This document shows, one piece after another, positions 1 through 64,000 of a stretch of 64,000 nucleotides of DNA; the stretch's first letter is position 1, and the number at the start of each line of letters is the position of its first letter. The position numbers and the translations under genes were made by a program. The notes under the pieces are model-generated. The model saw nothing but the letters and a program-made list of their open reading frames with translations. It did not search any database and was not told the DNA's origin. Source of the stretch: Thalia democratica (Eukaryota); NCBI GenBank assembly GCA_965202585.1, contig OZ241827.1, positions 57,908,001 through 57,972,000 on the forward strand, written 5' to 3'.

Positions 1-3000
1 TGAAAAATATATGAGCTTTTTTGTCATTATATCACTGTGTAACTTGAATACATGCAAAATCATATTAAAGCGATTTAACCCTGTTTACAAAAGTCATTAT
101 TTTATATTTATTAGTTTATTGAACGACAAAAAAAAACGCTCAAAATTTTTGGTTTAGGAGCTGGTGCACTAAGAACCTTTCGGTTTTCAAGTCGATACAC
201 CACGGATACCTTTTAATGTCCTGTCTAGGACTGTTCATATTTTATAAAAGCAATTAAATACTGTTTTTTAATTAATAGAACATGTATGTATATATTAAAG
301 GTACAAATTTTATGCACAGCATATTGCCATAAATTTAGGTATTGTATATCTAGACATTGCAAATTTTTAGAGGTAAGTTTACTATACTATAACTGTTATG
401 ATTTTAGTATTAAACAAAAAAAAAACTTTTGGAAAGCTTTGTATACAACAGCATGGCTTTAAAATTAAATATCATTTGGTCACAAAGTTGAGGCAAAAGT
501 GACATTAATGGTGTCCATAAAGCAATTTACATGCACCTTAGAGGACGTAACCACTTTTGAAAAGAACAAAAACTTTGTTGTAGATATTTATACTCTTTAA
601 AAAACAGCTGTAGTTAATAAGTCATTAAATATTATGTTATTTTAATAGAACAGTATTATTGCGTTTTTGATGTCTTTTATATATTTCATATTATTCAAAA
701 TTTTTATAACTCATGCACTCATGATTAAATGATACTACATAATGTTAGCAAACAATTTTTGCTTTATAAGTATATTTTAGAATAAGACATATCAAGTCAC
801 AATTTTGTTTTTAATTAGTTTTTTATAGTTTGAAATTTATGTTATTTTCAACTATATTGATAGCTTTGCATTTATTTTATTAAAATATAAAAGTTTAAAA
901 CTGTTTTTACCCTAAATTTCCAAAATAAAAAAATTCAATTTTCAAACAAATATAATACTTTAATTAACTTAATCTTACTGATAGTGATTTTTTTTGCTCT
1001 TTTATTGACATTCAATAAGAAAAAAAAAAACTATGCGGAGATAGAAATATTTTCACATGAGACAACATCATAATTAACAATTTAATGATTCATTAAAACA
1101 GCAAATTTGTTTTGTCAACTCTGAGAATTTAATTCAAAATTGTGCCCAACTTTTGACAGTTTTGTAAACATAATTACTGCGTCTAATAGAAAATACTTAC
1201 AGGTGCAAAAGTTCAACTATTGTTCAATTTGACTTGTTATGACGGCTTTTTGTTTTTGTTGTAATCTACACCCGTTTTTAACTGAAATTGTCAAATATGG
1301 GCTTGCTCAAATTATCAGTTGCAGATTATAATGTGACAAATCTTACGGTTAGAAGTAACTGAATAATTATACTTTAGCAACTAAACTTTACGGGCGTTTT
1401 TTAAAAACACATGATTTTTTTTGTTTTTTTTTTTGTTATCTACAGTATGTTTTTACTGTTTAAAGCAATACTGATGTTTCCTGTAACCTCTTTTACTTAT
1501 AACTGTATATTCACTTGTTATCAATACTATGCACAAATATATAAATAGATATAACAAATGTAAGGATCTTTAATGTACTGTTTGTATTTTATATTTTTTA
1601 TTGGTAGCTAATGAGATTATCAATTGAGTTTGGTGTTTTTTTAAGAATAAAAAATATTGTTTTAAGATAAAGAAAAAATTTCTTAGACCTTATGTACAAT
1701 TTTTTTTTCGTTTGTATCTGTATAAATAAAGAATTGCAAACTAAATACTTTATTTACAACCAGGTTTCGGTGACAAAAAATTACGACCTCTTCAAGTAAA
1801 ATAAAATAGTTAACTGCACATAATAATGTTGCTTATCTATAATGTTATTTGAAATTATTCATGCATGACAATCTAAACAAAAAACCAAAATGTTAGATAT
1901 TCGAAAATTCAAGCTACAGTGTATAGTTAAGTAAAATTAGTACTAACTTTAAAACTAATTGCAATTAATAAATATAATGAGTTAAAAAAATTAACTCAAC
2001 TAAGAGCTGTTTTTTAAGTTTGAAGATATCTATACCTTGAAATTTATCTAAATGGAATAAAAAACTATCCAAAATTTAAATTTTAAGCCAAGTATCAACA
2101 AAACATTAACAAAACTCAAAGTCACTGAAAAATTTTAAATATATAGTTTTATTTAAGATAATGTAACTGTTAAAATGTAAACTAACTGTTTAACTAAATT
2201 AAACATTTCTTTTTTAAATTCTCTAAGTTCATCTGTTAATTTTGGTATAAATTTGAATTTAAAACAATTTTTTTCTCTGTTTCAATTAAGTTTGTATTAT
2301 ATTCTTCATCAGTACAAAAATTAATTTTAATTTTTACCCTTCTGCAAAAATTTCTAAGTTTGTCGAGGAGTTTTAGTTTGTATTCAATTTTGTTGCTTAT
2401 GGGTATATTTTTTTGTGATTAGTCAAAATTTAGTTTTTCATACACTGCCTTTGTTCTTTTAATCAATTGAAGGTGGTTTATATCTATAAAAAATTAAACA
2501 AAAAAACTGTTTAAGGCTAATTAAACTAGTTTCTCCATAAACTTCTTTTTAAAATAGTTTAACAGAGTACAAAAATTAGATATAGTTTTCAGTTAAAGTA
2601 CACGTTTAAATACTTATTATTTTAAAAACAGCTATTTTACATGTAAACTTAAATGTTTAATCAACATAACGTGTAATAGCAAATTAGTAATAAGAAAGTA
2701 TTTCAGCGTGTATATTAATTAGTACAAGATTTACTTTAGATAATTTTTTTATCACTTAAATAGCTTTTACTAAAGTTAACGTGTTACTTGACTATTTGAA
2801 TGCAAAGACATTAAGCAAAACTGTACTTTGTTATTAAAATTAATCAAATAATCTTAATTCTTAAAGTTCTTGAAAGCTTTTTGCTTCAATTTAAGTTTTT
2901 TTAGTTACAATTTAGAAATTTTGTATATCATATTATTACTTATGAACAAATTTACTTTTAAACTATCTTTTTGAAAACAAAACTATAATGTTTTTTGAAA

Positions 3001-6000
3001 TTTATAAAACAAACTGTCTATTAACATTTAAAGTAAAAATGTCAAAGATACATTATTATTTCTTTGATTTTTAAAGTGTTATTTTTTAAGAACTTGGTTG
3101 ACAACTGTAAGAATTAGTTAGATGTTTTTATAATTTTTTTTATAAAAAAAGAGATGCTTTAAAGCTAAAACAACATAATAAAAATAATACGTACAAATTA
3201 AAGCCGAAAAATGCAACTGCTTAATTTCGCATTTGCATACAGGCATACCAATTTCATGGGATTTGTTTTAGTTTCTTACATTACTTTTATATCTAGCTTA
3301 AGTTTTAACTCCACATCAACTTTATGCTTTATTCAAAACACATGTTCATGGCGCAGCAGATGGCTATTTTTTAATATACAAGCTTACAACTCTCAGTAAA
3401 CATTAAAGCATATGTAAACACGAACCAATGATAATTGGAGGTCTTAGGTCAAAGTACACACACGACCTGACATACTGGGGTAATAAATCAAAAGCTTTTG
3501 TTTTAACCACGCAACAGACGCTAGTAATGTATACAAAATATTTTGAGCTACTGATGCGTACTAACTGTATCCGAAAAATAAATGTTTTTAGTCTAAACAG
3601 AGTTGATGTTTATGATCGAGTTTTCAAATTCAAAAGAGCATTTGTTTTAAGAACCTTCATAGCTCTTGAGAATAAAAACAAATTTAATTTATTTAATCCC
3701 TTGTTAAAAACTTTCAAAACAAGTGTTTCCGCAAATCTAAAAATTTAAATGGTACCGTTGACGAAAACTCTAACTAAGAATATATAATCCCTGTTATTTC
3801 ATAACAAAAATGTTTATTCACATAGTTCGCAATGATAATGAAAGTATCTTATAAATATGCCAACAAATTTTTAAACATAACATTAGATTTATTACAAGTT
3901 TAACATAAAAAATTCATACATTATAAGTTCTGATTGTGTTATAATAACTTGTTTGATTCATTGTTGTATTTTTCATCAAAATGGATTAACTTAGCATTCA
4001 AACTTGTTAGCTCCAAATATTTTAAATAAAACTTGTCATCTACTGATTAAAATAGACAATAAAAAAATTGATTGAAAGATACTTGAAATATTTTTAAAAA
4101 CAAATGAACGATTAGTTCGCTGATGTAATTTGTTTTTTAGTTGTCAAGACTACGCAATTGTCACGCATTAATGACCATGTAACACTGCAGAAATGATTGG
4201 TTTAGCAAAACGTGTAAAGATTAACTTATTTTCCCATTTATTGTAAAAAAATTAGATAATAAAATAAGTTCCTACTCTTTATTTTTGTGTATTATTATAA
4301 AGTAATATAACAAAAGTATAGTTTTTATATGCCTACAACTTATAATAGTGTGTACTTCGTTTTCAAAGAAAATTAAAAAACCTAATTAATTTAAGAAAGT
4401 CAAAGTACATAATGTGATATTGTGTAAAAATAACGAAAGCATGAAGTATTTCTTAGCATTAAAGTTCTAAATATTAATAAATAATTTTACAAGTTGTTTA
4501 AACAAACAACTAGACCTTAAAAAACATTAGTAGTTTGTTTTTTATTAAAGATCCCAAAACTTACACCAAAAAGTAAAAGAAAAAAAAAACATTTATAATA
4601 ATGTCTATAAAAAAGTATAACATATTTTATTTTTTTATAATTAATAATTTAATAAATAATTTTCTTGAAATTAACACAACAGGTATATACTGTTTCTTTA
4701 AATGTAGCATTTTGCTGGTTTTCACTATTATATTTTATTTGTTTATTGTAACTTATATCATTTTTTTGATTTTTTGATTATTAACCAAAGTTAATTCTTA
4801 TTTTTTCTTTTTATTAATAAAATTGTTTTGTAAAAGAAGCTATTTATACTTTGAAAGCTTTGTTCAAGATATACGAGTATTGAGTATAATTCTAAAACTC
4901 AAAGTTCTAATTGCATTAAAGTAATAAGTAAAAAAAAAAGTGCAATCGTTTATCTAAAACTCATTGTATAAACTTCAAAATTAATTTTTTATATAAAGCA
5001 TTAATCTAGACAAGTGAAGTAGTACTAAAAATCGAAGTCATTTTTAACACATATGTAAATCATACCGTCAAACTTTAAACGTTACTTTTTAAAACTAACA
5101 TTTTTCAGGCATAAAAAGCTCGTTTTCTGAGTAAAAAAATCTTTAAATGCTTAATGCAAGTTTCATAAAAACTTTCGGTGTTAAGCTGAGTAATCCTATT
5201 TGTAATATAATAATTTCATTATAGTAAACACGGTATGGTGATACTATTGATCTTTTTTGGTGGCATAACATCATTCAATAAACAGTTTTAAGCTTTCATT
5301 AAACAGCTTTGAACTATTACTTACGAAAACATGCTGTTAATCTACTAAGTTGTACTGTTGAAGTGTAAGTTCGTTTATTCCTAATTTAATTTACTTCTTT
5401 AGTCATGCATTTAACTACGTTAGCTAAAGAAAAAAGATAAGTTTACTTTTTTAGCGTAAATCAAACTAAATGACTTTAGCGAAAAACAATTAGTTTAGAA
5501 TATTTTACTTTACACTTAGTTCAAAACTTAGAATAAAATAATTTACCAAATATTTCAATAATGTTTTATATTATTCTCATGAGATTATAAAATCACCAAC
5601 AAATAAGTCTATTTCAAAATATTTAATTCTTTATTTTACATGCTAGTTTGTTTTGTATTTAATTTTTATACCATGTTTGGTTTTAATATTTTACCAAAGT
5701 GAAGAAAATTTTTTTACAAGTTCTAACTGTAGAAATAAGAAACCTCAAACATGTGTTATTAACTTTACAAATACTTTTTAGAAACATTTAAATACATTGC
5801 TATAATTAACATTATCCTTTTAAAGTGAATTAAGAAAAATAAAATAACATTATCTTATTTAAAATTACAAGAATTGATATCTTTTAACTTTTAATGCTAT
5901 TTTTTAAACTTTACTAAACAGAACTATAAAATCAATTAAACAAATGAAATTAAATTCAGTTTTATTTATACGAGTATTAAGTTTTATAAGTTTGTTTGAA

Positions 6001-8789
6001 TTGGAAAAATATTTAACCTACTAAAATTTTCAAGGTAATCTGTTGTGTTGTATCTAGATAAAACAATTTTTTGTTGTTACTTAAAAGCACTACTACTGAG
6101 TACAAGAGCTTGAGAAAAATTTAAATAAAGTTAAAAAAGAGTGATTAATCTCATGTGTAGTATACAAAAAAAAGTTTTTGGTTTTCAAATTATGTTATAA
6201 AAAACTATGTTAAAATTTTTGTACTATAGTTTAAGTTAACTAAATGGTGAAGTTTAAATAAGAAAAATGTATACTTTCATTTTTAGCAACAGTTACTGAC
6301 TTAACAAAGTTCGTACATTCTTAACCGCTGAATGATACAGTTAAGTTAGTATAAAAAAAATATTTTAACTTTTTTTTTTCATAGCTTTAAGTTTAAAAAC
6401 TGCTAATAACAATTGAAGCTTAAAACCGTATAATAAACTTAGTGTTTATATTTATCAATAAAAAAATATAAAAAACTTTTAAAAGCATTAACTTTCAAGC
6501 TTTCTGTGTTTATAATTGATTATAAAAAGCTTTAAGAGTATATGTTTTTGTTATTAACTTTGTTTTTAGTACCAATAATATAAGAATTTTAATTAAAAAA
6601 AAAAGCTTTAAGAAACAAAAAAAAAACGTTTATAGTGTAAATAAAACACGCTGCTAAGTAGCAAAGATGTGCAACCGTTCAAGTTTGTGGTGAAGTGTCA
6701 GCTGAGTCAACAACACCGAACGCGAGGCTCCTACACCTCACCAATGGTCAAAATATTTCCTCTTTATCGTAACCAGCTTACGTTCGAGTGCATGTTATAC
6801 AAAACATTCGAGCTTCTAAAGTGTACTTAAGCTCGAACAGATAACATTTCATGACAGCTCTATGCACTGTTGCTTGACGTTTTTGTGATGTGGTAATGTG
6901 TTTTTAATTAAACAAACCTGATGTTTTTTTTTAATTATCAAATGATTAAGTTCTTTAAACATTTTGTTAATAATTGAAACTTACGGAACTTTTATTTACA
7001 AAAAATAGTTTTAATGCTCAATTCAATAAAAGTATATTGATGTACTTATAATTATATATTAATAGTATTAAACTACTTATAAAAACATAAAAGCAATTAA
7101 TACGTTTTAAAAATAAAACATAATATACTAAAAACTTTGTTTTTAATAACAATTAACTTTTTGCTTAAAAAATACACTTCCTATTTATTTTTCAACAACC
7201 TTAATTTATATGAAAATACATCAACTTTACAATTTCAATGAATTAATTAAAGACTAGCCGAAAAAAATTCAATGTTTAGATGTTTTTTAAAGCACAAAGC
7301 TCTGTAGAGTTTAGTTTATTTTAAATTTGGATTAACTAATGTTTTTTGAAATTATGTAAAAGAGTGAGAGATAAAATTTATTTTAAATTTGTTAAGTTAA
7401 TCTTATTATTCTTAATAAACTATGTTAACTAAAAAAAGTGCTAAAATAATTTAAAAAGTGTGTTAGTTAATTTTTCAACTAGATTTTTAAATAAATTTCA
7501 ATTTTTTCAATGTTCTACTTTTAGTATGAAAAGCTATTAACATCTAGAAAATTTTCTAGATTCAAGTCTTTTAAATAAATTTTTGTTATACACTCTCAAT
7601 AGAAATTTTTAATTTTTATGCTTATTGTCTCATTGAAGACAAGTGGTATGTTAAAGCCGTTAGAGCTCCAAACATTTTTACAAATGTTTAGTATTTTAAA
7701 CAGTGTTTATTACAACTCGGTTTGATCAATGTGTTGTCCTTATAGTTTAGTTTGAAAATAAACTTTAATTTCGCGGTTAGTTAAGTCTTATAAAAATATT
7801 GTTCTTGAAAGTTGTGACTGAATGAGCTTTTTTTTTGTTAGCTTATTAGCTGGCCTACAATTAAAAGACTTTTTTTGAAAATTTATAAATGAATAAAATT
7901 TCTACTAATTCACAATACTTACTAATGAACTTGTTTTATTTTAAATTTACATAAATGATTAATGTTAGCCATCAAAACTGCTTACATAAGATTTATATAA
8001 TGATAAATAACTGTTAATGTATTATAATCACATAATGGTTTAAACTTATGACTTATAGTGTAAAATGTTTTTTAATGTGTGTATCTAAAACAGTTAAAAT
8101 GAATGAGTGGTTTTAAGCTCGATAATCTAAAGATCTGTTTTTAAACCCGGTTTATTAATTATATATGTTTAAGTATATTTTTTGAGTTATTTTCATCTTT
8201 TATTTGAACTATATATTTTCTTTCTTTATGTGTTTATTAGGATTAATGGTTCAATAAGCTGCTTGTAAAATACTTAATTAAAAAATATTTTTTCTCGCTT
8301 TTCTTCAGAATTTTTTACGAAAATTTTAAGATTAAATGTTTTTGTGCATTTTTATAGTATAAGCTAACAAACTTTTAAAGTTTTATTGTTTTTTTTTTAT
8401 ATGTATTTGCTTTAAAAAATAAAAATTTTTGGGTAAAATCTAGTATAAAAAAATAGATAAAATTACAACAAAACTTAATTTAGCTATAGTTTTCAGCTAA
8501 CTATGTGGAAAAAAATCATATGAATAAAAGCTTCAAAAAGTAGTTTTATAATTTTAATACAGTATTTTGCAAAATGAAAATATTTAAATATTGATGAAGC
8601 TCACAAAAATTAGTAAATTAGTAAAGCAATCTAAATAAGTTATTTTTTAGATTCGTTTTCGATTAAATTTAATTTAACAATAAACTTTGTGTGTATTTTA
8701 TTGCACAGTGTTTTATAACTGAAAACAAATATTTTTATATCTAACTATTTTGAATAATTTTTGAAGGATTATCTCTTTTTTTTACAATA

Positions 8790-9907
8790 AATATTAGTTT
8801 ATAAGATTAGACAATTTGTAAAACTTTTAGTTGTTAAGAGTAGATTAAAATAAAAATTGAGCAATAAATAAATTTAAGTTTTTATACAGTACAAATTAAG
8901 TTTTTTACGTCACGTGATGAAGTTACATGTGACAAACACGTGTTTTATGTGTTGTTCTTAATCTATTTTAATATAAAATATTTTATATGAAAACAGTTTA
9001 TAAAAATTAGTCTTTTATTAAGCTATACTGGCCAGTTTATTTTGTTTTTAAGAGTTTATAATTTTAGTTATGACAAACACGTATAATTTTATTTATATTT
9101 ATTTATATAGCTAAGTTAATCTTAAACGTTGCTAGTACTGGCAAACACTAAACACAAGTACTAACAATTAGTTAATGTTTCATGTATAACAGTATTTTTA
9201 TTTTAGGGAAATATAAAATAAATCATACATAAAACCTTTAATATTAAGCTGTAAAAATATATAAGCAGAAAGTTGTATAACAAATAACTGTTTAGGATAT
9301 AAGCAGTTTATTAGGCAGTGAAATGAAATATAAAAGTAAAAGAAAACTAAATATGATTTGTTTATATCAAAACAGTATGTCAAACAATTTAAAAAAAAAA
9401 TGTTTGTATCTTAAAATCGAAAAGTACTTTTTGATATATGAAACTTTATTTTTTCTAAACTACATAACTATTGAGATTTAAAGCTATTCTAAATAGCTTA
9501 TCGTTTGCTTTAAAGAAAAGACTTTTTCGAAAAACAATTGAAGAAACTAAAAAAAATTAATTTTTATTTTAGCAGCAAACTAAATAAAAAAAACAAGTAT
9601 ATTTATAAATCTAAATTAAATAATTAAATAATTAGGCCTATAATACATTTAAAAACCAAAGGCAGTTTCTATAAACTTTAACAGTTTAACTTTCGTCAGA
9701 AAATAATCTTTGAAATATATTGTTAAAACCTTTAGCAAGTTTTGATACTTTCAGTATACAAAAGGCTTAAAGTGTCATAACTCAAAACTACCATCTACAG
9801 TTTCATGCTATCTAAGTAAAGTAAAGTGAAGTTTAAACAAAATATGCTAACAATATTTTAGGTCAGTCCTGTAGAACTTAAGTAAATTAGAATTATCTAA
9901 ATTTTTC
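8790..9907. repeat. Copy 1 of a diverged direct duplication (ADAMTSL stop, 3' UTR and downstream flank)
   Basis: Colinear similarity with 62170-64000, including 49/50-nt and 34/34-nt blocks. Confidence 0.9.
9307..9312 (-). terminator. Candidate polyadenylation signal AATAAA of the ADAMTSL gene (3' UTR about 600 nt)
   Basis: AATAAA on minus strand, inside a 34-nt block identical between 9291-9324 and 63403-63436. Confidence 0.55.
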
Positions 9908-10137
9908 CCTGCACCCTCACAAGTTTTTCGCTGCAGGGGATTCTGTTGCAGGGGGCGGAAACCTGAGGTCGTTTCGTCGCTAGGCAACGCCCCCTGGCGG
10001 TCTGCTTCGGCCTGCCCTTGTAATAGCAGGCCAGAATTCTGGTTTTTATGCCATGGCTGCCGCAAGTTGCCGAGCAAACGGACCAGGGACTCGGTCTCCA
10101 AACAGGCTGACATCGGATATTTGGGCAGCTTTGTTTT
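9897..10137 (-). CDS. ADAMTSL1/3: ADAMTSL exon 34 (terminal): TSR12 end and TSR13
   Basis: tcaccag|[26 protein letters not shown]...[20 protein letters not shown]. Confidence 0.9.
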
Positions 10138-13100
10138 CTGGTGAAAAATGCATTTCTATAGCATTTTTGGTTATAAAAGTAATGTATTAAGAAGAAAATA
10201 TGTAAATGCAATGAAATAAACTCAAATTGTTTGATAAATTATTTTTAATCATTAATAAATGACGTATTGTTTCTGAAGTTTTATCATTAGAAACTTACTT
10301 TTCTGGTCTCGGCAGGTTTTTGCAGTGGGACTTTTGGACGATTGTGCCGTTGTTAGCCACGCAGTGGACCTGCCTCAATTGAATTCCAATTCCGTTTCCG
10401 TAACACTTCTTGCTACACTGTTAGTTTGTTACTTACGTTTAACAAAAAAGCTATTTAGTTTAGTCGTTGAAAAAAACAGAACATAAAAATGATTTTAGAG
10501 TTTTTTACTGAAACTGTATTAAAATTTAATTTGAGACAGTAGGTGAGTACAATATTTAAAATCCTTCACAAAATCACCGAATCTAACCTGTTTCCATGGT
10601 TTTGGTTTCCACTCAGGGCACGAGTTACTGAAACAGGTTTCTTTTTGTGGCGGAAGTTGCTGGTTGCTACGGCAACTTTCCATGGCAACCTGACGAACAG
10701 TTCCGTCTGACATGAGAACCACACAGGATATTTTCCTAAATCTTGTTCCATTTCCGCAATCAATTGAACATTTGCTCCATTCGTTTGCGTAATACCTTTT
10801 ATAATATATGTTAAAGTTAGTTCGTTTCTAATAAAGTGGCATCAAACGGTTTTGCAGTAATTGTTAAAGACTTTAATATAACAAATATTGATATAATTGC
10901 TGAACACAAAACTTTTGAATTAAGATAAATAAAAAGTTACGCAATAATGTAATGCAATAATTTAAGTGGTTAAAAAAATATATGTAACTACTTCTCTGCA
11001 TCTTGTGAAAAGTCGAAAAGTGGTTGTAAAGTCTAAACTTATATGTAAAAACTTGTAAAAATTAGTTCAAAGACTTTGTTTAAAAAGTAAAAAGGGTTTA
11101 AATGCGCTAAAAGTAAAATAAAAGTCAGATATGAGTAATTAAAAAGTCAGCACTTGACATTAAAGACTAATTATTTCCTGTAAAACTTTTAAATAACATG
11201 TTTGAACTCTAATCCGCCTAATCTAGGTAACAACTTCTATGACCTAAATTCGCTGAAAAACGTAAATATGCTTTTCTAGCTTCTACTTTTATGTTCATAA
11301 ATGTTTTTATAGTTTTGTATTCACAAAGGGCATAATGCAAGCGTACGTAACTTTATACATACATATTTATTGATTTTTTAATTAAACACAAATAAATTGT
11401 TTAGATATTTTATTTAACGACGAAGAAGCGCTAAAAGCTTGGTCTAAGAACCTGGTGTATAAAAATATTTCGGTAATCGAGTCATACAGTTTAATGTTTT
11501 GCCTAAGGCGATTTTTGTTAATTAACTTACAACAACATTAAAGTACTAACTGTGGCGGACAGTCTTTTCTGTTGCAGGACCGGGTTTCAACTTGCGGCTT
11601 GGCCACTCCTTTGCAGTACCAATCGTCCACCGTCCTCACTCCGTCTTCTATGCACAACAGCTTGTCAGTGATGGTTCCCGTGTTCCCGCACTTTGCACTG
11701 CATTCCGTCAACCCCTCCTTTTGGTAATTGTATACTGAAAATAAATAAGAAATTGAGTGCAAGGCAGTTTTTAGGCTATAGTAGTCTTTATAAAAATTTA
11801 ATTTTTCAACCAAAAACTTCATATTTTTTGTTTTATAAAGCTTTTTCAAAAACTTTTAATGTAACAAACAATATGTATGTTTGTCAGTTATTATGAAAAG
11901 TAATATTAACGGTATAAAGCATAAAACAAATGTTTAACAATATCAAAAAAAAAAAAAGTCTTTCAGGTAAATGATAGTAAAAAATACCTTAAAATACAGT
12001 AGATTCATATTCAAAAATATGAAGCTTAAAAGTAAACTTACTGGTAATTTTCAGTTGAAGACTAGCATCTGCCGATCCTGCTGTGTTTGTTCCCTTGCAA
12101 GAGTAATCGCCAACTGAAACGTTGTTGAAGTTGCTGATTGAAAGAACTTTGTTGTTGTGCATCAGTCTGTATTTTGTCGAACTGTTTGTTGTTTCTATGG
12201 CACTTCCTTTGAACATCCATTTTATTGTTAGTTCCGGATACCCAGTCAATGGACAACCTATACGTATCATTAACTAAATTATTCATGTTTATTATTTGTT
12301 TAACAAGTTTAGTCAGTATTGAAACCTACCCATCATAACAGTGGTGTTCGCTTTAACTCTGTAAATTGGATCGTTATAACCGGTTAATAAAAGTTCTGGA
12401 AGTCCATTTATTTCATTTGAGTTTCGAACTACTCCATCATTTGAAATATGAGGCGGGTCTGTTTATTTAATTTAAAAAGTTTTGAATAAAACTTAAAATT
12501 TATTTCGTATAAAAATCAAAATTTATTTATACTCTATTGAACTTCCACTATTACAGTACTACAACAGATAAAATTTTCTACAGGTACTGTACATTCTACA
12601 ATTTATTTAAAGTTACAGTAAATACTCTTAGTAACAAAACTATATAATTGAAACTAGTTAAATGAAAAGAAGAGAAATTTTTTAAACTAAAAAACTTTAT
12701 TTATACCAAATTAACGTTTGATTTCTAATAAATAGATTTGTTGTATAACTTAATTAGAAGTTGCTATTCTAAGTATAAACTAAAACTTTTTTTTTGAAAA
12801 AAAAAAGATCTAGTTTAAATTGTGAAAATAATAAAAATTATACATATTAATGGTTTTACATGACGGTATTTTTTAAGATTTGTTAATAATTACAAGCTTT
12901 GAAGCAGTTAAAATCTATACTCACCGACAATTTCTAGTATAGTTGCTTGGTAAGAGCTACCAAAAGGGTTTGTTGCTAAGCAACTGAAATGTCCCGTGTC
13001 AGCCAAAGTGGTGGGAAATATTTCCAAAGAATTGTCGATTAAAATTTGTGAGTTTCTTTGAAGACCGTTGACGTCTTTGTTCCATTGAACAAATGGTTCT

Positions 13101-16100
13101 GGTGAGCCTGTAATATTTATTTTTAATAAAACATAAAACTTGTCATGAAATAAAACTTTGTCTTTTAGACCTCAAATAAACTTTGAAATGAATCAATGTT
13201 TCTAATGTGTGATTTTATAAAAAACATCATTGTTGAAAACTCAATGTTGCTACACACAATGTACAAACTAGATATAAAATTAATTTTAAACTGCAATAGC
13301 AGCTGCTTTGGGTGTAATTTTCATTATTTTTGACATTATTTACAAAATGAAAACTCGTAAAGTGTATGTAATACAACTTGCATAATTTTTTTAATAAAGA
13401 TAGTCTGGCAGAAATTTTGTAATGCTCTGACTTACTTTCTAAATCCTGCAAGTTTGCGTAATTTAATAACGTTAAAGTATGAATTGAATTATAAAGTACT
13501 TAGTCTGTTTAACAACCAGTAATAAACATTTAAAAAAAGAAAGTTATTATCGAAACTAGCGTTAAAAAATAAGTCTAATGATTTAAGAAAAAAGTCTTAT
13601 GACTTAAAAAAAAAGTGAAAATTTTATAAATTATTAAACTTAATATTTCACTTTACTAACCTCTAGTCGGGCACCTGATAACAACGCGGGCCCCTAATCT
13701 CGCCCTGACATGGGACCCAACTGTCACTGTCAAGTCCATGGACACAAAATCGTCAATATCTCTGGTCGTGGACACAACTGTTGGTTTGTTGGTTACTGAC
13801 AGTGAAACCATTCGGCTGTCGTTTCCCCACTGATTGGTTGCCATGCAAACGTAGTTACCAGCGTCTGACGTTTCGGGGTTGAAAATTCTCAGGGATCCAT
13901 CACCGAGCTTGATCATTCTGTTTTAAGATATAATATTTTCTTTACGTGTTTAACTATGAATGTTTATAAATTAGAATCTATTTAAGGGGTAAACTACTGT
14001 TCAAATTTCGACAACGCTAGTTTTTACAAAAAATGTAAGGGGCCATAACTTCAAAAAATATTTTTAGTTAAAAAAAGGCCAACTTAGTTATAATAACTCT
14101 AATAAATAAAATTATAACTGTGAATAAATTGAATAGTTGATAAGAGAAAAAATTAAATAATAAAAACAAATATATTTTAATAAAATCTAAAGCTGCTTTT
14201 AACCCTATCTCAAAAATGAAATAATAAAACAAATAAAATGTGAATATAGTTCTTATTAATTACATTACGATTATAAAAAATAAAAACCAATCTTCATTAA
14301 TAGATATAGTTTGAAATAACTACAAGTAGTAAGAACTTCAGTTGTCGGAATTTGAATTGTAAGAAATTGAACAGTCGTGCACCCATTTCGAGTAGTGTAA
14401 TAAAAATTTAAACAAGATAACTATGTAACAAATAAATCAAACCTGTCATTATTTCTGATTTCTTGCCCGTCCTTCAACCATTTTACCTCAAAAGGGTATT
14501 CCCCTGTAACCTCGCACAAAATGGTCACCCGTCGCGAACCAACAACCACCACCGACCCTCCGACGTTGACTATGACATCATCATTGTACTGAAGGGGGTC
14601 GATAGTCGGCGCAACGTGGATAGATGGCGCCTTTTTCACACCGTTTTCGTCGGTAGGGGGAGGCGTTGTCGTGACAACCACAGTGGATTGTTTCGAGTCC
14701 AACGGAAGGTGTTTTCGTTCTCTGTAGCCTGAAATTACATTTTAATTTAAGAAACAAAATTAAAGTAAAATGCATGTTTTGTTGAATGTGTTTATAAAAA
14801 CTGACAGAAACTTGATTAGTTTTTCAGATTTTACCAAATTTATTGAGACGGTGAGAGAGTAAGTTTTTTCAAAAGTATAAACAAAAAACTTTATAACTTT
14901 TAATAGTCTAAAAATCTAATAGCATATTTTTTTAAATAACCTAAAAAGTCAGTTTTAGCTGGTACAATATCTTGTAGTTGGACGACTTTGTAATCGTTAA
15001 TTATGTGAGGTTTCTTTCTAATTACCTTCTTGTTCACAGCTTTAGTTCCAGCTGCGAGCTTCAAATGCTGCAAATGTTAAAAGTTGAAACGCGAAGTTGT
15101 GTGTATACATGGAATTTTAATACAATTAACTTGTACAATGGAAGTCGCTCCTATGCTAAGAATTTACTGAACAGATATTTTAACTTATTGGGTCGTGTTG
15201 TTACAAACTTTAAAAATAAAAATTACCCAATGATTTTTGAAATTAAATTAAAATATTTTATTAGTATTTTGATGGAAATGTTTAATAATTCAATGAAGCT
15301 TTTTAAGTTTGTATGTAAATTTTGTAAACGTAAAATGTGACAAACTTTTCTATCGCTGTACTTGGTAATGGATTGTTGAAAAGCTTGACCCCCTTCTTGC
15401 GAGTGGTTCTCTTTGACTTGCATTAAACCTTTATGTGGTCCGCTGGCAGCTCCTAAAGGTTAATTAGATACAAATTTAATGTTAAATTTTTTTAATTAGT
15501 TGCTTTTCATGTTCATACACGCGTTGTCATGCAATGTAAAGCTGTTATACGTAAAGCGACATTATTATTTGCTTTTGAACTACAGCAAACTTTTATAAAG
15601 TTAAGCTTTATCATTATTTTTTGTCAATAATAGCTAAGAAAATTACTATAAAGTTTTTATTTAAGCCAAAAGTTTTAACGCAATGTGAAAACTTTTACAA
15701 CCATAAGTTTTTTTAGACCTTTTGTTGAACTTGTGTTACAAATAAAGATAATTTTTAATGCTTTATTAGTCTACAATGGGTCACGTAATTCATAAACTCA
15801 TTCAAACCATGTTAAATGGATAAATTAAAAAAAAAAAAAACTGGTAATGAATTTTTAAAAACGTTTTTACGAACCCGCTTTAAACAACTCTTTGATTTCA
15901 ATTTACAATGCAGTTCTCATTAAAAACATTGTACATTATATATCAGATTATAAATCACGTTTTTAATTAAAACATTAAGTTTGAGAAATTGCTGTTTGTT
16001 TCAATTGAACACAAAATTACAATTGACGTAATTTATAAACACAAAGATATGTATTCAGAAAATACAAAAGTCAAACTTTGGTTTTTCAAAATCTTTAACT

Positions 16101-19100
16101 TAATTAACTACTCAGTTTTCAAGCTGATTTTATTTTTCACTTATTATAAAACATTTAAACGGCATTAAAACAGATTAAACTTTTAAAGTAACACATTGTT
16201 TAGTAACAAAATTTTGAATTTAAATTAAATTTTACTAACTCAGTCCTAAAACACTACAACAGTCTTAGTTTTTAATTAAACCAGTTAAAATTTTGCTTTT
16301 GGTAATAAGGATTACTTAAAAAAAATAAGTTAAACTTTTGTTGATGAGAACGAGCAGCCTGCTCTTGCCCTGTCCTCCCTGGCACTTCACCATCTGCCTC
16401 CTCCTCATCCTGATCTTGCACATCTTCAGGTTGCCCCTCTTCGTCACCATCACCTTCCCCTGCCTTCTCTTCACCCTTCGCTTGTTTACGAACCACGCGT
16501 ATTTTGATGGCGCACCGCTGAGTAAAAATAGTACTAATTAGCTAGAAAAAAATACATATAAGATCACCGCAATGTAAAAATAGCCTTAATTAGCTTCAAA
16601 AGGAAGAATGATGTCCGAAAATATCGCCTATTAACCAAACATTACAAAAATTTCACTACAATATTCATTATATTATAGCGATATGTGATTGTTTGAAGCC
16701 AAAATAGCAAAAGTAAACTGCAAATATATGTTTATTTTTCATTGTAAAACTAGGCCACCGTCTAAAGTTTTTGAGCAAACAGGACGCGAAATTTCCTCTG
16801 ATTGATGTCACCTTGTTTGCTCACTTGCCATCAAATGAGCAAATAAAGCGGCAGATAATCAAAGCTAACTGCCTTCATCGTTCTCTCCCACTTGCCGATA
16901 AGTAAACATTATTTTGTAGCGCATTGACCTTGCACGTGACGGTGTTTATTGTTTGCATTAAAACTTACTTTTTGAAGCTGCACTTGGCGATGATGGTGGT
17001 TCCAGGGATGACGAAGGCCTTCAGCGGAAGGGTCAGTTGGAGGGGGTTTTTTCTGGCCGATTTTTGCACGAATACTCTCAGCCCTCCGTTGATTTTGGTC
17101 GGGTTGGGCCTTCTTTTAATCACGCTTTTCCCTTCTTGATTCGCAGCTACAAAATATTTAAATAGAACATTATACAAATTACTCAGACGTTAAAAGAAAT
17201 TAACTACTTTTAAATTTAACACATAGTTGACTCACCCAAGCTGGACATACATTTCCTGTGCAGTGAGCAACTCCTTCTGGCTGGAAGTGCTTTCAAGTTT
17301 TTGCAGTATTTCAATTTCGCACTAGTTTTGTGCCAATTTCCGTTTTTCATGTACATGCAGACAACTTTTCTTGTTTGCCAACCTTTTTGTAACTTATTGC
17401 AGTCGCCTTTGCACTAAAAGAAGAGTTTAGCTGTACATTTTTGAATTTTTAACAGTCAGTAACAAAGTAAATTACAGATAAATAATGTTATTTATGAGTT
17501 TTAGTAATAAAATACCTTTTAGTTAAGTTTTCATTTAAAACATTTTAAAAACTGTTTAAATTGTTGCTAAATATGTCAATTTATGAAAAGATACTAATTA
17601 AACTTAAAACCACAAACTTCACTCCAATCTTCTGCAGTGAATTTCGGTTCACATTCTTTAACTTTGCACTTTCTCCTGGTCAATCGATACGGTTTGTTCT
17701 GCGAACAATATTTTGAAGGCACCTGAATCAATTTGCCTGTTCCTATTCTTTGTTTGCACAAAAAAGAAATTTCACGAAACCCGTTGCCGCATTGTTCAGA
17801 ACACTAAAAAAGTTGTTTTTAATGAAAAAGTATTCGTTAAAGTAGATGACTAGGCTCAATTACTAGGCTAAGCTCAATGAATGGTCTTAAGCTTATAAAA
17901 TTGTTAAATGTTTAAACCTTGCTTAAATTGGTGTAATAATCTATGAACAAAAAACTTACTATCATGAATATATTTTGGTATGTCAATAGGTTTTTTAAAA
18001 CTAACCTTCCCGAGACCAGACTTCATCCAGACAGGGGGACAGGTAGCGAACCCGCAAGGTTCAATCGACTGAGGTTTTGGGTTGGGGCACATGATTTCAG
18101 GCATGACGTCATCGTTGGTGACGTGGTGAGTGGAGTTTTCAGGCATGAACTTACACGTGACAGATCTTTTTCTGATCCCTCTGCCGCACATTTTCGAACA
18201 CGAACCGTACTGACCTATTTCCCATCTGAAAATTTTTTGGAATATTTTTAATTTTTTTTAAGTTTTCGCTATTAATTTAATGTAAAGATAAGGAGAGCCT
18301 ATCGAAAATACTAAAAAATATTTTAAATCAACCTACATTTTTCTTCTACTTAGTAAAAATGTTACCGGAAAGGCTATGTTTTATACTGTCAGAGTTTTTA
18401 AAGAAACTAGTATAATACATAGTTGGTTAAAAATAAAACTCTATAAGTTAGCTTTTTTTTGTCTAATTTTCTAATCAAGTTTAAATATATCATTATAGTT
18501 ATGTTTAGACAAAAGAAAAAAACCTACTATGTATAAACATACCAATACAGAAGTCGTTATTTTAATTCGGCTAAATGGGTAAAACAATATAGTAAAACAG
18601 CAAAATTTAATGATATAAAAATATACTTAGAACAGGTAAACTTGGTCTAAAATTATTAAAAACTTTATTACACTATCTATTGGCTTTTCTTTGTAGCTTA
18701 TGCAAATTTTTAGTTTTAAATAATTAATTTTAAAGTTCAATGAGTTTATACTAAACAAACATTTAAAAGTTTACTGAAATTAATCTTCTATATAAACAAG
18801 TTGTTAAGTGTGTTTTTTCTCATGTACTAATTTACTGGTTATTATTATTTTTTGCTCTACTAAAGACTTGAAATTTTTATATCAAGCGCATAACCTTTCT
18901 CATTTAGAACATGAGGCTTAAATGATATCACAGTAAAACGTTTTCATTTGATATTATAAAAACCTTGTAGAAATTATGTTTTCATTAGGTACAACATAAC
19001 TATTTTTAAACTGTTTAGTTATGACAACTTTAAAAACTATTAAGAATTGCTTCTTAAAGGTACTTACCTAATTGGGATATTTTGACAGGGTCCAATAGCA

Positions 19101-22100
19101 ACTAAAAATACTGCTAAGTAACAATAATAAGTACTTAAAAAGATTATGTTTGTTTTATACATAACATTCCGAAACTGTTAAATATAAGTAAAGTTAGTTT
19201 GTTTTATTTTCAACTAAAACTTTGATTTGAAGTAAAAAAAATTGAAATAAGTTAAAAATTTGAATGGTAATATGAGTTGAATAGTAGTTAGAAAACAACT
19301 TCTAATAATGGTTTTTATTTTAAACGTTTAAAAGTATCAAGCTGTATTATAGTGCGATAAAAAAGTAAAAATAATCAAAAACTTTTAAAAAAATTGCTTT
19401 AAATTATAAAATACGAACTTAAAATACAAACCAAAACAAACAAATTTGTTTTTAGTAAAAAAAAACATATTTCTGATCTTGTTATCAACAAACTTAACAG
19501 TATTTAGTGTAAATATTATTTTTGTGTTTTTTTTCAGCTATAGCTTCTTTGTTTACAATCTTTATATAGACTGACTGCAACTTTTACTGCAGAAAGCTTA
19601 AGTTAAAGTTTTCATAAAATTTACCTTATATACTGAAATTGAATTGAGATCATAATATGAATATGCTTTCGTGTCTATACAATTTTATAAACACATTCAA
19701 AACAAAATTTTATTGTCTTTAGTCTCGCGTAAACAGCTTACACCACTATGTTCATGTAGTTGTCATTGAAAAATGTATAAAGAAGATTTTCATTAAAAAA
19801 CGCGACAAAGCTTTGAAAAGGTCAGTTGAAAATATTATGAAATATGAGTAAGTTTTTCTAATTAAAAAGTATTCATATTTAATTTTCAAACTATTTACAC
19901 GAAATTGTAATGTTGACAGAAAACAAAAACATTGTCGAAAACAATATGTTATTAAATCTGTCTGTCATAAACTTCAGCTTTAAAACAAATTGCTTCATCT
20001 TAAGTATGGTTCAAAGGGTAAATGCTATTATTAGACCTGAATCTATAAACTTGATTCAAAAACTTAAAAGAAAAAGTAGTTACTAAAAAAAATCTCTGAT
20101 GAAGTTTCAACTTTTCAAGATTTTCTTTTATATCTTGGAAACAAAAACAACTAAACTATTAGTATAATAAGCAGTGAAAATTTTATTTCTTAAATATGAA
20201 TACACAAATTACGTTTACATTATACTAAATAGTCTTTTTTAAAGAACAAATTACCTACGAGAACTGTTTGGTAAATTTTCTATCTTTTTAATTTGTACAA
20301 ATAAATGTCTTCTTTAATATTTTTATTTCTGTAATCACTAACTCAGTTTAACCAAGTGCAGTACTTAAGTAGTCTCTGATTTAAAAATTCTGTAATAAAA
20401 CTTTGTGCATCAAAATATTTCTGCAACATAATCTTACAACTTTATACACTTCGATTTGCTAACTAAGTGTGCGCCAACTGAACGTTCAAGCGAAACAAAA
20501 AACATATTTATTGCTGTTTGAAAACGCTGCAAACGCTTTCACCTTTTTCTGTGTCAAAAATCCAAAACAAACACGAGTTGAATGGCGAAGAACAAACGAT
20601 TATAATAAATATTTGCTTTTATTCGTTATAATTCTCCACAATCACTTGTTTTTATTTGCACTTTTACTCACTTCCGAACTACACAACTTCACTACCTACG
20701 ATTAAAACTTTCGAAACTTTTCACAAGTTTCTATACACGGGTAATTCTGCGTAGAATCACAAGCACAGGGCTGTTTGAACAGCGAAGCCGTCTTGACTGG
20801 GCTTAATGCCGGAAACGCGTTTTGTTTGGTTAGGAAAGTGCGCATTTGGTGTCGTAAATGTGCCTTTTATTTTTGTTTGGAAAATTCGACCGGTCGCATT
20901 TATATGTTCATGAAGCGTTTGTTGTATACGCTTTTCAATATGTAAAAGAAATTTACCTACAAAAAGAAATTTTATGTGTAGAATGTAAATGCTCTGCTCA
21001 TGAAAGAAGCTATATTTATACTTTGGAAATGTCATACAATTATAAAATTTTTTTTAAGCGCTAGTATTAGAGAATTTCTCAGAAAGATTAAAAAGTTAAA
21101 AAACTGTTTGAGAAAATTTATAGTAAAATCATATATTTTTTCTCAATTATGCTTCCTAATAAATATTGTTTATAGTTTTAACCGACTTTTGTATACTGAA
21201 TGCAAAGAAATACAATTAAACCGTAGTAACATCAATTTAGTAAAATCATGTTTTATCATCAACAATTCGGTTTACTTCATTCTTTCTCCTGGCCGTTTCT
21301 GCACAGCAGTTTTAAAACTTTCAGAACCGTAGAGCGCATTAAAGTACTAGCGAGCGCAGCCGACCGCATCGAGTTGTGAAATCAACAACTCTCACGTCGA
21401 TTCGCATGAGCGGTCACCGGCGCAAACACAAAGTGGTGGGGATTTTCTCTCGATGGTGTCAGAACAGCGTCTCGTCGGTTGTTTAAACCGCGCTTATTCG
21501 TTGCACTAGAGTGATGGATCACATCGGCATAAATACATCATACCGTTTCCTATACAAACGAAATCGACCTTATATGCCACAATGCAGTTGTAATACTGGC
21601 GTTCATAAACAGTATCCTGCGTGTGACAGTTTAGTGATAAACAAACTGTATTTGTAATAACTTAATGAATGGCACTTTGTTGCTGAGTTTGAAACGGATA
21701 AGAGCGTCGTTGCTAGCGATTTAAATGTGAATAAAAATTGTTTTTATCCAAATCTCTGGTTTTTGTTATTTTAAAAAGCAATTAAAATTCAATTGTTAAT
21801 GAAAAACTTGCACGACGATTTATCATTATCAGTGATATAAATATTTCTAATACTATATAACAGTGCGGTAACCATCTTTTTGGAAATTTCAATTATTTTT
21901 CTAGTATAATTTCGTATAGAAGTAAACATCTTAAAAATTTTTTTTTTTACTTTTAAATATATCACACTTGCAAAAAATTTAATTTCTAAGCTTAGAAATT
22001 TAGCTGTGAACAAAGATATTAATTAAAAAAATATTTTTTTCCCTAGAAAATGCGAAAAAAAACTGAAAAAAATTCTATTAATTATAAACAATTGACATTA

Positions 22101-25100
22101 TTTGATCTAATAACTAAACAATTGAAAATCTGAATAAATTATTATAAAAAATTACTTCAAACCAATCCCTAACTATCAAGATAAACTTTTTTAAAGTAAC
22201 TTGTTTTTAGTTCTAGGTATTTAAAATATTATGGATACTGATAAAGCTTCTTAAACTTGAATTTAAATAACTGTTGTTTACTTAGTTTTTTAGCCTTACT
22301 TATAAGCTTTAAAATAAACTAAAATATCTACTTTAAATAACAAAGAAAAACAAAGAAATATTTCTAGCTTTTTAACCGGACTTAAAAATACCTCAAAAAC
22401 CTATTAACTTCCAATTACCTAAATCTTTTAAAAACCTAATCTAGTCTTTGCAGCGACTTAAAGAAATCTGAACACAAATTAATCGAGCTTGTGTCTTTTG
22501 TCGAGTAGCTACTGTTAACACACAGCGTAGCCATCGCACTATTGTGCTACAACAGAGCCTGCGACAAAAACAAAAAAGAAAAAAGGTTTTTGTGTGTCGG
22601 GGTGGTCGTAGTACAACAAATTGTTGAAGTGGCACAGAAGTGCAACTCGTTGTTTTTTCATGACAAAAGACCACCAATGAGTTTTTATACGAACTTGTTT
22701 GTATTATTGCCGCAACAAGATTAATTTACTACGAGTTGGTCTATGACGTAACTTTTTAAAATTTTAGGGAGAATTGAGACTTTTGTTCGGTTTTTTTCGC
22801 ACAAAAAAGACGCTTATTTTTCAGTTTTATTTTACTATATTTATATATTTAATTATAAACTTTACATAATGTTAGCATTGTAATGATGATGACTGCTTTC
22901 TAAATTTGGAATTGTCGAACCAAGGTGCTTTTGATCAAAAAGAGAAGATCTTAATTAAATCCGCTTTTCATGCTAGTAATAAAAATTTGTAACAACTAAA
23001 AGCCTCGTAAAAACACAAAAAATATATTTACAAATGCAAGATTGTTTAGCTGAAAACTTCAGTGTATTAGCAGCACAATGCGTTATAGGATTAATGTCGT
23101 TTTAAAACTACATAAATACAAATTTTCATAAGATCTGACACCGGGCCAAATTAAAGTTGTGCCGACGAACAAAGCTGAAAACCTCAAAATTTAATAACCA
23201 AGTTGAAACTTTCGCGTTATTACTAAACCCTTAAACTATCATTTTTGTTTTCGCTTGGGCTTTTAGCGTTATTAACTTGTAACTTTCTGTTATTTTCTGA
23301 AGTTTGCAAAGATATTTAGTGCTAATTTTGATACAAAACCGTATTACTATAAAATCTTGATAAAGTTGTTTTAAGATAAATGCTTTAATAATTGTTGGCA
23401 GTTTTTTTGCTGTTATTTTGTAATCGGACTTTTACTTAGTCTCCATATTATAGTAAGATATTTAAAAATACACAACGTTCTTTTTGTTAAAAAAAAAATT
23501 ATCAACAAACTTTGGTGATTAAAGAATTAACATTTAAATAAAATAGTGTTTAAAAAGCATTACCAAAAGTGATAAAAGCATTAAAAAAATTAAAAAGTAA
23601 TAATCAATTAATGTTTATATTTAGAAGATCTGTATCAACTTTTAGCTTTGAGATAACTTGAAAAATAAGTTATATTGTTAATCTCACATTTCATTATATA
23701 GTGAAATAGCTTACACAATCACATTACATAATCTTTTATTATCCAACGATGTTTTTTGTCAAACACAATTAATACTCGTTTAGGGTTGTAAAATAATGTT
23801 GTTTCATCTCATAAACATTACTTTTATTAAACAAAATAATATTTAAACTCCTAAAAACTTCAAAGGAAGGTTTTTTAACGACTATTAAACAAAAACCTCA
23901 AGTTTTTATTTCATTAAAAAAACACTTGTCAAAAAAATAATTTATCTTTGATCTTTGATAAAAAATAAACATACTATTAGCGAACAACTAAATAACATTT
24001 TAAAACAAACTTGATATTTTATAGCTCTTTGTAAACTGAGACTTTTTTTTATAAAAATTGTATCGAAAAAAAAAATGTAGTATTTCATTCTAGACATTAC
24101 AAAATATAGTACCTTATAACTTCATAATAATCAAGTTTTAAGCTATGAATCATAGTCTACAATCAATTTAGGGTCTATTAACAGCATGATATTTTTATCT
24201 AGAACTATTTAAAGTTTAAATGATTTATTGTAACTTAAAGGCTTATCTTTAACTTATTTTTGAAAGCTGTTTTTGTTACTAATATGAAAAGTTTTTACAC
24301 TTAGTTTTACTTAACAACATAATTAATGCTAGCCTTTTGTTTGTAGAAGTCCTTTTGAACTGTTAACAGACAAAATGCAATTAAAAACTAATAAATTATC
24401 TTGACAGTTATAACAAAACAAATAGTACTAATCTAGTTTTGCTTAGTGACAAAATTTTTTTATTATTTAAAATAAAAGTTTGTACATTAATGAATAAGCA
24501 AACACAAAATTTTCACAATAACTATTTTCAAACCGTGTAATTTTAACTTCAAATATGTTTTTTAGGAAACAAATTTTCTTGCACATTAACCAACAGTGAA
24601 AATTTACTTACTTTATTATAACATCATAGATTAATATAATTTATTTTTGTATTATTAGACTCATTAAGAAAGTTAAATATAATATTTTAGACTAATTAAG
24701 TAAAAACAAATTAAAATTACTACAAAAAGATCACGTAAGCATATTAAAAGATTTAAAATCTTCATCAAAGTAAAATCACAAAGTTATCTCAACAATTTAG
24801 CTCTCAAAAATTTCCCCATCTTATTTTGCGTTACTTTCAACCGTTCATATCTTTTATGATATTTTTAAATCAAACTTTGTAATTGATAGATGTCAATTAT
24901 AGGAACGTGTTAATTTGATTATAACACTCTACCGTGCAAAGCTAATAGATGATATCGACGAGTGTTTAAGTGTTAAATGATAGAGATTATCAAAAGGCAA
25001 AAACACATAAGAAACGCTGTGCGAAGGCCAAGTAACCTGCTTTAAAAGGTTTTTTTTTATGCAAATATTTACATTTGACTATATGTTTGCAACTATTTGT

Positions 25101-28100
25101 AGTTAAAGATCGCTCAGGTAATGCAATCACAAAAAAAAAATTGCTCGTTGTTATTATTAATTTTTTGTTGCAGTTTGTTTATCCATTTTTTTTAAATATA
25201 ATTGTCTCAATTAAGTGTTATAAAAGCAGTCTATATTCAAAACTTTCTATGAATCGACCAACCTAAGTTTTAGATAATAAATAAGCAAAAAAACAATCAG
25301 ACTTTTTTCATGATATATTTCAACTATAAGTTTAATAACAGTTTTTTGTGTTAAAAATTTATTTATTTTTTAAATGTTTTTTAAACTAGTCTTAAATTTA
25401 CTGTTTTGTAACACCATTAACGATAATTTTTTGTAATTATTTTTTTCAAGCAACATCAAATTATTTACAAATCGGTCATATTTTTTTCTTATTTATAAAA
25501 TATTTCTTAAAGTATTTCTTTTTGATAGTACAAACAATAATTAATAAAAACCAAATATATTTTTATCTTAAAAAAACAGCAAACTAACTGGGCTCTGACT
25601 TCACGCGATGCCTCGTTCACCAGTTCAACATACCTCCTTTTATTATTAAGCGGGAAAATACTTTCTAATGGAAGCCTTGTACCTGCATTCCCGCTTTCAA
25701 CCCCCGAGCCGTTTGATTGCGGCTTGTTGGCCGTGGAACAATCGCCGGTCGGTTGCCAAGAAACGGCGGCGACAATAAGGTTGCCGTGGAGACGCGGTTC
25801 GAGCGAAATGACAAAAACGATGACAAATTTGTATAATAAAAATATGCTGCTACTTCTAGCTGCTGACATTGTTTTCAACTTTTTGATATCATCTGACTAC
25901 TTGAACAATTACTCGGTGCTCTGCTTTGCTGGAGTTCTGCCTCATAATTTGTTGATAAGCATGCTCGTATACTTTTTTACATACAACAAGGTTTTAATCG
26001 CTGAAATGGTGATTTTGATTGATGAAAATTAATTAACAACCAGTTGGGCAGAGTCCAAGTTTTTATGCTATTTTTTAATTATGTTACTCTTACTAATAAG
26101 TTTGATAAAGCAGGAAGCTAATGAGATTAAAAATGACTACAATGTAATTCTTTTTTTATTGACGTCTGGTCGGTAATATGCGATGGAAAATTAATTAATT
26201 GTTCTTGTGTACCTTGCTTCGGGATCGGTTTTAATAAGTGCAAATTTTCACATTGTGTAATGTACGCTGTCATAGCTATTGGTGTGTCAGCAGTTATTTA
26301 GTTTGTACGTGAAGCTATAAGTTATACTAAGATTTACAAAAAAGTTTTATTGCAAGTAAAGTTTGTATACAAAACAGGTAAATCAATTTACTTTTAAACT
26401 GTAGTCCAACATACTTAAAACAATAAATAACAATTTAAGTCATTCTAGGTAAAAAAAGTCTAAGTTAATAAAAAAGCTACCTAAAACATATTACACTATT
26501 AATTTCATTTTTTGTCTTTCTGCTTTTTAGTTTTTAAAAAGTTAAAATCCGAAAAATACACAACCTAATAGAAAACTTTTACTGGTATTGTGATTTAACT
26601 TTTTTGATAGTTTGACTAATTTAAATTCGTTCTAAAGTAATTATATGGAAAGTTTCTAAACTAATCTTTATTAACCAAAGTTTAATAAACAAAATAATGT
26701 TAAAACAATACTATTTTTGTCAGCACTATAAAAACATGTTACAGTCCCTAAATTCCACCACATTCTGAAACAAACTTAAAAACAAAAATGCAAGTTCTTA
26801 GCTTGTAAGCAGAGAAAAAATTGTTTTACTCAAACATTTTCTAGTCTTACTCTGCTCTTACACAAGTTCCTATGCAAAGCCTTACATACTCAAAATAATT
26901 TGTAAGCAACGAAGTTCTAACCTTTTTTCTTTACATGGAAAGTTATCTCATGTTCGCTATTTACCTGTACTACAAATGCTGTTATTTTCTACAATTTTTC
27001 GTCTAAAACAATTGATGTAGTTTCATAAAGTTTTAATCATGTTGTTGAACTATAAAGAAGCTTTTGTTTACAAAATACTTCTGTGTAATGTTTTTAGAAG
27101 TAATCTATGTACATAGCTGTTTTAGTTTTATATAAAAGTTATCAAACTAAATAAGTAGTTTATACACGAAAGTCGTTCGAATATGTCACTAAAGTCCGTT
27201 GCTTTAATATTTTAAATGTTAAAATAAAAGTATTAAGCACTTACTATAAAACGATTGGCGTTTTAACGTTTTTAATTTTTTTTTTGTTTTGTTAAAAAGT
27301 TTTAAAAAGTTGTAAAAAGTTTAAGTTGTCAAATTATCTACAGTATAACTAAAAATAACAGTGTTCCTTTGATGTTATTTTTGTAACAAGTATTTTTTAA
27401 ATCAACTAAAAAACATTTCTGTTAATTGGATATTTTGTATCGAAATGCTTAAAGTTCAACATTAAGCCTCTTTTTAAAGATTTAAAAAGCGATTATAGTT
27501 TATAACTATTAAAATTTGTAAAGTAATTCAAAGTTGATTTAAAATATTAAAAATTTTAAGTGTCAAAATTAACAGAAAAGCAGCAAAAAATTGAATATAA
27601 ACTTTAAATGTATTTTAGGTCGCCTTCAGAACATCACTGAAAGCTTTTCAAATCTTATCAGCTGACTCAAGTTAAAGTAGTTACAAAAGAAACCCTTTTT
27701 CCCTGCTGTTTGGCGATCAAAAGATATCTAAATTGCCTACATAAAAGGTATCGTTTTGAGGCATGAATACATTGAGGTGCAACACTTCAAAGGGTGCTTG
27801 GGAAAAGTTTTGAGTGATTGAGTTTTACCAGTTTTGCACTCCTCTTAGCGTTGACAGCTTCTTACGTATTAGATCCGCTCGATAAGAGTCTCTGAAGGAG
27901 CGAGATAAAATCTCAACAGCATCAATCATAAGAGTTAAAAGTTCTGATCAAAGAAACTATATTCAAGCATACTAATGTTTATATTTTACCAAGCTTAGAA
28001 ATTAGTAAACTTATAATACAAGTTGCGTACTAACTATAAATATTTTTAGCAATACTTGTTCAATAATCTTTATAAGCTTCGTTTTACACTTTTTTCATCA

Positions 28101-31100
28101 ATTTACGAGCTTAGCCGAATACAATATTTGTTTGAAATTTTGATAAATACCAACGAGTTTTTCAAACTAAAGGTATTTCAACTTGATTTCACATGGTTTA
28201 TTCTCTTTATTTAAGTTTTGAGTTACCATTTTAAAAAATATTTGTGTTGCTTTTCCCTTGTCTATTATCGATTCAATTGCGTTTCACTTGACTTAGTTTG
28301 ATCGTAATGAAGGCTAATTCAATTTTAGTATAGTTAAGAGTGATACATGATACCTGAATACTATTACTTAAGCAGTGCGCGTTGAAAACAGGCCAATTAC
28401 ACGGCTCTTTTGTTCCCATCAGAACACTTCAACAAGGAATTGTGTCATATTTTACCTATTTTCTCTTTTTGACAAGCTCAAGTAGAAGACCTTACTTACA
28501 TTTCTCATGCAGTTTTGATTCACAAAATAGAAAAACTGCAACCAAATAGACTAAAGCAAATTAAAAAAAGTTACCTGGTTTCGTTTTCAGTCTTGAGTAG
28601 AAGGGGACAGGGGTCCCTCTTGCAGGTGGCCAGCTTCGGAAGGGGATGTTTCGATCGGTCGCATCTGCTGTCTGCTGCCAGGCGATTTGTGAGGTTGTCG
28701 TAGCAGAACGGTATCGACACCGACATTCCTGTGGAAATATGATAAGTACAATACTTTCTTTTTGATAAAACTGTTATAACTGTTTTTACTTAGATGTAAT
28801 TTAAACACTATTTTAAACTCTAATATTTGCATATATAATATCTAAACTTTTTTTACGGTCCAATGAATGCTCGCAGAAAAACACAACTTTCGTAATTCAT
28901 TGTTTACAAACAAAAACTTTTAATAATGCTGTAAATTTTGATAAAACTTTCAATGTTGAAGTAAAACTGTGTTGACAGTGTCAATTCACCGTCATTACTA
29001 GCATACTTTCACGGCTTGAAAACAGGTTATGGGCTTCATCCTTTTAAAGTCGGATCAAAGCCGCGATGTGTTTGCAACCCGATACGATAAAGGTATTTTT
29101 GCAGGTGCCGGCCCAACAACAAACAGGTGCCAGCGTATCGAGTTGTGCCGAAATTTCGAATTATCCGCTCGTAATTGCCTCGCTCCATGCCGCCAACAAC
29201 GCCAATTTGTCCGAACGACAAACGTTTTCGAATACCTGCAAATCCCTTTTCGCCCGCTTTAAGCCCTCGCTTAAACTAAGGTTTTAATTTCACATTGCTG
29301 GAGCAGTGTTCGTCTGAAATTAAGCTAAAGTGCAAACGTTAAAGTGGACAATTTGGTATCTGGACACGCAAACTTGGGTACAGACAAAAGGTAATGGCGT
29401 GCAGAAAAAGTGCTAATTGTATAATTTGTCGGCTGTTAGAAAAAATTCTGGCTTTTTGCCTTTTTTTACACGAAATGGCGCAATAAACTTTATTTTACGT
29501 TATAAATAAAAATATTATTTAAATGTCTTATAGTAGTTTTCATTGTGCATTTAAATTTACGTAATAGCAAAGTATATTTATATTTAAATTAAAGATTTAA
29601 AACTAACGTCTATCATAAGGTTAAATAAAAATTATACTTTTTATAGAATAACAAATAGTATGTTTAGGATAGAAATATTTTTAGCAATTAAAACTATTAA
29701 AAGATGCGTTACTTTTTTTCTGTTAAAACAACTTAAACAGTAATTTTTTTCCATATCATATAAATTAAATTTTGGTAGTAAAACGTTTTAGAGATTACAA
29801 GTATTTACTTGTAGCAAAATGTTATACACGGATTTCTGATCAAATAAGTATTGAAGAAAAGTTTCTAGGTAAATAAAATATGCTACAAAGCTAACTTAGT
29901 TTAAGGTTATCTCAACACGTAAAAATTTACTAAGTAGAAAAAAAATGTTACATCCATAAAAATAAATAACTAATTTATCATCGTTTTTAATTATTTTTAA
30001 AATTTATCTTAAAAGTAAATTTATGGAGACTAATTAAGCTATTAATGTAAAATATTCCAAAATCCTTTTTTAATTAGTGATAAAAATTAACAAGCTAAGC
30101 TGTATGCTACGCATCGATTTTATTAAATTATAATTTTGTTATATACATAATTTGATGATTAACGATTGAAATAAACTCAAGATCAAACAATTTTTTTTGC
30201 CTAGTTATCTCAATTACTAAACAGATTTATAAAATGTAAACATCATACCATAAGCTAATTTTAAGTAGTTTAAACACTTGTTTTATTTTAAACTAAAAAA
30301 AATATAAAAAACAAAAGTTAACAGTGTTACACATTTACATATTGAAGAGAGATTGTTAGAATACAATTTTATTAGTTTCTTATCAATCATAATTAATAAA
30401 AGTGTGAACTGTTTAGGTATAATTAATTTACGCTTTTTGAAGTTGAATTGTGATAAACACAAGTAACCAACTACTATACTGTGTATATACTTACAATATA
30501 CCTACTTGTATATTTTTTTTGTTACAATATAAACATTTTAAAGAAAATTTATTAATTAATTCTTATCTTAGGATTATTAATCTTAAACATTTTTTCGACA
30601 ATTAATACATAAAGTTTTTTATTGTCGACTACTCTTTCAAAATATTCCTATTTTATTTGTGTTTATAAAAAATATACACATGTTGTCATACTTTTACTTC
30701 TTGTTTTCTTTTTGTTTGTTATAAATTAACAGTTGTTATTGTTTTTTATAAAAAACACAGAAAGAAATATTTAAAAAAAATTATTTGGTGCCGATAAGAA
30801 TTTTTCGCATTTAATAAGAATTAGGAAAGATTTAAGTTTTAGGTCAATTTAAAATAATAAAGTATATTTAATCTGTGAAAGCTTACAGACGATTACTGAT
30901 GAATATTTTAACTAGTAACACGCGTAGCTTGCACGCGAACAATACTAAAACATTTTTATATTTTACTCATTACATTTTACAAAACACCAACCACAGAATA
31001 CAATAACAATTTTAAAGTTGTAGATAGTATACATAGACAAAATATGAAAAAATACAGTAATAAAACAACAATAGTCATATGTTTACTACCTTTTTAAATA

Positions 31101-34100
31101 TATGCAAATTTTTAGAACAAACTTAGATAAGTAGTATTTGAAACTGGTAAATCTGTGTATTTAAAACTTAAGAACTTTATTATTCTCACCAAATCCACAA
31201 GTGACGCTACAGCTTGTCCACTTGACAAATCTCCACACAAACTCCTCCTTGACAACCACCACCTCCTTATCGATCACCCTGACAACCTATATCGGCGACC
31301 CCATCGCCTCGTTCACCCGCCGATACGTGTCGAAGGGGCACAAACCCAAAAAGCATTTCTGCAAGTATTAACATTGTACAACTTTTCTTTTGTAAATAAA
31401 TTTCAATGATTGTTTAGATATAAAACAAAAAAAAAACTTAACAATTAATAAAAAAATTTTCACTAAAAAACTAATTTTCAAGTAAAGCTTCGAGTAAAGC
31501 AGTAATTCAGTCAAATTTAGACATTAGCTAGCATTAAAGTCATCTTTAAAATAAACATTTGAGAGGTTTGAGCGAAGTCCCTTTTCGGCTTTGTGATGTT
31601 TGTAAAATCTTCTCGTTTAAAAACCGGTCTTACACAAACTACAAAGCCGACAATCTCCGAAGCAAACATTACAAATTTCCTTTCGTTTGTTTAATCAAGA
31701 GGTCACAACCCAACTACAACACGAAATAAACATTTGGGGTATCGGCTCTTATCGCAACAGATAATCCAAAGTCAAACTCGGATGGCTTTAAAAATTCAAT
31801 TTAACTAGTTAGTGCTGCCGTTTAATAATGGGAAAATTTTGTTGCAAAAATTTTTTTGTTATCACTTTGTTGCCAAACAAGATTAAAATCTTTAAAAAGA
31901 ATTTCTAGTGTTTGCAAAGGTAAGTTTATGAGTTTATCTGATATATTACTCGATAAAATAAACAAAATACTCAGTGCTTTTTAGATTTAAATTTTTCTTT
32001 AAATCCTAAACTTTAGTTTACATGCTATCTTTTTAAATTGTGTATATTTAATATTGTAACAACTTATTAAGTTTAAAAATGAAAAACGATAACTAAAAAG
32101 AAAATACTTTTAAATTAGCAAAATAAAACGTAACAAAACAAAATTAAAATTTTAAATCTATAGAGTTTTAAAACAAATACTAAAACAAGTTGTAAATCAA
32201 AATAATCATAATTCGAGAAAAAAAAAAAACTGGCTCAAATATATAAAATAAGAAAAACTAACAGTAATGATTTGAACTAATTGTTAATTATATTCTTGTG
32301 AATACACTACTTTTACTAACAGTACCTTTTTTCTTAAAAACTATTTACCGCATTCTCATCCCTGATACTTTAGTTTTCAATATTTTCTTTTAAAGTCGCC
32401 ACTAGATTTTCAATATCATAAGCAATCACAAAAACTTAACCTACTCAATTCTTTTCTAATCAAACGCAAACCTCGGTGTGAACGGGAGCCGGTCCCCTGC
32501 ACCTTGGTTCGCTCTTGTACAATTCCTCCTCTTTAGTGATCCCCTCCTCCACGCATTCCACCCTCCTCGTTCTGAATCCTCCCATCCCGCAAGATTTCGA
32601 ACATGCGCTCCACTTCCTCGCCTTCCATCTGTTTTGATAAAGCTGTTTGCTAGTATAATTGTGTAAAGTGTTTAGTAACAAAGTTATGGTTTGGCATCAG
32701 CAAAAGTGCTGAGGTTTTTCGTCTCTAGAACAGACTTAAGTTAAGAAATTTTGATAGAATTTGTTTCTATTAAAAAAAAAATATCTTTAATAAAACACAG
32801 TTTATAATGAGTCTTACGAGTTAATTAGTTTTACTTTTGAACAATAAAATAGTCTATTTAAAAATAACTTCAATCATTTTATTTCAAAATATATTCAAAG
32901 ATTTATCTACTTAGTAAAACTAAAGTAACTTTAAAACTTACTTGGCAACTGGAGTGAACTTCACAACAGTTGACGGTTTTTTTTGTTTTCTTTTCTTTGA
33001 TTTTGTTTTCTGTTGTATTTTCCTGCCGTTCTTACCTGGAAAAAAAATTATTGTATTTGCTGTAGTAGAAAAGATTAATCATGTCAGTTTCAAATATACT
33101 TTTTAGTTGTCTCAAAAACTAACAACAACTTAGCTTTTTACAATAACCATAATAAGGTATCACTGAAAGAAAGCTAAAAACCGTATTTATCACATTTTCC
33201 ACTCAATTAAGTAAACTTTACATCCGCAATATTACGTCATATAAACAAAGTTAACTATTAAGCTTTGTTACTTACAGCTAATTGAATGCCTAGAGTTTTT
33301 TATACTTAAAGTAACGTTTATATATTTTAAGTGTATATTTAACTACCAGAATTTATATTGAAAACATAATATTTATTATTTTCAAAATATTATATTAATT
33401 GAAATGATAGACAAATCGAAATTATGATAAAGTTTTATGACTCATCGAGTCTGTAAACATGTTTCAAAAAGCATAATTTTACGAAATTCTAGAAGTTATT
33501 TACTCTTCTTGCAGACTTTGTTGCACTCCATTACAATGTTGGGTTGTCGTCTTGTGTCACAAATTATTGTAGGAGTCGCTCTGTTGTCGCATATGATGTA
33601 CCTGTTTCGGAATCCACTACCGCAACTAACACTACACTGTTCATTTAGTTAAACATATTAGATAATAAAGCTGGATCTGTGTCTATAGAGTAATTACAAA
33701 AAGTTTTGTGGTTATTCAAGACCATCTTATTGAATACAATTGAAGTACCCAATAAATATGTTTTTTAATAAAAGTGTCTTTTTCTTCAATAGTATTGAAA
33801 ATAATATTAAGCTGATAACTTTTTTCAATATATTTTATTTGGAAATTTTTTCAAGCTTTGTTATCCTTAAAACTATTTGTTGCAAAAAATACAAGATCAA
33901 CTTACATCGGACCAGTTTCCAACGATCCACTTCGGGCACTCGAACGTGTTGCACGCTTCAATGCTTTCCGGCTTCACAAAGTTCCCGCACTCCGACTCGT
34001 CCTCATGGATCCTGATCACATCTCCGTTGTACTTCTCCTCAACGCACCTGATCGTCCTCTGCAGCGTCCCGTTCCCGCAACTCACGCTGCAAGCTCCCTT

Positions 34101-37100
34101 CTCGATCGTCCTCCAGCTACAAAATTGAGTCTTTAGCACCACGAAGCGGAAAGATAAAATGATTACACTTAATATTATATAGTTTCTCGGTTTTTGTATT
34201 TCAAAGTTCTGTAGCGCACCCTAGCGGTAAAATAAATGTGAAAAACAACTCACGTGTGTATGCTCAAGTATTCGTAGTGTTGTTCTGGGTACTTATAGAA
34301 TCTGTTGTAATAAAAAATTAATAATTAAATTAGATTTTTAAATGTTTAAATCTATACTTTAAAAAAAATTTAAACAACATAATACTAAAATGTTCCAACT
34401 TTTGTACTTAATTATCCTTAGGCACTTTCATACAAAAAACTAATTTAAATCAAAATATTTTTACTTATATATATATATATAAAGACGTTTGCTTTGACTA
34501 TAGTTTTATCATAAACAACATACCTGGTGCCATTGATAGAGGGGCGCGCTTCCTTGCATAGGGGTAACACACATTTCACCTGGCGAATTTTAACCTCACC
34601 CAAACCCTCTTCAATACATCTGAAATCTGGAAAAACTTCTGAGCTGTTCGAAGATTTGCACACTGGCCTAATTTCTTTGTAGCCTTGATTATTGGAGTAG
34701 TGTAAAAATGTATATATTGACTTAACTTCTTTGTTTTAAATAGATAGTTTCAGAGATATTTGCTTTTTATTACTAATTGCTAATGATGTTTAAAAAAAAG
34801 TGATTTAAAATCTTAAATTTTAACTATAAGCAATAACTGAGGAAAAATTAACAACAAAAAAGATATTTTTAACGTATTGTTTTTATATTGAATAATTATT
34901 TTAATTGGTTTTGTTTTTATGCAATAGCAAAAGTTTACATAATATTGTTGAAAAAATTAAGTAAATTGAAATTTTTATCGAATATTACCGTTTATACAAA
35001 AATATATGTTGTGATTTAATTATCCAACTAATCCATTTTTATGAAATATATTCTGCATAAATTAAACTAAGTAGTTCATTTATAGGTTTTATAGTTTACG
35101 CACGATATCTTTAAAAAACTTAATTCAAACTACAATAATTTTATATTACTTTGGTTCACAAACTGCATTAATCATTTGCAACATTTTGAAAAAATAATTC
35201 TTTAAATTGAACAATTTAAAGAACAGAAATTACCGAAGACAGAAATTAACTGAACTAGTTAAGGTTTAAAGGTTTTTAGCTTTTGTCTCTTCTTTAAGTT
35301 AAAAAAAAAACAAAAACTAAAAAATTAATTTTAAAACTAGAATAACGCTTTTAATAGTTTTACAGAACAAAATTAGAATAATTTTAAATTGTATTTTCCA
35401 AATAATTTTTGTTTAGTTTAAGCTTGGCAATGAATTTTAACATTAGACTATGATAAGTTTGTTATTGGCAACTTTTATTTTAATTCTTAATATTTATTAC
35501 TAAAACTTGATGATTTTTGGACACGATACGTATATTTTATTTTTAAAGATTGCATAACTTTTATAATGTATTATTTTTTTCAGGCAGGTAAAGATATACT
35601 TTATGTAATTCATAGTTGCACAGAATGATTAATGTTACATAGAAAAATCAAAAAATACTAGAGTTTTTCACTTTGAAACTTAGTTAAGTAATTAAACAAA
35701 GTTTTAATTAATAAAAGTACATATTATAATCTTCTAATTATATGCAATGTAGATTACTTAAAAAAACCGCTTCAAAAAATTATTTTTTTTAGTATACACT
35801 TTTTATTTTTTTTGTCTTTGTTTGTGTAAAATATCTAAAAGTAGTTTAATGCTAAGTTAAATTACTTTTAAACTATAGTATATATAAACGAATTTATTAT
35901 TATTATTTTTTACAAAGCTTTTTGTTCAAGGTTCAAATGAATACAGTCAGTTTTCAAATGAATATTAAAAAAAAAGACTTGTTTGTATATCAAAAAATTG
36001 TATAATCAAATAAAAAAGCTTCTGTTGAGAATCCAGAAAACATAATAAACAAACACAACCACAATAACTAAATTATAAAAACAATCAGTAAACTGCACCA
36101 CGGTTACAAATACTAATTACTATTTAATATAAAAAGTGTGACTCACCATCGCCGCAAGTGGCCGAACATGGAGCGTGGTTGCCAGTAGCAACGGGCAGCG
36201 ACCAGATGACGGGTTTCAGTTTGTAGTATTTGTATCTGATGGTTCTGGCGCCCTCGTGCGGATGCTTGCATCCCTGAATGAACGGGCACATTCTGTTGAC
36301 CATCATCGTCTGTCGTTTTACCTAAACGTTTTCAAAGTTTTTATCTTTAATCAGCTTTAAGTTGCTTTGATACTTTGCTAAACTTTAAAAGATTTAAAGA
36401 ACCAGAAACTACTTGCTACGTTGCAAGATTTTTGTTTGTTGTATACATTTATATATTTTTTGTTAGTAGTTTGTAAATGTTAGTGTACTTAATTTTTTTA
36501 ACTTGCCATATAATATTTTTTTTATGTCCAAAAAATGTTAAACATAACTTTTTGTAAAATTTCCAAAGTATAACTTTTACTTGTATGACGATGAATTATG
36601 TTTAAATAGCTGTTTTTTTATATTTATAAAAAATTCTAAAAAGTTTATTTCTGCCAAGTCTTATAAACTTACTTACTATGTTAACTATTACCAAGCACAT
36701 TATACTAACAGTATTAAGGTAGTTACCTAGTTTGTTTGTTTTTTAACTATCATTGACAGTTAAACTTCATAAAACAATTTATGTTTTAAAGGTTATGCAA
36801 ATTCAAATTTTTCTTTATACTTGATACTTCTACGCTGATTTAGGATAAAATATTGCTAAATAAAAGTAGTTTTTTACATTAACTTTAACTTTTTGTATGC
36901 CTTAAAATATATTAAAGTCAATTAAAATATCGTAATAAAAGCAAATTTTAGTTTAGTTAAATTAGTTTAGCTTAAAGTTAAAGAATTTCATAATGTATAA
37001 ACATATTTATAATAAAGAAAAATAACTTCCAGTTAGTCATTTCAAATTTAACAAATGGAAAGTTTTAATTTTTTAATTAGTTTTCGAGGTTCTTAAGTTT

Positions 37101-40100
37101 ATAACTTTAGATGTTTTGAAAATTTTAAAAATAACTAGCAAGTTTTATGTTGTTTTACAGTCTAAGTTTTCTTTTTACTTTAAAAAATATTTCATGTATT
37201 CTTTGTAAGGTCATAAGCATACGCTTTATAGTTTTTGATAAGAAAACTTTTATTTTGTTTACTATCATATAAATACTAACGCTTATAAAGATTTAAAATT
37301 CACACAAGAATCACAAATTTCAGGTGATACTTTGAATTACTTAGGAAATTATTGTTTATTTAAAATGATAAAATTATATGGAACCCTATAAAAAAGTGTG
37401 AAAGCACATGAATAGATTTCACTAGTAATACAGCATGCAAACTTACTACAACTTTCGCGTTTTCTTTTATCGGCCCTGCGAGAGAGTAAACAAAGTCGTC
37501 CAAATTTGACAGCTCCTCGGCATCAGCTAGCGGTTGTTTTGCTTCTTCGTTCACTTCTATCAAGCTGAGGTTTTTCTCCTCAGATACTATATCTGCAATG
37601 CAGTTTGTTATGTAAGCTGAAACATAGTTGTTGTGTATTTGTAAAATTAAGAAAATTGCATTTCTACTGACCGTTTTTTTTTTTAATAACAGTTATGTAT
37701 TGAATTTAAATTTTTATTACATCTAAAGGGTATTTAAAAAAAAACATGAACAAACAGCTGTTTAAAAATTAAAACGATATGAAGTGTATATGTTATGTAA
37801 ATGAGCGATAAAAAAGTTTATTGTAATGTACATAACGACAATAATCTTAAGTAAAATATCAAATGCTATCAGTATAATACGTTAAAATATTAAACTAATT
37901 TACCGAAGCTAACATCCCCAGAAACTATAATGTTTGTGCTTGATGCTGGGATCTCTGTGATTGTTTCTGAAAATCAACAATTAAGATAAAATTTTGAAAT
38001 TTTAACAAAAAATTACTGTTGTGTTATATGTTTTTACTTTTTCAAACTATTTTTAATAATATGATAGATTCTGAGAAAAAGTAGCATCGGAACTACTAAC
38101 AAAAAATTGTAAACTATTACAATTAATGTATATTAATTTTCATTATATTCATTTTCATTTTATATACTAAAAAAATATATTAAATTATGTAACACTTAGT
38201 ACTTATGGTAGATTTTTTCAAATATATAAAATTTCAATTTTAATAAGTTATAACTGTTTTTGACAAACCTGTTTAAACTTTTACATACGAGTAAAAGGCG
38301 GTGAATTATAAAATTATAAAATTATTTTATTTATTTGTTAACTATATTTATCAGTTATAATTTAATGAAGCATTTTCTTAATTTTATTTTTTTTAATACG
38401 TGAGAAATAGAATTTTAAGTATTTATAAGTTTACGGCAGCAAAATTGTATGTGTAAATTCATCAAATGATCAATTTTTAGATTAAAATATTTTTGTAAAT
38501 GTCAATTTTAGTAAGGTCAACAATTTAACATGTGGATGATTTATTACAGATATTAAGTCAGCACAGATAAAATATCGAATTACTTCGAACTAAAACGAGT
38601 AGGTATTAAAATAGTTAGAATATTACAAGTAATATAAAAAAGTGTAAATTATGATGATTAAGGAGTTGAATACAGTTTAATAGCCTTGTAAACTGATTTA
38701 AAACTCAATTTAAGTATTTTCTAAGTATGCACTTCGTAGAATATTATAAATCATCAGGTTTATTCTCTTCATACAATTGTAAACATATTAACTTTGCATT
38801 ACTGCCTCAATTTTTTAGCAATAAGTGGTTTTTTTTATTTTATTTTCTCTTATAATTTTCAACTTTTTTAAGATATTGACAGTAACTCGTTTGCATATGC
38901 AACCTAGATAAGTTTTTTTTTTAGAAATATATCGCTCTTTATAATATTAAAAATTTTATTTTTCCTAATCAAAGCTGATAAAATACATGCAGAAAGTATC
39001 TTGTTCAATGTTTGAAAATATTTTTTTGGATTTAAAAATATGTTTATTACTAATGATAATTTTTTTTTTCTCAATGCTGATAAGTAAAATTTTAACTTTT
39101 TTTTTGAAAGACTTTTGAACACACTTTTTTCACAGCCAATATATTTAAAACCAAGCGTATTATATTCATAATATTCCAAACCGCTATCACTTGATGACGT
39201 CACAATACCGCTGATCAATCTGCATGAACTTCCGTCTCCTCCGCAAACTCCGCATTCGTCATAAACTTCTTCTCCGTACAAAACTCCGTCGCATCCCGCC
39301 CGCTGTGGAGTAGAAATATTTTGTTTGAGTTTAAAAACAGTTTTAGGTGCGCTATAAACAGCTTGCTGTGTTGTTTTGTGAAAAAAAAAATTGAAACTTA
39401 TTTTAAAATTTAATAAAGCAAACATTTTTATGTTTCATGTTTTAAACCAGTTTTTTATAACAGAAATTAATAAAATCCGTCCTACAGTAGTCCTACTTTT
39501 ATTTTTTGCAAATTTTAAATAAAACTGTAAAATTTTTAGTATACATGATTTTTTTGAAAAAAAGCAACCAAAGAAAAAGTAGAACATTTTTTTATCGGTG
39601 AAAACTTTGCTAAAAGAATTATTTTGTTTAAGTAAAAAACAATCAAAACAGAAATGCTCAGAACATTTGTTTATGGCTATCAAGTTTCTGTGTGACTCAA
39701 GATGACTACAACAGGAAAGTTTTCAGCAAACAAAGTAGAACACACAAACAAAATATCCGGTTATGCTATATTTCAACAATCTGCGAAAATACTATTGTTT
39801 GAACAGCATTCGGTATTGTTTAGCTAGAATTACTCAGAAACAGCTTCTTTCAAAACTGTGTTTTTTTCTCACTGTATTTTTTCGCAATGTTTTCAGCTAC
39901 TACTGAAGTTAAACACAAGAGTAATCGCGTCTTGTGATTACAAAACGAAAAGACATGACAATGGTATGTATGATAAACACACAAACTAGTAGAAATATTT
40001 CATTAGTGTTCCCAACTTGGCTATGGCTTATTCCGAATAATTTAATTTCGACCTCTGTAACACGTTTTAAACCGTGTTAAAGCTAAAAAATTCTCAACTC

Positions 40101-43100
40101 AATACAATTGTTTCTGAATTTCCGCTAAAAGAACTTCAGTTCACGACTTAATAAAACAAACATTTACATTAACAAATCACATATGCAGACCACATAGACA
40201 TGTAAATTGCAAAATAACATGATTATTCTCACTATTATGTTAAACAAACGGTTTAGCAAATGAGCCAAGAAATTCTTGTTTCAATTACAGTTTTTCCTTT
40301 TTGTTGTTTTTTAGTTTTTGATGAGAAACGAGCTTTACTTTTCGTCATTTGTATAAAACTGTAAATTACTCCAACTCTTTTCGGATAGTTTTATAAACAT
40401 AATGATAAAGTAATGCGTTATTATTTTTTACTTGTTATTGTTATTATTATATTTTACATATAAGGTTGAATAACTTATGTGACAAAAAAGTTAATGATGG
40501 GAACAATAATCACGTGAATGAAGCGATTTATTATGTTTATAGTTTTCGCTAACCAAAATATACGCAATCTCTTTATGAACGCAGTATTATTGCTTATTAT
40601 TCGCAACCACAAGTTTTTTTCTCTTTAAAACAACCGAAAAAGAAAACCCAAACAATGGAGATTACAGTTGTCAATTTTATTTTAAGCAATAAGCACACAG
40701 TAGCATAATTACACTGATGGAATTTTCTTGCCGAATTACGAAAATCCAAACGGTATTTTAATCAAGAGAGTTGCGGCTTTGTGTTTTGAAATAAAATCCT
40801 CAAATATTTCTCACACCAACCCTACTTGATATAAAAAGACGAACTTTTTGTTTCAAGTGCGCAAGGAAGTTTCAGCGTTTTATAACAAACTGTTTTCATA
40901 ATTGATAAAGCACTAAATGCCAAAGGAGAAAATGTGAACTTTGTACTCCGTTTAATCTAGAAAATTGAAAATTTAGATGGAAATATGTTGGTGTCTGTCA
41001 TGAGGCTGATTAAGAAACTCGTTTATCCTTTTACTGTTTCAAATTCAAGCAAAAAACAAACTACACAATTGTTTAAAACATGATTTTTATACGTTGTTTA
41101 ATGTTGTGATGAAAAGCGTTTTTGAAACTTTATTAAAATATTTTTATAAAGAGAAAATATTAAAGCCTATCCTGATGTATTAAAATTTTTTATTCACTCA
41201 CTTCGCATTTTCCTTCGATGCAAACCCCGAAACTCTTTTGCGCCTGGCAACGGGTTCCGTCAACTACCTTGTCAGTTACCATGGCAACCTTACCCGTCAC
41301 GCTCGACCTGCAGTGGAGGGAGCAGTGGGAGTTGAGGTCCTTCTGCAGCCTGTGGTCGATGAGGTCGGAGGCGGTCAGCACGGGAAGCGTCCACTTTTGA
41401 GTTGCCGAGTTGAAACTTTCGCACTGGCGTTGTCTGAAGCTTACAGAGAACTGCGGGCAGTCCTGCAATTTATATTTTAATAATGAAATTTGCTCATGTT
41501 TTTAATAAAAAATATCTAGAAGTTCATTTTTTGTTCTACATGAAGAAACTAAAGAAAATGAAGCTAAGATCGTCTTTAAATTATATTTTATAGCAATCCA
41601 ACAAATAAAGTTAATAAAGCTTCCTTTTTAAATATGTTTTGTTTAAGTTTTTGAAAAAAATGACTGCAAGTTAACTTTTTTTGTCTGCATGTAGTTTATG
41701 TGAGTTAAAAAAAAAAAATTATGTCTGATAAGTTGTTATATCAACAACCTCTAACTATTTCAATGGATTTTAACTGTATTTAAAAAAATATTATTTACAA
41801 TTAGTTACTACCAAAAGAGTTCATGCTTCAGTTACATCTTTTTAACTAAAATCTAAAAATAACAATTAATTCTAAAATTTTGCTCAGTTTATGTTATTAC
41901 CTTACGAACATGACTAATTAAAGAGTAGCAGTGTAAAAATTACATTATAATGATGAAGGGTTAGCACCATTAAACATAAAACTAATATGGTAATAACATC
42001 AATGGAAGCCTGCATAATGTACTTTGTTGGTGCAAGAATTTGGTAAGACTTATACAAACAAAACGTTGTGAAACTTTAAACTTTGCTTAAACCCGGCTAC
42101 TGTTTTCAAGCACCGCAGTTATCAAGAAACTTGCAAATACTTTAATGCCCTTATTGGGTCTCAACACATTTGAAAGTGTTTGCTTTGCGCTTATGAATGT
42201 TTTCCTCATGTCTGCGGGTTTTTATGACTCACAACAATATAACTGACCTTGTTATGACCAAATAGTTTATATTAGTAACTTGTTGGTAAAATACGTACCT
42301 CAGTCGAGCATAGTTTGTATCTATAATTTTTTCCAATGCATGTTCTGTAAAAAAAACCATAGGTTAAAATAACTTCTAAACCTAAAAATAAGCTTTTTAA
42401 AATCTTTATTTAAGCATAACTAATTTTTTTAACACAACAAGCTAACCTATGTTAAGTTTTATTTCACAGAGTAACATACTTTTATGATTTTAACAAGCGG
42501 TGCAAAATTTAAAGTGTTACAAACATATGTATAACAGAAATTCGAACAAAAATTACAACGTAAAAAAAAACTTAAATTTTTTGATGAATTTGCTTTTTTG
42601 TTAGATCAAACAGTTTTTAAAGATCAAACATTTCTATTGAACTAGAACTTTATTGTGTTTATTGTATTTTTGACTCTTTAGTTTAAAAAAAAAGTTTTTA
42701 TAAAAGTTAAATAGTTAACCGCAACTAAAAGAATTAAAAAAAAAATTCTAACCCATTCAAACAAGATCTTGAAGATTTAGAAATTCCAAAACCACAGGTT
42801 TTTGTACAATCTGACCAATTTGACCATTCTGACCAAAGATTTCGCTCCTGTTGATATTGAAACTTATATCTAATTTATATTAAAATATTTTACTACAAGC
42901 TTAGTTTGTATATTTGTTTAAAAATCTGAACAAACTTTTAATGACTTTATAAACGTAATAATCAACCATATTGTATGATAAACTAAATACATGCAATATA
43001 GTTAATGCAATTTACAAACAATGAAATATTCCAATCTATATTTTATAATAATAATTTGATAATGATAAACTACAATTAGGTTGATAAACAATTTGTGAAA

Positions 43101-43889
43101 GCTCAAAAACAAACCGATAATTGACATTGGAATTCATTAATCATAATAATTGATGCTTTACAATGATAAATCGACATGTAAAGATCCAATTGTACGAGAA
43201 AAAATAAATTAAAGAAATCAAAAACATGTTTTTAGATATCTTTAAACTCTCAATACTTTTTAAAATTTTGAAAATTTTCAATCTTACATGTTTGACTACG
43301 CTGTGCCACGCTTCGTCATCGCCGCTTCCCCCTGTCACGTCATAATCCTCGTCGTCTGACGTCACGAATACATCTGCCTTGACTAATATCTGCAAAAATT
43401 TAAAAATAAAATACAAGGGGTATCATGCTCAGTGCGATCAGTTTCGAATAGATTAGTAAAAACTTGCCAGTCGTTTAAATCTCATAAAAATGTTTTCGCC
43501 GCTAAGCTAGCTCATGTTACACCTGCCGAAGAAGTTAATTTTATGTGCTTTTAAATATTTTAAATAGTTATGATCAGTTTTATAACTTTAATTTCTATAA
43601 AAAACCGACACTTATAAGCTATCAAAAATACCTTAGCTTTACATAAACCTTCTTGAAACTCAATTATAACTTTTTAATTACTTTAAATTGTGGTTTTAAG
43701 TGTAGTTTTTATTATTTTAGACTTTTTTATAATTCTAGTTTAAAAAATGTGCAAAAATATTTAAACAAGGAATTTTTATTTTCCTGTCGTTTGAAAAGTG
43801 GTCTTTTAAAGCCATTCAAACGTTATAAAACACTTAAAATCAATGTAAACAACAAAACACAAAGTTGCAAAGGCACGAAATAATCTCAT
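9897..43889 (-). CDS. ADAMTSL1/3: ADAMTS-like secreted ECM protein, ADAMTSL1/ADAMTSL3 (punctin/MADD-4) type; 34 coding exons, about 1708 aa; one in-frame TAG at codon 625
   Basis: Manual splicing: complement(join(43851-43889,43288-43389,42753-42847,42299-42344,41202-41462,39182-39302,37904-37966,37447-37592,36147-36321,35234-35249,34524-34619,34254-34301,33906-34116,33504-33636,32942-33035,32472-32628,31190-31358,28575-28728,18006-18225,17618-17803,17236-17413,16969-17146,16336-16517,15346-15452,14941-15067,14443-14728,13661-13917,12925-13107,12330-12458,12042-12257,11551-11734,10588-10795,10299-10417,9897-10137)). All introns GT-AG, phases compatible, total 5127 nt. 13 TSR-like repeats (W..W..CS.SCG.G...R.V.C), ADAMTS Cys-rich module ([16 protein letters not shown]), spacer, 4 Ig-like domains, no HExxH protease. 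Orthology between ADAMTSL1 and ADAMTSL3 cannot be resolved by eye. Confidence 0.9.
10299..10417 (-). CDS. ADAMTSL1/3: ADAMTSL exon 33: TSR12
   Basis: [39 protein letters not shown]|gtaagt. Confidence 0.93.
10588..10795 (-). CDS. ADAMTSL1/3: ADAMTSL exon 32: TSR11
   Basis: [24 protein letters not shown]...[16 protein letters not shown]|gttaga. Confidence 0.95.
11551..11734 (-). CDS. ADAMTSL1/3: ADAMTSL exon 31: TSR10
   Basis: [19 protein letters not shown]...[22 protein letters not shown]|gttagt. Confidence 0.95.
12042..12257 (-). CDS. ADAMTSL1/3: ADAMTSL exon 30: Ig 4
   Basis: tatag|[18 protein letters not shown]...[24 protein letters not shown]|gtaagt. Confidence 0.95.
12330..12458 (-). 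CDS. ADAMTSL1/3: ADAMTSL exon 29: Ig 4 start
   Basis: [43 protein letters not shown]|gtaggt. Confidence 0.88.
12925..13107 (-). CDS. ADAMTSL1/3: ADAMTSL exon 28: Ig 3
   Basis: [12 protein letters not shown]...[25 protein letters not shown]...LEIV|gtgagt. Confidence 0.93.
13661..13917 (-). CDS. ADAMTSL1/3: ADAMTSL exon 27: Ig 2 end and Ig 3 start
   Basis: [31 protein letters not shown]...VVIRCPTR|gttagt; D.G.Y.C motif. Confidence 0.95.
14443..14728 (-). CDS. ADAMTSL1/3: ADAMTSL exon 26: linker and Ig 2
   Basis: [14 protein letters not shown]...[28 protein letters not shown]|gtttga. Confidence 0.92.
14941..15067 (-). CDS. ADAMTSL1/3: ADAMTSL exon 25: linker
   Basis: ttgcag|[42 protein letters not shown]|gttatt; phase 0-1 fits both neighbours. 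Confidence 0.65.
15346..15452 (-). CDS. ADAMTSL1/3: ADAMTSL exon 24: linker
   Basis: ctttag|[36 protein letters not shown]|gtttgt. Confidence 0.7.
16336..16517 (-). CDS. ADAMTSL1/3: ADAMTSL exon 23: basic, divergent Ig-like 1
   Basis: [61 protein letters not shown]|gtttaa. Confidence 0.85.
16770..16960. promoter_or_regulatory. Intronic cluster of Forkhead-type sites
   Basis: TRTTTGCTCA three times (16772, 16814, 16836) plus further GTAAACA, TGTTTAT and TGTTTGC. Confidence 0.45.
16969..17146 (-). CDS. ADAMTSL1/3: ADAMTSL exon 22: linker and Ig-like 1 start
   Basis: [16 protein letters not shown]...[17 protein letters not shown]|gtaagt. Confidence 0.88.
17236..17413 (-). CDS. ADAMTSL1/3: ADAMTSL exon 21: TSR9
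   Basis: [19 protein letters not shown]...[24 protein letters not shown]|gtgagt. Confidence 0.92.
17618..17803 (-). CDS. ADAMTSL1/3: ADAMTSL exon 20: TSR8
   Basis: [19 protein letters not shown]...[31 protein letters not shown]|gtttgt. Confidence 0.93.
18006..18225 (-). CDS. ADAMTSL1/3: ADAMTSL exon 19: TSR7
   Basis: tttcag|[25 protein letters not shown]...[28 protein letters not shown]|gttagt. Confidence 0.95.
25634..25869 (-). CDS. ADAMTSL1/3: Alternative internal first exon with its own signal peptide (short C-terminal isoform, about 1078 aa)
   Basis: ATG 25869: [29 protein letters not shown]...IFPLNNKR, then AG|gtatgt, a phase-2 donor matching the phase-2 acceptor of exon 19; 236 nt. 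Confidence 0.7.
28575..28728 (-). CDS. ADAMTSL1/3: ADAMTSL exon 18: TSR6 end
   Basis: ccacag|[51 protein letters not shown]|gtaact. Confidence 0.92.
31176..31181 (-). terminator. Candidate intronic polyadenylation signal just after the exon 17 donor
   Basis: |GTGAGAATAATAAAGTT; AATAAA is common in this AT-rich DNA, so evidence is weak. Confidence 0.3.
31190..31358 (-). CDS. ADAMTSL1/3: ADAMTSL exon 17: TSR5 end and TSR6 start, with in-frame TAG at 31289-31287
   Basis: ttgcag|[54 protein letters not shown]|gtgaga; both halves are in one frame. Confidence 0.85.
32472..32628 (-). CDS. ADAMTSL1/3: ADAMTSL exon 16: TSR5 (alternative acceptor possible at 32649)
   Basis: [25 protein letters not shown]...[10 protein letters not shown]|gtttgc. 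Confidence 0.9.
32942..33035 (-). CDS. ADAMTSL1/3: ADAMTSL exon 15: Lys-rich linker
   Basis: ttccag|[31 protein letters not shown]|gtaagt; phase 1-2, required for frame. Confidence 0.8.
33504..33636 (-). CDS. ADAMTSL1/3: ADAMTSL exon 14: TSR4
   Basis: [44 protein letters not shown]|gtaaat. Confidence 0.93.
33906..34116 (-). CDS. ADAMTSL1/3: ADAMTSL exon 13: TSR3
   Basis: [24 protein letters not shown]...[23 protein letters not shown]|gtaagt. Confidence 0.95.
34254..34301 (-). CDS. ADAMTSL1/3: ADAMTSL exon 12: linker
   Basis: acaacag|[17 protein letters not shown]|gtgagt; 48 nt, phase 2-2 (skippable in frame). Confidence 0.7.
34466..34481. repeat. (TA)8 microsatellite
   Basis: Seen directly in intron 11. 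Confidence 0.8.
34524..34619 (-). CDS. ADAMTSL1/3: ADAMTSL exon 11: atypical TSR2
   Basis: tttcag|[31 protein letters not shown]|gtatgt. Confidence 0.8.
35234..35249 (-). CDS. ADAMTSL1/3: ADAMTSL exon 10: predicted 16-nt microexon (VNFCLR)
   Basis: ttcag|TTAATTTCTGTCTTCG|gtaatt; bridges the phase-1 donor at 36147 and the phase-2 acceptor at 34619. Confidence 0.6.
36147..36321 (-). CDS. ADAMTSL1/3: ADAMTSL exon 9: spacer end and TSR2 start
   Basis: [58 protein letters not shown]|gtgagt. Confidence 0.9.
37447..37592 (-). CDS. ADAMTSL1/3: ADAMTSL exon 8: spacer
   Basis: [49 protein letters not shown]|gtaagt. Confidence 0.85.
37904..37966 (-). CDS. ADAMTSL1/3: ADAMTSL exon 7: spacer
   Basis: tttcag|[21 protein letters not shown]|gtaaat; resembles spacer IP.GA.NI.V motif. 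Confidence 0.85.
39182..39302 (-). CDS. ADAMTSL1/3: ADAMTSL exon 6: Cys-rich module end
   Basis: [40 protein letters not shown]|gtttgg. Confidence 0.93.
41202..41462 (-). CDS. ADAMTSL1/3: ADAMTSL exon 5: Cys-rich module
   Basis: [18 protein letters not shown]...CSLHCRS...KVVDGTRC...VCIEGKCE|gtgagt. Confidence 0.95.
42299..42344 (-). CDS. ADAMTSL1/3: ADAMTSL exon 4: TSR1 C-part
   Basis: ttacag|[15 protein letters not shown]|gtacgt, phase 2-0. Confidence 0.9.
42753..42847 (-). CDS. ADAMTSL1/3: ADAMTSL exon 3: TSR1 N-part
   Basis: aacag|[32 protein letters not shown]|gttaga; WxxWxxWxxC motif; absent from ORF track. Confidence 0.92.
43288..43389 (-). CDS. ADAMTSL1/3: ADAMTSL exon 2: end of signal peptide plus acidic Ser-Gly segment
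   Basis: tgcag|[34 protein letters not shown]|gtaaga, phase 0-0. Confidence 0.85.
43851..43889 (-). CDS. ADAMTSL1/3: ADAMTSL exon 1 (probable): start of signal peptide [13 protein letters not shown]
   Basis: ATG at 43889. Joined in phase 0 to exon 2 it gives [19 protein letters not shown], a typical signal peptide. The donor GTT|GTTTAC is weak, so this is the least certain exon. Confidence 0.55.
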
Positions 43890-43939
43890 AAATTTCAAAT
43901 TCCTCAAAATCAAAACAAATTGCTGAACAAAAGGAGCAA

Positions 43940-44170
43940 GTGGCAAAAATGATTGAGACAAACAAAAACTTGCGTGACTGCGCGCACAAACTTGCTGCTG
44001 CTATGGTTGGCGAGCAAAAAGCACGTGGTGAGAAGTTGTTACGTCACAAAGGCCCGCCAAAAGCCGCTGTTTGTGACGTCACTGTTGTGTATCGAAGAGA
44101 AGTTTTATTTACGGCGACGTTGACCGCGCAACCGACTTTGTTTTGTTTTTTGTCGGGCGATTAGCGACAT
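43940..44170. promoter_or_regulatory. GC-richer proximal regulatory patch upstream of the start codon
   Basis: CACGTG E-box, GTGACGTCAC CRE palindrome (44083-44092), a second ACGTCA and GGCCCGCC, in otherwise AT-rich DNA. Confidence 0.5.
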
Positions 44171-46638
44171 AGTGTTTACCTTAAATAAACGAGAAAAATT
44201 ACGCGCGAATTACGAAATTAAAATTTGTATATTTATCTGCGCGCTTTAACTTGATTTAGCGGATTATCTTGTTTACTGATTGTTAATTGTTTATGAAGGT
44301 GAATGGCTTGTCTGGTTTTAATTTTGCGTGTCAATGTAAACTAATGCTTGCTTGTTATAATTTATCACGCAATGTTTTCATGCGAACTTATCATGGTTTT
44401 ATTTACACCATGCAATAAAGTACATCAATCTACTGAGCCAGTTCATAACTTAGAACCCAATTAATTTTGTTTACAAAAACTTGATGTGTTTGATAATTTT
44501 TTTGCTTAGGGTGCCATTAATGCAGCATTAAATTTCTGCAAACGAGCACGAAAAATTTTAATTATTCAGACATATAAAATCAGGTATCTGTTAACAATCT
44601 ATCAATCATTTAACATGTACTGACAGATGGGCTTATGATACCACAAAGATATTTTAACATATTTACTCATTTAAAACTGATGTAAATTAAAGATACTTTC
44701 AAGCTTTTAAGTATGAAAACATCGAAAACCGAAACTTTAACTTTCAATTTTCTGAACTGTGGTTATTTTTAAACTTAAAAGCATTAAATTAATCGAAAAA
44801 GAATCATTTTCGTGAAGTTAAAACAAAAATTTTACCAATTCAAGTTATTACTGATAATTACCGATTATTGAAAGACCTACTTTTAAACATAACATAATAT
44901 GTGTTATCGCATCAAAGCATGGGGACATGTCAAAATTTCACCATTGTCTTTCAGACTTAAGCTGTTTCACTATATATAACAAAACGAGTGTCATGTAATA
45001 TCTTGTCATTTTGCTCAGTCACTAAACAGCAGACGATGTTATCTTGCACACAGTTATTAATTGCTGTAGTTAGGAGCGCGTTTTTTTTGAAGAGCAAATA
45101 CTTTCGATTAGCTCGGTCGCTACAGAAAAGTAAGATAGCAGCAACTATTCACGTGTAAGCTTATTTAAAAACAGATTTCTATGAAAAAAATGATTTTTTT
45201 TTCAAATTTAGTTTTTTATTTGAGAATCTAATAAACATACGAATAAGCACTAAATTTATTTTTTATTGTTATTAATAGATTAGATTTAAGTGTAAGTGAC
45301 CATGAAAAAATAACAAGTTTTATTTCTCGGAAATTTATTCTGAATTAGTCGTTGTAAAAATATTTCTTAAGCAAAAATAATCAAGAAACAAGTAAATTTT
45401 ACTTTAAGCTCAACAAAACTTTCTTCCGGTATACAATATGACAAGCGTAGGCGTTACACGAACAGTCATAAGTTTACAGCGAAATGACAAATGTTTATTT
45501 GAATTGTATTTTATTTTTATTCGCTTGCAACCGCACAATCCTTCTCTATCACAACTCGAGTGCCTTTTAAACAGCTCACTTTTCATTTTTTAAATTTTGC
45601 GTTTAAGCCCTAAAAACGCCATCAGTTTACATTAGAAATTCCCTTCCAGGCACTTAAAATTTTTTTCTTCTGAGAATTTTTTGATTTGAGTTTGTCTGCC
45701 TCTGCTTAAAAAAATAAGCGGTCGTCTGGGAAGCGTTTTAGGGCAGAAAGAAATTATTCGACCCTGAAAGAATCTCGAAAAAAAAAGTTTTGAAAGCTGT
45801 CGTGGTGAAAATTTTTAAGGAGCTGTCAAGCGACTTAATCTCATTCTTCTTCGAGAGGCGAGTAACGCCCCTGAGATAAAAAGGAAAAGTTTTAGAAAGA
45901 AACACAGAAGCGAGTGCACTTCAAACCGTGCCACCCACTGAAATGAGAAATAAATTAAAAAGTTTAATCACGCCATGCCTTTCCCTTTCGCAGAGAGCTA
46001 CTTCACAATATGCTAGTGTTGCAATAAAATACAGATCAAAATTGAATCTGGCGTTTCTATTAAATACCGTTCAAAAAATAAAGTAGCAAAGTAGCACAAG
46101 AGAGTTAAAGCGGTTGAATTTATATTTGATGATGAGAAAAAGTTAGCTCGTAGGTTGCTTGCTGATTTAATCACTGAGGAAAGTAATTGTAAATAAGATC
46201 TGACAAGCAGATAAGCTTGGCTGACTTGCGCGGTGCTAACAACACGATTTCACTGCAAATTTCAGCGTAATTAGCTGCTAAACCGCTGTTTTGTAAACAT
46301 CAGGCGTCCTAGGTGGCTTTGAAGTTGCTGTGTTTCCAAAAAAAAATATTTGTTTAATTGAGGTTAATTGTCCAGTAATAGCTTTGAGTTGTTTCAAAAC
46401 TCAGAAACAATTCATGTGAGTGCACAAAAAAAAGTAGTTAGTATCAAATTAAACTTGTTTGCCCCTAAAAATTCTTTCGGTAAGTTATTTTTAAAAGACT
46501 TGAGTACAAGGACAAAATTTTAATTTTATCAATTAGAAAAAAAATCAAAATATTAATAGAAAGCCAACAACATGCTAGGCATGAGCTCGGGATTAAGCGA
46601 AATCCGGAGCACGGCAAAAATCCTGAATAAAATTGTAC

Positions 46639-46832
46639 CTTAAAAAAAAGTAAAAATAAACCAACTAAAATTGCGCGCGTGCCTTGACAGGTCACTGCTG
46701 CTCTCGCTGCTGAATTTTAAACTAAAATTAGAAATTTGAGCCATGAACTTGCCGCGAACGGAAGCATTCGAAGGTCGCGTATCACGGAGTGAATGATGTT
46801 TGACCAGAAAAAAAATCAATTTTGCTTATAAA
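46639..46832 (-). promoter_or_regulatory. Candidate TATA/Inr promoter and non-coding first exon with two overlapping uORFs
   Basis: GCGCGCGC-TTTATAAG (46840-46825); Inr-like TCATTC (46796-46791); donor AAG|GTACAA at 46639; acceptor ttttgttcag| at 43922 upstream of ATG 43889. Confidence 0.45.
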
Positions 46833-49800
46833 GCGCGCGCCGTAAACAAAAAGCGTGGGATGAATGCGCGGTGATAAAAATAAATAAGTTTTTTTGTTTC
46901 ATTGTGCTTTTTTTACTAGGCTAAATTTTCAACAGCTGTTGTTTTTTTTTTTTTTTGTAACTAGTGCAGTTTCATTCGTATTTAAATATTTACTTGGTAC
47001 CTGTTTAAGCAAACAAGTTGTTGGGACAAAAGCGATTTGTACTTTTGGTTTCATTTCTCGGCGAAAAAAAAATTGCATGTAAAAAACGTTTGTTTATATT
47101 TAATTCTTGTGTTATACGTTTATTTTTGCCATTCAACCCGCAATATGCTTGAACTTTGAGCAATGAATGAAAGATGCTCTTATTTTGCACGTGTTTCGCT
47201 GTATTAACGTTCAAATTGCAAAACAAGTCAGCTGAGCACAATGGGCTCCTTTACATCAGTTTAACCTAGCATTTTCTCTTTTGTGAGCGAGATACTACGG
47301 CCTCAATAAAAATCAACACAATCAAATACTTTGAATATTTTTATCTGTGTGTGCTTTTTTTATATAGCAAAAGACATATGGCATGATCGGTTTTTCGTCG
47401 TGAACACACGAAGAAATGAAGCTTTGTAACAAACTTTTTTAAGCGTTCACGAGCTTTTGTTTCAGCTAGGTGTTTGTGAATAAAATAATATTTTTGCATG
47501 CTTTGTTTACAAAATAGTTAACACAAACACATAGTTGGCTTCTTGTAAAAACTAGTTAGAAATTCAAAAATTGCTCGAAATCTATATAAGGTAATGGTAA
47601 TATGATTTCAACGAAGATGCGAAAAAGTTGAAAAAGGTCTTATTTAAATGATAAATTTATTATGAAATGCTTCTGAGAGGTAAAAGGGTATACTGTGTAA
47701 CTGAACACTATAATTTAAAATGTCTGAAACCAGTTGGAATTAAAGTAACAAATATTTTTGTGGTATCTTTTTATAAATTATTTTATAGCACTTAAGTGTG
47801 TTTTGAATTTTAAAACATTTATATGGGGAATACAATTATTTTCTAATTATTTCTACAAAGTTCAATTACAAAGGTATAAATTTTAAAAAAATTTGTAAAA
47901 TTTGTTTTAAAGTTTAATACAAACTAAAACTTCCTGGCTGTAATTTAAAATAAAACTAACACTAAAATGTTTAACTTTTATTCCAATAACTTGTTTTACA
48001 ACATTTATGACATAAGAGTCTAATTAAAACTTACTAAAATTATTCTTAACAGTTTAACTGAACTTTTAATTGCTTTATTGGTTTTAAGTTTCTTAAAGCT
48101 GTAACTTTTTAATATTAAAGTTTATACAGAGCTTAGCAAGTATGAGAAATGTCCTTACAGAAATCGAACCTTCCTTTAAAACGATTCTTAATTATTCATG
48201 TACTTTTCTTATTTATCTCATGTGTTCTTTTATTGAAATAAGTTTGTCTATGTATAGATGTTCAAAAATACTTATAATATACTTTTGTTTATCAAATGAA
48301 TATTTTTTATTAGCCTAAAGTTTTTAAATTACTTTAAGTTTTGTATGCAAAAGTTCTTTGCTTTTTTTCTTAATTTACAAATTAACTTGTTTTGTTTAAT
48401 TGTTCCTAGCCTATATGTTTATCAAAAATACTAATATTATTAATACTTATAAGTGAATTTTCTACAATAAAAAGAATGTGAATGAGTAGCTAGCTAATTT
48501 TTATAAGTTTTTTGAAAGACGTCAAAATGTTTGCAGCAAATTTAACTTGAATAAACTAAACTGTAAAATAAATTTAATTCATAACACATTTTTATAGCAG
48601 CAGATTATAAAGGTCAAACTGCTTATAAAGTTATTATGTGTGCATACTTTAATATGATTTTGATAAAAATTGTTTCAAAACATGCCACTTTCAGGCTTCA
48701 TTTTTTAATTAAATACTGTGTATGTGTTAGAACTTAGTTCTAAATGATTTACTGATTAGAAAAAACGTTGTTTATATAATATTAAATCTGATTTTTTTTT
48801 AATAAAAAACCAAAGCTTAACCCAAACTTTATCAGCCACAAAAGCCACCAAAGGCATTAAATAAGATTTGATGTTTACGTTTCAAAGAAAAAAAACTTCG
48901 ACATTGTTCATGCTTAACGCTTTTAATTGATTTATGTTTGCAGTTATCACGTTTTAAAATTCTTCAGCAAAAAGTTGAAGGGAAAATAAGCAGCGTTGTT
49001 ATCAATTTACTTTTATTTTTATCTTATTTGTGCTGTCTGTACGCACATCAACAAAAAACGCAAACATGCAAATTGTTTAAAAAAAAGTAATCGTTATCAG
49101 CTTGCCGTTTACCAAACAAATAAGAGTTTTGCTGAAACAAAACAAAAACGTTTCCTATTTTGCTCCGATCACGTTTTTGTGCCGACTGTTGCTGGAATTC
49201 GTTAATTAAATTACCATGCTTAGTCAAATAAGTTGAACATAAGACTAAACACGCGGAAGACAGTTTTCAGGTTGAATAGTTTGATTTTTATGTTTAGAAG
49301 CATTAATTATTCGCCGTTAAATTCGCTGTTTTTACGGATTTGGAACTTACTTGAACCTGAGTGTGGAAGTTCAACTAGAGTAAAAAATTACAAAAACAAA
49401 CGGAATGTATTGAGAAACGCTCTCACTTGTTTCGGCCCATTGTTAACATTGAACGGCTTAACATGCACCTTCTCACTTAGCGATTGTTGCGTCATAATGT
49501 TTGCACAAAAATTTAATTCTTAAACCTCTCAGCGTTCTGAGAAGCTGACCGGCGGGTGCAATTTGACACTGTTCCACATGATTTCGAGTAAAGGGCAAAG
49601 CGCTTGGTTACCAAGCAACCAGGGGATTTGCTGACGTCTGAGAGACTTTAGAAAGCAATTTGTTATGCGATTTGAATGGATTGTGATGTAATTTCGCCGT
49701 AATCTTTAACCCGCTCAAGCCCCTATTAAAACAAAAGCAGAGGAGATAAACGACAAAAGTGATGTTTACGACTGAGGTCGGGAAAAGTTTTAGACATGCA

Positions 49801-52800
49801 GATCTCAGAGATTAAATTACTGGTAAAAGACAACAGTCGCTTCAATAAAGCAAGAGACAGGTTAAGACAGTTTTTATACTGAGCTTCTTCGCTCAAATCA
49901 ATCAAAACAGTTTTACTTGCATTAGCTTTTAAGCATATTGTCATTATATATAGTTTTTATTGTGAAGAAATGTTTATAGTGATGTGTGTAAAAAACAAAC
50001 CTTAATTTAACTTTAGGCTAAGCTTCTACAATATTCTTTACAGCTAAACAGAGTGATTAAAATGACTTTGGTCACTCTCAAGTAATTTTAGTGGTTATTA
50101 AAATTACTCATTAAAAAAAATCATACACACTTTAAGATATGTATACATAAAGCAGCTGCTTATTCTTTTATCTTTTATCGATAACCGAAAGTTTTTTTTT
50201 CGTACACCAAGTCCTTGGACCAAAATTTTGAGCACTTTTTTCTCGTTTAATAAAGTATACTCTTAAATTATTAAAAATATTCTAGATAAACTTCCTAATG
50301 GACAACAAGTGTTAAGTTTTTTTTTGCCAAGGATAAAAGTTAATTAAGCTGTTTATGTTTTATCAAGTTAAGGTTAACAAAAACTATAACATAGTTTAAG
50401 TTAAGCTCTTACAAAATATATAAAGAAACAATTCAAAAAGCTTTAATAGACACATTTTTAACACATTCCTTACTCAACTGAAAAGAAAAGTTCTCAGAAA
50501 AGTGTTGGCAATGCAAAGTGATTCCAAATAATAAAACTAGCTACTAGGCAGAGTTATCTCTACAACTGTATGAAATTAGAAACAAGCCAGACAGGCCACA
50601 TGAAAAAGGCTCAGCTGCGCAACCAATAACAAGCAGGCAGAGCTGCCTGTCAAGTAACAATATAGTGGACTCTTTGTTCTGCTATTTCACCGAGTAGCCG
50701 GTGCCTGTGACTGACGTTTGAATACGAGATAATTGTGTTGGATGGCGAGTGTGTTGAGAAACTATCAAGACGACGCAAGCGGACGTCAGATACAAAGCAA
50801 CAGTGTTTTGAGGACCAGGGGTCAGCCAGGGTGCAAGGCGACGCCGAATAATTTACCGAGGGCCGCGCTCTGATAGAAAAGCATAGTTCGCTTGCTACAT
50901 AAACACAAAAGTGCTACTGTTTGCAGCAGATTACCGTTGTGATACGAGGATAACCATCAGAAAACTTACTAAACCCAGATCGCGCTCGAGCTCAAAACAA
51001 GATAAAAGCTGTCGAGTATTAAACAAACACCTCACAGCAGCGGTGGCCACCTCATACAAAGTAAAACGTTCAAACGTGCAAAAGCGACGCCGATAAAACT
51101 TTCAGCAGCAGAGAAAACCTTTCGCTTTCTCTTTAGAATGTGTGTAAACGATGCCTGCCCGAAAGAATGCTTCCAAGATAATCGATTAATGTTGAACTTG
51201 AAGCTATTTGCTCGCCTCATGTTATGCCGCTGTATATACATTTGTGTGCTAGGTGTGACTTTTATTAGCGAAAATTGGTGGACTTGGCCTCGTTTACGTT
51301 ATTAATCTAGCGCTACAGATCTCAAATGGACTTTCACTGACCTTTTATTTCAGATATTCTTAAGCCGAATTTTTAATTTTTTTCCTGATAAGCATAGTTA
51401 GGAATTTAAAGTAAAAAACTTGTAGTTAAAAATTATTAAAAAAAAAACGTTTTGTGAATTTTTTAAAGCACTTTAAAGAAATTTATAACCTAAACATATT
51501 TAAGTTGAAAGTTTTGTCTCACATGTCTAAAAAACACAAAAACACACACAGCAATAAAGTTCAAGTTCAGTTTTAACATTATGGCATACGTGCGTAATCA
51601 ATTCTAATGTAAATATTTACCAAAAGTAATCGATACAAAAGGGTAAAAATAGACGCAGAAAAAGTTTGATAAGTCATTCCACATTGGCGTAAAAAATTTG
51701 GTTGCCGTAAAAAGCGCTGAACAAAGTCTGCGGTGCTTTGTTTTGCATCGAATGAGCAGCCTTTGTTTGGTGTTAATTCTCAGTAAAAAAGCAACAAGAA
51801 ACATTTGTGCTTTCTTTCAACCGTATTGTACTGAAACTTGCACACTAACTCTCAACTATTCGCTGCTACTTAATGTTATAAAACTTGGGAAAAGTTCCAC
51901 GTGAATTAGTAATGAAGCACTTACCAACAGCAAGAGGAGGCAATAGCAGCAGTGATGTGTTTTCGTGTAAATACTCGCAACCCGAGTCATTCCAATTTAT
52001 CAACTCAACTCTTGGTGTTTTCGTCTCTTTGTTGTTTTCCACTGCACAACTCTATTCTCAGCAAAATATCTTAGTTTCCAGTTTGATAGCTGTTAATCTC
52101 TTTTATTTCAAAAGTTTAAATGACTACACGGCGTCTGAAAAGTTGATAATAAAGCGATTAATCTGTTAATTCGCGTGCCTTCATGACGGGCTATTTGGGA
52201 CGCGAAGGCAATTTATAACAATGATATAAAATATTTTATTGTCCAATAAAAAACACTGCGGTGACCCGTGTTGCGGTCATAAAACATAAAATTGATATTT
52301 TAATTTGTTTTTATTACATTGTAAACCTTTAAATTATGTTTGCAACTTGAATGACAAAAACCAGTTTGTGACGAAATATTTCTTGAAAAACATAACCGTT
52401 ATCACAAATCGTATTTATTTAACCCTATTTTTATTTAGCATTTAAATAATGTAAAGCAATAAATTTATTAAAAAACATTGTTAAATTTACAAAAGCTTAA
52501 AAAGAAAAAGTAAGTAAATAAACTCATAAAGTAAGTCTACAATAACTTTTATTGCTTTTAAAAACAAACAAACTTTATCAACTGAGCTCTAAAACTTTTA
52601 GCAGCAATTCAAAATGTGATCTTTAAGTAAACTGTTTAAGAACTACTGTAAACAAAATCTAATAAAACAAAGCTCTGCATAAACAACTAAAGTGTTCTAT
52701 TTAAAAAACACTTCAATCATCACTTCAAGCAATGACTCTTAAACAGCACACACATGTTAACAGATCCTATTAAAACTAATAGCCTGCAGGTTGTCATACA

Positions 52801-53008
52801 TTGCTGGCAATTAAGCGTTCGTTTAATTAAAGTACAAAGTATAAACGCACTACTACTACTAAGTGCTATACGGATGCCTTAATAACATCTCGAGCTGCTA
52901 AACGCGTTTCTTTTACTTTGTTTGGAAAATTTCTCTCATTTTGTTTTTACGCCGAGCAGCGTTCTCTCGTTTTAGATTTGAGCTGACCGAAGCTCAGTGC
53001 GTTTAATA

Positions 53009-53650
53009 TATATTTAGCAAAAAATGTTTTTCTTTCGGTGCTAAGTAATTGCTGGTTGTTTTTTTGGCGTGACCACTTTGTTTTATCGCGGCTTTTGTAC
53101 CTTTTTAGTTAAATCATTTAGCTTTAAGTTTACTTTTACAAAAGTGCAAATCTTTTTGCTATCGCTGTATCTTTAATCATTAAAATTAAACGACAGATTG
53201 ACTTTTTCGCAAAAAGTTTTCAATATATTTTTGGCTTAACAAGTCCTAAAAATGTTTTTCAAATACTTCTAAATATTTTAAGTGAACAAAACTTTTGCAG
53301 TCAATCGTTTCGTTAAACTAAAACCGCACAAACATTAAAATAAAAGTTGTATATTTAGCAAAAAATGTTTTTCATCGGTGCGAAGTAATTGCTGGTTGCT
53401 TTTTCGGCGTGACCACTTTGTTTTATCGCGGCTTTTGTACCTTTTAAGTTGACTGTAAACAAAAATTCAAATTGTTCATTTCTGCTATGTTAACGTTTTA
53501 AAAACAAATAACTAAGATTTCGTTTCAGAAAATTATCATTTTGTTTTTGGCTAAACAAGTCCTAAATAGCATGTTTAAACATTCCAATTTCTTTAAGTAA
53601 ACACAATGTTTTTAGTCAATCGTTTCGTTAAACTGAAAAATTGAATAAAA
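53009..53650. repeat. Tandem duplication of a ~340-bp non-coding unit
   Basis: tatatttagcaaaaaatg...gtgaccactttgttttatcgcggcttttgtacctttt at 53009 and 53350; aacaagtcctaaa...agtcaatcgtttcgttaaact also present in both units. Confidence 0.9.
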
Positions 53651-56600
53651 AAAAGTTGTTTATTGCTACATTCCGACTTTTTATCTATAAGTTCTTGTAA
53701 AAGTACAATACACGTCTAAAATCACAAAGCTTGAATTATAAAATGTAGTTTAAAGAATTACTAGAACTAAGTATGTACTTCAAAGCCCAATAGCTTCAAG
53801 AAAAACTAAACCAGTTTTAATATTGCAAATAAAAGTAACTGTTTTAATTAATTCTTTTGATTGTAATAGTAAATACGCGTTACTAAAAATAAAGTGCAAT
53901 TTATTTTATGCTGTTTCGATTGAGCATCTAGTTTTGGCTTAAAAGCATTTTCATGTTTCCTTGTTTATCAATGATTGTAATAAACAAGCAAACAAATTTT
54001 AACTGAAATTTGACACTTTATACTTATTTTTTGCTTTCCATTTTAAAACTACTAATACAATTAGCACGCTTTTAAGATTTCAACAGACACAATTTTAGTT
54101 TTATTTCCTAAAGCAGTCTTGAACAAAAAAGAGATTTAAAACAAAAGAAGGTGTCTATTCCAGAATCAGGTTTACAAAACACCGAAATTATTAATTAAAA
54201 GTTTCAGACTGGAAAAATCATTTTAATGTGTCTGTAACGCGTTTAATGTTTTGCTGAATCGACGGCATGACATTGACTTTATCACCAGCCTGTTCGACTA
54301 ATTACCGTTGAAATCCTCTCGAAATGTAATCGCGGATTAGCGACTTTCCGCGAAAATCAGTCAGATTCACAACAACAGCATATTTATGGAGTTTCTGTTT
54401 CAGCGAGTGGCAAGTTGAAACAATGGCCTCGTTTAGTCGCCAATCTTAATAAACTGAAAACCTCGGCAACCGCCATGGTGAAAAATAGCAGACTGCCGCA
54501 ACACCTGCAAAAAAAAGAAGTCTGTTTGTCGAAACAACAAAAATTTAACCGCGGCACGTGCTGCTCATGAAAGGGGGTTTTCCCCCGACCAAAAACCGTT
54601 ACTTTTGCCACCATCGGGGTGTCATTCGCACTAACGAGGCCTCTAATGTGCTTAAAACTAAGTAATTGGGTGGAAGCGGTGTGGAAGTTTGTAGGAATTA
54701 ATTTCTGATTTGATTTGCAGCTCGTAACTACCTTCTACAGTTTCATATTCAGACGTCTGAATTCACAATATGCAAAGTTTCGTGTGAGTCAGCTTTAAAA
54801 TAAGTTTTAAATAAAATGCAATTATAAATGCTTAAAAAACTTTAATAAAATTTGCTCTCAAAAACTTTGGATTTTCAAGACATCTTCCTCTAGCTTTAAG
54901 CGTTTTATATTATCAAGGAGACACTTAAAATTAGTGAATAATATTTAGTTACAGCATTATAAAGCTTTGAATAAACTAAAATGTATAAACAGCCTGAAGA
55001 TAAAAAGCTATTATTAGCATTTATCAGAACATCAGGCTTTTATAATTTCGCATAAAATAACTTATCTATATATAGAGTATACCTGTAAATAGTAGCATGC
55101 CTATATATAGTAAATAAACCATGCTAATAGTAAGTTTATTTGTGCTTAGACTAAGTTCTTTTTATCAAGTGTATTAAACCGCTAATTAGTTAATTGTATT
55201 ATAAAAACTTTATTTTAAGCTAGTCTAGTGAGCATTTATATTTTGGTTTTAATTAATTTTAGAATATAGAAATGTAATTTGCAAATTAATAAAATAAAAG
55301 TTGAATTTGTTAAAACATCTTTTTTTGAAAAGAAAAAAATATATATTGAACGTTTTTTAATTAATGACTTTTTTTCCTATAATTTAATGCTTAACAGTCT
55401 AATTGAGTGATACTTTGAATTGTAACTTAATTAAATCATTACTTTGGTATTTAATTTTTGTTTAATTTTTTTCCTTAATAATTATATAAAATTTTCTGTG
55501 GCGAAATAACAAATGAACTTTTTTTGATTAATTAAAATTAAGGTGAACACAACTTAAAATTTAAATACAATCCAAAAGTTAATATGATTTAATCAAATTT
55601 ACAAATAAGAACTTTGGTCATTTAATTCTTTCACACTCACACAAAGAAGTGTGTGGAATTTTAAAAGCACATATTGACAAATAAAATTAAATTTCATTAA
55701 CACAACACTTGTTTGTACAATTTAAAATAAAATTATCAGTGATATAACTGTCGATTTTATTTATTTAACTTTATGCCATTAAGTAAATAGTTCGAAGGCT
55801 GATACGTTTTAACAAGGCTATTTTCAATTAAGTTTATTTATTTGCACAATAAAAAGCTATGTATAGATTTGAAAGCTGTAAATTTTTTGTGTAAAAGTTT
55901 ATCTACAGTTGTTTTTGCGTTCAACAATGGCTTACTTGTTCGAAAATTTTTTATATTTACATGTCAAAAATAAATCAGAATTGTCGGTGCTTCATAATGA
56001 TCATTAAATTACGAACGAAACCTAACGTAAACAACATAATAAAATTTATTTATTCTAGCAATTTATCCGAATTAGATCGTTTAAGTACGAGTTGTTTTAA
56101 GTTTTAATTTATATAACCTGTCAAACAAAGTTTTTTGAGCATTCTTGATGTGTTTCATGACACTTGAAGATGTTTATAGTACTTTAATTAGCTGTCCGCA
56201 CGCCAAATTAAACGTGCAAGTTTATAAGTTCTAAAAAGTATGATTAAAAACAGATAGTCACAGAGAAACAAACGATAGATATTTATAGAATTTTATTTTT
56301 AAACGATAAAAGTTACTGTTATTGAAATAGCCAGTATTATTATATAATTTGAAATTTAAATAAAGAATACAAATACTTTATAGTTTTTAAATTTTAACTA
56401 AATGTTCTGAATAAAGATAAATCACATGAGATTTTTATTTAAGACTTATTTTGACAAACATTAACTTTTAAGGTAATTACGTAAAAATCACATTTACTGT
56501 CATTGTTAATTAGCTTTTAGTAAGAACTTAAATACTTTTATTTATTTATAGATTATAATGTTGTATACAACCTTTCAATTTAAAAATTAAAGTAATTGTT

Positions 56601-59600
56601 ATTGCTTATCAGAAAGAACACATAAACACTTCAAGAAAAATGAAATTAGTTAAATATTTACTTTTAATCACTCTAAACTAATTTATTCGAATTTTTAATT
56701 TTTTTTAACAAAACAATGCTTTACTTGCTTAAACCAAATCAAACGAGATCATCAGTTGAATAAAATCTTGTTCAAATAGAATATAATCTAATTTATGCTA
56801 AAAAAAACTTTATAATAGATTTTTTTATTTTAGATGATATAATGTATTTAAATAAAACTGGTTCGTTTAAATGAAAATAAAGTAGTTTTCCCGCATAACT
56901 TCGTATAAATATTTATAGTTTGAATAAAGCTAAACTTGTTGTCTTTTAATCATTTAAGTTTTCAAAAAACACACAAATTTTAGAAGCATATTCTATTTGT
57001 TAATAAAATAAGTCTAAAGTTTTTGTTGTACTAATAATAGAATTGTATAAGTTGTTTTAATATTTTTCAAAAAAATTAATTTCTTAAGACTAGCAAATAA
57101 ACTAAATTTTCGTTTCTAAAACACCTTACAAATAAAAAAAAGTTTTTTTTTATGAAAAATCTTTTAAAAAAGTTGTTAAAATACAAAACTTTGTTCTAAT
57201 TATATGCCTTTAAATTTTTGTGTAGTATATGATATACATTTATAGCTAGACAGCTTACCAAGTGCTTTATTCAATAAAAGACTTAGTATTTCCAATAAAC
57301 ATATGTTTGTATTAATTAAAGGCAGTGTTTTATAACAAAATGTATAAAGTTTAACCATTATTTTAATTAAGTTATACAATAATCTTACAAAAAAATTATT
57401 GTTTTAGAATAACATTGTTTTTGTTTATAGTTTTAATAATTTTAGTGAAGTTTAAAATTGTTTTATTCAAAATATTAATTGATAAGAAAGTTATTTTTTA
57501 TTTAATTTGTGTAAGCTAAATAAAAAAATTAAAAAAGTAGTTTTAACCTATTCAAAAAAGTTAAAAAAATATAAGTAATAACTACTGTGAAACAATAACT
57601 TATACACAAGAAATACAAAACAAAACAAACATTTTAAAATAACAAAGTTTAATTTCCTCTGAGGCTTTAAGATAACAATAAATTTAAGATGTTTAGTTGG
57701 TATTTGTTTCTTGTTTGATAAAGTTTAAATATTTGTAAGCAGAAATTTAAAAGCTAGTTAACACCATCGGTTAGTGCATTCGTTATACTGCAGAATATTT
57801 AATTAAACTTTTTTATTATTGTTATTTGCAGATCCAATACATTGATAAATCCTTAGTCAAAACAAACTTATTGAAAGGCTAAACTTAAGTTAAAAAAAAA
57901 TCCTTTTATAGATTTAAAAAAACATGCTATAAGTAATTCACTGAATCTATTGTTTTGTCAGAAATTTTTATAATACTTTAAGTGACTTACTTAAGAAAGT
58001 TATTAAAGTTTAGTTGTAGTTATATTAAATATAGATTACTTTTTCATATATAGTTTACATTATTATTGATACTTAAAACCATTAATTTAACCCCAAGTAA
58101 AACTATTAGTCAAAGTTATATACGAAAACTACTGTTTCAATAACCAAACGTTTATCTTAAACTTAATATGTCTTATATGATACCTATTCTAATCAGTACT
58201 TACTTTAAAAGTATTATTAAATGTATTTAAAGCGCAAATTTAGTATTCAAAAAAGACAGGACTAAAAACATTTTACAGTTGTTTTGAAATATCACTAACA
58301 AAATTTCAAGGATTGATGTAGTGTACTTAATAGTCACTTTAAGTTTTAAATTTCAAAAATATTTAGCACTTTTAAATTTAGACACAAAGGAACCCTGTTT
58401 TTTTTCACCATGTCCTAATCAGTACTTAATAAAGATATTTTAGTTTTACAAATTGTTAGTAGTTTTCACATGTTTAGAATACATTCTATTGAGATCTTTA
58501 TACTAAGTGGAGATAAGTTTTAAAAAACAAAACTAATACGCAGATATGTAATCAATCTCTATTTCGTTTAAACTACAATTCTTAAAGTAATCTACAACTA
58601 CATTAATATTTCTAATTTCCTATATAAAACATACTTAAAAACTTTTTGAATTAAATATACCGGTTATGATTAGAAGTATTCTGCATACGTTTTATAGTAG
58701 CTGTATAATTTCCAACAAACTTTATTCTGTAGCTAAAACTAAGGAAATTTAACGGTTTAATAAAGAAATAACAAAGCAGTGATACACATTACTAATTTTC
58801 GCAAGTTACATAAACACTCTAAAATTAGATAAATTATAACTTTAAATAAATATAACGACTTAAACATAATCGTTTAAAGAAAAGTAAATAAAAAATTAGG
58901 AATATCAATTTGTATAAATGTGTTAAACTGTTAATTATATAAATTTGTTTAAATGTTATAAATAAGATATTAAATTCCTAGTTTTACCAAATTTAAAATT
59001 TTCTTAAAACATTTTTGTTGTCCTTCATAATAAATAAAAACTTATTAAATAAACACTTGAAAATAACTTAGTTTTTCAATTAGTAATTTCATAGTAAACA
59101 AGTAAGCAACATTATCGTTCAACGGCGTGTTAATGAAATGGAAGAAACTATAAAATAAATTTTAAAAAACTTTTTATATTTTTACTCAATACAGTTTAAT
59201 TACTTGAAAATATTTAACTATTTGTGAATTTCAATAGCTGGTGATAGAAATTACCCCAAAATAGATCTTAGCTAGCTAGCTAATTCAAACCTGTAATCAA
59301 GAACAACTTGTTTGAAACAAATATTAATTTTATCATGAAATAACAGCATTATGAATTAAAACTTATTGAAAATGTTTAAGTGTCTATTTACGTAAATTCT
59401 ATGTGTAACAAACCAGTAAAACTGTTTTTAATTATAAATAAAGCAGTTATTGAAACTCTTTACTTTTTATAACAACTAAAATTATGAACAAAATAAGTCT
59501 TATACATTAATGCTTTTTTAAATAGGTTTTCAATGACAATTTTATGGTGTTTAATAACTTTAAAACATACTATCAAATATGATACTTATCAAAAGGATGC

Positions 59601-60093
59601 TAAATGGAAAGTTACTTTCTGTTATTTATAAAATGATTAAGTTTGGTATATTTGTGCTGCTTAAACACATTAGAGGGTTTGTTTTAAATTTCACAAAAAT
59701 TTATATACACATAAAATTAAGTAGTTGTTTTCACTGGTATAAAACCTATCATACTATTTTCATATATTAATTAAACTAGTTTAACTTAATATTGTAATTA
59801 AATTTCAAAGAAAATATCGGTATGATAATTAATTACAATTAAAATAAACTTTTATCCGTTTAATTAATCAGGGGGCGAAATCGTTTCAGAACCAGCCAAA
59901 ACGGCGATTAGTAGACAAGTTTCCATAAGGTTCCACGTTGCAGCCTATTGTAATCAATACCATAATGAAACTGGCAGAGAGCTTGTTTGACGTCCAAAAG
60001 AGCGCCCTTAAAAGAATTTATTGTATTGAATAGCCTTGTTATTAATTATGAATCTGAAACTCTTGTCTTATCTTTTTATTAAAAGAAACTCAC

Positions 60094-60227
60094 TTAGACC
60101 GCAGATGGAGGCTGTTCACAGGCCACTTGTCAGCTCTGCTGCAAAGTAAAAGATTTATTTTCTTTCTGACGTCTTCAAGATACAATTCGTAGTTGTCAGC
60201 GGCGCAAGAAGTGTAGTTGACAATTGT
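60094..60227 (-). pseudogene. Third, degenerate CCP-like segment
   Basis: TIVNYTSCAADNYELYLEDVRKKINLLLCSRADKWPVNSLHLRS then |gtgagt; preceded by in-frame TAA; internal acceptor tttgcag| at 60138. Confidence 0.3.
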
Positions 60228-60463
60228 CGTCAGAAATTACTGATCATTTTAATGATTGTATTTATGTAAATTACGTAATCATCTGTTTTAAGCGGTTCAG
60301 AAAATTCTGTATGAGATAGTTGTCAAAAATAGTTTAAAAGAATAAATTTTCAAAATTGCGTTATAAAAAATACTTACGATTTAAAAGTTCTAAAACTGTG
60401 GTTACGACCTATAAAGCAGTTTATACCGTGTTACTACTTTTATTGATTTCAAACAGTAGTATA

Positions 60464-60714
60464 CTATTTTATCTCTCTTTTTATGCAGATTGCTTCTGCT
60501 GTGTTGTTCAATGTACCGTTGTCCAAACACTCATACACGTATTCAACTTTACTGTCATAAAACACAAAATTGCTGTTGCATTTTATTCGCACAAATTTTC
60601 CAGGCAAACGATTACCAGGGGGTGTTAGTGATCTAAAACTTCTACTGAACCGTCTATTACATTTAGCAAATGGAATTTTGTAAAATATCATGAAACTTAA
60701 AGCATGTGTAATTA
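60464..60714 (-). CDS. Second Sushi/CCP-like exon, probably terminal
   Basis: KCNRRF...GKFVRIKCNSNFVF...YECLDNGTLNNTAEAICIKREIK-TAG; four Cys in CCP spacing; AATAAA at 60444-60439; 5' boundary uncertain. Confidence 0.6.
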
Positions 60715-60800
60715 CTAAAACTTATTGTACAATTAGAAAAACTTTATATTGTTAGTTACACTATAGTAAAATAAAAACACTTAAAACTTCGTTTACTTAC

Positions 60801-61001
60801 TTCTAATACATCTAACAGGTTCAGGAGAGACCCATAATCCAGTTTCGTCGCAGACAGTACCGTCAAAAACAGGTAGAACCATCAGAAAGCCGTCGCTACA
60901 AGTGTAGTCTTCTTTGGTGTCTTGCAAGTACAAGCTTTGTTCTGAAAACAATTCTATTGTATAGCTGTTCCTCGAATTTTCAAGAAACAGAGGCACAATT
61001 G
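60801..61001 (-). CDS. Sushi/CCP-like exon of a small separate gene or pseudogene
   Basis: tctag|...DYTCSDGFLMVLPVFDGTVCDETGLWVSPEPVRCIR|gtaagt; phase 1-1; first CCP Cys absent in this frame. Confidence 0.6.
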
Positions 61002-62169
61002 CTAGACTTTATAGCTATCTATTGTCCTTCTATTAGTTTTAGAAGAAATTAAACTTACATAATATTTTAACCGTTTAGTGTCGCCCAAAAGCAAAGTTCG
61101 ACTGTCTTTGACTATCAAAAATTGTTTAGCTTACTGTTGAAAAGCTATAGTATAGTGCTTTTCTCTTATTTTTTTACATCATGAAAGTAAACTTTTTCAT
61201 AACAATATACTTAAACTATATTTAAAAATTGTTTTTATTAAAATTACTTAAGATTTCCAAATGCAGTAGAGCGTCAATTGGATTCATACTTTGTGAATTC
61301 GCACGGTCTGTTAATTTTGCACAATACGAGTTCGCACTGCTGCTTAAGTACGCATTTGAAGCAAAAAATTTTGTTCAAATCTATAACTATTTTTAGTTTT
61401 AAGTTAAGTAAACTATTCGTTAAATATATATTACTTTAAATATAAATGTTTCTTATTTACTGATTTTTGTTTAATGTACTTAAACAAGATATATAAGAAG
61501 AAGTGAAAATATAATGTAGAAACTAATTTATATTAAACAGTCTAATCAACCAAGACTATTCGTTAGTTGCTATTTTTTGTGACTTTTTGTAAATTCAGTT
61601 TCATAAAAGAAGTAATGAATACTTAAAATTATAAAAATAAAAAAGTTACTTTCTTATTTTCAAATCTTTATTAAAAACTTACCCCATCAAAAAGCTGTTT
61701 TAGATATTGTATTCAATGGTTAGATTATTTTTGATAGTAAAGTAGTTTTACAGTAGTTATAACGTACTTAACCTTTTATAAAAACAATCTTTATTCCAAT
61801 TAATATATTGAAAACATGTCAAAGTCTATACAAAAGTTAGAATTATTTCACTATTTAAATCATAGCAAAATTAGAAAGCGTGAATCAAACATATAAACAG
61901 TAAAATTTACTTTAAAACAAAAAGTAAATACAAGCAGTCTTATTTACATTTAGCTGGTCTTATAATCTTTTTTTGTTCATCATAATCATAAAAATCAAAA
62001 CGATTAAAGTTATTAAAAATACAATGCCTCTATTGGTGCTTCATAAAAACAATTTCAAAAAAAATTGAAGTTAATGCTATTGAAGCTTATTTCTGAAAGT
62101 TATTTTGTTATTAATTTAAATAAAAATTATGTTTTAAACCAAAAAATATCTCAAAGTTTACTACTGTTT

Positions 62170-64000
62170 TTACAACAGAAATTAGTTTATGCGATTAGAT
62201 AACTTGTAATATTTTTGATTGTTGTGTTTAAATAAAAATAAAAGTTAAGCACTAAATAAATTCAAGTTTATGTAAACGTCACGTGATAAAGTTACATGTG
62301 ACAAACACGTGTTTTATGTGTTGTTTTTAATCTGTTTTAAAACGAAATATTTATAAGAAAACAGTTTCCAAAAATTATCTTTTTTAAGCTTTTTCAGTAA
62401 GTATATTTTAATTTTAATAGTTAATACTTTTAGTTAAAACAAAAATTAACAACCTTGTCTATATCAATTTATATAGCTAATTTCAGATTACACGTTGCTA
62501 ATACAGTAACTTGCTATGTTAAGTATGCAATTCTTTAGTAATAACAGCCGATATGGCACGCACTTTTTAGCCGAAAAACGCTGTGTTCAAAAGACTTTTT
62601 TTAGAATTTAAAAACGTACTAAGATTACCAATACAGAATTACTTAGTTATAACATAAAATATACTTTTTTAATTTACGTTAGTTAAAACTAAAGTAACCA
62701 GAAATAAGTAATGAAATTTATTATTATATCTTAAATCCAATATTTAAAACAAACATACTGAAGTCTATTTATTTAACGACAATAATGAACAGAGTAATTT
62801 AGACTTTCATAACCTACGATTTAAACATAGGAATAAAAAAATTAGATAAATGAAAATAATGAACACTTCATTTGGCATCTACATATCCAATGATTAAAAC
62901 ATAAATGTAAAATACGTATAAAAATAAAACCTTAAATAACTTTTAGATAAACAAAAACAAGGAACAGTGCAATTTGACATTTATATTCCCATGATTGTAA
63001 AATAAATGTAAAAAGCGTATAAATAAGCGAAATTAACGAAAATAGGAAATAAGGAAATAATATAAAATATGAATATAGCTATTGACATTTTCATAACTTA
63101 TGATTGAAATATAAATTTAAAAATTTTGCTTTAGTAGTCGTTTGTAAACTTTAGTGGTTTTAAACATGTTTGTACAAGGCTTAATGTAAGTAATTATAGA
63201 CAAAAATTTCCTAGGTACGCATTTTTGAGCTGTGTTTAAATTGCGTACCTATTTGGCAGGTAATTGTACTAGCAAACAGTAATGATTTAAGTATAACAGC
63301 AGTTTGATTTTAGAAAAGTATGAAATTAAACAAAATAAAAACAAAACCTACAATTTTATGCTATATAAAAACATAAGAAATACTTTAAATAATACGCAAC
63401 TTTTTAGGATATAAGCAGTTTATTAGGCAGTGAAATAAAGAATAAAAGTAAAAGAACACAAAATATGATTTGTTAATATCTTATATATTGAATATCTTAT
63501 AATCAAAATAAGCTTTAAATTTAGGAAACTAATTATATTCATAATATCATAACTACTGAGATTTAAAGCTCATTTAATTTGCTTATTGTTTGCTTTAAAG
63601 GAAAAGGCTGTTTCGAAAAACAATTAAAAAAACTAAAAAAAAGTCATTTTAAGTAGCAGCACACTAAACAGGAAACACAAGTAAATTTCTATAACTAAGT
63701 TAAATAAGAAACTAATTAGGACTATAACACCTTTTAAAAATTAAAGGCAGTTTTTATAAACTTTAATAGTTAAACTTTCGTCAGAATAAATCTTTAGAAT
63801 GCATTAAAAAAAGCTTCAGCAAGTTTTAATGCTTTCATATATATAAAACGCTTAAAGTGCCATAACTTAAAACTACCATTAACTACAGTTTCATAAACTT
63901 ATATAAATAAAAGTAAAGTAAATTTACATAAATAAAGTATGCTAATGATATTTCTTGGTCATTTCTATAAAATTAAAATTAAATAAAATCTAAATTTTTC
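62170..64000. repeat. Copy 2 of the duplication; probable 3' end of a tandem ADAMTSL paralogue beyond the window; carries an extra ~750 bp
   Basis: Window ends in atctaaatttttc, identical to 9895-9907, which contains the minus-strand TAG stop of copy 1. Confidence 0.85.

Follow-up and report, generated by a model that had tools for sequence, protein, structure and literature searches.

The window, here the whole 64,000-nucleotide stretch of Thalia democratica DNA that was analyzed (contig OZ241827.1, positions 57,908,001 to 57,972,000), carries on its minus strand one gene of a tandem array of at least eight copies (Table 1). An N-terminal TSR1 was followed by an ADAMTS cysteine-rich module, and matches to TSP1_ADAMTS were found on 10 exon pieces, giving the multiple ADAMTS-type TSRs of an ADAMTS-like (ADAMTSL) protein. 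By a motif test, the gene appeared to be free of a reprolysin/disintegrin catalytic part, as HExxHxxGxxH occurred in no minus-strand frame of the window; a protease-like open frame was likewise missing between 42.9 and 62 kb. The ADAMTS spacer family had no match in the Pfam-scanned pieces, where the spacer exons have no delimited boundaries. Ig domains of the C2/I-set type lay between TSR blocks, as in the punctin subgroup. Three of the Ig-like units in the shared exons were supported by Pfam and one was putative, a fourth, basic unit (17146-16336) having no Pfam match. A C-terminal PLAC domain was not found: the open reading frame ends right after a TSR, with its stop at 9899-9897 and the same stop in two paralogues, and no Cys-rich open frame was present 3' of it.

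Table 1. Positions of the features discussed in the text, numbered from the first letter of the window.
Feature	Coordinates	Strand	Basis or remark
TSP_1, N-terminal TSR1	42737-42874	-	Pfam, E 8.7e-07
ADAMTS_CR_3, cysteine-rich module	38907-39434	-	Pfam, E 7.1e-05
Long-form exon 17, in-frame TAG	31287..31289	-	Reading frame set by the exon 17/18 junction, which RNA supports
Exon 18, last exon specific to the long form	28575..28728	-	RNA contigs cover 28575-28729
Conserved upstream block, putative core/proximal promoter	25990..26202	-	86% identity to L009, no indels
TATA-like box TATGTAAAAAAG	25972..25983	-	Aligned sequence in relative L009: TTATAAAAG
5' untranslated part, as far as RNA contigs reach	25870..25965	-	Contigs of runs X1 and X3
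Coding part of the alternative first exon	25589..25869	-	93 codons and 2 bases, phase 2; RNA contigs 25589-25965
Predicted signal peptide, codons 1-29	25783..25869	-	Hydropathy; n-, h- and c-regions by eye
GT of the originally predicted donor AG/GTATGT (25634/25633)	25632..25633	-	In phase; private to the window copy; unseen in RNA
Donor GT used in RNA, CCA/GTTAGT	25587..25588	-	Junction in contigs of runs X1, X2 and X3
Short-transcript intron	18226..25588	-	7,363 nt, GT..AG
Exon 19, first shared exon, TSR	18006..18225	-	Pfam TSP1_ADAMTS, E 1.6e-10
Remaining shared exons: 2 more TSR, 4 Ig-like, 4 TSR	9897..18005	-	Pfam on exon pieces
I-set matches	14424-14741 with 13659-13922; 12911-13171; 11992-12273	-	Pfam

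Exons 18 and 19 are separated by a 10.3-kb intron. The original prediction had placed inside it an ATG-started exon with a hydrophobic core and a phase-2 AG/GTATGT sequence, and all of these were present as described. The ATG lies at 25869, and an in-frame TAG is found just 5' of it (25899-25897). Each of the three frames contains stops between 26000 and 25870, and the exon therefore cannot be read into from upstream. Exon 18 ends in ..ACC AG/gtaact at 28575/28574, the same phase as the alternative exon, while the acceptor of exon 19 is ttttcag/A TGG GAA at 18225, so that the protein across the new join reads ..REVRAQ/WEIGQYGSC. The G+C content of the exon was 48%, compared with a mean of 27% for its host intron. 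A gene on the plus strand was also considered: a 163-amino-acid antisense frame (25541-26029) overlaps the exon, and it was rejected, having no Pfam match and facing an RNA junction that is GT..AG on the minus strand.

RNA contigs from four runs of a single marine metatranscriptome study, which drew on no more than three samples, were compared with 5.9 kb of the window (23000-28899). Within this interval, coverage was confined to exon 18 and 25589-25965, with scattered short contigs as the exception. These short contigs were mostly of low depth and several were mismatched, and a few 31-nt records near 27293-27322 reached high depth. Since the intron was otherwise silent, carry-over of DNA is disfavored. 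At 25589, contigs of runs X1 and X2 continued as the reverse complement of ATGGGAAATAGGTCAGTACGGTTCGTGTTC, a sequence found at window positions 18225-18196, where it makes up the initial 30 bases of exon 19. A contig of run X3 showed the same 25589/18225 junction with a shorter loose end, and its variants were those of a second lineage resembling L010 (94.7% identical). The proposal that the exon is transcribed and joined in frame to exon 19 was thereby supported. Exon 18 had loose ends at 28575, continuing into the start of exon 19, and at 28729, continuing into the end of exon 17 at 31191. Exon 19 was thus joined in RNA to both exon 18 and the alternative exon, and the long and short forms were present in the same metatranscriptome runs. 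Among 1.84 billion representative proteins searched with HMMER, and in a word-based search, no spliced protein with the N-terminus of the exon was found, and the same searches gave three unspliced genomic open reading frames from marine metagenomes; these blank searches carry little weight, since queries the size of an exon restrict the protein lengths that can be retrieved.

The RNA also revised the 3' boundary of the exon. The exon had been described as 78 codons long with its end at 25634; its start and phase 2 hold, but the RNA places the end at 25589, which gives 93 codons and a donor 45 nt further 3'. The GTTAGT at 25588 was invariant in all eight copies and also occurred in L010 and L019. 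As a donor, AG/GTATGT was rejected, being absent from the RNA and private to the window copy. The other seven copies have GTCTGT or TTCTGT at this position, and all four RNA runs carry C at 25631 and not the letter of the window copy, so that GTATGT represents a single-base peculiarity of this copy. If it were used in the window copy, a form 15 amino acids shorter and still in frame would result. For annotation, the true donor would be mis-called from the sequence of the window copy alone.

The exon was conserved among both paralogues and relatives. It was present without indels in eight tandem paralogues including the window copy, with the frame open in seven of the eight. It also occurred on three contigs of relatives from Tara metagenomes. 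The ATG and the open reading frame were kept in the relatives' genomic contigs P0001, P0005, and P0002, and the indels of relatives in the confidently aligned coding part (+3, +6, and -3) were all in frame. The hydrophobic core (91%) and a 210-nt upstream block (86%) were the best-kept parts in the most distant relative. For example, the h-region was 91% identical in DNA and identical in the protein of P0002, in a relative with an overall identity of 68%. The ratio pN/pS among the paralogues was 0.71 for the whole exon and 0.98 for codons 1-30, and 0.08 for exon 19 (nine paralogous copies), so that amino-acid constraint on the alternative exon was weak among the paralogues. Several bona fide downstream exons also showed at least as many non-synonymous as synonymous differences. 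As a proof of coding, dN/dS was set aside as uninformative, given that replacements are numerous throughout this young gene family.

These ratios bear on whether the exon is translated at all. It could be a non-coding alternative 5' exon, either because upstream open reading frames block ATG 25869 or because the hydrophobic stretch does not act as a signal peptide, in which case the RNA would be regulatory or yield no secreted protein. Besides a pN/pS near 1 in codons 1-30, this reading draws on three upstream AUGs with short frames in the 5' untranslated part, at 25962 (6 codons), 25945 (18 codons, with a start kept in relatives), and 25892 (5 codons), and on the ease with which runs of Phe, Ile, and Leu arise in AT-rich genomes. 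It is nevertheless improbable given the A at -3 of ATG 25869, the frame joined to exon 19 exactly in phase, and the open reading frame, in-frame indels, and identical hydrophobic core kept in the relative noted above. An accidental fit is also rare within the window: only 18 of the 1,742 ATGs on both strands are open for at least 78 codons, and ATG 25869 alone among them is followed closely by a 9-mer of strong hydrophobicity (mean Kyte-Doolittle 3.36), making it the sole such frame in 64 kb. TSR and Ig domains need the secretory pathway; a protein made of them could not function if it lacked a signal peptide, and a chance match of this kind is therefore unlikely.

The start of the coding exon resembles a signal peptide, with an h-region (FVIVFVISL) that has the highest 9-mer hydropathy of any long ATG-started frame in the window and a c-region reading EPRLHG. 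A cut after Gly29 is likely from the -3/-1 rule, and the peptide would be cleaved and the product secreted. The hydrophobic core is short, with nine residues after Lys14, and it is preceded by the basic residues R5 and K14 (in paralogues, residue 9 is also basic, R or K). Such an arrangement could also describe an uncleaved signal anchor tethering the short form as a type II membrane protein. This is very improbable, as a bilayer is too thick to be spanned by nine hydrophobic residues. Cleavage also agrees better with the polar c-region, which has a Pro and a small -1 residue (EPRLHG/N) and of which the relative keeps RLHGN.

Upstream of the exon, a block of about 210 nt was sharply conserved. 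Its identity to the most divergent relative contig (L009) was 86%, versus 44% for the 5' untranslated part and 46% for the intron, and it ranged from 86 to 97% among the eight paralogues. Positions 21290-21600 form another conserved island of this intron. An ungapped distance for the 100 nt 5' of the ATG was discarded as inflated by indel shifts, and the aligned figures were used instead. The block contains three copies of TAATTA, together with ATCAATCA, GCTTCCTG, and TAATCT, and no metatranscriptome contig covered it. A structured or small RNA gene was considered for this block and rejected, with no Rfam family, no tRNA, and no stable fold (z 0.26) found. The block may instead represent the promoter of the short isoform. 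The RNA contigs X1 25709-25965 and X3 25786-25948 matched the genome throughout without a loose 5' end, and their ends at 25965 and 25948 lie 18-35 nt 3' of the TATA-like box. The box might therefore set the start of transcription, a position that contigs of this kind cannot show. An internal promoter appears to be the best reading, because no frame enters the exon from upstream and the RNA coverage stops about 20-35 nt past the TATA-like box.

The same region also includes an acceptor-like ttcAG at 26001/26000 with a pyrimidine run, just beyond the RNA-covered part and conserved in relatives. It raises the alternative of a cassette or "poison" exon, entered from exon 18 through an acceptor 5' of 25965 (for example, 26001/26000), in which the stops would lead to unproductive splicing and NMD. 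The stops in all frames 5' of the ATG would indeed end translation of a long transcript that included the exon, and the contigs cannot prove a transcription start. However, no contig joins exon 18 to the alternative exon, the only continuation listed at 28575 being exon 19, and positions 25966-26000 had no RNA coverage. A block kept better than the coding sequence and a TATA-like box fit a promoter better than an acceptor, and a poison exon needs no conserved ATG, open reading frame, hydrophobic core, or in-frame indels. This alternative is therefore judged to be quite unlikely. An exon that occurs in RNA, is joined to exon 19 in a fitting frame, is closed to read-in, and is kept in paralogues and relatives probably serves an ADAMTS-like gene of the punctin type as an alternative first exon, with its promoter in the 10.3-kb exon 18-19 intron.

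Under the internal-promoter reading, transcription would start near 25950-25965, 3' of the TATA-like box and of the conserved block, which is rich in homeodomain-type sites. Translation from ATG 25869 would give a signal peptide of 29 residues and then a linker of some 64, and splicing from CCA/GTTAGT (25589/25588) to exon 19 (18225) in phase 2 would add the shared exons. A frame-consistent chain of these exons, built by dynamic programming, encoded 968 amino acids. The chain missed a 129-nt Ig half-exon of 43 amino acids at about 12458-12330, and some small exons within 9897..18005 are doubtful, including one of 33 nt (11451-11419); the length of the short form is therefore given as a range. 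The product would be a secreted isoform of about 1,090-1,105 amino acids with a signal peptide, 3 TSR, 4 Ig, and 4 TSR, a layout that agrees with the original prediction, which gave about 1078 amino acids. This form would be devoid of the N-terminal TSR1, of the ADAMTS cysteine-rich and putative spacer modules, which lie at 38.9-41.5 kb and thus 5' of the alternative exon, and of the first TSR block of the long form.

The state of the window copy itself requires separate consideration. The in-frame TAG in exon 17 was found to be real, but it is a substitution private to the window copy, with TCG or TCT (Ser) in all seven paralogues. It resembles a recent nonsense mutation or allele rather than a design for two non-overlapping proteins, the possibility that had been suggested. 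In addition, the RNA contigs agreed with the family consensus at 25631, 25658, and 25844, and five copies have the 30-nt tag of exon 19 in common. Expression is therefore demonstrated at the level of the gene family and cannot be assigned to the window copy. The exon may be a relic in a decaying window copy, with the RNA derived from paralogues or a wild-type allele and the design holding for the family and not necessarily for this locus. Besides the exon-17 stop and the shared tag, the changes at 25631 and 25658, unique to the window copy and replaced by consensus letters in the RNA, point in this direction. On the other hand, these are the only two positions at which the X2 contig differs from the window in 25589-25774. 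The ATG, open reading frame, conserved donor, and putative promoter block are intact in the window copy, its downstream exons are all open and collinear with two paralogues, and the nonsense codon leaves the short transcript untouched. Decay is accordingly a tentative possibility, less favored than a working alternative exon. It is also conceivable, at a still lower level of likelihood, that the long/short design, with an internal promoter rich in homeodomain sites and a separate signal-peptide exon, is of ancient origin and common to punctin-type ADAMTSL genes instead of being special to nematodes, and that the copies of the array divide labor. The window copy would then be turning into a gene for the short isoform only, its long form cut by the exon-17 nonsense codon while the internal promoter, start exon, and C-terminal exons stayed intact.

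The long/short layout matches that published for MADD-4/Punctin of Caenorhabditis elegans, which has long (A/C) and short (B/S) forms; the short form corresponds to the C-terminal part of the long one, arises from an alternative promoter, and has no ADAMTS cysteine-rich and spacer modules (PMC11385328, PMC13142758, PMC9083331). The equivalence to MADD-4B put forward in the original prediction is supported only as an analogy, the four Ig domains and the missing PLAC being points of difference. In both systems an ADAMTS-like protein, for the window gene a putatively secreted one, has a C-terminal short form that contains seven TSRs. MADD-4S is arranged as TSP4-7, one Ig, TSP8-10, and PLAC, whereas the short form of the window gene has 3 TSR, 4 Ig, and 4 TSR without PLAC. 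The long-specific part of the window gene also holds more TSRs, and the window gene differs by its place in an array of eight or more copies. The madd-4B promoter is controlled by the homeodomain factor UNC-30/PITX through the site TAATCC (PMC11385328), and the abundance of TAAT-core sites in the upstream block of the window locus is a resemblance only. By analogy, the short form could have a cell-type-specific role like that of MADD-4B.

Punctin/MADD-4 is among the few secreted synapse organizers for which a promoter-set choice of isoform fixes the identity of the postsynaptic domain, and C. elegans is the only species in which this logic has been elucidated. An internal start exon with RNA support, found in an unrelated marine animal next to a sharply conserved putative promoter block, would provide a second system in which to ask whether the long/short split is general and which transcription factors read the internal promoter.

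The vertebrate proteins ADAMTSL1 (punctin-1) and ADAMTSL3 (punctin-2) have been named as orthologues of madd-4 (PMC11385328). A limited literature search returned no report that either of them has an internal promoter linked to a separate signal-peptide exon. They consist of a TSR1, a cysteine-rich module, a spacer, and many TSRs, with several Ig repeats between the TSR blocks as in the window gene; no counterpart of their C-terminal PLAC domain was found in the latter. Papilin carries Kunitz domains, none of which occurred in the Pfam-scanned exon pieces of the window gene, and it has the ADAMTS-like N-terminal cassette, many TSRs, and Ig domains in common with this gene. For annotation, the punctin-type loci of this array would encode at least two proteins.

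Contigs from four RNA runs, which belong to one marine metatranscriptome study of at most three samples and match 25600-26000, were aligned over 23000-28899, where they covered 25589-25965 and 28575-28729 (exon 18). The remaining intron was almost empty, with isolated short contigs, most at low depth and several carrying mismatches, and a few 31-nt records of high depth near 27293-27322, and it therefore provided a built-in silent control for RNA coverage. Past 25589, contigs of runs X1 and X2 continued for 30 letters identical to the reverse complement of 18225-18196, the start of exon 19, and run X3 contained the identical junction with a shorter loose end. Since contigs ending at 28575 continued into the same exon 19 start, exon 19 is joined in the same samples both to exon 18 and to the alternative exon. 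Read on the minus strand, the alternative junction has GT..AG ends, an orientation that ruled out a longer antisense open frame over the exon. Four more runs also match 25600-26000; these have no library description and are labelled with two coded organisms.

Features of the alternative start exon, its intron, and the shared downstream exons (a slash marks a splice boundary)
Feature	Position	Strand	Sequence or source
Exon 18, 3' end	28575	-	..GAA ACC AG/gtaact
Intron	18226-28574	-	codon interrupted after second base
TATA-like box	25983-25972	-	TATGTAAAAAAG; aligned sequence in L009 (most distant relative), TTATAAAAG
Alternative start exon, coding part	25589-25869	-	
Exon 19, start	18225	-	ttttcag/A TGG GAA ATA GGT
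TSP1_ADAMTS	three exons right after junction	-	Pfam
I-set Ig	three units	-	Pfam
Ig half-exon, 129 nt, first half of fourth Ig domain	12330-12458	-	acceptor aaacag/, donor G/GTAGGT; ../CPLTGYP
TSP1_ADAMTS	four C-terminal units	-	Pfam

The original prediction of an ATG-started exon with a hydrophobic core in this intron agreed with the sequence. The ATG at 25869 (minus strand) opens a long frame, with an in-frame TAG 10 codons upstream. Counting both strands, the window has 1,742 ATGs; 18 of them were open for at least 78 codons, and only the alternative exon among these 18 had a strongly hydrophobic 9-mer near its start; hence, its open frame is not a chance occurrence. Its G+C content was 48%, compared to an intron average of 27%. 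The donor proposed earlier, AAA AGG AG/GTATGT at 25634/25633, exists in the same phase as the end of exon 18, but it was not used in the RNA, where the exon ended 45 nt further on at 25589 (GCC CA/GTTAGT). The anticipated splice to 18225 was thus observed from 25589 rather than from 25634. The frame stays open through the extra 15 codons, is again in phase 2, and reads ..REVRAQ into exon 19. The GTATGT was found in this copy only, as all seven paralogues have GTCTGT or TTCTGT, and a C in place of the private letter was carried by all four RNA runs. The GTTAGT donor was invariant in all copies and in the contigs of two relatives (L010, L019). The alternative start exon is real, with its 3' end corrected. 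In L009, AGA AA/GTTGGC is a phase-2 donor candidate, and the 3' third of the exon was not alignable.

In the predicted signal peptide, a basic n-region precedes the 9-residue core FVIVFVISL, which is followed by the polar c-region EPRLHG; the putative cut has Leu at -3 and Gly at -1. In P0002, an unspliced open frame from a relative that is 68% identical overall, a 13-residue stretch and RLHGN were unchanged, while the n-region and linker differed. Indels between lineages were +3, +6, and -3 in the confidently aligned coding part, whereas UTR indels were not multiples of three. The eight paralogues had no exon indel, and one of them (L006) had a stop at codon 2. Among paralogues, pN/pS was 0.71 for the alternative exon and 0.98 within its codons 1-30, compared with 0.08 in exon 19, which counts against coding constraint; in this young family, several downstream exons that are not in doubt likewise had at least as many non-synonymous as synonymous differences.

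Stops occur in all three frames of 26000-25870, so the open frame cannot be read into from any upstream exon. Contigs reaching 25965 and 25948 agreed with the genome right up to these ends, where neither a joint nor a loose end was seen; they do not prove where transcription starts, and no RNA covered the acceptor-like ttcAG/ at 26001/26000. Upstream of the TATA-like box, a block at 25990-26202 (minus strand) was 86% identical to L009 without indels, compared to 44% in the 5'UTR, 40% in the n-region, 36% in the exon 3' third, and 46% in the intron. The block had no Rfam match and no stable fold, and it included TAATTA three times, TAATCT, ATCAATCA, and GCTTCCTG, the last two of which we take to be Pbx/Hox-like and ETS-like, respectively. 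By sequence, the TATA-like box and this block are a putative promoter. The search for an equivalent exon in relatives was productive, as the marine metagenome contigs L009 (ENA ERZ17083582) and L010 (Tara PRJEB4352) carry the same exon and promoter block. An internal promoter with a secreted short isoform is the best-supported reading, and we consider it reasonably probable. The 5'UTR contains three short upstream ORFs before the main ATG, with upstream AUGs within 25892-25962 (minus strand). One of them (ATGAGGCAG at 25945, 18 codons) has its start kept in L009, where it spans 14 codons and again stops roughly 25-35 nt short of the main ATG, and it may exert translational control.

A frame-consistent exon chain from 18225 to a stop at 9897 encodes 968 aa, including one doubtful 33-nt exon and leaving out the 129-nt half-exon, which adds 43 aa and is easily skipped, its length being divisible by three. 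Adding the 93 alternative-exon codons brings the predicted short form to about 1,090-1,105 aa, not far from the 1078 aa expected. Of the expected layout of three TSRs, four Ig, and four TSRs, the TSR blocks and three Ig units were recovered by Pfam, while a fourth, very basic Ig-like unit had no Pfam match. The shared downstream exons were open and collinear in two paralogues. Sequences 5' of the alternative exon encode TSR1, an ADAMTS cysteine-rich module, and more TSRs; no metalloprotease motif was found upstream of the exon and no PLAC at the C-terminal end. A candidate long-form exon 1 at about 51859-51990 (minus strand, 41% G+C) opens with a signal-peptide-like segment (MTRVASIYTKTHHCCYCLLLLLVSASLL).

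In C. elegans, madd-4 produces long and short isoforms via alternative promoters; the short form is a C-terminal moiety with seven TSP1, Ig, and PLAC but neither the cysteine-rich nor the spacer module, the two forms play different parts at the synapse, and UNC-30/PITX controls the madd-4B promoter (PMC11385328, PMC13142758, PMC9083331). As far as RNA and sequence show, the long and short forms work in the same way here. The proposed equivalence to MADD-4B would hold by analogy for the long/short logic but not for the layout, which here is three TSRs, four Ig, and four TSRs without PLAC. The gene also differs from madd-4 in lying within a tandem array.

The exon 17/18 junction has RNA support and places a TAG at 31289-31287 (minus strand) in frame, in the linker between two TSRs, where all seven paralogues have TCG or TCT (Ser). 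The TAG is real in the assembly; being confined to this copy, it represents a recent nonsense change, an allele, or an error. It would truncate only the long form, which would then probably undergo NMD, and it leaves the short transcript untouched. The suggested non-overlapping N- and C-halves are formally possible in this copy but are not the design of the locus. Four private changes were seen in this copy, all G:C to T:A transversions: the TAG, GAT instead of GAG three codons further along, GTATGT instead of GTCTGT (25631), and ATT instead of AGT (25658).

The window corresponds to G000:C2:57908001-57972000 of an 802-Mb assembly. The alternative exon occurred in eight copies with 87-100% amino-acid identity, seven of them in a 460-kb stretch of C2, with both orientations represented, and the eighth on C761, and exon 19 in nine copies on C2. 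A tandem and inverted ADAMTSL array was seen at G000:C2:57.68-58.15 Mb and C761. For the exon-19 copies at C2:57865165 (+) and C2:57896805 (-), no accompanying alternative exon was detected; these two may be partial duplicates. Over 25589-25774, the X1 and X2 contigs differed from the window only at 25631 and 25658, two positions at which the window alone departs from every other copy; the X3 contig falls in an L010-like lineage. As the 30-nt exon-19 tag is common to five copies, the RNA demonstrates expression of the family and of a sequence that closely matches this copy, though not strictly of the copy itself.

The same intron contains a second G+C-rich island (21290-21600, 48% G+C), located 4.3 kb from the alternative exon on its 3' side. 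This island was found only in the eight paralogous introns (91-95% identity) and hence is not a dispersed repeat; it had no Rfam or tRNA match and no obvious in-phase ORF with a donor, and it may act as an enhancer or be an additional exon. Additionally, open frames at 60467-61008 (minus strand) resemble Sushi/CCP by eye (..YTCSDGFLMV..VRC; ..KCNSNFVFYD..YECLDNGT..) and probably represent another gene upstream of the ADAMTSL gene.
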